In this document: piece after piece, positions 1 through 64,000 of the stretch | Layout of the letters: each line of letters starts with the position of its first letter | Numbering within the stretch: position 1 is the first letter of the stretch | Source: Takakia lepidozioides | Lineage: Eukaryota; Plantae; Bryophyta | Length of the DNA: 64,000 nucleotides | Assembly (NCBI GenBank): GCA_030704615.1 | Contig: CM060731.1 | Location: 4,898,001-4,962,000, forward strand | Direction: 5' to 3' | Translations under genes and position numbers: made by a program | The notes under the pieces: generated by a model | Database searches by the model: none | Seen by the model: the letters and a program-made list of their open reading frames with translations, nothing else | Told to the model about the DNA's origin: nothing

Positions 1-20
1 TAAAGAGAGAGAGAGAGAGA

Positions 21-3000
21 TTGTACTCATAAGACGTTGTTTGCCGTAGCCTTGTGGCCATTGACCCCGCGCCCAGTTTGAGCGGGAACAAAAGGGACAG
101 AACCTACCTCTGTCAGGGGCTGACGTTGGTAGTAAGACTTACCTCCATATAAAGAATTAATCCGGGTTTTCCAGATATCCTCTAGAAATCCCTTCACACA
201 AGCATCAATCTGCTGGGTGTGATTTGCCCAAAAACTAGGCCTCAGGAGGGCCTGGGCTTTTGGCTCAGCCTCGAGACTTTCAAAGTTGGTAAACAGGGGT
301 ACAGGCACAATTCCCTTAATAGATTTGAAGAGAGCGTCTCTTTGGTGAGAGAACCCCGGACAGTGTATCAGAAAATGAATACTGTCTTCAGATTGCCCAC
401 ACAACGGGCAATTGCACTCTCCCTTTCCTCTCTGCTTCTGTTTGCTGTTCGAAGGTAGGCTTCCTGCCCTGAGTTTAAATTTCAGTCTAGTGCCGAGAGT
501 GGGTAGACCCTTGAGGTCATCCAAGATGACCTCCCCCATGTCACAGACTGGAAACAAGTTCAGGGAAGTTTTCTGCCTAACTTCATTTTCATCAGACAAT
601 CTCATGGCAACAGACATGGCTGAGGACACTACAGCCTCTAAGTCAGATTTATCCTGCAGGGTCAAGACTTGCGGATCCAGGTCCAGGTCCTTGAGGATCT
701 CTTCTACTCTCTTCTGCCAGGACTTAGCCTGTTTGACAGGGCGGTCCTGTTTCCAAGATATAGAGTCGATTAACTTAGGATATCTGGTGTTGGGCATATG
801 TTGCAGCTGACCCCACCATCTGACCTTGAATTCATCTCGTCGGGAGCTTAAGGACGGAATGCCAAACTCACCCCGAACAGCCACATTGGCTGTTTTGGAG
901 CATGCTGACATACACTCCTTAAGCACCCCCACTTGAATGGATTCTAGAGACTTAGCCTGGTTGGAGTTATCAACCCATATAGCAGATCCGTACTCCAAGG
1001 CAGGTCTAATAACGCGACAAAGCATGGTTTTCTTAACCTCAGAGTTGACCCCTCTGCAGTGGAAAAATTTAGTGAGCCCCAGAGCTTTGCCCTTGCCAGT
1101 TTGAACAACTTTCCGGATATGTGCATCCCAATTACAATTGGAGGAGAACTCAACGCCCAGGTAAGTGTAGGAAGTGAGAACCGGGATCTCTTGACTACCC
1201 CACTGCCACTTAAGATCACTTCCTCCCTCTCCTCTGTCGTTGAATTCTACCACTGCACATTTGCTGACATTAGCCTCTAGCCCCCAAAGATCAAAGTATC
1301 TCTTCGCGCAATCAATCAACTCCTGGAGATTGGTTGGAGTCTCCCCTATGCCTGCGAAGTCATCCGCAAACATAAGGGCTGGTATGGTGGTATCACCCAC
1401 CCTTAACCCAAATCCCTCACTTTCCACATCCTCGAGGAGTTGATTGATGAAAACATTGAAGAGCAGAGGGGAGAGAGTACATCCTTGAGCTACACCTTGG
1501 TCTATGTCAAAGAAGTTGGACTTCTGTCCGTTAACAGTGACACAGCTTTTGGTGTGAGCATACAAGTTGTGGACAACTCTCCACATCTTTCCCTTGATCC
1601 CACAAGACCAGAGGCGGAACCATAGGCCATCTCTCCACACTGTGTCATAAGCCTTTTTGACATCCAGGAAAAAGACATAAGTGGGTTTCCCTTCTTTTTT
1701 CCTTCCCTGGATAATCTGGCTTAGAGTGAAGATATGATCCACACAGCCCCTGTTTCGCCGAAAGCCAGCTTGGCCTTCGTGGAAACAACCTCTAGACTCC
1801 AGATCAACCTCGAGACGAGTACTTATAACTCTGCAGAATGTCTTGCCAACAGCATTGAGGAGCGTGATGCCACGGTAGTTCCCCGGTTCTTCTCTGTCAC
1901 CCTTCTTGTATGGATTGACAATGACCCCCTGTCGCCAGCGAAAGGGGATCATTTCAGTCTTCCAGATAAGGTTAAAGAGGAGAACCAGGGCCTCTATCAT
2001 GGGATCGCCACCGTGCTTGATAAGCTCGTTGACAATACCATCAGGTCCACCAGCTTTATATCCATTTAAATGTTCAATTGCTTCCACAATCTCAGAAGAA
2101 TTAATGGGAGCATTATAAGCCATTGAAATACACTCCAGTTCATCAGGGCTGTTTTGAATCATAGGAACAGTTTTTCCAACTGAGTCCCTCCATTCAGCAG
2201 AAGACCCCTCACTGTTAGACCTAGAAGTTCTGCCAAGGATACTGTAGTGAGTTTCAAAGGTTTTGACAATGTCAACCGATGAAGTCACCACTGCACCTTT
2301 AGTAGTCTTCATACTTGTACTTGCTGACCGTTTTTCGGCTTGTACAAACGTTGAAGGGCCAACCAGAATTTCTTGTCATTACCACCATGGTGGTTTGAGT
2401 TTATTTCACTGTATAACTTGTCCCAGTATAATTTCTTCTGAGACCTAGCAAGCTGATTGATATCTTTACGGAGCTGGTAGTACCTCGTCCACAATTCTCT
2501 GTTGGTTTCCAAATTGCAGCACTCTTTATAGAGGGCTCGTCTCTCAGCTATGTTGAGTTTAATCTCATTAGTCCACCAATTAACTGCTCTACCGCAGACG
2601 ATTAGTTTCCTCCCAATGATCTTGTCAGCCACGGAGGAAACGAAACTCTCCCAAGAGTCCACTGCTCTTTCGACTTCATTTCTTGCGTTAACAGAGCGTG
2701 ACTGAAGTTCTTGGAGCGATTGGACAAAATGAGGGAGAGCCTCTTGCAAGGCCTGGACGTACTCAGCCTTGACCTCCTCATTGTGGAATTTTTCTATGCG
2801 CCACTTCCGAATCGAACGTTTCACAGATCTCTTGGTGGTGGGAAAACACCTTTTGATCTCAGTCCAAACCAGGAAGTGGTCAGAGGTACCAATATCAGTT
2901 CTGTCGATCAACACATTGGCACACTGGGGGAACAAAATTTTGTCCATTATGATATAGTCCACAATGGAACGTTCCCCAGTTTGGGATTTCTCACGAGTCC

Positions 3001-3470
3001 ACTGCACTTGGTCACCACTTGTCCTGTTATTCAAGGTCAAAAGCTGAAGCTCTTCTAGACAGTTAATTAACCGTCTGCCATTAGAATTCAGCTCGTCCTC
3101 ACCAAAAGGTCCAATGATATCGTCCTGATGGATCCCTTTGCCCACCCGGGCATTGAAGTCCCCCAATAGTACCACCTGACCTTTGGCAAGGAACGAAGCA
3201 CAGTCCAGCTTTACATCTTCGAAGGCCTTGTCTGCGTCAGCACTAAGGGTCCCCTCTGTGGGCATGTAAACACAACCAACAAAGAGGTCCTTTGTACTCA
3301 TGCCGCCCTTCAAATTCAGTTTTGGCCAGATACTATGCTCGTACCTCAAACCCTTGTATATAATTTCGCAATTATCAAACAAGAAATCACGGACAAAGAA
3401 TCCGACCCCTTTTTGACCGCGTTTGGCAGAGGCTGCCTTGAGAGTACACATCTTACCTGCCCATTTATAA
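21..3470 (-). mobile_element. LINE family A copy 1 (APE endonuclease + RT + C-terminal CCHC; RTE/RTEX-like), 5'-truncated, one frameshift
   Basis: ORF 2309-3470 carries EN motifs GVGFFV, VYMP, GDFNA, IVDYI and SDH. ORF 27-2312 carries RT motifs QAGFR, FLDVKKAYD, QG-LSP, FADD and YLG, plus CPLC..HFLIHC. A 1-bp frameshift lies near 2310 relative to copy 3. TSD TAAAGAGAGAGAGAGAGAGA at 1-20 and 3468-3487. Clade assignment is inferred from domain order. Confidence 0.93.
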
Positions 3471-3513
3471 AGAGAGAGAGAGAGAGAGAACTCTCTGGCT
3501 CTCTCTATCCTTC

Positions 3514-4186
3514 TCAAGGACCTGGACCTGGATCCGCAAGTCTTGACCCTGCTGGATAAATCTGACTTAGAGGCTGTAGTGTCCTCAGCCATGTCTGTTG
3601 CCATGAGATTGTCTGATGAAAATGAAGTTAGGCAGAAAACTTCCCTGAACTTGTTTCCAGTCAGTGACATGGGGGAGGACATCTTGGATGACCTCAAGGG
3701 TCTACCCACTCTCGGCACTAGACTGAAATTTAAACTCAGGGCAGGAAGCCTACCTTTGAACAGCAAACAGAAGCAGAGAGGAAAGGGAGAGTGCAATTGC
3801 CCGCTGTGTGGGCAATCTGAAGACAGTATTCACTTTCTGATACACTGTCCGGGGTTCTCTCACCAAAGAGCGCTCTCTTCAATTCTATCAAGGGAATTGT
3901 GCCTGTACCCCTGTTTAACAACTTTGAAAGTCTCGAGGCTGAGCCAAAAGCCCAGGCCCTCCTGAGGCCTAGTTTTTGGGCAAATCACACCCAGCAGATT
4001 GATGCTTGTGTGAAGGGATTTCTAGAGGATATCTGGAAAACCCGGATTAATTCTATATATGGAGGTAAGTCACACTACCAACGTCAGCCCCTGACAGAGG
4101 TAGGTTCTGTCCCTTTTGTTCCCGCTCAAACTGGGCGCGGGGTCAATGGCCACAAGGCTATGGCAAACAACGTCTTATGAGTACAA
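3514..4186 (+). mobile_element. LINE family A copy 2, 673-bp 3' fragment
   Basis: Near-identical to the 3' end of copies 1 and 3 and ends ...CTTATGAGTACAA. 10-bp TSD TCTATCCTTC at 3504-3513 and 4187-4196. Confidence 0.92.
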
Positions 4187-4862
4187 TCTATCCTTCAATA
4201 TGGCAACCATTCTCGGATTACTTAATCCTGTCGTGGTGTTGACAAATTTCTTTTTGAGCTGCTCGTACATTGCTGTTGGTAAGGCAAGGAGAATCATGCA
4301 TCCATGAAGTTCCTAGTGAACAAACAGGACATTTGATGGCGAACTAATCCATGATATCTTGTGCTAGGCCCTGTAGCAGCAGCATAATGGAGTATATGTG
4401 TACATCGCTCTCTTGGCTGGTCTCCTTACAGATAATTTCTTTCCATGTAGGTGCAAGCTCATAGTTTCTTCAAACCATTCAGAGAAAAACAGCAGTAGTA
4501 TGTGTACACAATAAACACATACAAACAGATTTGAGGTTCTAGAGAACTAAAAGCCTCACTACCTTAGTCTCTTGCCGTTAGTAGCATTTCCTGTAACAAA
4601 AGAAGGTGAAGTGGCCTCACCTGGATTCATCACAGCCCACCAACAAACCAACAGGTTAGTGATCCCTGTGGAACCCCAGGCTTAAACCACTTCACATTTG
4701 TTATCAATCTCATCCCTGTAGCAGGTCATACTAGTAGAGAGAGGAGATGTAAGGGAGGTCCTTTCAGCCATATCTGTCAACAATGGGTACTCTACTTAGC
4801 AGCACCTTTTTCAGCCCATGCTCCAGAGGGTGGGGGTGCGGGTGGGGGGTGGTCTCATGTAA

Positions 4863-5107
4863 GTAAGCACCCATTCCCAAAAGGAAGGTGTCACAAGACC
4901 GAAGTACTCAAGAAAGGGGACACATGGAGGCCTTTGGTTTGTAAAAGTATTCACAGATTCAGAGTAGAGCTAGTCAAGTCCATGTAGGTAAGCGTGACTG
5001 TAAGCACCCATTCCCACAAGGAAGACCAAGCACGCAAGCAAAGGGCACACAAAGAAGCCCTTGGTTTGCATAAGTATTTCTAGATTCAGAGTAGAGCTTA
5101 GTCAAGT
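4863..5107. repeat. Imperfect direct duplication of about 110-135 bp
   Basis: GTAAGCACCCATTCCCA...GATTCAGAGTAGAGCT(T)AGTCAAGT occurs at about 4863-4979 and about 5000-5107. Confidence 0.75.
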
Positions 5108-5264
5108 GTCAACAACCTTTGTGTTGCCATAATAAGCAGCCAGTCAAAGTGCATTAGTAAGGTTGTCAGCTCCTTCAGCTCTTGCGTGCTCCTCTTCCAA
5201 ATGAGAAGAGTGGCCAGGCTTGCTAACCTAATAGGGCAGCTGCTTTAGGTTAAGACCTAGGCAG

Positions 5265-5631
5265 TGTTGGAGGTGTCAAGGCTATAGCCCTTGCATGGCA
5301 CTTTGTGAATAGAACGGGACAGGTAGCTCAGTGGTAGAGCACCCCACCGGAATGGGGGAGGTCCTAGGTTCAATCCCTGGCCCGACCACACGCCAGTGGT
5401 TTTCCAACATGGTGTCAGAGCCAAGGTTGGGGCGGTGGTCAGAATGGGTGGGCATTAGCTATAAGGGCTATGCCCCTTGAGGGGGAGTGTTGGAGGTGTC
5501 AAGGCTATAGCCCTTGCACGGCACTTTTTGAACAGAACGGGACGGGTAGCAAGTGTTAGAGCACCCCATCGGAATGGGGGAGGTCCTAGGTTCAATCCCT
5601 AGCCCGACCACACGCCAGTGGTTTTCCAACA
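5265..5631 (+). mobile_element. Complete TRIM (miniature non-autonomous LTR retrotransposon) with tRNA-derived LTRs
   Basis: LTR1 5265-5409 and LTR2 5488-5631, both TGTTGGA...TCCAACA. PBS TGGTGTCAGAGCC at 5410 (near-match to the tRNA-iMet PBS TGGTATCAGAGC). PPT GAGGGGGAG directly before LTR2. 5-bp TSD GGCAG at 5260-5264 and 5632-5636. Confidence 0.95.
5317..5388 (+). ncRNA. tRNA-like cloverleaf (Pol III A/B boxes) inside the TRIM 5' LTR; second copy at about 5540-5610; probably not a functional tRNA
   Basis: A box TAGCTCAGTGG and B box GGTTCAATCC. Acceptor stem GGAC(A/G)GG with CCCGACC, D stem GCTC/GAGC, T stem CTAGG/CCT(A/G)G. The anticodon loop is non-canonical (no U33). Confidence 0.85.
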
Positions 5632-5860
5632 GGCAGAACATAATGAGTCGTCCCCTTCTCCATTTCCCGATCTGTTCTAGGCAAAATCCTGAACAGAATA
5701 CCGGGGTCAGACAATTCTTGAATGCTGTTAAAAAGAACTTAGCCACATTCAAGGAAAGAGAGATAGATAGAGACAAAAATCCTCAAGCCTCTCATTTTCA
5801 GGTTTCTTAATTCTGACACAAGGTCTTGTAAAGAACTTAGCCAATTCAAGGAAAGAGAGA

Positions 5861-5933
5861 TTGTACTCATAAGACGTTGTTTGCCGTAGCCTTGTGGCCA
5901 TTGACCCCGCGTTCAGTTTGAGCGGGAAATTCT
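5861..5933 (-). mobile_element. ~68-bp family A 3'-end mini-insertion
   Basis: Reverse complement of TTCCCGCTCAAACTG...TTATGAGTACAA. 19-bp TSD CAATTCAAGGAAAGAGAGA at 5842-5860 and 5934-5952. Five extra nt at the 5' junction. Confidence 0.92.
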
Positions 5934-6118
5934 CAATTCAAGGAAAGAGAGAGAGATTATTCATGGGAGCATGGTTACTAGTCATCCACCCTGAATGAAG
6001 TTTGAATGGAGCAGAGTTAGATGCTCATTCACACACATCTTTGATGTTGTATACTGCTAGCTCGTAGGCTTAATTGTTCTTTTCTTTCATAGTTCTGAGA
6101 AATGGTGGTGGATGGCAG

Positions 6119-9100
6119 TGAGCTGGTCTATGAGGTGCTGGACTCGCTGTGCCAACGTTTCCAGGAGTTGGATGTTGCCACCATATTGACTATCTTACAA
6201 TGTGAGAACTCACCATTGTCCATACTTGAAAAATACATTGCATTTGGACTTCATGTAGGAGGAGACATCTTCGTGTCCATGTACAATCTCTGCTGTGCTG
6301 GTTAATGCTTTTGGGTACTGAATGAGTTAGTTGTTCCATTCTCTCATTCTCCAAGCATCTTTGCAATAGACTTTTGAAATGCAGGTGAACACTACATATC
6401 TCTCTGTGTGAACCCTTCACTCTCACGATTTACATCTGTGTCATGAAAGTCTACAGTCCAATCTGTGATGATGACGCAGAATTTGGTCTGCAGCGTGTGG
6501 GATGGGGTTGAGAGCTGACGACCCTTCATCTATGAAAGAGTTTGTTGTCGCCGTTCAGCAGCGTACTGTTGAGTTGAAGGCGTCTCTCCTCCACAATAGC
6601 GAAGAAACTTCCAGTACTATTGGCAAAAGGGTGGGTTCTGTGCAGATCTCTCTTGTGTAGGTTTTTCTTTCCATGAAGTACTACTGGTAGAGGTCTTAAG
6701 AACTGGCTGGAGAGAGGAAAAAGAGGATCTCTTGCACCCTTGAGAAATTGAAAGACCTGGTGACCGTAGGGACTCAATGGCTGATTTGTGGAGAGGGAAA
6801 GATTGTACTCATAAGACGTTGTTTGCCGTAGCCTTGTGGCCATTGACCCCGCGCCCAGTTTGAGCGGGAATGTGGAGAGGGAAAGAGAGAGAGAGAGAGA
6901 GAGGCCACTCTGCCCTAGTTGAACTTGGTGTGTTTTGGTGGTTGCTGACTGTGTCTGGATCTGCATTTCTTCACTTGCCAGTGCATGGCTGAGGTTTTGG
7001 CTTATGAAGGGTATAGATTTTGTGGTGTATTCCCTCCAACCCACCCCCCTTTCAGAAAGACAAAAAATCCACTCATGGACCATTCCTGCAAACATTGACT
7101 CTGCATAAGGTTGATTCCTGCCCTGCTGCTCGATCCCTCTAGCTGGAAGTACATGACAAAGTGTTTTGGTTGCACTGCAAGCCTCCCTGGTCCAGGAAGA
7201 GTTCAACAATAAAGAGAGACTGTAATTCATGACACTTGGTGTTCCTACACGCAAGTACTAAAGAAGGGTACTTTGAGCAGGTACAATTCATGCTTGATAT
7301 GATCTGTGACATTAAGAACAACAAACGGCGATCTAAGGATGAGCCAACACCTCACTTCCGGCTGAAAAAATGGCTCTTAAAGGTGAGTACTTCCAAGGAC
7401 CAGTGTTTTGGTTCAGTTGTTTCCGTTTCTTGAGATTCAGATCCTGTTTCAACAGATGGGGTCACTTGGAAGGGCAGGGGTGAGATGCAATGTGTGAACT
7501 GGAGAGGGAAGTCCCCCCCATCCATGCTCTGTCTCCCTCTCTCTGAGTTTGAGGACCCAAAGTGATATTTCCTGAAATGGTTGCTTTTGTCGTTCTCCTT
7601 TGTTGATTGGGTCTTTGGGCCTCCCTTTGTCTTACTCTCTCATTCTCTCTCCCCCTCTCTCCCTCCTCTCTCTGCTCAAGGGCAAAGTTCATGGTGCAGC
7701 TCAGGGTGGGAGACGTGCAGCTACGAGCAGTCACATGGGTAAGGCTGCTGGACCCCATGAAGAAAGGCCAGTGGTGGCTGCCAGGGACACCAAGTGGCCA
7801 TGCCCAGGAATGCCATGCCAGCGATATAAGGGCTGAGGTTGCAGGGGCCATGGATGCTGGGGCCATGGAAGCTGAGAAAATGCTTCAGCTGGCAGCATCC
7901 CAGAGAATGAACACGGATGCCCGTCGCTCAGTTTTCTGCATTGTCATGAGTGGAGAGGACTACATTGATGCTTTCGAGAAGATTTTGAGACTGAAACTAC
8001 CTGGGAAACAGGTTCTCTCTCTCTCTCTCACTCTCCCTGAGACGACACAAGCTACCTAGACGACAAACAATTCACACGCAAAGGGCTGGCTTGCGGCTGG
8101 CCACTTTCAACTTCTCAGGGTTGACCAACCAAAGGAAACAACTTGAAGTGGGACAAGTTCTTCGGACTAATGATATTCATATCTGTGCTGGGCAAGAAAC
8201 ATGGGAAACGTCGGATAAACTGGTTGGAGATGTCATTGGTTATAAATGGGCAGGTAAGATGTGTACTCTCAAGGCAGCCTCTGCCAAACGCGGTCAAAAA
8301 GGGGTCGGATTCTTTGTCCGTGATTTCTTGTTTGATAATTGCGAAATTATCAACAAGGGTTTGAGGTACGAGCATAGTATCTGGCCAAAACTGAATTTGA
8401 AGGGCGGCATGAGTACAAAGGACCTCTTTGTTGGTTGTGTTTACATGCCCACAGAGGGGACCCTTAGTGCTGACGCAGACAAGGCCTTCGAAGATGTAAA
8501 GCTGGACTGTGCTTCGTTCCTTGCCAAAGGTCAGGTGGTACTATTGGGGGACTTCAATGCCCGGGTGGGCAAAGGGATCCATCAGGACGATATCATTGGA
8601 CCTTTTGGTGAGGACGAGCTGAATTCTAATGGCAGACGGTTAATTAACTGTCTAGAAGAGCTTCAGCTTTTGACCTTGAATAACAGGACAAGTGGTGACC
8701 AAGTGCAGTGGACTCGTGAGAAATCCCAAACTGGGGAACGTTCCATTGTGGACTATATCATAATGGACAAAATTTTGTTCCCCCAGTGTGCCAATGTGTT
8801 GATCGACAGAACTGATATTGGTACCTCTGACCACTTCCTGGTTTGGACTGAGATCAAAAGGTGTTTTCCCACCACCAAGAGATCTGTGAAACGTTCGATT
8901 CGGAAGTGGCGCATAGAAAAATTCCACAATGAGGAGGTCAAGGCTGAGTACGTCCAGGCCTTGCAAGAGGCTCTCCCTCATTTTGTCCAATCGCTCCAAG
9001 AACTTCAGTCACGCTCTGTTAACGCAAGAAATGAAGTCGAAAGAGCAGTGGACTCTTGGGAGAGTTTCGTTTCCTCCGTGGCTGACAAGATCTTTGGGAG

Positions 9101-12100
9101 GAAACTAATCGTCTGCGGTAGAGCAGTTAATTGGTGGACTAATGAGATTAAACTCAACATAGCTGAGAGACGAGCCCTCTATAAAGAGTGCTGCAATTTG
9201 GCAACCAACAGAGAATTGTGGGCGAGGTACTACCAGCTCCGTAAAGATATCAATCAGCTTGCTAGGTCTCAGAAGAAATTATACTGGGACAAGTTATACA
9301 GTGAAATAAACTCAAACCACCATGGTGGTAATGACAAGAAATTCTGGTTGGCCCTTCAACGTTTGTACAAGCCGAAAAACGGTCAGCAAGTACAAGCGCT
9401 GAAGACTACTAAAGGTGCAGTGGTGACTTCATCGGTTGACATTGTCAAAACCTTTGAAACTCACTACAGTATCCTTGGCAGAACTTCTAGGTCTAACAGT
9501 GAGGGGTCTTCTGCTGAATGGAGGGACTCAGTTGGAAAAACTGATGAACTGGAGTATATTTCAATGGCGTATAATGCTCCCATTAGTTCTTCTGAGATTG
9601 TGGAAGCAATTGAACATTTAAATGGATATAAAGCTGGTGGACCTGATGGTATTGTCAACGAGCTTATCAAGCACGGTGGCGATCCCATGATAGAGGCCCT
9701 AGTTCTCCTCTTTAACCTTATCTGGAAGACTGAAATGATCCCCTTTCGCTGGCGACAGGGGGCATTGTCAATCTATACAAGAAGGGTGACAGAGAAGAAC
9801 CGGGGAACTACCGTGGCATCACGCTCCTCAATGCTGTTGGCAAGACATTCTGCAGAGTTATAAGTACTCGTCTCGAGGTTGATCTGGAGTCTAGAGGTTG
9901 TTTCCACGAAGGCCAAGCTGGCTTTCGGCGAAACAGGGGCTGTGTGGATCATATCTTCACTCTAAGCCAGATTATCCAGGGAAGGAAAAAAGAAGGGAAA
10001 CCCACTTATGTCTTTTTCCTGGATGTCAAAAAGGCTTATGACACAGTGTGGAGAGATGGCCTATGGTTCCGCCTCTGGTCTTGTGGGATCAAGGGAAAGA
10101 TGTGGAGAGTTGTCCACAACTTGTATGCTCACACCAAAAGCTGTGTCACTGTTAACGGACAGAAGTCCAACTTCTTTGACATAGACCAAGGTGTAGCTCA
10201 AGGATGTACTCTCTCCCCTCTGCTCTTCAATGTTTTCATCAATCAACTCCTCGAGGATGTGGAAAGTGATAAGTGGGTTAAGGGTGGGTGATACCACCAT
10301 ACCAGCCCTTATGTTTGCGGATGACTTCGCAGGCATAGGGGAGACTCCAACCAATCTCCAGGAGTTGATTGATTGCGCGAAGAGATACTTTGATCTTTGG
10401 GGGCTAGAGGCTAATGTCAGCAAATGTGCAGTGGTAGCATTCAACGACAGAGGAGAGGGAGGAAGTGATCTTAAGTGGCAGTGGGGTAGTCAAGAGATCC
10501 CGGTTCTCACTTCCTACACTTACCTGGGCGTTGAGTTCTCCTCCAATTGTAATTGGGATGCACATATCCGGAAAGTTGTTCAAACTGGCAAGGGCAAAGC
10601 TCTGGGGCTCACTAAATTTTTCCACTGCAGAGGGGTCAACTCTGAGGTTAAGAAAACCATGCTTTGTCGCGTTATTAGACCTGCCTTGGAGTACGGATCT
10701 GCTATATGGGTTGATAACTCCAACCAGGCTAAGTCTCTAGAATCCATTCAAGTGGGGGTGCTTAAGGAGTGTATGTCAGCATGCTCCAAAACAGCCAATG
10801 TGGCTGTTCGGGGTGAGTTTGGCATTCCGTCCTTAAGCTCCCGACGAGATGAATTCAAGGTCAGATGGTGGGGTCAGCTGCAACATATGCCCAACACCAG
10901 ATATCCTAAGTTAATCGACTCTATATCTTGGAAACAGGACCGCCCTGTCAAACAGGCTAAGTCCTGGCAGAAGAGAGTAGAAGAGATCCTCAAGGACCTG
11001 GACCTGGATCCGCAAGTCTTGACCCTGCAGGATAAATCTGACTTAGAGGCTGTAGTGTCCTCAGCCATGTCTGTTGCCATGAGATTGTCTGATGAAAATG
11101 AAGTTAGGCAGAAAACTTCCCTGAACTTGTTTCCAGTCTGTGACATGGGGGAGGTCATCTTGGATGACCTCAAGGGTCTACCCACTCTCGGCACTAGACT
11201 GAAATTTAAACTCAGGGCAGGAAGCCTACCTTCGAACAGCAAACAGAAGCAGAGAGGAAAGGGAGAGTGCAATTGCCCGTTGTGTGGGCAATCTGAAGAC
11301 AGTATTCATTTTCTGATACACTGTCCGGGGTTCTCTCACCAAAGAGACGCTCTCTTCAAATCTATTAAGGGTATTGTGCCTGTACCCCTGTTTACCAACT
11401 TTGAAAGTCTGGAGGCTGAGCCAAAAGCCCAGGCCCTCCTGAGGCCTAGTTTTTGGGCAAATCACACACAGCAGATTGATGCTTGTGTGAAGGGATTTCT
11501 AGAGGATATCTGGAAAACCCGGATTAATTCTTTATATGGAGGTAAGTCTTACTACCAACGTCAGCCCCTGACAGAGGTAGGTTCTGTCCCTTTTGTTCCC
11601 GCTCAAACTGGGCGCGGGGTCAATGGCCACAAGGCTACGGCAAACGTCTTATGAGTACAATCTCTCTCTCCCTGAACTTGTTTCCAGTCTGTGACATGGG
11701 GGAGGACATTATGGATGACCTCAAGGGTTTACCCACTCTCGGCACCAGACTGAAATTTAAACTCAGGGCGGGAAGCGTATCTTTGAACAGCAAACAGAAG
11801 CAGAGAGGAAACGGAGAGTGCAATTGCCTGTTGTGTGGGCAACCTGAAGACAATATTCATTTTCTGATTCACTGTCTGGGGTTCTCTCACCAGAGAGACA
11901 CTCTTCTCAAATCTATGAAGGGAAATGTGCCTGTATCTCTGTTTACCAACTTTGAAAGTTTATTCCAAGGTAAGTCTGACTACCGGCGTCAGCTTCTCTC
12001 AAACTTCTCACCCATGTCTTAACTGTTTCCAGTCTGTGACATGGGTTAGGACCTTAAGGATGACCTGAAGGGCCTACCTACCCTTGGCACCAGTCTGGAA

Positions 12101-14106
12101 TTTAAACTCAGGGCAGGGAGTCTATCATTGAACAATAAACAGATGCAGAGAGGAAAGGAGATTGTCAATGCCCGATGTGCGGACAGCTTGATGATAATAT
12201 CCATTTCCCGATACAATGGCTCATAGGAGAGCAGCCCTCTTCAGGATCATCAAGAACATAGTCCCTGCACCTCTGTTCACCAACTTTCCAAATCTGGAGG
12301 CGCAGCCTAAAGCAGTGAGCTTGTTGGGGTCTAACTGCTGGGCAGACCACACACAACAGATTGATGCTGATGGAAAGGGCTTTCTAGAGGAAATCTGGAA
12401 AGCCTGAACAAATTGTTTAAATCATGGTAGTGGAGGGAGCCCTCACAAATGTAGTGTCTGTTCCCTTTTGTTGTACCCAAACTGGGCACAGCAACTCGTC
12501 ACAAGGCTCATATCCCTTAGGCTCTTTGGGCCTCCTGCGGACATGATAAATTTCTAGGTTCTTTCTTGCTCTCTCTCTGTCTTGTCTGAGCTCCTTCAGC
12601 TTTCGATAAACTGTAGCATTCAACTATCAGGAAATGTTTGCTAGCCTCACCATCATCCTCACTCATCAGATGTGTGGATTCTCCTGTACTCAGCTGGGTC
12701 AAGTCACTGAAAGAGGTACAAGCCTACCTTATTTGACTGTCAGAAAGGCGCTTTGTAAAGGGTACACCAGAAGCATTGAACATTTACAATTGCACAGTCA
12801 AAGTCTGAGAAGCTCTACAGGGAGAAGAGAAGGGGAAATAAAAAATGGGGCCTATTTCTATTGAGGAGAGCTTGCTCCAGTTCTGAAACTCATTGTTATA
12901 AATGAAGTTCATTCTGGCCTTCCAGATTTTCTGGGGAAACCTCTTCACCACAGCTTCAATTTACGTCGATATTCAGCCCATAATACATATGCAAGGAGCC
13001 TGGCCAAACGTCTGAACAGTATGATGAAAGATCTTTGAATTGGATATGAATTTTCGTTGGTAAAGGACACCTCCTTCAGGAAATTTATCACACAAGATTG
13101 GAGGTGGGTTGCATGGAAGGCCAGCTTATGATTGCACCTTTCATTCTGTTTGACAGGATCGTGAGGTGGTAAGAGTTATAGTGGAGTGCTGCCTTCAGGA
13201 GCAGCTCTTCAACAAGTACTACGCTCTACTTGCCATCAAGCTGTGTCATTCCGACAAAAACCACAAGTTTTCTCTTCAGGTGCTTTCCCTAGCTGGATGT
13301 ATGGCCTTCCTCTGTCTTGCTGATTGTTGCATTTTTGGCATTTGCTGTGGATGGTTCTATCGCACAAGAATGTTTGTATGTCCACTGCGATGCCCATGGT
13401 AGGGTGAAGAGTTTAGTCATGCTTATCATCTTGGTTCCAAAATCTGGGTGCCCTATCAAGGGTAACCTGTCCGTCTGTCCACGCCCTTCCCAGCCCCTGC
13501 CCTGCCCTGCCCTGTCCTTTCTCTTCTGCTGGGGCTGCTTTTGGCTGTGGTTTTGTCTCTTCTTGTCCCATAAGCTCTTTAAGCTTTCCGTGGACTTCAT
13601 GGGAAAAGAATAGACTTGTAGCTTTTATCAGGTTTGGATTTGTTTTACTGAGTGGGTCACTGGTGGTGGTACAGTATTGTCTCTGGGATCATTTCAAACA
13701 GCTGGACTCAATGGACGTAAGGCGCAGCTCAAATCTGGCACAGCTCACGGCTTCCGTCGTTGGCTCATTTGCACTGTCTCTGGCAGTCCTGAAGGCTGTT
13801 GATTTTAGTGACCTGCGAGTGATGACATCCAAGGTTGTGCTGCATTTTCGGGTGGTTTTAGAGCACCTGTTGACTGAAAACTCAGATGACATTGTGTGGG
13901 GTGTCTTTTCCCGCATAGCAGCACCCCCAGAGCTAGCAGCCCTCAGAGATGGGCTAGCACTCTTTTTACACCAGCATGTCTTGACTGTTGATAGCAGTAA
14001 ACTGAAAGCTAAGAAGGGGGAGTCTGAAAAGGGTCAACTGCTGCCCAATAGATGCCGCCTGGCAAAGAAAGCCTTGGCAAATGTCACTGGTGTGCTTTTG
14101 AAGTGA
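6119..14106 (+). CDS. NOM1: Nucleolar MIF4G/MA3-domain protein (NOM1/SGD1-like), 3' part. Exons ~6119-6201, 6494-6630, 7281-7382, 7700-8011, 13157-13279, 13675-14106. Upstream exons not found, probably left of the window
   Basis: GT-AG, phase-consistent exons translate to ELVYEVLDSL..CGMGLRADDPSSMKEF..QFMLDMICDIKNNK..KGQWW..QRMNTDARRSVFCIVMSGEDYIDAFEKILRL..DREVVRVIVECCLQE..YCLWDHFK, which are characteristic NOM1/SGD1 motifs. The acceptor of the first exon is approximate. Confidence 0.88.
6803..6870 (-). mobile_element. 68-bp family A 3'-end mini-insertion (NOM1 intron)
   Basis: Exact LINE terminal 68 nt. 16-bp TSD TGTGGAGAGGGAAAGA at 6787-6802 and 6871-6886, next to a (GA)n tract. Confidence 0.94.
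8041..11660 (+). mobile_element. LINE family A copy 3, near-full ORF (EN-RT-CCHC) with frameshifts, in a NOM1 intron
   Basis: ORFs 8091-9863, 9944-10291 and 10230-11654 together give a complete EN (LATFN..QETW..GDFNA..SDH), RT and zinc knuckle. Lesions near 9540, 9760 and 10265 relative to copy 1. TSD CTCTCCCTGA at 8031-8040 and 11666-11675. It sits in the (TC)n tract just after the donor at 8012. Confidence 0.93.
11670..12510 (+). mobile_element. Two older, diverged family A 3' fragments stacked head-to-tail (~11670-11995 and ~12020-12510)
   Basis: Both start near AACT(T)GTTTCCAGTCTGTGACATGGG and encode degraded DDLKGLPTLGT.LKFKLRAG..C..CGQ.ED.IHF. Confidence 0.85.
13520..13600 (+). mobile_element. 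LINE family B 3'-UTR fragment
   Basis: GGCTGCTTTTGGCTGTGGTTTTG...TTGTCCCATAAGCTCTTTAAGCTTTCCGTGGAC matches the family B 3' end. Confidence 0.75.
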
Positions 14107-15195
14107 CAGTAGTGTCCTTGGTGGGATTGTTTCCAACTACATGCCTCTAGAAATGCTAATGAGCTGCAGCACTAATTTCGATTGAAGAATGGTCTGGCTT
14201 CCAGGTGCACCTGTAAAGATGTAGTCATTTCAACAAAAAAGAGTGCGCTGAAGATCTGTCATAGTGTGTCACCCTTTCTGCTCTCACCTTCACAGGACGA
14301 ATAGCCAATCTACACAGATGACTTCAACAATATAGACACAGTAAGAGGCAGGGAAGACGCATGGCATTAGTCCTGCAAGCGAGTTGTGGGAGCTGGTTAC
14401 TTAGTTACAGCTACCTTCAACTCCACATTGTGTGTTAATGTTGATCAGAACACCTGGATGGGTTGATGCAATGTTGTTCATATTGAGATAATCTTTGCAG
14501 AATCTCCAACTGGGGTAATGAATCCATGGTAAACGGGAGACTTCTTGCAAAGGTGTGCCCTTCACTCACTCCATTTCCATCCACCTGGTGGTATTTGAGC
14601 ATACTCTACTCCATTGCATTGGGATTTTAATGTCACACCACTGATGGCACTAAGATGAGAAGACAATTCAATACCAGTTCGCACATGCACTGCCTTGAAC
14701 ACCTACAGCAACAGCTACTAAAGCTCTGTGATACAAGTATCTGTGTGAACTGCCAACAATATAACCCTATCCATGCAACTACAATACCCCATTGAAGCAG
14801 CTTGTTTTACTGGACTTATACTAGAAGCAGCCTTCTCCATATCCACTCGTGCCACCAGTCCTTGAGAACTGTTGAGAAAATGAATGGTCGACGCATCCCT
14901 GGTTCTATTGTGCGAAGTTTAGTAGCCATGGCTATCCGATTTAGCATGAAAATCACCTGTAAAGAAATCGTCAAAACAGGAGCCCGAAGCAATAGAAGGA
15001 AGGAAAGGACTTGGAGATGCCTTCTTGCTCTTGTTGCATCCTCCGGTAACCTATGACAGGGGGATAAAGTGTTCAAGTGGAATTAGAATATAAAAAGGAC
15101 CACAATGCCTCTCGTTCTAGCCACCACTCCCCCTTCTCTAGGCCCAGTATTGCCTCTTGAAATTGCAAGGCCCTGTGCTGTGCAGCACCCCAAAC

Positions 15196-16919
15196 TCAAG
15201 TCTCCATATCCGCTGGTCCATCATCATCAGCTCCAACTGCAATACCTCTTGACCCTGCACCATCTTGTCGAATATTCACACCCTGCCCATCATCCACACC
15301 CACATCTGGCACACTTTGCTCCTCCTTTGTCTCATCCAACTTATCAATGTAAGCCTGTAGTGCCTTCGGATCTAACATAACAAAGGATTGGTTGATCCCC
15401 ACAATGGCAACACCACAGTTGCTGCTGCTTAGCTCCTCTTCTTGCAGTGATTCCTTCACAGCAATGAGGGCATGGCGGATCAACTCTTCCATTGAGCACT
15501 CCATAAAGCTCTCATATTTGCGCTCAAGATAAGTCTTTGCAGCCTGTGAACGCGACCCAATGGCAAAAGCCTGATACTCAAAATAGTTGCCAGAAGGGCA
15601 ATTCTGGTAGAGATGTGGCCCTGTTTCATCCAATCCAGCGACCAACAACCCAACTCCATATGGCCGCTTCCATGACCGTTGTGTGCACACCTACAGACAC
15701 ACCAACAAGATACACAACAGCCTCAGTTCATCAACTGCAGCTTATCCTGATGTTCCAAGTCCTTGCTGAAAGCACTAGAAAAACCCCAGTTGTGGCTCCT
15801 TCGCCAAAGCTTGATTGGTGGGAGATAAACACATATATACATGCCCAATTAAAAGAGGATGTACTTCCGAGTGTAATTCCTTGGTCTACCTAGATGTCAA
15901 TGAGCTTGCTGTGTACACCCACCCAGTTGGAAACAGTTTTACAGGGATGGAGTTGGGTAGGATGCACCCAAGAGGGCTAGGTTATTGATTGATAGCTACA
16001 AGTAACCTGCATAGATAGATGGTCAACTCGAAGCAGCAGTAGAGCCACAGTTTATAAAATCAGGCACCTCCACCATGACCACAGCTTCCGAAAGAGGACC
16101 AACAGAGGGCGTCTATAAGACCTCACTTACCGCACTTACAAGTTTGTTATCACACTAACTTCACCGTTTGCGAAAGAAAGCAATTTTCTTCAGTCACAAT
16201 CCATTTACAGATGCCACTGCTCTGAGTCCTAATTTGACTACAAAGCCAGTACTTGTCTTCCCGGGAATGGAGCCACCATCACAGCAAGCTCCCTTGTCAA
16301 ACGTTTCAGAGAAGAATTCTACTCCTGGATACCTCCTGTATGATATACCTCCGAGGATATAGAAACACTAACCCTTCTCAAGGCATGCATGTGATTTCCA
16401 ACCACCAGGCTATGGCATTCTGAAACGCAGCCCTAAATTCTTATGGCGCTTGCGGCAGTTGATGAGAATCCGGTGACAAGGGACTGGCTAGGACTGAAAT
16501 AAGATATAGGATGTTACAGCCCTCTTCCTACACCCGGATGAGAGACGATGGAGGAAGAGATCCCATACCTGCGCCTTGTCTGCCACTTGGACCACCAGGC
16601 GCCCAACAGGAAGCGGTGACTCGTACACGAAATTGTGGTTTATGCACTCGGATCGCATGTACCGAGAAAGCACACGACCGTCTGCAGTGAGCCCCGCCAT
16701 GGCAATACCAATATGGTTGTCGATCTTAAAGATCTTTTTTTGATGAGAGGACAGCTCCGATGATGCCTTGTTCACCGTTGCAAGCACAGCGTGAGTCCTG
16801 GACCGCAGGCCGATGGCCGCGCTCCCCTGCTTCACTGCCTCCATGGCGTATTCCACCTGATGCAGCCTTCCAGCTGGACTCCAGGTGGTCACATCCGTAT
16901 CATATTGGTTCCTAAACAT
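15196..16919 (-). CDS. PAF1: 20S proteasome alpha subunit F (alpha-6 / alpha type-1). Exons 16919-16569 and 15690-15196, 281 aa
   Basis: [33 protein letters not shown]...DKAQ|[19 protein letters not shown]...[16 protein letters not shown]; single phase-0 GT-AG intron. Confidence 0.96.
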
Positions 16920-19900
16920 CCTCACCTGCTCAAAGCTTTCTCCGCTCTGTTAGAATAAGACTACGGATTCAAGAGTGCCGGACACCAGACAATCACCCAG
17001 ATGGAGTGAGAGACAGCTGACTTCTGCCCAAATTCCAATTGGGTGTCTGTGCCACTCGATGCCAGAAGTGAGATGGCTACAGTGTACAGACTCTTCGGCC
17101 TGGCGTGAAGAAGAAGATCAGACGGAGTGAGTATTGCACTTCTCCATCCTTTTAAATGCTTTGCAGGGTTACAACTTTACCGATGCTTGTGAAAATCATT
17201 CCTGTAGTCCCAACATTTCAGGTGGCCAATGGCAACAAAATTTGCATGTGAGTGGTCATTAGTCAATACAACCAAGTCTCTTGTGTACCAACATGCAGGG
17301 AAATGGATGAGGGAATTGCAATTTTCAACCAAATTTTCAGACAATGCTTGCAGAGTTGAAGTAAGTCAGGCTTAAATTGCACACTGAGGTAAGAGAAAAC
17401 TGGCTCACCCACCATGGTTTTTCAAAAGGGTGGCACTGCTACATGTACATAAACTGTTAGGGTTTCGGATCGGTAACAGGAGTGATACAATACTTTGCAA
17501 CGGGAAATGGGATGGTGGCAGTTTGTCTTTCGGCTGCACCCATCTGTCGTTGAGAGTCTTGGATTGCTTGGTTGAATGTTTGTTAAGGTGAAAGGCACTT
17601 GGAAGCTAACCTGAAAATTTTATGGGCGCATCAGCACAGTCTAGTGCAGAAATTCCTTCAGTTAATGAAGGCAGTTTGGGTGAGCGAGAGCCGGGGGGCA
17701 AGGAAAGGATGTATGGGGTGCATCTGAACTAGCCACAGACAGAGGCCTCGGCCAAGTCTAGCAAAGAATCATTGGGCGTGCCAGGCAGTGGGGCAGCAAG
17801 ATGTTGCCAGCTGATTCCAGACTGGGCCATTTTTTCTTCACAGTTAAGAATCCAGGGGGATAATCTTATCGCCTTCAATCGCTACTTCTTCCGGGGCCCG
17901 ATTGGTCGACATTATGTCACCTTAGCTGGTCTGAAGATCGAGCTACATGTCAAAGAATTCGAGCAGGGGCTGTTGCGGAAGCGAGGAAGCGGCCGCGATT
18001 CTTCGCCTCAACGTGCCTCCCCTCAACTTCGAGCTTCAGTGGCGGGTGTGGCGGGGTGGTTCAAGTAACGATGCGCTATGTTTTGGGCTTTACCAAGACT
18101 TCATGGGTCAGCCGCATTCCAGGTAACGATGGAAGAATCCATCAAGTACAATTATCTAAAACTGGATGGCTGGATGTCTTCTCAGCTACATGCTTCAAAG
18201 TCTCCATTTTAAAATCCTTTGTTCGAATTGTTGAGTTTTGGACCCAAATCTTAAGGCACGTCTGGATAGCAATGCAACCTTGCTCTCAATGTGGCAGAAG
18301 CTTTGTGGTGCATTGGCTCTGGTAAAGAGCGTTCTTAGAAATGCTGGAGGGTCAGAATCACTTTCACTGTAAGATCATGGAGTGAGCCTCTGTGATGGCA
18401 GGGACACTGCAGATGTATGCAAACGGCATCCAAGCCAGGAACCCAGTATTATATAATTCCCCCAAAGAAGTTCATACGGCCCACGAGTTTGGACCTTCAT
18501 TTTGGTTTCTAATTGTCTTCCAGGTGTTTACCCTATGAAAGCCCTCAAACTAAATTGCTAGACATATTTCAGGTTGACAGCTCTTTTGGCATATAGGGGA
18601 GTGCATCGTCCAGAGAGTTGGTTGCCCCCATTCTTCAGTACTGCAGGTGGTGATATGCAACACCCATGAATGAATGTGTACATTCTCTGGAGATGGATAG
18701 TAGTTTATGGCCAATATGTGGATTTGGATCGGCACTTTTGAATTACATGTTGATCTACAGGGTGATACGAAACATTGCGACATCATATCCACTGCAAAAA
18801 GGCCTACCTCCCATTGCCTAGAGCATGTTATTAAGATGAAAAAACCTATTCTTGCAGAGAAACACTGGTGGTTTCTAACTGACCATGGATTATATACACT
18901 AGTTTATATGCACTGGTTTTTCCTGCGTTCAGATTTGAGTTTCAGGCAGTTGCTGTCTTGCTCTTTGTTCCCACAGGTCTTCTTGGCTCTAACTGTAAAC
19001 TTACAAGGTATCAACATAGATTAGATCCAAAATTGTTGTTAAGATTGTCTCAACCTTATCAATATTCTGAGACGTAAGATTGGTTAAAAGAATAAATATT
19101 CCTTGAGAGATTGAGCACTCTTGAATGTGAGTGCCCACAGAGAATGTACATAGAGGTAAATAGGTAAACTTCACAATGTCCACCAAAATGTAGTGGTCAA
19201 GAATGCATACCAAAGAAGTAATCAGGTACTACATAGGTCTAAGCGAGTATGGCACAAACCCGAGGAGAGAAAGAGAGACAGACATTGTGGCTGCTATCTC
19301 TTATCTTAGTGCTGATTGTAGATTGAAGTATGGATTCCCAATATTTAATGATGTTCTGACGCTGATATGGAATGCTCAAGAAATGCTTCTGTACATGGCC
19401 CTTGCCTTCATTGCTTGCCATCCAGCTGTGAGTTCCAACATTTGAGCTGTACTCTTGCCAGTAGAGCAGCTCAGATTTCACGTGAATCTACCCGGTGGAC
19501 CACACATCTTCCCGTAGCTACCTGTAGCATTCTTCTCCAGACTAGAATGCTTTCAATGGAAAGCCAGATCTAGATACCGAAGGCCCTCAAATGTGATAAT
19601 ACTGAGAATCGTTCTCAGGATCCATGTTTTGCAGTAAATGATTCAAAGAAATGGATGCTACTGATGGGTCGGCAACTGGACTACTATTGAAATTGGCATT
19701 GGCACTTGGCCTTCTTGTCATCATCACCCCCAAGGAAGACCATAGGTACATTGGCATTGTGATTTACCTATAGCCAATGGTCACTAGCACGCTGACCATT
19801 GGCTCTAGCCTCTTCCTTTGCAGGGTCTTCAGGACTTTCTGAACTTGTGATCTGCTGCCAATGCAATTCTCAACAAACAGTATGTCTGTTGAATTCTCTA

Positions 19901-20335
19901 TGGGTTATCACCTGCAGTTGATCCTGTGATAATTTCTGCCCATAGCCTAGGTACCACTGCAGGTTTGGATCCTACAGAAAGAGATATTCTGTAACAACTG
20001 ATTAAGCATTCTTGGCTTGCAAATGCACTCTAGATACGGGCTCTTGTAGCACTACCACAAATGAAGGTGTGCTGAAACGAAAGGAGAGCCATCATTAGAG
20101 CGCTGTTTGGGACAATCTGTCTGCAGTAAGATCAAGTTGAACAAGTGTCCACTAGAACTATGACTTTGATCAATGCCACCCATATGTTCTTACAAAACTT
20201 CTGCTCACGGATGCTCTGTCTCTGTAGGCACTAGTCGCAGTCTATGTGTTACCATCTATTTTCAAAGGGCAGATTTTTTGACAATTTCAGGAAGTCTCAC
20301 AGTTCACAGGTGCTATATAGTGACCTTCTTATCTT

Positions 20336-21704
20336 TTGCGTTGTTCCCCCCCACTCCCCAGTTTGTGGATTCTGTCTTCTTCTAATACGACTGTTAGGGG
20401 GATTTTTGGTCGTCTATTAGGCCCAGGTGCATTTGATAGTGAGCGGGGGCCCTTGGCATGTTGTCAGGCTACCCTCCCGATCTCTTCTGGAGGAGTGGGT
20501 TTACTATCCACAGTCGTCACTGCCCCTGCTGCCTTCCTAGGTAGTTGGGCTTTAGTCGCTCCAGCCTTGGCATCTCGGTTTCTATGTCAGCAACGCCCTT
20601 TTCTCATGGAGGTGGTTGCCCACATCTCTTTGTCCTTCCAGCAACATCTTCGTTCAGCGCGGGATCTCATCCCAACACCAGCACGGGCTTGTTTGCCACC
20701 CTTTGAACAGTTGGTCATTCAAGGTCTGGAGTATTTACAGGATACCATCATGGAACGCGTGCACCGACACTCATTTGCCAGCATGCTTTCCAACGCTCCT
20801 TCAGATGCACATCGGGCCAGATTTCTCTCGTGCGTAGGGCCCGGAGCAGGTGCGTGGCTCACGGTACGACCAACCATTGCACCCTTTCGTATGTCTTCTG
20901 CTGTATTTACCACCTCCCTACGAGTTCGACTGGGTCTTCTGCATCCCTCTGTGTTAGGACTACAACAGTGTGTTTGTCGCCATCTTCTCGATTCACTCGG
21001 TGTACATCTTCTTCGTGGCCCCTGCAGTGGAGAACGCAACCCATGACGTCGTCCGGGATGTAGCAGCTGCGGTTGCTCGTGATGCTGGGATACATGTCAT
21101 TCGAGAGCAGGTGCACATACTCCTATCGACCCACGATCACCATTCTATTCGACGACGGGTTGACATTGTTGTCATCGCTGATCCTACTAGGTCGGATCTC
21201 CTGCTCCGCACATCCGCGGACGTTGTCATCGCTGATCCTACTAGGTCGGATCTCCTGCTCCGCACATCCTCATCACCGGGGGTTGCCGCTTTAGTAGCTG
21301 CGCAGGGAAAGGAGCATGACTATCGGGCACGTCATTCTACATACACATTCCTTCCTTTGGCAGTCGAGATCTTTGGTTGTTTGCATCATTAATTCAACGA
21401 GTTCCTTCGCACATGTGCCCATCGTGCAGCGGAAAACAAAAGCTTTGGAAGTCCGTACGCCTCTGTTCTTGTAGCTTTCTTTAGACAACGAGTTTCTGTT
21501 GCTTTGCAAAATGCTCAAGTCTTGACTGAACCAAAGCTCATAGAGCTAGATATATTAACACAAAGAAAGAAATCAAACTATTCTAGTATCACCTACAGCC
21601 TTAAGAAGGTCAGACAACAGGAAAGAGGGTGGATCAGAGAGTGCGGGGAGGCGAGATGAAGCCGCCCCAGCAACCTTTGCCCGACGTAAAATAGATTGAG
21701 CTTG
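20336..21704 (+). mobile_element. 5'-truncated CRE-like (R2-superfamily, RLE endonuclease) non-LTR retrotransposon remnant; 21520-21700 inverted
   Basis: Translates LPISSGGVG, RARFLSC.GPGAGAWL, CVC..LD.LGVHLL..C, (R)HDVVRD, RRVDIV..ADVV, K..DY, FLPLAVEIFG and RQRVSVALQNAQ, i.e. thumb, CCHC and PD-(D/E)xK RLE motifs. Internal ~50-bp tandem duplication near 21167-21269. Confidence 0.8.
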
Positions 21705-22639
21705 TTTTGGATGGTTATCATCCATTGTCACATCCATTTTGGAACGCATGCTGACAGAAAAAGAAGGAACACATGGCATGAAGTGATTTTTTTTTAGGGT
21801 ACCTAGTTTAGTTCCAGACCGAATGAGGATAGTTGATGAGGATTTGGAGGTGAATAAGGGCCCTATGAGATATAAATTTATTAGAATGAGTGTAGGTCCG
21901 TTCTCTTTGGATTGTGGGCAGGAGCCCGTTTGGTGCCTCGTGCTGCTTTGATGGGAATGATTGTGTGTGCACCTTGCTTTTACGATTTGGGACAAAGAAT
22001 CGAGGGATGCTAAGACAATTCTGTATATGGATTCAATGTAAGTTACTTCTCGCACGGGTTATACTACTAATTTGCTTCGGAATTAGAGTGATGCGGTCAT
22101 GGCTTTTTAGTCTTTAAGTTCTGCATGGATGAGCAGCCACATGGGAGCAATTATGGCCAATGACCCTAAAAACCTCAACCCCAAACCCTATACTTTGCAC
22201 CCTAATTGCGAAACAACATCACCTCTTATCCTGAAGTTGGAGTTTTTAATATTTGGTGAGATTCCCAATGATATGGTGGCGTTCATAACTTGATCTCTAC
22301 CTGCAAAAGGCTTCCAACGTTGTTTGTGTCAATATTTGTGAAGTCTGTCCTTTTCTCTCTTTTTCTCGCACCTGGTAACTGGATTGGTATTGAAATCTCA
22401 AGCATCGCTCCTTGTCTCTTTTTTTTTTTTTTTTCTTTGCTTTGTTATTGGGTTTTGGGTAACACATATGAAAGACTGGAACATAAATTATAGCATACAT
22501 GCTTATCTTATAAGGGAGTTTAATCAATTATTCTATACCAATCCTTGCTAATAATGTAGTCCTTAAACTGAAAGTTTCGTTTTAGAGTTGATCCAAAGTG
22601 CTTCTTGACTAACTTGATTGATCTACGTTCAAGTTCATG

Positions 22640-22712
22640 CCATCAGCCATAAGCAATTTATCATCAGCCATAAAACAATTTGCCATCAGCTATAAGCAAT
22701 CGGCTATCAGCA
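22640..22712. repeat. ~21-bp minisatellite, 3-4 units
   Basis: CATCAGCCATAAGCAATTT-like units in tandem. Confidence 0.7.
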
Positions 22713-23489
22713 AGGTTACTTGGTATTTGCCAAAGTGACAAAGCAAAAGCTTCATCAGCTCATCAATGATTACATATTAAACTCTTTATTTATCAATTTT
22801 TGAGTTGCGATTTGTCTGATATGACATTATTAATATTGTAATAATGTAATTATACATAAATCATGGTTTCAATAATGAATCATAAACATTTTGTTAGTTT
22901 CTCTAAATTTTTTTTATATGTAACATAATAAATTTATTCTTTTAGTTTTTCTATATAATTATGTTTTAGAAAATAAAATGTGTTCATTAATATTTTGGCA
23001 ACGTCGGTTCTTAAGTCAAATGATCTTTACGTGGTTGTTTATTCAATGAGCTATTATGCCCAAGTTTTTATTTGAGCTAATTTTGCTCAATTGGCTTAAA
23101 TTAGTTCTAAGTAGCAATGATTCAAGTCATAGTACCAAAATAACAACTAAAGATAATTTAGTTGAGCATCCAATTATGCTATAGTCATCTCAGCTAATTT
23201 TGCTCAATTAGCTTCAATTAGCAGTGACTCAAGTAAGAATGTTCGTATAGCCACGTGGCAATAACTTAGCAAAAAATAAATAAATTTTTCATAACATTCT
23301 AGATGTATTAAATTTTTTATAAAATGAAGCACCAAGATTTTGCTCAACAATTTTATAGGATATTTTAATATCAACCTTCATAAACCTAACAATGAATCTA
23401 ATCATTCATGACAAATCACCATTTCCATCTTCCCTGACATCTTACATTCAAAGAATCTACAATAACTTATAATTTTCAATTAGATAATA

Positions 23490-23925
23490 TCAATATATCA
23501 AGTGAGGTAGTTTGTCTGTTTGGTTTTGTAGGGTCGTTGAGATCTCCCAAACTGTAAGGCTTCTGTCCGTGGTCTTGATACTGCTAGACAACCCTCACCG
23601 AGGCGGTTTCATAATTTTTGGATTTGGGCCATGTGGGAGATATTGAATTTCAAGTACTTTTTGTCACTGAAAAATTCATGAAAAGTAGCAAATTGGGTTT
23701 GTCTCTAATATAAAAATGGCAGTAGATTATGTGCTCAAAAGTAGAGGCCACATTACTATGGATTATTGCAACCACACAACATTATTTGTCTAGAGTAGAA
23801 GAAGCATATTGGATCGACCACAATTTCCCTAGCATTTAGTCTCCCGAATTATTTTGTCAATCATTTCACAAAACTATGCGAAATTCATAACTTATGCGAG
23901 GGCAGGGCTCGCATGTAACCATGCA
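23490..23925 (+). mobile_element. Possible non-autonomous Helitron-like remnant
   Basis: AT-rich segment ending in a 7-bp GC hairpin ATGCGAG/CTCGCAT at 23894-23914. The canonical CTRR end was not seen. Confidence 0.3.
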
Positions 23926-24469
23926 TTTGTTTTAAGACATATTTCTTCAAAATGTGTCATAAATATGTTTGGTACATTTATAAATTAAAATAAAATCTGA
24001 GTTCCATTCTTCAATATCAATTCTTAAACATGTTAAGAAAAGTAAGGCTCATAGATCAATATAGCATGGATGTGTTGGAGGTGGCCTAAATATGATGTCT
24101 CCCAAATGAAGCGTAAATTGTGGCGTCATTGGACCCCAAGGGCCACGGCCTTCTGGTAGATAAGTGGACACTTGGACACCTTTGTGGCACCAATCCGTGG
24201 GTTGAACCCACAACCACTTTTGAGGTGGTATGTGCCCAGTACCACACTTGGCTATAACTTGGTTGTGGAGATGACATACCCCCTACTCCTCCCCTCTACA
24301 CAAATTGCAAAACAAACCAGATCTTAGGTGGACCCCACATGCCCCACCTTAAGCAAACAGAAAACCAAATGCAAAGAGAGAGGAGCAGTAGTACCTACTT
24401 AAGAGAAGAGAATAGGAGGGAGATTCATAGCATTTTAATTTTTCTAGGAATTATATGTATATATATAAA

Positions 24470-24680
24470 TTAAAACCTGGACCTGACCTGCTACACTGGC
24501 CCATGAGTAGCGGTGTAGACCTAACAAGCGGGTAGGGTTATGGGTCTATTTTAGAAATGAACTGGTGTCCGGGTCCGAGTTTCTGGTGATGACCGGGTCC
24601 GGGTATAGGCTCGGTAAACCCGGACCCTAACCCGCCGGGTACTGGGGTCAAAACCCGGACACTGGAACCCGATACTGACT
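24470..24680. repeat. ACCCG/CGGGT-rich array resembling hAT subterminal repeats
   Basis: Many CCGGGT/ACCCG motifs in both orientations. No TIR/TSD pair was resolved. Confidence 0.4.
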
Positions 24681-25240
24681 CTCGTGGATTATGGTACATC
24701 CATCTTTACTTCTGGATTCAAGATTTCTTCGTTCTATGTAAGCAATAGTCACAACTTTCTGTATTATCACAAGTTGTCTTAGTTGCAAGCTAGGGATGTT
24801 TGGGGTGTTACCCATCTTATGATGTAAAGCCTGTTGTGGATATTTTTTCCACAGCCCCTTCAGTAAGAGATACAGGCCCAATGCCTCCCTTCCATTTTTT
24901 AGATGTTATTTAATTTTTTTAAGGGAAACCTGGGAGCAACCGTTCCCTTTTGGCCTTTGTGGAGAAAAGCCAAGTTAAACAAAAGAAAAAACATACAATC
25001 CAACTTAGTTGAATGATACAGGCTAGCCTACTCAATGATTGCAACCTGGCAATAATATCTTTTACAAAAAACAAACTTGGGATAAACGCTGTGTTGAACT
25101 TAACCGCCCAAGCTGCAAGCCTGTAATATAAGCCACACCTGCAGTTCTTCTTGTCTAAAGGCCCAATATTCTTTCTGCATGCAAAGAAAACTATTATGAA
25201 GGGTCTCCGTTCCTTTAAAAGAAAGACAAAAACTGGCACA

Positions 25241-25479
25241 TCGGCTGGTAGCTCAGCTGGTAAGTGCACAGTATGTCGCCCTGGTGGTTCAGGGCTCAAA
25301 CCCACTGCCCCGCCTGGTGTGTGGCTTGTTCCTGACCGGTTGGTTTGGTGGTGATGTTTCCCTCCTGTGTGCCCAATGGCTTATCTGAAAGGGGGTTAAC
25401 TTTCCCCCTCCTCAAGGGCCTGAATTGTGAGCAGTCGCTGGGGCCAGGTTTCCTTTAAAAAAAAAAAAAAAAAAAAAAA
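25241..25479 (+). mobile_element. tRNA-derived SINE with poly(A) tail
   Basis: A box TAGCTCAGCTGG at 25249-25260, B-like GGCTCAAACC, 3' motif GGGCCTGAATTGTGAGCAGTCGCT..GGTTTCCT, and A23 at 25457-25479. Confidence 0.8.
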
Positions 25480-25914
25480 CTCTGTTACATCCTCAAGACC
25501 TGCTCATTTGTTGGCTCATCTTTATGCCAACGAGAGACTAGGTCAAAAATCGCTACGCCCCAGATGTGCCTTCCCCAGATGTCACCTCCTTCAATGATGA
25601 AAACTACTTCAATGATGTTGCCTTCTCCACGTAAGTTAAAGCACTGCCAAAAACTTTTGTTTATATTTATCGTGCTGCCCTCAGGTAACATCTATGTCAT
25701 TGAAGAACTTTTGAAAAATAAATGAATGAATTTTCAAGGTCATTATGGATTAAAGTGCATTACACTATGAGTCAGAAAGAGGAGCCATAAGCTACCAGCC
25801 GCTTGTTTGCTTTATATATTTCGAACGCTCCCCTAGCATAATAGCTCCAAGGTACCAGCCATGCTTTCCTTACACCTGGCAGAAAATTGTCTAGCGAAGG
25901 GTAGGCTGGTGGTT

Positions 25915-26750
25915 TCCGTGGACCTTCCTCCACACAGACCATTGGGAATGAGGGCCCTTCCCCTGTACATAGTTCTGCCCGAGTTCCTAATGGTCTCAAT
26001 GCATGAAGGGTCCAAAGGACCCGCCCTCATTCATTCCGGTCTCAAATGGAGGAAGTGCCCAGACAACCACCCTCCCCCTTTACATAGTACAGCCCGAGCT
26101 TCTAATTGTTTTTTTTTTCTGGCGAAAAATTGCCAGATGTAGTAGACCTGGAAAATGGGTCAGCTACTTGTACAAAGGAATTATGGGGGGGTAAAATTCG
26201 CAATTTGCCAAAAACTGCCAATAGTTGAATACCAGGAGCCTGATTTTGCCAAAGTGGACCCGTTAGAGCATGCCACCTCTTATATAGCCACTTTCTAAAC
26301 ACTGCCACCTCGTTATTCTTGCCACATGGGCACTGGGTAGAATTCACATGTGGTCCCTAAGGTGATTTTGGAAAAATGAAAGAAAAACACTGCTGTCCTT
26401 ATACATAGTAGGGCCAGAGTTTCAAATGGATGAAAGGTTGAGGAAACGACCCTTCCACTATACATAAATCTATGTACCATGTGTGAGGGAGAAGGTTGGG
26501 GTGTTGCAAGCATGGTCACACCTACTCCAATCATTATTAACAACACAAATAATGTTCAAGCTTGTAACTTTGCATCTTGGATGCGCCGCCCTCATTCCCA
26601 ATGGTCTCAAATGGAGGAAGGGCCGCAGGAACGACCCTTCCCCATACACAAACTTATGTACGGTGTGGAGAAAAGCATGGTCACACTTACTCCAATCATT
26701 ATTAACAACGGAGTGAATGTTCAAGCATATCAATTTGCATCTTGGATCCA
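25915..26750. repeat. Degenerate ~180-bp tandem/inverted repeat array interrupted by a MITE
   Basis: Direct repeats near 26443-26582 and 26629-26748. Inverted match between CCTTCCTCC..GACCATTGGGAATGAGGGC (25923-25955) and 26588-26621. Confidence 0.65.
26105..26392 (-). mobile_element. hAT-like MITE with a CAGTGTTTT end; related copy at about 52839-52990
   Basis: The reverse complement CAGTGTTTTTCTTTCATTTTTCCAAAATC..TGCCCATGTGGC.AGAA..AAAGTGGC.ATATAA.AGGTGGCA aligns by eye with 52840-52965. No TSD confirmed. Confidence 0.55.
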
Positions 26751-27351
26751 AATCACATTTCATTCTACTACACCGTAGTCTACACGGGACAAAGACATGC
26801 CCTCACAATAGGCTTGTATTTACCTTCCCACTCTATCAATCATGACATGTTTTCCATACTTGGATGTCATGTCAAGGTCAGTTTTTATGTGTTTGATGTT
26901 GTCCTGTTGTCAGTGGGACGTTCATATGCCATTCACTAGTTTATAGTCCATGGATGGCAGTTGACTATAATGACAATTACAGACAGGATTGACTGGTCTA
27001 GATGACTAGACCCAATTGTGGCGATTGAAAGCGAAGTGAAATCTGGTTACATATTAGGCTTTGGCCTGTCTGTTTGTCTGACAGGTGGATTCGCTGCTTA
27101 GTTTTCCACTCGCTCACTAAATTTTAGTGTGCCTCCCTTTTTCCAAACAAACCCATCAATAAAATGCTGGGATATAAAATGCTGGTAAGAAAAAAAAAGA
27201 AAAAACCAATCTTTGTCCTTTACTAGATTATGGGTGATGATAGTTTGGTGTTACCTGCGTGACTATACTGCCTATTTATACCCCCAATTGCCTACGCCAG
27301 CACATTGTGGTCACTGGTTAAAACAACCAACTTTTTCGATTTCTGAATTAT

Positions 27352-27580
27352 TTAGGAAAAAGGAAAACCCGGGAGCGACAGCTCACAAATCAGGCCCCTT
27401 AATTATAGTGAGAGGAGAAAATAACCTCTTTCACAGTAACCTCCCCCTGAAGGCTTTCGCATGGGACACCGCGCAATGGAAGGGGGAGAGGAACACACGA
27501 ACACACCACACCCTTCAAGGCAGCAGGATTTGACCCCAGAATCATCTCAGTGCACTAGGTATCCAACTGAGCTACTGACT
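27352..27580 (-). mobile_element. tRNA-derived SINE with the shared 3' tail
   Basis: Minus strand: A box TAGCTCAGTTGG, B-like GGGTCAAATCC, 3' GGGCCTGATTTGTGAGCTGTCGCT..GGGTTTTCCT. Confidence 0.72.
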
Positions 27581-27604
27581 GTTGGTTATTATTATTTATT
27601 AATG

Positions 27605-27992
27605 ACAAAAAGGATACGTGGTCACAATTCAGGCCCTTTACAGACTGCCCGGGGGGAACCCCTTTCATATAGGTAAGCCATGAAGCAGGAGATACAATCG
27701 CCCGACCTACAAAACCAGCAAAATTGTTATGACATTTATATAGAAAACCCACCAGTCGGTCATTCAGTTCGCCCCATAAAGCGCTAAGTTACCCCCCCCA
27801 ATCTGGTTGTGCTCCGCACCTCATGGCGAGGTTAACTATGAAAGAGGTTTTTCTGGAAGGAACTGTAAATTATAGTGTCTCTTCATTCCTACTTTCTGTT
27901 GGAAGGTGGACAAAAAGTACCACTTCGAACCCTAGATCAGCTAGGATAAGCACAGGCAAGCACAAGTACCCAACCACTGGTCAAATGGGCTC
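27605..27992 (-). mobile_element. Longer tRNA-SINE-like element with the shared 3' tail
   Basis: Minus strand: TGACCAGTGG, then GGTTCGAA, ending AAAGGGCCTGAATTGTGA. A tail-only plus-strand copy follows at about 28004-28050. Confidence 0.55.
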
Positions 27993-28152
27993 CTATCATT
28001 AGTAAAGGGCCGGATTTGTGAGCGGTCGCTCCGGTGTGTTTGCCTTTACATATATAAATAGAAAAATCTGACAGCCCTGGTCAGAATATCTATGTACAAA
28101 TGTTTTTCTATTTTTACAACCCTTGAGTCTGTCCCTGACTGCCCATCCCCTA

Positions 28153-28723
28153 CAGTCTGCCCTGCCCTGGATAAATATTACCTCTATAAACGTTACACTA
28201 CCATAAATGTTAAGAAAATTTTATTCACCCTACTTGTGCACACTAGCAAATGTTGAGTATTATTTGTTAACAAATGTTTACTCCTCTCTTCATTGATTTG
28301 CCTTCAATAAATGTTAAGTGCACCATAAAGGCTACGACGTGTGCTCAAGTTAGCTTGAGATAAGCTCCATAATTAAGTTCTAGATAAGTCAAGATAAGAT
28401 TACATCCTAAAATGGAACCAATCATGGTATTAGAAGGTAATCATAGGGTAATACTAACGTGATTAGAAGTAGAAGCAAATACAATACAACAAAAATATGT
28501 GTTAGTGTTTTTTAGACTTCAGATGGAGGTTGTTTTCGAGAGACATGATCGCCTATGTGCTAGTTGTACCTGCGTTGTAAATCATTGAGATTATGACTCC
28601 AACTACTGGAGTAAGAGAAGTGGATCCTTTATTACAACCTCCAAGTGTTAATGTGTTAACCTTGTCTACATGTTATTTGTTTTTTCTACTCCTGACCCGT
28701 TAACATTTATCCAGGTCAGACTG
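28153..28723. mobile_element. Tc1/mariner (pogo-like) MITE
   Basis: TIRs CAGTCTG(CCCTG)CCCTGGATAAATATTA and TAACATTTATCCAGGTCAGACTG. Flanks TA and CA (degenerate TA TSD). Internal TAAATGTT repeats. Confidence 0.65.
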
Positions 28724-29176
28724 CACTGAAGGGCACCCTTCTCCTTGTCACCCCTTCACCCCCTGGACTAACTTATTATTGACTCTCTTGTAGAGAGAGA
28801 CTTTGCGGAGACATGGAAGTCAATGGAGAAAATGTGGTCAAAGTACCTTACACGGTGTCAAGGCGTTGATTGGTATGTTGTGCTGAGTCATGCTCCCTAG
28901 TCTTACCTTCCCTTATGTTGGGCCAAAGCAAAGCAAGAGAGCCAATTGCCGTTTGAGGCTACTCTACAGCAAGTCTTTAGAATATCTTCAGCACATCCAG
29001 TCTAACCAGGCGGTCTCCAGTGACAGAGCGTTTACTCTGAGAGAGGGCCAAAGAAGTCCTACATCGTAATCTATGCTTGCAAATTGCCAGATTCCATGGA
29101 TTGAGATTCCAGTTGAAAAATTTGGGCTGCCGGCCCGGCACTATTTCTATTTTTTTAAGCACCCTCCACTACAATG

Positions 29177-29451
29177 CAGTGTTTTGTTTAAGAAATTTGG
29201 AAAACAGCACGAGTGCCTACAGAGTTTTGCAGTAAATAGCGGTATATTCTGTTCATCCACTAAATTCATCCACCTCTGTGCCATAATCCATTTATATCAT
29301 CCAAATTTACCGAATTCATCCATAATTTATGTTTTCATTCGTAGAAATTTGGCGATTTCATCCACAAAAGAACAGGGGATTTGCGACAGAATATTCCATT
29401 TTATTTTTTGAGGTCGAAATCTGCGAAAATTCGCCAATAAAAAAAACGCTG
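29177..29451. mobile_element. hAT MITE
   Basis: TIRs CAGTGTTTT and AAAACGCTG. Perfect 8-bp TSD CTACAATG at 29169-29176 and 29452-29459. Confidence 0.85.
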
Positions 29452-29940
29452 CTACAATGGAACTACAAGAAAACAACTAGAATAATGCTCAATAACATTT
29501 GTGCAAAGGTGGGTTATCTGCATGGGCATCCTCGGGAGGCAGTTTTGTTTTCCCGCAGTTTTGCCAATTGCTTGGCAGTTAGTATTCAGGGATGCTGGCA
29601 GAGCACTGGGTGATAACTGATATCTCTGAAGGACATATTTAAACATGATTTGCAAGAGAATCATGAGAACAAGTGTGCAGACTGACAGGGTTAGGGTACA
29701 GAGCAAGCCCTACCGGTGGTGATACAATGGAGGGTGACACACAGTGATTGCAACGACTTGCGTGTCACCATGTGTGTGTGGGCCCCATCATTCTTTCTCA
29801 TGCTCCAAACCATGCTCCGCCACCTGCTTCTACGGATGGATGAACCCTTCCCCCAAGATCAGATAGATGACATCCATTTCTGGACGTGGCACGAAAACAT
29901 ACAGATATTATATATATATTTTAAAACTTTTTATATACAG

Positions 29941-30010
29941 GAGCTGTGCCTGGGTGGTAAGCCATCCTGTACATTGGTCTTGCGGGTCTGCGGTTCAAAC
30001 CCCAGGCGAA
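29941..30010 (+). mobile_element. Degenerate tRNA-like / SINE head
   Basis: GGTGGTAAG D-loop-like motif and B box GGTTCAAACCC. No tail identified. Confidence 0.3.
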
Positions 30011-32343
30011 CTGTCTCTCTCTTCTGATGTTTCCTCGGAAACCGCAAAGAAAAGGATCCCCGTCGAAGGAGACGGAAAGTTTGGATGGACGGCTGAAGGA
30101 AGGATGGCGTGACGAGACGTCATCCAACAAGGACGGACGGCGTCAGCAAGCGCGTGCATTCATCGGGCAGAGAGGGGGGAGGGGGGGGGGGGTCCGGGTG
30201 AAGGGTCGGGGGCGGCGCTACCCGACTGCGCCTTCGGTCGAAGGGCGGCCGTTAAGAGGCGGTCGACATCGCCGGGCCAATGAGTCGACCCGGGGTGAGC
30301 AAAGAGACGGTGATTATTCACAACGTAAAACCTGCACCTGCCGTTCTCTCTCTCTCTCTCTCTCTCGCTCGCTCGCTCGCTGTCTGATCTCTTTGGCTCG
30401 CACGAAGATTATTTTGCTGTGACAAGGTACGCTACTAGGTTACTGCATGTCTTCTGCGGTCTCTGGATGCCTCTTTGGGTGCAGTTGTTTTCGTCTTTGT
30501 TGCTTCTGTTGCCGTCGTTTTGTTGAGGAGGCCAGATGAGGTCGGTTTGTCTTCTTTTGACCCTTACCTTGTGTATTGCTCTCTCCTGCTGCTTACCGTC
30601 TCTCTTATGCAGTGCGTTTGTGTATGGTCTAAGTTATTTGCCCTGTTTGCCCTCTCGTCACATGTGGGATTCGTTTTGCTCCTAGGGTCTTGTCCTGGAC
30701 TCGCCGCATTCTTAAGCTGTGATTGGCACTGCGTACAGAAGGGATCTGTGAAAAGAGCATAGTAAGGACCGCAAGTAAGAAACATTCTAAACGAAAGCTA
30801 TGTGAGGGAGAGTGTTTCCTGGCCAATTCCCAAGTCCGTCTCACGAACGTCCTGGAGCTGACTGGAAACGTTCGGGTTCTGATAGCCAGGCCTGTTAGGG
30901 TTCATTATCAAGAGGGCTTTAAGTCTGCGGATTCGAAACACAGACGTGGATGGGAACATCGCAGTGTTGGAGGTCTACCGAGAAGATTTGTTCGTTGGTC
31001 AGTCATGATTTTGTCACATATTTTCTATGTTTGAAGCATGAGTTGCTTGTGTCCAGCGATTCTGTTAGCTTGCCTCGTCTAAAACTCGTAAGTCTGTTTG
31101 TTTGGTTTTGGGTTTCTTTTCTCTTGTACTCGCTACAAGGTGCAACTCTCGCCAGCTTTTGTGTTTGGCCTCGCTTTGGTTTCGAGAGGTGAAGAGGTAT
31201 GTATTTTCACGATGACCCTCCGAGTGAAGAAGCCACATCTGCCATATTCAGAACAAATACTCGTCGTTTCTGTTTGCAGAGCCTTCTTGATCTCTTAACC
31301 ATATGTGTCTCGTAGATGATCTGAGACGTCTGATGCAAGTGAGAGATTAGGTTCCGGTCAGCAACGATGAAGTCATCGCTTGGTACTTTCTGACCGGAGG
31401 CCTTATATTCTTATAGCTTGTACTCCATTCACAGGAAGCATCAATTTCTACTATCTCAAGGCAATGCAGTGGCGTTCCTCTTGCCCTCTGGTCTTTCACT
31501 GAGTAGCTTGGAAGAATCTCCATGGGACAATCCAATCGATTTTAAGATGTGGGGCGGAGCCATGTGCTATCCTAGGGTTTGAACTCCTCATGACTGGTGA
31601 AGTCAATACCTTCTTTGTGACTACCTTGTGATCCAGGGGAAGAAGGAATTCTGAAGACAAGTGGTGATTCTGGACTACTCTTGCTCCAGTGTTAAGTATC
31701 CTGGGTAGTGAGTGTACCAGATATAGGCTTCCTGAAGACAACGCCACAGATAGCAAGACCCTGTTGATGTCCAATCACTCAGGCCTGAGACTATTACTAT
31801 GACTCTAGCAACAGGGCTACAGATGCTGGGTGTTTCTTCTCTGGCCATCCCTGTAGGCTTCGTTCAATCCTATATATGGCAGGGTTTGATTAGTGCTTAA
31901 TACCTTGACCTCTGTTTTTTATTTCATTTTGTTGTCCCTTCTCTCTGTCTCAATTGAGACGAACGATGGGTTACATGAACATAAATCCATAGAGCAGGAC
32001 GTGCTGAAGGAGAATTAGGGGGTGCCTATGCCCAATTTCATATCTCATCAGAAGCAACCATTTGTTGCAAATAAGCTTCAATATGACGCGGTGCAGTTAT
32101 TACGGCTTCTGTTGTGCCTCCTCTTTGTTTTCCTTAAAGCTTTTCTGCTCACGCGGAAGAAAATGTAGTTTCACTGGATTTGGAATGAGTTTATAGTCTG
32201 TCCTAACCATAACCTAAAGATGGTCAATGGGAAAGGTTAAACTAATTTTCCGGGATACTTAAGTTCGTCCTTTCTTTGTGCATGTTCTTGCAGGTAGAGA
32301 AGAGTGTCAATTGCTGTGATTGGACTCGGGAAATTCTTCAAAC

Positions 32344-32688
32344 ATGAGTCTCGCATGCCTGGCATGTACTGCCATGGAGGGATCTACAGACTCTTTCCGG
32401 AGGGAGAGCTCAGTCCAGACTCGCTCTCTCTCTGTTCACTCAGATGACAATGGTCCATGTGGGACTCTGACGAGCTGCTGGGCGAAACGGGCCCCATCAA
32501 CCCCAGCAGATTTAGCTAACGCATTGGGTGCCAGGGTTGCTCCTGTCTCTGATTCAGATCAGGCTCCCAGGCTGACACGGTGCTACGCCGTTCGCAGGGA
32601 CTGTAGCGTCTTCCGGGACTGGTCAGTTGAGCAGGTTGAAACTGCAGGAGGGCGACAGTTGTGCTTCAATCTCACTAGCAGAGCTTGA
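32344..32688 (+). CDS. Small conserved uncharacterised plant protein (MSLxCLxC...PRLxR..AVRRD..RDWS type), 114 aa; 5'UTR intron about 30427-32293
   Basis: Single-exon ORF MSLACLAC...PRLTRCYAVRRDCSVFRDWS after the acceptor TTGCAG at 32293. An upstream (CT)n UTR and donor AAG|GTACGC lie near 30427. Family recognised from memory only. Confidence 0.7.
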   Translation: MSLACLACTAMEGSTDSFRRESSVQTRSLSVHSDDNGPCGTLTSCWAKRAPSTPADLANALGARVAPVSDSDQAPRLTRCYAVRRDCSVFRDWSVEQVETAGGRQLCFNLTSRA

Positions 32689-35600
32689 CCATTCTGTATG
32701 TTTGTAGTGACTTAGTGGACACGTTGTATGGTATGACCTGGTCTCAGTTGGGGCTGTGATACCTTTCTCTGAGAGCCCTATTGCTTCTTTTAGTCTGCTG
32801 CAATACTTTCCTCAGAGAGTCCTACACCTCAATTTACAGTATTGCTATGTCATCCTTTGTGTCTGTCGCACCCGGATCCATTCACCCTGATTGATAAAGG
32901 TGCAACCAAGCCATAGGGAGTACGTGTGCCCCAGTGGAGTGGAAACTAGTGTGCCTTAGTCTTCACCTCAGAGGCTGGGCGTGCATAGACTACTTTTTGT
33001 CCGAGTGATGTCATGCGTATTTCAAGTTCCTGGTGTTTGCTCTCATTGGCAATGCTCTCTGGGATAGTGCATGGAGCCAAATTTTACAGGGATGTCCTCT
33101 CCAAGGGGATGTTTACACCAATGGTCGTGTTTGTCTAGGTTGAGATTGGAGGATCTGGCTGGAAGATAGGATCAATTAGGTAGGAATACCACTGAGCTGT
33201 CTCTTGCGACAGTATTTTGTACTATGATACATGTAAGTTATGTTTGCTTTTGTGGACCCCTTCCTCTACTTGGACCATGGATTGGAGTTTCTATGGTTGA
33301 GTCCTGGTTTGTCTGTAGCAGGGTTGTAAGAGTGTGGTTTTTGGAGGTCGGTTCATTGAGTGCTTTCCTCTTTCTGTTCGAATCAAGGCGTGTGAAAAGA
33401 AATCAAGGGTCTGGCATTCACGCCTTGTCAGCCTATCTAATAGCCAAAAATTCAATTCCAAAGCTCTAGAGCCCAGTGCTCTGGAAGGCTCTCCGCCCGT
33501 TTTCCATTGATTTCATCAAACTGCAGTGGTTGGTTGGCATGGGTTCACTCAATTTTTATTTCCCTTGGATTTTGACCTTTAATTTGTGAACAGTGCACAG
33601 GGCCATTCACTGTGTGAATTGGACTAGAACCAATGAGTATGTCTCCTATGCATCTGGCTGTAATCTTAGTTGATCAAGTATTTCAATACATTTGTCTCGA
33701 GTTGTGCGGCGATTTGGTGGTGAGCAGTGCGATTGTACATGGCCCATCTCTTACCAGTTCACCCACTAGGCGTAACTATGCCTGATTATGCCTATCTACC
33801 CTCAATTTGATTTGACATGATTCCAGGTGATCAGGAACTCCTATACAAATGGTGTTAGATGCTTTCACCTGTCAACGGGTGGTGATTTAGGCTGGGGTCC
33901 TCTACAGAAAGGCATGGTTGCTGCTCATGCACCTAAAACTGACTTGATTTCGACTTGCTGCTTTGTCCGCGTTCGGCTGGTCGGTGAACTCGTGGCTCCG
34001 GCGGGCATGGGGTATCTCCCGAAAGAATATGGGGAGGAGAGAGAGAAGCCACCGGTGGCCATTGTCACTGTTAACAAAAGAAAATTGCTTCCTCTGCTGA
34101 GTCTTTGAAGTTGAAAAGCCGAGTCACGGCGGACTGGGAATGTGAATCTTTTCACTCCGCTACAACCCTCAGGTGTAACACAATGAATAGGGGGCCAAGT
34201 TACAATGTTCTAACTACGATGAAGACTTCGGGTCATCTTCCAACAAAGAAACCTCAAAACTCATTAGCTTTAGTCTGAAAATTAAGGGCTATCTCTGTCA
34301 GCAGGGCGGTTGTCCGTGTTGCAGTACCGGTGGATTTGGCAAGGTGACGATTTGAGCTTCCATCCATACAATGACCACTCACCCACCTCCGCATATCCAA
34401 TAAGCCACCTTTTCAATGCTCCTCATGTTCCTCATTGGATGCCCCGTTCATCAATTGAAGCCTACTTGTTTTGCTGCTCCCTTATTTCTAGTTAGCCAAC
34501 GTTGCTTTGTAATCTTCTTGTACATCTTTAACGATACCCCTGTTCTTTCGCATCGGTTCCCCTCCATAACTCTGCGTATCCACTACGTTGCTACACTTCC
34601 CTGTTATTAGTCGAAATTCTCAGGAGACGCGCATTAAGCTCTCTTAGATTCAGGGGTGTCCTTTCTTTCTTTGTGGAGCGGTGGTGTACCTTCAGATGTG
34701 GAAGATTGAGTTTTGCTCATTGATGAAGCTAAATGGTCATCACAAGTTTCTATGTTGATGCAGCTCACCTCATCAATACTGGCCAACTACTTAAGTGTGG
34801 TGTCTGCAGATCATATCTCTAACCGTCATCAGCCAAGTCGTCCTCTTACTGCAATGTGCACCATCTCTTGTTAACTAGGTGAGATTAATTTGATTCCAAA
34901 TCACAATCTAAACTTTGTTCATGTCTAAGGCTTGATTCACTTGTAAGCCCTCTCATTCTTTTGAGGGGATTTGTTGTTGTGGTGCTCATCAACTTGCAAA
35001 TAGAGCATATCGACGCATTCTGGGCGTAAGAATCAAAGAAAATCCCTGGTTGGGGTACGAAAACAAAGTAGCTTGCAAACCCCAACTGTCCTAAAGGGTT
35101 GCTTCTATCCAATGGTTACCTGAACAAAAGTCGTAACTTAGGCCTTGTTTCACCTGGCTATGTGCAACGGAGCCTGGTAAGCCCTGAACCCACCGTAGTA
35201 CTCATAGAATTGTGTCCTGCACTGATCAATTGCCCACAATTGCAGACATCAAGCCTGCAAAGCGAAATCGTTTCCAAGTGCCAAGAATTGGATTGGAAGG
35301 TGTTGGGCAGGCCAGTTGCCCATACCTGGTAGCGTCACAAATTGTCGCCTATTGGGAAGCCCAATGCACTGCCATCCAGTCTAATCAATGTGGTGGGGCG
35401 GCTGTTCTATATTTTATATGTGTCTAGGTACACTCTATATCACACCCCAGGCAATTCACGATTATGCAGATCAGTGCAGTGGCTACTTAGTAAAATGTTG
35501 GAGCCCACCTCCCAATTTCATAGTGCTGTGTAAGTCTTAGATGTAAATCGCTGGAAAGGTTGTCAAGTGCATTTCACGGGTATGGCAGAACTGAGGTGGC

Positions 35601-36370
35601 TTCCAGGTTCCAGGCCTGCCACCATGTGACAATCTGGGGTGGCCCAGCCGTGACAGTAACCTATCAGTTTGTGTCTTGCGATTACATGCTGTGTACTCAC
35701 GAAGGTCCTCCATGCAGGTAACTCACTCTGCAAGTTTGGACGCAATAAACATCATTGAAGAAGAGCAGGTCTGGCGCCATGTGACGGCTTGGGTACAGCG
35801 CTGATTGAACTTGTGCGCCTCGGGTACTGTGCTGCGAGTCGTGGCGTATAGCCAACTATCGGAAGCAGTTTAGCCATCGACAAAGTTTTTATTAAAAAGG
35901 CTCGGATAGAGTACGTTTACCAAATTTCCGCAGATTAAATTTGGCGAGACTTGGCGAAACTCGAGAGCGCAGTGCGATTTCATGGCAGTGTGGTGTAGCG
36001 AGAGTCACGGTGTCTCGCCGTGCAGGAGTTGGAAGAAGCTCCAGTCGTTCAATTGCTTCTGATGCTCGCTGTTGAATCTGCATTCGTATTGGCACAAGGA
36101 ATCTAGATCCATTCCGTTTCGTTGCATCCTCGCTGCTTCCTTTCGATCGATCTGTTCTCTCCTTTTGCATTTTCGGTGAAGCTCAATCAACGTTATCGAT
36201 TTGCATTATTGTGTCTTACATTTGCTTCCTCTAAGGCTGTCCCAATTTATACTGTTTCCCCTCTCCTTTTACCTGTTGATTGACACGGACTTGAATCACT
36301 CCCTCTCTGGTATTATTGAATTGCAATTCCGTCCATTTCTGTTTAGATTATATGCTGTTATAAGCTTCTG

Positions 36371-36373
<3 letters not shown>

Positions 36374-36413
<40 letters not shown>
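36374..36413. repeat. (CT)n microsatellite with no element inserted
   Basis: About 20 CT units, probably in the IQD 5' UTR or first intron. Confidence 0.95.
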
Positions 36414-36416
<3 letters not shown>

Positions 36417-38207
36417 AAGGCATTCCATTTCCATTCGAGGAACCTCTTTGAGGTGGAAACATTGTGGCAGCAGATGGCCGATGAAAATAGGAGCATGAGC
36501 CGCAACGGATGACAAGCACGACAAGGCATCTTGATCTTCTCTTAAATGTATGTTCTCCAGCTCTGTTGTTTCCAGTTTATCGTCTCAGATAGCCATCAGC
36601 TGTCACTGAATGAAAACACCTGACTTCCTCCCACTTCTCTACTCTCTACATTCTCGGCTGTGTCTCCTTTCTGTTTTGTCTGCCTTCCTTTCCCATGCAG
36701 ACACACCGAACATACTGCATTGAGCCGATTCGTCGAAGTCCGACATTATCATATAGCACCTGGTGGCATAGGTGGCCGCCTCGCAACGTGCGCTTATACC
36801 GCAGTCCTATGCTTTCCATTGTTGATGGCCTGCATTCACAGGAGAGTAACTAGGTGATGAGCAGGGTAGATTGGTTTACTTAATGTAAGGGGTGGAATGC
36901 TACTTTCATGTAGCTGAAGGAGAGAGAAAGAGAGAGACTATGGTTGGAGTGGCATAATTCAATCTGCCGGCATTGTTATCAAAGGTCAGACATTCAATCT
37001 ATGAAAGGAGAAAAGATTCTATGGAGGGAGGCCTGCAGGAATGCAAGGATATTGACTCCAGCCACACTGGTCGCACTGGCTTTTAAAGAAGTATATTGTG
37101 ATAAAATCACGGGCCATATTGTTCACTCTTCTACCGTTGCGCGTTTTGTTAAACAAAATGTGCGGTGATATGATAAGCTACATTGTATGTATAGATTGGA
37201 CCTCTGTAAGACTTTTATGTAAACGTGGGATCTGATTTAGCGTTCCCTCCATTGTCATTTGACGTCGAGTATACGATATGTACCGCTCAATTGTTTCGAG
37301 ATGTCATTCTCTTCAACGGGACAATTCAAAGAAGTGCCTGACAAAATCCGTGAGCATTATGTCACACAGCTATCTCCACTTTTTCATTGGAAGATGCAGA
37401 CGTGGTTACCTCATGAAGAGGCAATTGATAGACTTAATCCAAGCTTCACATGACCTGTCTCAATTGTCAGGGTAGCTAGCTCCAGTGGAGGCTTGGCTCG
37501 GTTTGCAAAATAGCTTCATTTATTGCACATCAGATGGAATTGATTTCTCGAGGAGAAAGATTAACAATATAAGTACTCTCTGGTTGTGTGATGGAAATGG
37601 TGGTAGTTGTAAATGTGTGATAGTCTTACCCTGGAAGCTTTCTTCAATGTGTTAGCTGCGATAATGAAGTCATTTTGGCACCGCATCCCAGCAAGACTGA
37701 TCTGCTATTTGTTGTTTGACACCCAGTCTTGTAGAGACCAAACTTGCAAGCACAGATATAGATTGAATCTTAGGCAAGATGCCTGGAGTTGAAGGGATTG
37801 CTCAGAATTTTGTGGTGCCGGGATACAGAGACCTCCATAATCAGTTGAGCAACTACAGGCTGGAGCTGATGGTTGGATAAGTGCCCTCCTCCCTGAACTG
37901 CTGTCAAAGCAGTATTTTTGTCAGTCATCGTTTTACCTTGTATTGCATTGGCATGGAGGAGGACAGGGTGTGGCAGTTTGACAGAGCCACAACAAACAAA
38001 CAAACAATAGGAATGAGAACAAGTGTGGTGGTATGGTTTCTAATCTCTGTGAAGGGAAGGTCCATGTAGCTCGAAATGCAACATCCCAAGAGCCCTACAA
38101 GATCTTGGGCACCAGAATGGTGAGTAACTTTAACTTGACCTGAGGTGGACTAATGGCTGTGTGTGTATACAGGTAAGGGTGAAGGCTGGAGGCACACACA
38201 AGTTACC

Positions 38208-41200
38208 ATGGGAAAGCCAAACAAACGCAGCAAGTGGTTGAAGGCTGTTAAGAAGGTTTTCAGGTCACCGTCCAAGGACAAGTCTGATGACGCAGATGAA
38301 CCAGTAATGAGTTACACCACTTTCTCCTGGATGGTATCGCATAATAACTTTGATTAAAGCAAATGGTTCCTTGAACTTCCATCCTGTTTAGAGGTTGTCT
38401 ATCTGTTTTTCCACTAGTTCTTTTGGCAGTCACGAAGATTGATTGGAGGTCCTATCGAAGGAGTCAACAACTTCATATACAAGTTCCTGAAGATCTAACT
38501 GCTTGCTTAACTGCTGTGATTGATCCCCAGAAAAACTCTACCAAGGAGAGTCACCGGTCCAGCCTGGAAAGATCCTTGGCACCAAATCCAGTGCCAACAC
38601 CCCTTCCACTTCCTTCTGTACAAAATGTGGGATTTATCGGGGCTGAGCGAGAGCAAGGCAAGCAACCCTTAGCTGTAGAGAAGAATGAATGTCAGCAGGG
38701 GGACGAGGAGAAGGACAATACGGAGGAAGTTCTCCAGTGCACCAGCAGTGAACAGTCTGAAGATGAGCTGCATGAAGAGGACAGTAGTCGTGAAGAATGG
38801 GCAGCTAGCAAGATTCAGCGAACTTTTCATGGCCACTTGGTATGTGGGCACACCTTTGGCATGGGCAATCATGGTGGCAGGACGGGGTAAAGGGGGACCT
38901 TTTGTGATAGGTTAAAGGAGGGGGTGAGAGAGGTCCATGGGAAGCTGAGATTGGGAGAGCCTTGTTTCTGATAGGAGAAAAGTATGTTGGAGTTAAACGT
39001 CTCCTCTGTTTGCATCTGCTCCTGCTGTGAAGAGATATAAGCAGTTGACTAAAAAATTCAATTCTTGTGGTGTTTACCGTGTCTGGGGTCGGCGGGCACT
39101 ACGGGCTCTGAAAGGGCTGGTCAGGCTACAAGCATTGGTTCGTGGGCACACTGTTAGAAGGCAAGCTGCTGCAACCCTGCGCGCTGTGGAAGCTCTTGTC
39201 CATGTCCAGGCTTTACACCGTGGCCGTCGGGTAAGGATGTCAGAGGAGGGCCAGGCTGTACAACTTCACATCATGCAATGCCGCCAACTCAGCTCTCATT
39301 GCACCAAAGCTGCAGTATGATTTTTCTCACCATATCTGTCTCCCTACCTCGCCTTAACATGGGCCCTTGGCACCCTGTTGATGTAATGGACATTCTTTCA
39401 TTCTGTCTTTCTACATGAGGCTCTCCACTTGGGATAATCACTTAGAGAATCTCTCAGAGTGGAATTTGTAAGTTTAATGGTCGTGGTGGGTGGTTCTTGG
39501 GTGCCTGGCTATTCTGTCTTGCTTTCTATTTTCCTGATCAACTAATGTTATGGTACCACTACCTATGAGAGGACTTCAGGAAAGAATATCAGCGGGTTGC
39601 CTTTTCCTTGAGCTTCAAGTGAATGCTATGAGGTTCTTTCTTTCTGTCCTCTGATGGCACTGTGACTGGGAGTGTCATCCCAGCCTTTGAGGCAGCTATG
39701 TACCTGTGTCGGAAATCATTCTTCTACCCAGAACCCAGCAATTTCACCTTCACACTCTCGTCTAAAGCTTAAACACACTGTCCCTTCCTGCTCTTTTGAG
39801 ATGCCCCAGACAATGTGCCAGGGCTTGATCTCTGGGCTGGCTATGTGAACCAATTGATGCGATTGTTCGGTGCACTCTTGAGGAGATGTGGAAAACCAGA
39901 ATCAATACATGTAAGTTCCATTATGGGAGCAAGCCTTCTGCAATGTAGTGTCCCCCATTTCTGCTCTCGATCCCTCTCCTACACTATTCTGTTGAGACAA
40001 ATGGTCTATGGCCAGATTTCTGCAGCTAGAAAAGTCTAATGAGTCTCTTTCTTCCAGACATGACCGCAACAGACTCATTAGGAGAGAGCTTATGGAATTA
40101 CATGTCAAGAGAACTTGGAAGCTACCCAATCTCACGACAAAGCTCCACTTCTATCGAGAGACATTCTTGGTGCTCCGCGATGATAGAATCTTGAGACCAA
40201 ATTACCTTTCAGCACCCTTATCTCCTTCCCTCCTGAGGGCATTGGGGGTGTTCAGGGTGGGTTCCCACAACCTACGGATAGAGACTGGCAGATGGGAAAA
40301 CCTGCAACGGGAGGACCGCCTATGTCCAGCTTGCATAGGGCGCCGCAAGGAAATTGAAACTGAAGAACACTTCTGCCCTCTATACTACGAGATCCGTGGG
40401 AGATTCCACTGTTTATTCAGTGGAACCCAAACTCTCACTGATGTCTTCCACTATGAGGATCAAAAATGCTTGGCAGCCTACCTGCACGAGGCCTTCACCC
40501 TTAGACAATTGCTAGAACATTAATTGTGGTTCATGTTTTCTTTCATTTTGTCCCATAAGCTCTATGAGCTTTCCGCGGACGTTATAAAGCACCATTTCAT
40601 TTCATTTCATTTCATTTCCAGGCAAATTTTTATGTTCTTGAAGTGCTTTCCGTGTTTGCTGCTTTGTTGAGGGCCTCCTATGGACATTATAAATTTTTTC
40701 AACACAAGGATCAGAGATGCTTACCTAGCCGCTTATTTACACAAGGCATCTCCACATTATGAAATCGCTCAAAGTTGAATTCTAATCTGATGGGTGTGGT
40801 GGCTGGTTGTTGGGGGCCCCACTTTTCTGTCCTGTTTACTCTTTTCCTTTGTACTGAAAGTCTTTGTAGACAGTGTAAAGTTCTTTTCTTCTTTCTTTCT
40901 GCGGACGTTATAAAGTACCATTTCATTTCCTTTCATTTCTTCTTCCTCAGGTCTTATCCTCCTGCTTCTTGGATCTAACTGCATGTGCTGGGAGACTTGT
41001 TGGATGTCGTAATTGATGGTACTAAGACCAGGATACAGTAATCAATAGGCTCTAGTGTAAAACCTTTTCAACTTGGAAATCTACGTGATGGTTATGTATG
41101 TTAGTGTTTAAGTTGGTTGCATTTAAAAAGGTTTTGTTGGGGGTGGACGTGTCTTGTCTTTCACAGGAAGGTAGCTTGGATGCAAACAAGGGGACAGCAC

Positions 41201-42994
41201 AAGGTTTTGCGATAACACAAAGGCAAGAAGAATCTGACAAGCTGGAGCGAGCCATGTCCTACTCCTTTATTCGAAAGGTATATATCATCTCAACTGACAA
41301 AGATCCACTAGCTGAGTGGGTGATGTATGCATGTACTACTTGGCTTTGCTGAGTACTAGGAGCAGAGCCAAGAATGAGAATCTCTTTTGGTTTTTCACTT
41401 TCCATGTACAGAGATGGAAAGTATTGATACCTAAGTTTATGTAGGAATTATAGTCCATGAAAAGAGAGATTGCCATTCTGGAAAAATGTACACCTTTGTT
41501 GACTGGGCCTTGCAAGTTCAATGCAAATTCTGAATTAATTGACTTATCAGACATCTGCACACTAGTGTAAGAGAACTTCTGGTGAAATGCAGAATACAGT
41601 AGTTGATTTATTTTCTGTGCTCGTGCAAGTTTTTGAGAATTCTCATAGCCTTAACAAAATGTGCCTTCATGAACTGAATTCTCTGTTGGCCTGTGTTCAC
41701 AATTTGCTCTGAAGCTGAAGCAAAGTGCACCAAAACGCACCGTGCTGTTCATCGACTGCGAACCTGACCAACCTCACTGGGGTTGGAGCTGGCTGGATCG
41801 ATGGATGGCTTCTCGTCCTTGGGAAAATCATTATTTTCTTGACATCAAAGATGTCTCTGTAAGTGTTCCATGTGACAAGCTTTCTGGAAACAGCAGAAAA
41901 CAGGTAGTACAGCCACATACCGACTGTCAGTCATCACCACATGTCCCCCAGTCTGTAAGGCCCAGCTCGACATTCCGATCAATCACTGTGGCCAAATCTG
42001 TTCCTGTCCCCCTTCCACCTCCACCTTGTGAAGGGCCATTACCAGTTGCCAAGGCATCCCTGAATACACCACATTGTTTGCCCAAGCCACTACCCCTACA
42101 AGTGTCTCTGGCCTCACCTAAGCAAGAGGACTCTGAGCTGGTGCACCTGTCCCCAGAAGAGCCAGTATCGCCAGTTTCAGACGACTCCCTTCCAGTGCCT
42201 CCATCACCACCATATTCAGACGATTCCTTGCCAGTGCCTCCTTCCCCGCCAGGTTCGGACAACTCATTGCCAGTGCCTCCATCTCCACCAGTTCCGTCCT
42301 CTCCACATACGCAATGGTCTGCAATGCTGCCAGGGTGTCCCTCACCTGAAGATTATGTGTCCAAGGAAGTGTCATCAAATGGGCTAACATTGGTTCAGAG
42401 CCCCAGCATCTCTGCCTTCAATGGAGCATATATAGTTGGCGAAGAGGAAGGTGTGGACAAAGCACAAGGTAATGATCCTCGTGTCTTAGGTTCTCATCTT
42501 TTATCAAGTGATTTCCTAACCTCCGTCTGTGATTGTGCGGTTTTCTAACACTCCAGGTGTTTTTCATATTCCCCCTTCTGGATATTGTAGATGTGTACTA
42601 AATAACCTGTGATTCTCATTTGTTACAAGCATGTAGTCAAACATAGGTGAGATCTGGACAAATTATGCCTGTTTGATTTGTTTTGCTTCAAAATGAACAT
42701 GCAGGCAACAAAGAATTTGAGGCAGGTCACAACAACACTCTGAATCATGATAAGACAGGAGACAATGGGAATACCAGCCTACAGTCAAGTTCCAAAGGCA
42801 CAACAAGCCGCTATATGGCTGCTACAGAATCTGCAAAAGCCAAGTTTCGGTCACTCAGTAGCCCCAAGAGTAGGACCATTGAGACAGTGCCGTCACCTGC
42901 CAAGCAGCAAACGCGTCTCTCTCTTGGAGGTGCCCAAATGGGCAAGCCTGACCCCCCCGGGGGGACCTCTCACACACAGCGTTCCAACTCACAG
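38208..42994 (+). CDS. IQD: IQ67-domain (IQD) calmodulin-binding protein. Exons 38208-38303, 38531-38839, 39087(or 39045)-39314, 41167-41277, 41715-42468, 42705-42994; last exon unresolved
   Basis: [13 protein letters not shown]; IQ67 domain [13 protein letters not shown]|[27 protein letters not shown]; ERAMSYSF; [16 protein letters not shown]; DUF4005-type [14 protein letters not shown]. Confidence 0.88.
39650..39960 (+). mobile_element. Old, diverged relative of the LINE family A 3' end
   Basis: Translates ..[19 protein letters not shown] versus family A ..IDACVKGFLEDIWKTRINS. Boundaries are approximate. Confidence 0.5.
39990..40617 (+). mobile_element. LINE family B (RTEX-like) 3' fragment with a (CATTT)5 tail, in an IQD intron
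   Basis: ORF 40008-40523 contains [36 protein letters not shown] (RTEX-type C-terminus). Tail at 40593-40617. Confidence 0.85.
42177..42295 (+). repeat. 39-bp coding tandem repeat x3 ([13 protein letters not shown]) in IQD
   Basis: Visible in both the DNA and the translation. Confidence 0.85.
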
Positions 42995-43499
42995 GTAAGA
43001 CATCAGTGTTTGTTTTGCTTCTTCCACTTGTGATAGCACATTTACTCTTTGTCAAACCCCGTTGTATACAAGAGCTCAGGTAACAAATGCTAAAAATTGG
43101 ACAAATATGGACAAATAATGCCTCAGCCAGTACTGATCTTGGCATCATTCAAAAGTTAGTTGTAACATGTTATGTGGTATAGTAAATTCACACTCCAATT
43201 AATGCTTATAGTGAGAGAAGGAGAGCACCTTGGAGGCACCATTGCAGCAAAGTACAGTCTCTGGAGGGCCAGGCTTATGTATTGATCCAACTCTGAGAAG
43301 GTTCACTCAGAGTTGGTAGCACTCTTTGAAAGCCAAGGATAGGTTTCTTCAACTCCAGGAAATTGTCACTTGGATTTTCAATGGTTAGCAGTTACTACTT
43401 GTTCAAATTAGATTTTGGAGCGGGGAGAACAATGTCAGATTTTACGGTCAGCCCCTATCAGCACATCATGTCCTAATACGTTGAAAAGCTTAAAAAGTA

Positions 43500-44401
43500 T
43501 GTTAGAGTTGACTAATGTCTTACTAGCCCAGGTGGTGCAGCTGAAAGCATAACCTTTGGCCTCTTGTGTCAAGCTTTGGTACTAGTTCACTCTTCGTTAC
43601 TCAATTACCAGGACTGTTGTGCTTCCCGAAGTTTATTGGTGGATAAATGGAAGGTTTGAGGCTAAAAGTGTGAGTGATCCACCATCTGAAGTTAGGCATG
43701 GCATATGGAAGTAATGAAACCTCGTGCTGAACAATGTCTCTACCTGCCATCATGGTACCAAGCTAATTTTCCTCATAAGAGTTATGTGGGGGTTCCTGGT
43801 GTTTCTCTCTAGAACTCTCTCTTCTGTGGATCCCTCTCAAGTTACTCTATATACCATCTCTACATACACTAAACAAACTTTTTTACCATCTCGAGGTGAA
43901 TTGAGTATTACTCACTGACCAGGATGTAAATCTCATTCATCCAAACCAGGTCGGTAGGTAGTCGACAAGCTCCCTATTTTGGGCTATATTTGCAGTCTGA
44001 ACTGAGGTGTTGTGGAGTGTGCTTAGCAACAACATTTGTATTGTACTTACTCTCAGACACTTATGGTCCCAGGTGCGAACGAGTCTCAAGGGGGGGCTCT
44101 ACAAAGAGAAGTCTTTTGAGCTTGGCACCCAATCACCCAGCCGGAGAAATTCTCTTGGAGGGGAGGCTAGCAATAATAAGCCCATTGTCAAATGGAGGTA
44201 ACTGGTTGAGCCCCCTATTGGGTCAAGCCTGTCACGCTGTTTTGCAAGCAGGTTTTAGCTTCCTCCATATGGAACTTAAGTTTGTCGGACTCGCCGCACA
44301 AAAGGTCATATGTTGGTTGGAGTACTCTTCATGTTGTAGCATCTCACAACAGGTGAGGAGGTGTATCCCCTCTTTTGACTGATATGGTGTCAGGTCTAAC
44401 A
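43500..44401. mobile_element. Solo LTR, about 900 bp
   Basis: Ends TGTTAGA...TCTAACA (7-bp inverted termini). Flanks AAGTA and AAGTT (4/5 TSD match). No ORF. Confidence 0.65.
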
Positions 44402-44749
44402 AAGTTTTGGAGATGTCACAGAAGTCTTTAAAGAGAGAGGGGGGGGTTGGAGTGGAACTCCATGCACTAATATATGATTCGTTGGCATTGTAATGCCTGG
44501 CAACTCTTGCATTGTGAGCCAGTTTCCTGGCCTTACAGTCACCTCCACTTCTTTTGGTAAGTAAGAAGCAGGTTTGTGTTGTCCAGCAGTCTGCCCAGCA
44601 AGCAGTTCATAGTGCCTCTGATGGTAGTTTGAAATTGAGATCCACTTTGTGAATGCACCTAATGCTTCCACATAAGTAACTTGTCAATTTGACTGGGATT
44701 ATTGGGACATTTTGTTGTGTTGTAGTTCGAAGTTCAGGTACTAACCGGT

Positions 44750-45436
44750 TTGAAGTGGAACTTTATAACGGCCGCAGAAAGCTCAAAGAGCTATGGGACA
44801 AAACAAAAGCAAGAAACAAAAAATATAATAGAAGACTGTGAAGCCAGAAGCAGCCCAAAAGCAACTACTGCTCAAGGGATCGCCTAAAGGGCCAAAGCTT
44901 CGTGCAGTTAATCTGCTTCTGATCCTCATAATGGAAGACTTCTGTGAGAAATGAAATGAAATGAAATGGTGCTTTATAACGTCCGCGGGTTGTCACCGAA
45001 GTGACAGTGGAATCTCCAATGGATCTGATAGTGAAGAGGGTAGTAAGAGAAGTGTTCTTCAGTTTCAAGAAAGGAGGCAAAGACAGAAAAATATTCTTAT
45101 GATCATCAGAGAGGAAACAACACTCTCATTCATAGACACGAGAGAATGTACTCATAAGCCGACGTTTGCCGTAGCCTTTTGACCCCGTGCCCAGTTTGAG
45201 CGGAACAGACACGAGAGAGAGCGAGAGAGAGAACGAAATGAAATGAAATGGTGCTTTATAATGTCCGCAGAAAGCTCATACAGCTTATGGGACAAAATGG
45301 AAGAAAGCATGAGAGAGGAACAAATCCAGAACCCAAGAATAAGAACTAATGTTCTAGCGATTGTCTAAGGGCGAAGGCCTCATGCAGGTAGGCTGCAGAG
45401 AGAGAAATGAAAAGAAATGGAATGGTGCTTTATACG
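44750..45436 (-). mobile_element. Cluster of four family B 3' fragments (~44750-44948, 44948-44987, 45232-45396, 45405-45436)
   Basis: Repeated (GAAAT)n-GGTGCTTTATAACGTCCGC.GAAAGCTC..GAGCTTATGGGACAAAA. Confidence 0.85.
45146..45206 (-). mobile_element. Older family A 3'-end mini-insertion with an internal deletion
   Basis: 12-bp TSD AGACACGAGAGA at 45134-45145 and 45207-45218. 5' end reads G-TTCC(C)GCTCAAACTGG. Confidence 0.85.
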
Positions 45437-46665
45437 AGCGAGAGAGAGAGAGAGAGACATCTGCAGGATGGAGGCAAGTTCAATGAGATTATCTCTATGC
45501 TCTGCCCTTAAGGCGGACTTAGTAAACTTCATGGTCCCTGCATGACAAAAAAAATGCCTAGATTGTGAGATTAAGTTGATCCCAGATAGTTTTTCCCTCA
45601 TAATAAGCCCTGGTGGAAACTAAAGAACCACTGAAAACAGAATTCTAGAGTTGTGAGAATTACAGAAGTAATGAAGTAGCTCACACTGCAAGCTCAGGCA
45701 CTTCCAAGTTGTGTCAAGAAAAGTGGTCAAGGGATGGAACCCCAACCATGTATAACTATGGGGCACTCGAAAGAAAAATGTTATTAGTCAGAGCTCTGTG
45801 GCAAATGTACCAAGAGACAAGAATGTCGTACCAAAAACTCGAGAGCCAGACACTGCCAATTCCTCAATATGCCCTAATAGCTATTAGTGGGATACTGCTA
45901 ACATATCCCAATCTGACTATCTCCTATCCACCAGGGTTTGGAAGCTGTAATGCCATACACACAGATAACAAAAATTGGGTTACAGAGCGCAAGCATTATG
46001 GGTGGTAAACAACAGGTAAACAAGCATAAGGAACATCACAGACAAAGTTCAAAGCAAGAGGTTTATCATGTCAGTAGACATGTTCCCCAGTTTATTATGC
46101 ATATGACACTTTTGTCAATGGTGGCGTGCACCCCTTTGATTTGTGGGAGGGGGGGCCCTCGGGGATGCACATGCTGTTATGAAGAAACAAGACATTCAGT
46201 TTCTGTCTGTTTCTACCTCTACAAATGGTGGTAATTTTCGGTAAACACTTTCTGCCCTTACTAATCATCTTATGGGGCAGGATTTTATACAGCAGAACCT
46301 ACCGTAGTAAAAGGAGTCTAACCTCATCAAAATGAACCTCCATAAGTAGCATGGCCCTCATGGCTGTCCCTATGGATCTTTTCTCATAGAGTGAGGAGCA
46401 GATAATCATGGGAGAGCAAGGCCCACTAAAAGAAAGCTCTTTCTTCTACTTTCCAAACCTATGTGACAACCTGCATGTCACACAAACTAGTTTGATTCGC
46501 ATTGTTGTCTCTCTCTAGGCATCTTGGCAGCACCTATGGTGGACGTCTTTTTACCAAATCACCAAAAATATTCTCACACCCAAATCCTTATGTTACAAGA
46601 TAAAACTCACTACACTCCAACTCTGTTTCTCCCAGTACCATGGACTGGCAACAAAGATACTGCCA

Positions 46666-49600
46666 TCAAACCCCAGTCTCTGTGAACAAATCCAATAGCT
46701 CCAGTGTCTGCATGCATAGAGATAAGTCAACAACGGCAGTACATCACTTCCAGAAATAAGGATGAATAAACATGCCGTAAAAAGGGAGAGCACAGATAGC
46801 AGTGAAACCAGTAAGGAGAAAAGTGAGATCACAGGAGAGGGAAAGAGAGAGGGAGAGGACCTCTGGAACAGAAAGCTGAAGGCGGAATTTTGGGCCATCA
46901 TAGTGGTGCAGCACAGGCCTGAAAGCATCCTCTTCCAGTGGCTTGCACTGTTGACGGATACGGATTCGTACCTGGAGATTGCCACAAAGAGAACCAGCCA
47001 GACGTGTTGGCTTCATTAGCAACTTCATGCCAGAGAGGAAGGTCAACAGTGGCCTGCATGCCCGCTAACTAGAAGTAACTGCAGTGCCTTTGATAGAGGT
47101 TGGCATACAGACACAAGCACATACCAATACCTTGTTTAAGTGGATGATTTAGTCTTGAAGAAAGACCCTTCAGCAGACAAGATCTCTCTCAAAGCCCTTC
47201 TGCACATCACCTCAACAGTACAATGAAACCATAAATTAAAGAAGAACACCCAGGTCAAAATATAACACCGACCTGAGCTGGGAATCTAGATTCACCACGA
47301 CATTTTTTGTCTTCCCAAGCTGTCGGATCTATATTAGAACCACCAAAACTCGAAGCCTGCAACCACAATACATGGTAGACCAGTGAATTCCTAATAGATG
47401 TGCATGGAGATTAGAAAGCTGGGAAAAAAGAACACCAAGGCACTACATCTAATACATGCCCCAGTTGAATCACATGCTCATATTTGTCTCCTCATCCCTT
47501 TGCCTGTACTGAAGGAAATGTCAACATCATACCGGATATGGTGTCCTCACTATTGAAAAAAGAACATTTGGAGCACAAACCCTGCCATCTCCATAACATA
47601 CTGGATTCACTTTTCGGACAAGAACAGTATATGCTAGACCTGTGATATTGCCAGCAGGTGCTTAAGGACTTGACAGGTTTAAGTAGTAGTCCGGCGGTCA
47701 TTGGTAAATCATTTCCAGGATTGCTTGGGGACAAAGTTTGTGGCATGGCAGCTGCCAAAATCACACCCAAGCACCCCGTTTCTTGGATCAGGCTAAACTG
47801 GAAGAAAATAAAGTAACAATGCACCATCCTGACATCAAGGATGACAGATATAGAATGCACCAAACCTGAGAGTCCCAACCCTGATGTAGGCAGCAACAGG
47901 AGGAAATATGCAAGTGCCCACCCCATGGGAAATGATCAGTCTGTCCCGAACCACAGAACACAGAACAAGATTCACAAGGGAGATTGATTGAAGCTTCAAC
48001 TCCAGCATACCTCAAAAATCCCATGAAGCTGGTGGGTGGTGTAGTTGTACAGAAAGAGAGGAAGGCCAGGTTGGATTGCACGGACTGAATCCCTGTATCT
48101 CTGTGGTAACCCTGCAATTGTTAGCAGCAATGTCTTTGTCAGAATCCATGTTCAGTTCAACCAAAAAAAGGATCTGCTACAGTTGTGTCATACTGAGAAC
48201 AAAGAATGGTATGTAGCTGCAGCCTCAGTTTCAGCACACATGCTGTGATGCTGTTCTGCAGAGGTAAAACTAGCTAACCGGACTTTCCATACCTACACCT
48301 CTCTCCCCTATTACATTTAATCAGGAAAATGATCTGAATTACAACTCCATCAATACATGCAAATGCTAACAAGCTTGGTCAGATACTAGAAACAGATCAT
48401 AAATTTGACCACTTCCTCCCATCAAACAAAATCTTCAGCTAAAACAACAACATCATCAAGTGCATGCTTATAAAAGACCGGAGAACAATTGCCCATTATG
48501 AAAAGAAATAAGTTTGACGTGATTCTGCAAACACAATTGGAAATGTAACGAGTACAAAATCTTCAACACAATTGACGTTGAATTCGACTGCGCATGGCTT
48601 TTCCTCCATCCACTTTTTCCACAGCTACATGAAGCTTACACGCTGTCTTCTCTCTTCTCTGTCCAGACGAGACTTACACGTGCACTCTATTCGTAAACTT
48701 TCCCGCTCAAACTGGGCGCGGGGTCAATGGCCACAAGGCTACGGCAAACAACGTCTTATGAGTACAATCTATTCGTAAACTGTACGCTCTCCAAATAAGG
48801 CATATCAAGTATATGAACCTGACTCACCAAAAAGTTGTCGCTTGAGATCTTCCTGCATGGTGTCATTGTTGCAAACAAATATGTAGCCTCCCAGCGTCTC
48901 ATGTCGCGGGAGCATCTCTGTGGGGGGAAGTGACTTGAATCGCTTGTCGTGACTGCTGGTGATCTGGAACGGGGTGTTTCCATTGAACACCCCAGTCATT
49001 GAGGCTGTGGTCGCCTTTTGCTCCCCGGAAGATTGTTTGCGCTCTCCGACTGATTGTTTTGAAGCCCGTCGGCCCTCTCCCACTGCTCTCTTGAACTCGC
49101 CCCCAGCCGCTTGCTTTGTGTCTCCCAGCTGGGTGAGTTGCCTGTCCAAAATCCCTGGCTGCCTAGTAGCGGCAGCAAGGGTGGTAGTCCAGTTCTGGTC
49201 CCCCGTTCCTTCTCCCGAACCCCCAGTTCCTTCCCCAAAAAGCCAGATCTGATATGGACGCGCCAGCGGTGCTGAGTTGAAGGACCTACGAGAGAAAAAG
49301 GTGCGAGAGGTGAGGTGCGCGACGCCTGAAACTTGCTGAAAAGAACCAGAACCTTGGTGAAAGAAACTAGGAAACACCAGCTACGATGATGGATAGTAGT
49401 GATCCGAGCCACGAGCCCTGACAAAGCTGAGTGCTCCCAGGCTTCAGCTGCTATTATATTCATTTAAAACTTCATGTAGTCCTTGATTGAGCCGTGCATC
49501 AGTTTCCCAAAGAGAAACCTGCCCTTTCTATCCAAGTAACGTCCTGTCGAAACATCGTCGAGAGCATTATCAGGGAAAATATGTCTCCAAGATAGTGCTT

Positions 49601-49815
49601 TGAATCAGATTTCTTGAGTCTGTTCGTCGTTTCCAGACAGGCACAATTTTAGTTTGCAGAGTGATGCACGCCAGGAGGAAGATAAACCCTGTACTCCTCC
49701 TAACACTTCAGATATCAAATCGCGCTTTCTTCGAATGCTAAGGCCTCACTCTTCACCTTGGCACGTACGAACAAGATATCTCTTCATTGAAGCCTGGTGA
49801 ATCAATTGTCTTCAT
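46666..49815 (-). CDS. DCD (development and cell death) domain protein, NRP/B2-type. Exons 49815-49757 (tentative), 49285-48828, 48111-48011, 47356-47273, 46971-46861, 46707-46666
   Basis: KRFKSLPPTE.LPR.ETLGGYIFVCNNDTMQEDLKRQLFGLPQRYRDSVRAIQPGLPLFLYNYTTHQLHGIFEASSFGGSNIDPTAWEDKKC.GESRFPAQVRIR..FRPVLHHYDGPKFRLQLSVPETLELLDLF. All introns are GT-AG and in phase. The first exon is less certain. Confidence 0.92.
48700..48767 (+). mobile_element. 68-bp family A 3'-end mini-insertion (DCD intron)
   Basis: Exact terminal 68 nt. 14-bp TSD TCTATTCGTAAACT at 48686-48699 and 48768-48781. Confidence 0.95.
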
Positions 49816-52800
49816 TGCCTTTAGTACGGCAATCGAACTCTGGCCCCTTTCAAATGCAATAGACCGGCGGCGGAGTGCTTGAAGATGCTGAATACCTAGA
49901 GTATCGCACAGGAATAAAAATGCTACACAAAAATCAGCCAACAATTTAGAAGAAGAAAGAAGTGGTTCCACCAATAAAGCATGCCCCGGCAGAGAGGCAA
50001 TCCTCGCAGAAGATGCTTACTACGTAACAAGGAAAAACGAAAAAACTAACAGTAGAAGAGACTAAACGAGAGAATATGAAACAAGCTAAACACGATATCA
50101 AATTTCACATTTCTAGCAGACCATACCACACCACACGACGGGGGGGGACAATCGACTGAAACGTATACAACAAATGCATGAACGCAAGATCGAGCGCAGC
50201 ATAAGAACGCGATTGAAGAGAAAGCTAGTGAGGAAAAACATACCAGAAAAAAGGAGTGCAAACGATAAATTTCGCACAATCAACACAATATTTTCAACAT
50301 GATCCAATGTGCAAACGGAGCACACATGAAAGACCAAAACAAAACCAAGAGAGACGGAATACAAGAGAGGAGAGGGCGGCGAGCGAAGAAGCGAAGAAGA
50401 GAGGAACAAGACAAGGACTCCAATCCGCGTCACGCTGCCCAACAAAGCCCGCCTCACTACTCACTAAAACCTTCGCTCGCCTTACCACCTTACTACTCAC
50501 TACTCAACTCACTACTCGTATCACTAAGCCTGCCCCGACCTTCTCGCGACTGTGCATGTAACATTACTTTACTACGGGTTTTACCCTCCCGTTCACTGGA
50601 TGCAGCCGGTAAATCCTGGCTTTGCACTACCGGCTGCCTCGGCGGCTTCAGCAGGCATGCAAAACAGTTGCATCTGCATCTTCTTTAGTGGCACCGGCTG
50701 CGGATTAGCGCCAAAGTGTGAGCAGTACGAGTCAGTGGGCAGTTGTTGCGTCCACGAGTGATTAGTGAATTAGATTAGTGAATTAGGTTAGTGATGCAGA
50801 CCCAGGCTCACTCACTGCTTTGCATACCTTACCTGTCTGCTAAAGGAATTTTGTTGGTGGATTGGAGTGAGAGTGGAAATGACTGATGATTCAACGTAAG
50901 TTGGCAGGCTCTTAGTACCTAGTCCGCAATTTGACAAGTCTGTTTTACTGTATTTACATGTATACCAGAGGTGACAGTCTGCGTCACGGTGGTGAGGAAC
51001 AAGAGCTTGTTATTCTCATCAGATATTATTTGCATGCTACATAGCAAAACGAATGAAGTGCACCGCACTGCATCGTGGTGGCCTTGTCGCACTATGAACT
51101 GATGTGTAAGATTTGCATGAAAAATGTTTGTATTCCATCAATTGAACTAACCGTGCTGCGGATAACACCAAGGGGAGGGCATAAAGGTCGTCCGTTTATT
51201 GGTGAATATTACGTTTGCATGACCGCGAACCATGCCTATTATCTAGAAGGTCTGTAATCCAAGATTCCACAAAGATCTTGTGGTCCTACCATCCATCCGC
51301 ACAATCACCACCTACAATATTTTAACAACTACGGACATGATTATTATTATACACACCATGTCATTCCGTCTTCAGTTGGTTCTTTCAAGTGCTGTTGTTG
51401 TGATTGGTTGGTTTATATACTCTGTGGTCATTTTGCTTGGCATGGCTCCACGGGAACACTCATGTTCATGCAAAGTAATTGGTGAAAGTGAGTCTGCTAT
51501 TTGAGGAATGGTCGAAAACAAACGTCATAACTTAATCGACCTTCCATGACGCCAACAGCCCATCACGCAGTAGGCGAACGGTCAACAAATCTACCTACAC
51601 TACACTGTGTGAATGACGAATTTGGCATGATAAAGGAGGAAAGCCTACAACCGGATCACTCAGGAGAAATAACAATAGAAAGGAGGCGTGCGGGCGTGTG
51701 CGCTTTATGTAGCCCGTCGCACGACCCGCAGCAGCCGGTGACGCGGTCGCACGTAAGCCCTAAAGGCTGCGCGGTTGGCTGCGGCGACCCACGTTCCCAT
51801 GGGCTGAGTGGTTCGCAGCACGGGAACGTGCTGCGATTCAACGACCGAGTCCTGTGGCGGGCTGAGGCGGTTCTCCGACCGGGGTTATCCGGTCACTCTC
51901 AGGACAGGGGGCGGGGCCCCGGTATCTAATTATGCGGGACTCGGTAACCGAGACGGTCGGTGACCGCAAGGCTGGATCTTTGGATGAAAAGAATGGTCTC
52001 GGATGAAAAGTACACTGACGTCCCGACCAGGCGTACCTGCCGTTGCCGTCCGTCCGATCTGGGGTGTCTGTCTCTGTTGTGGGCTTTGAACGGAATGACA
52101 TGTCTAACCTGCACACCACAAATAGCTTGTGGTGATTCAAACCCTAATCACAACTTACAGCTCATTGACCAGTCTTCTCTCTCCAGAGACCATGTGTTGG
52201 ATGCAGTAGCAGGGTACTGGCACCCATGCTCTTGTCATGACAGTTTTTGCAAACTCAAAATTGGGCGGCAGGAGGTGAAGAGGACGAGCATTTGAACTCA
52301 GAACAAGGTGGCAATGCAGGTGATTGGTCAGGGAATGGAGCATTGGTGTGGAGAAAGTGAGGTATCTTTGATGAGCTTTTGGCATGATAGTGATTCCTTC
52401 TTTTTGTACACAATGACTGAGCAACAGAATGCAAGTTTGAACTTATGCAATTATGGCGCGAGAAAGAGCCCGGTTTCAAGTGCCGCCCTGGGTTTGGGAA
52501 ATGCTTCACGAGTGTCCCGCTGGAAGGGAGAGGGAGCATTGGCCATGACAAGTCTAGTGCCATGTGCGGCAAGCAGACGTGGTGGTCTGGCAAGGCCAAG
52601 GGAATTGTTGCTGGCAGGCTTTGGAGAAAGCTGATCAAAGAGTGGATGATGGCCTACCCAATGCCCATCACTTGATCAATTCACACTCGCCATTTTGCTG
52701 TCCCATGTCCCCGAATTCTGTGATGCTGTCAGAACCTGCTAGGGCTGGACTGGCCGCCACACCCACCGGCTGCAGCCGGTGGCAGACAACAACCTGACGC

Positions 52801-53229
52801 GCCGGCGGCCTGCACGGGCGCAGGGATTTGGCGGATGAAGGTCAAGTGTTTTGTTTCAATTTTTCCAAAATCGCCACAAGGGCCAAATGTCAGTTTTGCC
52901 ATTGCCCATGTGGCGAGAAAAAGGAGATGGAAGTTTACAAAAGTGGCAATATAACAGGTGGCACGGTGGCATTTCTTAACGGAACACAATAGGAATAAGG
53001 TGGGAACTTAGTGGGCTCGTGCGATCTGACGGTACTTTCGCCGTGTTCAGGTAGCTGGGCTTTGCCGGCGGGGCCACTGTCAAATCTTCCCCACATCTCT
53101 TACCCGGGATTCACTATCAATACATTATAATGCAGGAGGATGTCAAGCAGTGTGAGAGTTCGCCTAACGTATTGGTAAGGTGATGGCAGTACGGGCGGAG
53201 AGGTGCAAGTGCAATTGTTGATGGGTGGC

Positions 53230-53522
53230 TCATGTAACCCTGGATAGTGTAACCTGGACTGTGTAACTCCAGCTAGTGCAAGGGGGCCTTGTATACTTCC
53301 AGCTAGTGTAATCGTGGGACCTGTAGCATGTGTAACTCCTCTTAGGCCATTTTATATTTAGCCAAATTTCGAGACCAAGTGTGAGTTACACGTGGTGGAA
53401 TTACACTCCCTGCCATGTAAACCAAGTGGAGTTACATACATACCCCCCATCGTGTAACCTCGAGTGTAGTTTACACTCCCTCCCATGTAACCCAGTGTCA
53501 CCCCCACTCTAGTTACACTCCC
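53230..53522. repeat. GTGTAAC/GTTACAC motif array with fold-back polarity; likely DNA-transposon remnant
   Basis: The left half is rich in TGTAAC and the right half in GTTACAC/TTACAC. Confidence 0.55.
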
Positions 53523-56481
53523 TTCAGTTCCATGTCATTCTTGAGAGAGGGTGGGGAAGTTTTAACATGCCAGAAACCGGCATACAGTCCTGGCAGAGAT
53601 TGCAAGTGTAATTTCAATTCTTACATTATTCCTAGTGTTCTCCCGTTTTAATAGGCCCACGTAGGCAAGAAAAATCAAGCTCAAGATATTAAGCTACTGG
53701 CGCTTTCTGGCGAATTTTTCGATTTATTCCTTCAATGTTCAAGTATCAAAAAAAAAACGTTCAAGTAGCTCACCCATTTTCCAAGGTCGAAATCTGGCGA
53801 TGTTTGGCGCCCGGAAATAAAAACTCTGTAAAGGCAAAGATAAAGATAAAGGTAGAGCTTCGATCAGTTAGTTAGTTAGTTAGTTTCCTTTCCCAAAAAG
53901 TAGTTACTTGTATGCAGATGATATTTTTGGGAAATGTGGTGACCGGAGACCGGGTGAGCAATGGTGGGCAGAGGAGCGTGAGCGTCACGGGTCCTCTGTC
54001 GTCTCCCCCGGCCCGTGCCATCACGTGCCCTCTGGGCGCTGGGCAAGCCAGGCCTGGTGGCGAGGCTAGGTCAATGTCGGTGCTGCTCTGACGCATGCGT
54101 ATTGGGCCGTGGCCCCCCTTCATGCCGACCCTCGGGGCAGCGCCCATGTGGCTTCCACCCTCTCTCAGGAAAGCTGCGTGCATTGAAAGCAACGTAGAGC
54201 TGTATGTGGCTTGTGCTGGGTTGAAGGGCTTGCTAACAATCTGCTCTAATCTAGGATCGGTCATACTGAACGTTGAAGTTGAAGTTGAAGAAAGAAAGCG
54301 ACGCACCCTAATCCTAATTTGTCAAGAACATATAATGTCGTGGCAATGAACAGTATTCTAGTCTACTACCATGGTGGATAGTAAAGGAGACATGTTCATC
54401 GGTGACAGAGAGAGTAGCAGTGTGGAGAACATGAGCAACTCCGATGCAACAGTTCTATTCTGGCCAATGAGATGCAGTTGAGTTGTTTGAATGTTGGTTG
54501 AGTTGGAGGGAATGACAAATACTGTCCAAAGACAACGTACCTTTAAACATTATGGTAGCAAGGCCTGCTCGTGGCCATGGGGTGGTCAACACGAATGAAG
54601 ATTGTGGAATCTCCTGATGGTGAACAAGCCTTTGTTCAAGAACAGTTGGTCTAGCTTCCATGTCAAGGAAGCTTAGAAATCAAACAATGCTGGCAATACG
54701 AAGAAAAACAACTGCACAAGACAATCACATTCAACGCAACTCACTCTAACGGTAAGGCCCCCACTCAGCTCTATACCAACAACTACCTAGCATATTTTGA
54801 ACTACTACAAAACCACTAAAAGATGCTGCTGAGAAAAACACGGAGCAAAATTTCAGCAGTTGCAAACAAGGCAACCATCAATCCCGGGTAGAAATAAAGG
54901 TGAGGCAATCATGTTGCAGGCGCGATGCTCTCCCTTCTTGTTTCAACACTTGTTGTAGTACACTCTTCTGCAGTCAAAGCATTTCACAATCCTCCCAGTT
55001 AGACTTTCAGTACCAATTCTTGGAAAATGTGACCCCCTCCACCTACAGAGGCAACAAAGGCCACATTATAGTACAGCATTGGCGAAATGCTGGGCTATGC
55101 CGATGGTACTTGTTCCATTTAATAAAATTTAATAAAATCTCCAGATATTATATTGTAGAACTCACTTTACATATCTCACAAAAATCAGATCTTACCCAAA
55201 GTGCTCAGGTATGCTACTACTAGGATCACTGATTTTCTGGTTGTTTCCATGAAGGAAGGAGCCAGTTTCAATGTCCATGACGCTGTACATGGACCATTCA
55301 AATAGACCTTATTAATGAATAACGCAGTGAACATCCTGGCACAAAGCAGTCCAGAACTCCCCCGGACAACTGCTTTTGTAAATCTTCATGAACTGGTGCC
55401 TGTGTGAAGTGATCCCTTTCATTTATTGTTGAGCAGAGCTTGTGATACTGCATTGGGGATCTGTTAAACTAAAGAATTGGATAAGAAAGTGATAAATCAT
55501 AACCTCCGCTATAGATCCAAAATAGCTCAGCAAAAGCCTGAAATAAATAATTTCCAACTTTTTCAGAAAAGCAGAACCATTATTCCAGGCATTTCAGTGG
55601 AAGAAGAGGGAGTGTCTAGGATACCCAAGAAAAGAGCCCAGGAGCAGCAACCCGAGTGCATTAGGTGTAGAGACAATGTAACCCAATCAAGTGTGCCTGC
55701 ATTCTCATACCCGAAGTATGCCTATCCATAAGTACTGCTCTGAGAAATAATGGAGGAGAGCATTGGGGGGCTACCTCGGTGAAAGAAGCCTGGAAAATAT
55801 GGGATGCAGGGTGAAGCCTCGGGATAATGGTTTCCTCCTGCAAATGTCGTTCCAGTTTCAGCTTTTAAATGAGCTAATGAAGGCCTTTGGTGTCCATGTT
55901 CAAGCAGTCATTTAACAGTGATCCTACCATCACAATCTCCCTAGAAGACCATCATTCATGAAACTTTGCAGTAGGATGATCAAAACCGGCTCCTAGACTT
56001 ACTCCAATCACATTCTTTTCGTGCAGTAGGACTTCCCAACAACTTGGAGAGAGATGAAGAATAAGGGTGTACCTGGCTTCTTGTGCCAAAAAGGCCGCTT
56101 AACGTAATGTTTTTACCTGCAAAATTCATAGCCATGACATCAAGCTCCCATTTTGAGAAAAATTACTGTGGATGGCAGGAGTAAGTCCCCAACCTCTTAA
56201 CAAGTAGACCACTGAGTCCCAGTCCATAGGGCCAGTTCCCGATATCCTGTATGTTAACAATAACATTTGAAAGAACAGAAATTGAAGAGAGAATACAAGA
56301 ATACAGAAGAATAATACACTCTATTCATATTTTCTTGAACACTCCATGCCGATGGTAGGTAAGCCAAAAGAGAAGGAAACTTAAGCATTTGGTATAAAGT
56401 CACCCACCACGTTTTCTGGAGACAACTTCATCAAACAACTTCTCCAACCCTCTGGAAGCAACTCGAATCTGCACTCCACCC

Positions 56482-57775
56482 TTCTTGTCCCATAAACTCT
56501 TCGAGCTTTCCGAGGACGTTATGAAGCACCATTTCATTTCATTTCTAAATCAGAGGGGGCATGCACTGTTCTCAAATTGCTGCGCATGCTAATTTCTGTA
56601 CCCTGGTTTCATGTGGATCCCATCTAACATACCTACATAAATCTGGAGAGTCCATATAATGACGAATTTTCCTCTGCTTTCAACTGTATTGTCAACATGG
56701 AACCATATTACCTTTTCTACTCCGCGGACGTTATAAAGTACCATTTCATTTCATTTCTACTCTCTTCCTCTATATATTTAGCATATGGTTCAAGCTGTTA
56801 GAGCTTCCACACCAGTGGCACGGTATATGGGTACATCAATTGCCATTTACCGAGGTATGTGCAGGGCCCGCCAGAAGATGGCGGGGCTGCAGGCGGAATG
56901 CTCCCCACCGGTGGCACGGTACCGGGCCCGCCAAACCTCCCGCTCGCCAATGTCTAACGTGTGGGATGCTCACTCATGACTGCTCGGCCAGATTAACTCC
57001 ACGTGTGTCTGACTTTGTGTAGCGTGGGAGATAGGGGGTCCGGAAGGACGCGCCAAGATACAGGGCCCGGTGGAAATTCCGTGGCCTGCATTTTAGCGTG
57101 CCCCAGTGAGGCTCCGTTTTTGTGGTTTTTCTCCCTGACAGGGTATTTTGCAGTTTCGGTGGCTGATAGCGGGCCCGGTGGGGATGCTCTAAGATGAGCA
57201 ACTACACTAAACATGTAGGTTGAGAAATCACTTTTTATTACCCCCCCATAAGGCTGCTTGCTGCTTACCTCAGCCGGAGGTATACTTTGAGTAAGCTTCC
57301 GGACCTCTTGTGGCGGAGAATCATGGTGGGGGCCAGCCTCCTCCTTTCGGACAATATGAGCTGCATAACCTTGATACAGGTCTCTGGGATTTGCATACCT
57401 GATTGAAAGACGAGGACAAGTACGAAGATCCCTCAATTAATTGAATTATTTTTGGAGGGAATTATTGATAGAGGAGTGAAGAACGGTGGGTTGGGTCCTT
57501 AGTGGACAGAATGACCTGCCGCTTTAAGACCCAAGGAGGGAGCAAAACATGCTGACACCTTAGACTCCACTACATCAGACTATGGTGATTGAAAATTGAG
57601 ATGGAAACCAGGAGTATCAAGGCATACATGATAAAATACATCTTTGTCAATGAATGGGAAACAAGCCATTGGCAATATGTTCCTGACATTTCTCATTGCC
57701 AGGGGGTGTACATAGGAGGAACCTGTGGCCAGGTTTGATCTTGCGGACGTTATAAAGTACCATTTCATTTCATTT
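56482..57775 (+). mobile_element. Three short family B 3'-end insertions (56482-56546, 56723-56756, 57743-57775)
   Basis: GCGGACGTTATAAAGTAC(CATTT)n. The 56723 copy has TSD TTTCTACTC at 56714-56722 and 56754-56762. Confidence 0.85.
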
Positions 57776-57897
57776 GTTCCTGGCTCAACATATGTGGAAC
57801 CCAAACTGATCCCCTTCTACATACCAAAATGATCAAGTAAAATGTCCCAACTAAGGAAATGAGGGCAACATGGTATTATCCCATATGAAAATGACCA

Positions 57898-60800
57898 TTA
57901 GGTAGATGACCTGGGTACACCCTCAAGAGTAGCATCCTTCGTCACAATGGTTTTGGCCAGTATCCTGTCTCAACCATGGTTCAAATTGACTATAGCACTT
58001 TAAAGATGTTCAAGAAAGCAGGAAGATGCATACCTGTAAGAGTGGCCACCCTTCCTCTTTCCCTTCTCTGCTTGATTGCCATTAGCCCCCCATGGTGGTT
58101 CGTCCGGGAAATTAGCCGAATGCAAAAGCACTTCTTCAACCTGTTCTTCTTTACCCTTGGCTTTGCAATGCACTCGTATTTTGGGAGGCCTTGCACCCAG
58201 CTCCAGTGACCCAAGCTTATGCTGCTCCATGCCCTTGGTCTTGTAAGAGTACCTGAGCAACAATAATTTTGGGTTGGGTTTTGTTGAATGCATCATTCTG
58301 ACAGAGGCTGGAATCAAAGAAATCTTACTTCTCAATTATTCTGCTCTTGACCATCAGCCTGTGGGTGGTCACAATGGATTTTGTGTTCTCAGGTGCAAGT
58401 CATGTTGATCATGTTTTTCCACGAAACCAAGTCAAACTGGAAATTTCTCAAAGCCTCTTCACAGGTGCTTATGCCTCAACTTGATTTTGCAGTTCAAAAT
58501 GGTGTAGGACTAACCTAGGGGAATGATGGGAGTCAGAAGTTCGAGTTCCTGAGGTAGATGCTATCTCAGGCTCTGCCATGTAGGCTTTTCCAGACAGCCC
58601 GATGGGAAGTTCCAAACCACCACCGGACCCCACACCTTCAATCTGTGTGGACTTACACCAGATATGGTCGGGGCTGCTGGCTTTTTGACGATTGAAGAGT
58701 TGCCCAGCCTCCATCCCCACCCAATCTTTAGTAAGGTTTCGCCGAAGAACTGTTTCAACGTCGACAATGTGCTCATGTGATGCCTCTCGTAAAGCATTAG
58801 GGGAGGTTGTCTCGTAGCTGAAGAGACGGCTCTTGACATCGTTGTAGTTTGCCTGTGAACGTATTGAGACGAAGGAGATATTTTCTTGGCATCAGCAGAC
58901 ATGTGACCCGGCACCTAAAGTGCATAGTATACTAAATTGATTTGCAATGCTCTTGTACATTTTACTAGTGGCCATGTTTTGAAAATTTTGTTGATCCAGA
59001 GATGCAGAAAGATCTAGAATTCTTCTCAAAACTTCACATCCTCAAAAGACAAATATGTAATTGTCAATCCTTCTGGTACATTGGCATTCATTGTGTTACA
59101 AGAAATGAAATGAAATGAAATGGTGTTTATAACATCCGGGGAAAGTTCAAAGAGCTTATGGGACAAAATGGAAAAAAACAAGAGAGAGGAAACAAAACCA
59201 GAGCCAAAAAACAGCCCAAAAACAAGTACTGCTCAAGGGATTGTCTACGGGTGAAGGCCTCGTGCAGGTAAGAAAGAAGAAAGGAAATGAAACGGTACTT
59301 TGTAACGTCCGCGGAAAGCTCAAAGAGAGCTTATGGGACAAAATGAAAAAAAACATGAGAGAGGAAAGAAAGAGGAATGAAAGGGGTTTTTGAAAGTCCA
59401 TGAAGGAGCTTCTGTTAAAGGAAGGCTCCCATCTTAGTTCAACCTAAATCTTCCCTGTTTATTTGATCATACCAAACACTGGGTGAGAGCACACACCTTC
59501 TCCTTCTTGGAAGCTGCATGATTGTTGCTCTTTGATTTTCCCTTAAAGAGCATTGTCTGCAACTCAGGCTCCAAGCGTGAACTCACCACTGGCTTCACCT
59601 GCATGAGCTTGCACATACATTCACTCAATACTAGCTCGATATGAAGTTGCAGTGTCGCATGTTATCATGAGGAAGGCCAATGTGCTGCAAGATTTTCAAA
59701 CACTTCATAAAATTGGCAACGATATTGCTCTCTTGTTCATTACTCTGCAGCAGAATGTTCCAAAAAGAGAAGATTTGTACCCATCCCTCCCTTCAGTCCT
59801 TCCTTGTGGAAGCCCCCCCCCCCACATTTGCATGCTTACTAACCTTGGACCAGTCGAGCTTTTGTGGAGCCATCACGACGGACTTGCGTCGCAAGAATGG
59901 GCGCTTCGGCACATCAGGATGCTCAGCATACTCGAGCTCCTCCAGATCAATAGGCACGCCACCACCCCCCCGGCCCACTGGAGTTTCTTCAAGCAGTTTA
60001 CTTTGGATAGATGTCTCCACAACATGAAAGAGCTGAGTGGACTCTTGGGATGCCTTGATGGGAACTGTGCAGCCTTCCAAAACCTCAGCCAGCTCTGGTG
60101 GTGGCTGCACAACCTGGCTGCTAGCATTGTGCACACAACAAGTAAAACCTACTCAGGTGAACAAATGCATAACTAGGCTTCACTTGACACCTCCTACATG
60201 ATATACGAAGTTACAACGAACACATGACTTCTAATGTCTACCCAGTGTGCCCACAATGAAGGTTTGTAATATGAATGCAGGGATATCATTAATAGGGGGA
60301 TTGCTTAAACCACCTCCTCTTTTGTTAGTAAAAGGAAAGCTAAGAGAATTGATTTTTCAAGAAGTCGCATCTTTAAGGTTTAGATGTTTTGAGCTTCCAT
60401 GTGTGAAGCCATACTTGTTGGAGGGGTTGGCTTTTCCGTCCTTTGCTTGCTCCAGCTTCGGACCCAGGGCCTGGGCTCTCTGCTGATGCTCACCATGGGA
60501 CCCCAGAAGTTCGTTTGCAGGCTGTGACTGGTGAGGAGATTGAGAGAAGTACCAATGGAATTTTCCGATGTCCCCAATGGAGTTAGAGTACTGGTCTGAG
60601 CCTCCATTGAGCACATTGCCTTCAGAAAGCTTCTTCAGTGAAGTCATCAACGTTAGGGGTTGCGGGTTCATTTTCTCAACTGACGAAATCGCAGAGAGCT
60701 TCATGAGCCGTTGGTCACCCGACCCTTGAATTGCCCTGCCCAAGGTATTTGGTGAAGTAGACCTGAATTACAGAGAAGCTTTAGAACTCTTTCTGTAAGA

Positions 60801-63800
60801 AAAACCAGTCGTTGAGAATAATTTGTTGGTGTTTGGTAGTCTATTAAGTACTGAGGCCAATAATTCGGAAGAAGTTTTTGGAGTCAGTATTGCTCCACAT
60901 GTGCAGTGCGTCTATTTCAAGTCATTTGTTAGTTAACAACATGCTAGGAAAATTCAGGTATTACTTGATGTCGTGTCACCTGGATGTGCAGATACTGAGT
61001 GGCGATGCTGGGCACCTTCTTAATACACATGAGGCCTCTGTCTCTGACCCTGTATGCATGCCCATATTTGAAAGTGTAAGAATCAAAATAGAAGTATGAA
61101 GAAGGAAAGATGGAACAGCATTTTGTTTCACTGAGATTAGGATCAACAAGATGGTTTGCCAATCTCCTCAGACATTGTTGTGGCTTGTTTAGGCCACTAA
61201 GATGACTTTCTGTTCGGGGAAAAGGGAAGCAGCACATGAGATCTTGTTCCCTCTTTCTGAGGGATAAGAGTATTACATTGGTATGCAAATCCCTTTCAGA
61301 ACATTGTTTCAGTCCCTTAGGCCCTCCCGTGGATGTGATAAATACTCTTCTTCATCCCCTTTCTCACCTGAAGGGAAAAAGAGGAAGGAACCCATTTCAA
61401 CTTCTGGTATTCTCAGGGTAAGTGCAGGGCCATGATGTACCATTCAGGGCGGTATACAGCTGCCAAACTTTCCGCCGTAGCTGCTTACAGAGTTGCGGAA
61501 GCAAGAATTGAGATGATTCCTCAACTGCTTTCTGTGACATCTGCATTAACAGTGCTCGAATTTCCTGGCCAACCATTTTGCAGGAGCTTTGAGTTTAAAA
61601 TACATCACGGTCGGAAAATGATGTATTTCCTCACTAACGTGTCTGAAGAAGATGATGAAATGAAATGAAATGAAGAGAAACCAAAGAGCTTGTCAAAAGA
61701 CCCAAATGGCGGCCAGATGTGAGCTGCTACACACTCCAGGTCCTCATAAAGAAATGAAATGGTACTTTATGACGTCCGCGGTAAGCTCAAAGAGCTTATG
61801 GGAGACAAAATGAAATGAAATGAAATGGTACTTTATGAGGTCCTCGGAGCTCAAAGAGCTTATGGGACAAAATGGAAAAAAACAAGAGAAAAAAGGAAAC
61901 AAAACCAGAGCCAAAAAACAGCCCAAAAGCAACTACTGCTCAAGGGATTGTCTAAGGGTCAAGGCCTTGTGCAGGTAAGCTGCCAAGCATTTCTGCTCCT
62001 CATAGTGGAAGACTTCAGTGAAGAAACGAAATGAAATGGTACTTTATAACGTCCAGTGAAGAGAAAGCATGAAAAGAGACAGGGGCCCTCCACAAGCAGC
62101 CCAACCACTATTGTTCAAAGGAATTGTCTACGAGTCTTGAACGCCTCATGCAGCATTTCTGATCCTCATAATGCAAACGTCTGTGAAAGACTGGGTACAG
62201 GAATAGACAATAGAATCTCCCAGAAGATAGTACTGACCCCTATCTCTTAATAGAGAGGTTAGTGACTCAGACAGAACGATAGACCATCTTCTTATATTCA
62301 TTGTCCAGAGGTTGGGAAGAATAATAAGTAGCTTGAAAAGCCATAGAAAAAAGAGACCTTAATCTCCAGGATGATGGTTTGGAATATCCGGGACTTGAGA
62401 TGGCGCCGTACCCGTGACCCCTTTGTGGCGGCCTGAATCTGCTCCACTGCCCTTACAAACCTCTCTGCCATCCAATGGAGCACTTCAAAATGCAGATCTT
62501 CCAAGGGCTTCTTTTCAGCTCTGTTCATGTAGGAGCTTAAATGAATACGGGTATTTCAACTTTCCAGAACCCAATAGTTGAAGTACATCTTGGGTCTTGC
62601 TTGGACAGTAGCTCGAGATATAACTATTTGTATTGTACCCCAAGATGTCATTTTGATCCTTGAACAATTTCTTGGGAATAGTGTAGACAGGATTGTATGT
62701 TGCATTTTGCAGTGGACCCTGGGGCCTCATAGGTCTGTCCAAGCATGTTTGCAACCGTTTCCCTCTCCCATGAAACAGAGGTTGCTTGGATATCACAACT
62801 TTTATACATCTTTAAAGTCCAGTGAGCAGAAACGAAACGAAACGAAATGGAACTATATAATGTCCGCTGAAAGCTCAAAGAGCTTATGGGACAAAAGGGA
62901 AGCAAGAAACAAGAAAAAATAAAAGACAAAGAGCGAAGCCAGAAGCAGCCCAAAAGAAATTACTGCTCAAGGGATTGTCTAAGGGTCAAAGCTTCATGCT
63001 GAAAAGCTGCTAAGCATTTCTGATCGTCATAATGGAAGACTTCAGTGAGAGATTGGGTTATGGCAGCTCTTTCGAAAAAAATCAACCCTATAAGCTTTAC
63101 GCTGTTTCCACCACAATCACCTGGCACTTGAGGGATGTATGCTGCTCACCAAAAGATGGTGCTATAAGGCCTTTGGCCAGGTGCCTCCACTTCACCATGC
63201 TGTAGAATTCCTGCATATGCCCTTCAATCGGCCTCAGCCTTGAGTGCAAGACTTAGTCTGCTCTCTTTATGTTCTGCAATGAGGTTGCTCTACGAGATAG
63301 TTGTCGAAGAGAAATGAAATGAAATGGTGCTTTATAACGTCCGCAGAAAGCTCATAGAGCTTATGGGACAAAATGGAAAGAAAAACATGAGAGAAAGATA
63401 TGTCACTTGCCTAGCATGAAGCACTCTCTACGACGGTTTACCATGCATACTCTTCTGGAAAAGACAGACTTAATGAATCAATGGTTTTGATGCCCAAATG
63501 AAATGAAATAGTACTTAATAACATCCGCGGAAAGACAGTTTCCATAGAATTGCAACAGTAGTTGAAGTCCTGGCCTTGGTCCTATTTTACTTCAGTGCAT
63601 GTGGTGAAAGACAGAAAAATCGAAAACTTCTCTACAACTTGCCTGGAAACAAGGAATGGAAGCAATAGATACACACCTTCACATCTTTTGGAAGGTCCTT
63701 CACCAGAGAAAGCTGTTTCTGAGCTTTTTGCCTCCTCATGAGCGCCCGCCATGCGCGCTGAATCACACTGGCCGCCTTCTGCATTAACGAATACCAGCGC

Positions 63801-63826
63801 TTTACCAGGTTCCCCCTCCGTATTGC
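57898..63826 (-). CDS. Multi-exon IQ-motif protein of unknown family (partial; 5' end beyond the window). Exons 63826-63677, 63210-63121, 62784-62639, 62520-62358, 61564-61441, 61049-60980, 60762-60415, 60120-59844, 59598-59497, 58852-58515, 58252-58034, 57964-57898
   Basis: Twelve GT-AG exons join in phase with no stops. IQ motifs AASVIQRAWRALMRRQ and AVEQIQAATKGSRVRRHL; also PKRPFLRRKS..QKLDWSKVKP. The 3' end is uncertain, with possible further exons near 56072-56116 and 55730-55837. Confidence 0.75.
59102..63534 (-). mobile_element. About ten family B 3' fragments in introns of the IQ gene (59102-59272, 59283-59370, 61655-61675, 61751-61808, 61808-62021, 62022-62054, 62090-62235, 62829-63060, 63310-63395, 63497-63534)
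   Basis: Each has (GAAAT)n followed by GGT(A/G)CTTTATAACGTCCGC and/or the AAAGCTCAAAGAGCTTATGGGACAAAA motif. Boundaries are approximate. Confidence 0.85.
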
Positions 63827-64000
63827 CTGGCCACTACAAGAGTTGTTGTGGGGAACCTAACTCCCAGCAATGCAACAATCACTGAACTAATTGACATCTT
63901 ATGGGTCCTGAGCAATGTTTAATGATTCTTGACAGGCTCAATGGGCTGGTCAAGAAAATTGTTGTTGATTGTGAGAAGGCCTTTTCTTGCAATACTCTGA

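Follow-up and report, generated by a model that had tools for sequence, protein, structure and literature searches.

Truncation points at the 5' end of LINE copies are normally spread out. The window analysed here, a 64-kb stretch of DNA, contains insertions that consist of nothing but the extreme 3' end of one LINE family, designated LINE-A, and these share a 5' start. The locus therefore raises the question of what fixes the upstream limit of such short copies, and whether the position of the break can be explained by a property of the parent element.

The window was searched by BLAST with the 68-mer and with an nhmmer profile of tails, and the two approaches agree on seven copies of the LINE-A 3' end, three on long copies and four tail-only (units 1-4; Table 1). 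The initial annotation had described four tail-only insertions of ~68 nt, each flanked by its own distinct target site duplication (TSD) and all beginning within 1 nt of one another. Together with direct reading of the junctions, the searches bear this out, with the adjustments that the unit includes the final T and so measures 69 nt instead of 68 nt, and that the TSDs measure 12-18 bp. Units 1-3 start exactly at TTCCCGCTC, and unit 4 starts 1 nt further upstream because the G that precedes this position in the LINE was apparently kept. Since the TSDs and flanking sequences are unlike among the four units, the insertions are independent and did not arise by duplication. This confirms that the four tail-only units are separate TPRT events with a shared, non-random 5' end. 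If the truncation points of short copies are assumed to spread across ~130 positions, the chance that three further starts fall within +/-1 nt of the first is ~1e-5 by our own arithmetic. The divergence and internal deletion of unit 4 mark it as older than the other units, and as it has the same start, the boundary has lasted over time.

The junctions themselves are informative. Three of the unit 5' junctions are without microhomology, and unit 3 carries a 5-nt filler at its 5' junction (5929-5933), reading AGAAT in the sense of the element. At the 3' side, all seven LINE-A junctions (7/7) are followed by CT or TCT, often within (CT)n. An exact scan of metagenome contigs with the last 20 nt of the tail gave no match, and the evidence on the units comes from this single window of 64 kb, in which there are seven tails, four of them tail-only units.

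Table 1. Coordinates of LINE-A copies, tail-only units, RNA elements and short copies of other families (window positions unless a locus is named).
Feature	Position	Strand	Remarks
LINE-A long copy	20-3470	-	5'-truncated within endonuclease domain; tail 20-88
LINE-A 677-bp copy	3511-4187	+	5'-truncated; tail 4119-4187
LINE-A long copy	8240-11661	+	tail 11596-11661, in-frame 3-nt deletion
Unit 1, tail-only, 69 nt	48700-48768	+	100% identical to long-copy tail 20-88
TSD of unit 1, CTATTCGTAAACT, 13 bp	5' copy 48687-48699; 3' copy 48769-48781		read directly
Unit 2, tail-only, 69 nt	6802-6870	-	100% identical to long-copy tail 20-88
TSD of unit 2, 15 bp	6787-6801 and 6871-6885		read directly
Unit 3, tail-only, 69 nt	5860-5928	-	97% identical to LINE-A tail
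TSD of unit 3, 18 bp	5842-5859 and 5934-5951		read directly
Unit 4, tail-only	45146-45206	-	83% identical; 7-nt deletion in H2
TSD of unit 4, 12 bp	45134-45145 and 45207-45218		read directly
Hairpin H1, CGCUCA / AAC / UGGGCG	48704-48718	+	in unit 1; unit starts 4 nt upstream of H1
Hairpin H2, two-part, GUC..UGGCC ACAA GGCUA.GGC	48723-48745	+	in unit 1, within GGYCRATGG core
TGA of LINE ORF in unit 1	48759-48761	+	unit positions 60-62
Second retroposon family, tails (n=12), first six	40577-40598, 40903-40924, 44963-44984, 45245-45266, 56514-56535, 56726-56747		
Second retroposon family, tails (n=12), last six	57745-57766, 59289-59310, 61756-61777, 61822-61843, 62033-62054, 63321-63342		
Short tail-only copy	L003 1807-1911		Ectocarpus sp., CACKRE030000925.1; ~100 nt, (C)nGGAG TSD
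Short tail-only copy	L020 2718-2805		brown alga; directly after C-run of another LINE

The parent, LINE-A, is an APE-type non-LTR retrotransposon (LINE). The ORFs of both long copies carry Exo_endo_phos/Exo_endo_phos_2 and RVT_1 Pfam domains, and in the copy at 8240-11661 the endonuclease ORF begins upstream, at ~8100. The variable TSDs on the units, 5' truncation, the lack of LTRs and one common 3' end place the family in the same group, and copies sharing that 3' end come in sizes of ~3.4 kb, 677 bp and 69 nt. LINE-A has no poly(A) and inserts before CT. In the copy at 20-3470, the RT ORF (27-2312, minus strand) runs through the tail to a TGA located 7 nt before the end of the element, and both the reading frame and the TGA are preserved in the other two long copies, despite the 3-nt deletion in one of them. 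The tail thus comprises the last 19 codons plus the stop, which lies within the unit, and is not an untranslated region.

Relatives of the LINE-A RT were gathered by a word search with its protein sequence, and the corresponding DNA was then fetched (Ectocarpus, ENA/JGI contigs). In the protein word search the closest relative has 52% identity, with no match above this value, and hundreds of relatives lie at 27-45% identity, many of them from Ectocarpus. One relative with 40% identity aligns up to the extreme C-terminus (...VNG..ATA). RTE-X, a candidate assignment for LINE-A, is the most abundant LINE clade in Ectocarpus (PMC12477816), which would fit the many Ectocarpus matches.

The window shows further features of the LINE-A group. 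The copies at 20-3470 (minus) and 3511-4187 (plus) are inverted relative to each other, with their tails facing outward, and are separated by 40 bp across a (GA)n tract; the resulting 680-bp inverted repeat of the LINE-A 3' region could form double-stranded RNA if transcribed through. Behind the copy that ends at 11661, two LINE-A-related fragments (11669-11995 and 12020-12508) are stacked on its tail. One of them shows 92% identity, carries an internal deletion and lacks the module; the other, at ~73% identity, comes from an older subfamily. Their starts lie ~545-552 nt from the 3' end and differ by no more than ~7 nt, a position that may represent a second preferred site of truncation. An old, diverged fragment at 39822-40044 (plus), related to roughly the final 220 nt of LINE-A, terminates in ...AATGAGT ahead of a CT-rich tract, and thus more than one lineage of the LINE-A group was once active here.

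Comparison with the relatives accounts for the position at which the units begin. Their tails share an ordered 3' module consisting of a hairpin (H1), CGN, the nearly invariant sequence GGYCRATGG, which opens a two-part hairpin (H2), TGAGTA and a simple-repeat tail (or C-run), and the TGAGTA stretch often contains the stop codon. The module was found in relatives with 27-52% protein identity. The 69-nt unit is composed of 4 nt, H1, CGG, the GGUCAAUGG core with H2 and a 23-nt end containing the ORF stop, and its extent agrees to within 4 nt with the conserved 3' module of the relatives. As delimited by these tails, the unit is the whole conserved module and almost nothing more.

The two hairpins described in the initial annotation, CGCTCA/TGGGCG and TGGCC/GGCTA, exist, and their pairing is preserved by compensatory changes. 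For H1 we relied on an alignment-free count, preferred because H1 is partly out of register in the covariance-model alignment (65% paired). In 10 of 13 tails, as against 3% of random windows, a hairpin of 6 bp or more ends at one and the same base, directly before CG-N; with the threshold lowered to at least 5 bp at the same base, the count is 12 of 13 against 7% of random windows in the same loci. The stems vary in sequence (CGCUCA/UGGGCG, CGUCUC/GAGAUG, CGUCCU/AGGACG, CCAGG/CCUGG and others). In H2 the lower stem is 3 bp long (GUC/GGC, GCC/GGC, ACC/GGU, GUC/GAC), and the upper stem, of 4-7 bp, shows numerous changes on both sides; pairing in the H2 helices reaches 84-100% in the covariance-model alignment, and compensatory changes occur. 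Overall, covariation scores 0.27, compared with 0.17 for shuffled data (0/500 reach 0.27) and 0.03-0.10 with slid partners, and the covariance model built from the tails recovers additional tails outside its seed. Support for the hairpins comes from covariation and not from thermodynamics, because neither the 68-mer (z = -1.0) nor the last 150 nt (z = -0.4) folds with unusual stability relative to shuffles.

The last ~20 codons of the RT overlap these 3' RNA hairpins, both in LINE-A (27-88, minus strand) and in three further loci (L001 12700-12790; L002 3006-3066; L003 12955-13022). Because of this overlap, the conserved C-terminal peptide (..VNG..ATA..) probably reflects constraint on the RNA rather than on the protein.

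Several familiar ways of generating a fixed 5' end were considered. No known ribozyme (HDV-like, hammerhead, twister, pistol or hatchet) gave an Rfam match to E = 10 across 3900-4300 on either strand, and an Rfam E-value scan of the tail plus 200 nt upstream returned only one chance-level lncRNA match. An HDV-like fold was also rejected by hand, as the candidate P1 strands are only 11 nt apart and leave no space for P2 and P3. ARAGORN finds no tRNA-like shape, and hence no RNase P/Z substrate of this kind, at or upstream of the units, and no Pol III A or B box is seen in the unit by eye. The earlier statement that the unit is no classical SINE therefore stands: by ARAGORN, Rfam and eye there is no Pol III head derived from tRNA, 7SL or 5S. 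One property of SINEs is present, namely a tail in common with a partner LINE (LINE-A, 97-100% identity). A splice acceptor at the break was rejected, there being no AG ahead of TTCCCG; a GTAAGT that would make a good donor is present ~49 nt before the break. For a TATA-driven start, the TATA-like run is situated 65 nt upstream and the G|T at the break violates the pyrimidine-purine start rule. The break is not a ribosome-protected decay end either, since it falls 59 nt before the stop codon and not at the expected 16-17 or 46-47 nt. A literature word search on fixed LINE truncation points yielded nothing useful.

A second retroposon family in the window offers a comparison. It ends in ...GGACGTTATAAAGCACC(ATTTC)n, with 12 tails in the window. 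Five copies retain no more than 17-25 nt ahead of the repeat, and their starts fall 1-6 nt below the hairpin AAGCTCTTTGAGCTT; two more start near -57. The short-copy starts of this family are ragged (-17 to -25), in contrast to the base-exact LINE-A units. Some of its copies are stacked behind one another's tails. Elsewhere in the window, a ~150-bp direct repeat (5260-5409 and 5483-5631, 93% identical), unrelated to the LINE-A tail, contains a tRNA-like cassette that ARAGORN reports at 5317-5389 as a tRNA of undetermined type.

Scans of all 83 loci of the relatives revealed two short tail-only copies, both in brown-alga DNA (Table 1); the locus L001 contains no further copy of its own LINE's tail. 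The two brown-alga copies start 24-36 nt above H1, away from the module edge. As these starts differ, the exact boundary belongs to this plant family and not to the whole clade.

The units are thus retrocopies that depend on the LINE and contain nothing but the recognition module, with their 5' end at the module edge. That the module serves as the recognition element of the RT, and that a discrete RNA stub exists, is what we infer from this arrangement. Since the break falls at the 5' boundary of the conserved module, its position is explained, but not the manner in which the break is made. In the reading that we tentatively favour, LINE-A RNA would lose its 5' part, by cutting or trimming, as far as the folded module to which the RT is bound, leaving a stub of ~69 nt that would still be a competent template. 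The RT would prime at a nicked, CT-rich target and run off the defined 5' end of the stub, and the cDNA would then be joined without microhomology and, once, with 5 untemplated bases. Such run-off is favoured because the ends are base-exact, three junctions lack microhomology and one carries 5 untemplated bases. An analogy may also speak for it, as RTE-X LINEs of Ectocarpus are described as mobilising a non-autonomous element whose similarity to them is confined to the 3' end (PMC12477816). We regard TPRT by LINE-A that copies only the 3' module, from a pre-cut or trimmed RNA stub, as falling just short of probable. The preference for it is slight, and release of the RT at the module edge is nearly as likely. 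The units look like the smallest copies that the LINE-A copying enzyme can make.

Release of the RT would mean that reverse transcription starts on a long LINE RNA and undergoes a programmed or abortive stop, with the RT or RNP dropping off at the upstream edge of the module, perhaps assisted by a hairpin 7 nt further up. That 7-bp hairpin (GACAGAG/TTCTGTC), pointed out in the initial annotation, is real (4093-4111) and does end 7 nt before the break, with H1 following 4 nt after it. The second LINE family in the window likewise gives many very short copies, which start close below a hairpin, and no additional RNA-processing activity would be required. As the cause of a stop, however, the upstream hairpin does not stand up well: its stability (-8.0 kcal/mol) does not exceed that of H2 (-8.1), a hairpin that the RT crossed in 7/7 copies, and a plain structural stall is therefore insufficient. 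Nor is the hairpin visibly conserved in the diverged subfamily. Moreover, stalling is usually ragged, as it is in the second family, whereas the ends of the LINE-A units are exact. Release at the boundary would yield the same DNA as run-off from a stub; a stop on long RNA is a possibility that we consider rather unlikely. Alternatively, the units could be self-renewing, promoter-less mini-retroposons, with units in host transcripts acting as sources so that minis breed minis, and with the module restoring its own 5' end through an exonuclease block or a directed cut. The minis do outnumber long copies in the window (four versus three), and the 5 extra 5' bases of unit 3 could be a piece of a parent's flank. 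Yet two units match the tail of a resident long LINE at every position, no mini-specific substitution is found among the four units, and no parent with an AGAAT flank is present in the window. The old unit 4 seems to retain the LINE's own upstream G, which points to a LINE template. We consider this reading improbable, and it is equally doubtful that the module regenerates its 5' end from any transcript containing it, by stopping a 5'-3' exonuclease or by a precise cut. Were that the case, a promoter-less RNA of 69 nt would act as a minimal retroposon, able to renew itself and to spread out of host introns.

Two further readings carry much less weight. A non-autonomous element that has escaped notice, either a SINE or one resembling RTEX-N, might use the LINE-A tail, and the units would then be its 5'-truncated copies. 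Such partners of RTE-X LINEs do exist in Ectocarpus (PMC12477816), but no foreign head is joined to a LINE-A tail within the window, and the same fixed truncation point would still be required, so that nothing extra is explained; we consider this very unlikely. Coincidence, or segmental duplication of one insertion, is scarcely credible. The small sample is in favour of coincidence, but a shared start has a chance of only ~1e-5 under a broad distribution of truncation points, and duplication of a single insertion is refuted by four distinct TSDs in unlike flanks.

What is new here is that the LINE-A ORF continues through the tail and that the break lies at the edge of a module conserved in distant relatives. 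If the pattern holds genome-wide, the minimal RNA template accepted by the LINE-A RT would be delimited to the base: a 69-nt module which overlaps the end of the coding sequence and whose two hairpins covary across a land plant, brown algae and other protists. To our knowledge, template recognition by poly(A)-less LINEs is understood for a few animal elements only, and the module would be a defined substrate with which this step could be studied biochemically and structurally. The units also raise the question of whether LINE RNAs are processed into discrete 3' stubs that are still mobile. Genome annotation would otherwise fail to recognise many 69-nt insertions in CT-rich introns as products of retrotransposition.

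Among known systems, the nearest in kind are ordinary 5'-truncated ('dead on arrival') LINE copies, which like the units consist of a LINE 3' end, have variable TSDs and follow the target preference of the parent. They differ in that their truncation points are spread, whereas 4/4 units here begin at one base, the module edge, to within 1 nt. Kajikawa and Okada reportedly described, in 2002, the eel pair UnaSINE1/UnaL2, in which a SINE has a 3' tail in common with a 'stringent' LINE. In SINEs of this type the RT of the partner LINE recognises a ~60-nt 3' stem-loop tail, and the dependence of the units on LINE-A can be likened to it; unlike these SINEs, however, the units have no Pol III head, body or promoter and are the tail alone. 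The closest published precedent known to us is Maque of Anopheles gambiae, which Tu is said to have described in 2001 as an interspersed retroposon of ~60 bp with TSDs and a LINE-like 3' end. Like the units it is extremely short, is flanked by TSDs and ends as a LINE does, but it belongs to an insect and to another LINE clade than LINE-A. As in Maque-like elements, the units are ~60-70 bp long, have TSDs and the 3' end of a resident LINE, and occur as several independent copies. The Maque reference (Tu 2001, Gene 263:247, PMID 11223264) is listed in PMC3212995, and the element is named among SINEs in PMC2278371. Finally, RTEX-N1_Ec32 of Ectocarpus is non-autonomous and shares only its 3' end with RTE-X LINEs (PMC12477816). 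It resembles the units in lacking a recognised Pol III head and in having a LINE 3' end; its length, however, is ~600 bp and it includes a 5' part whose origin is unknown, whereas the units are the bare module.
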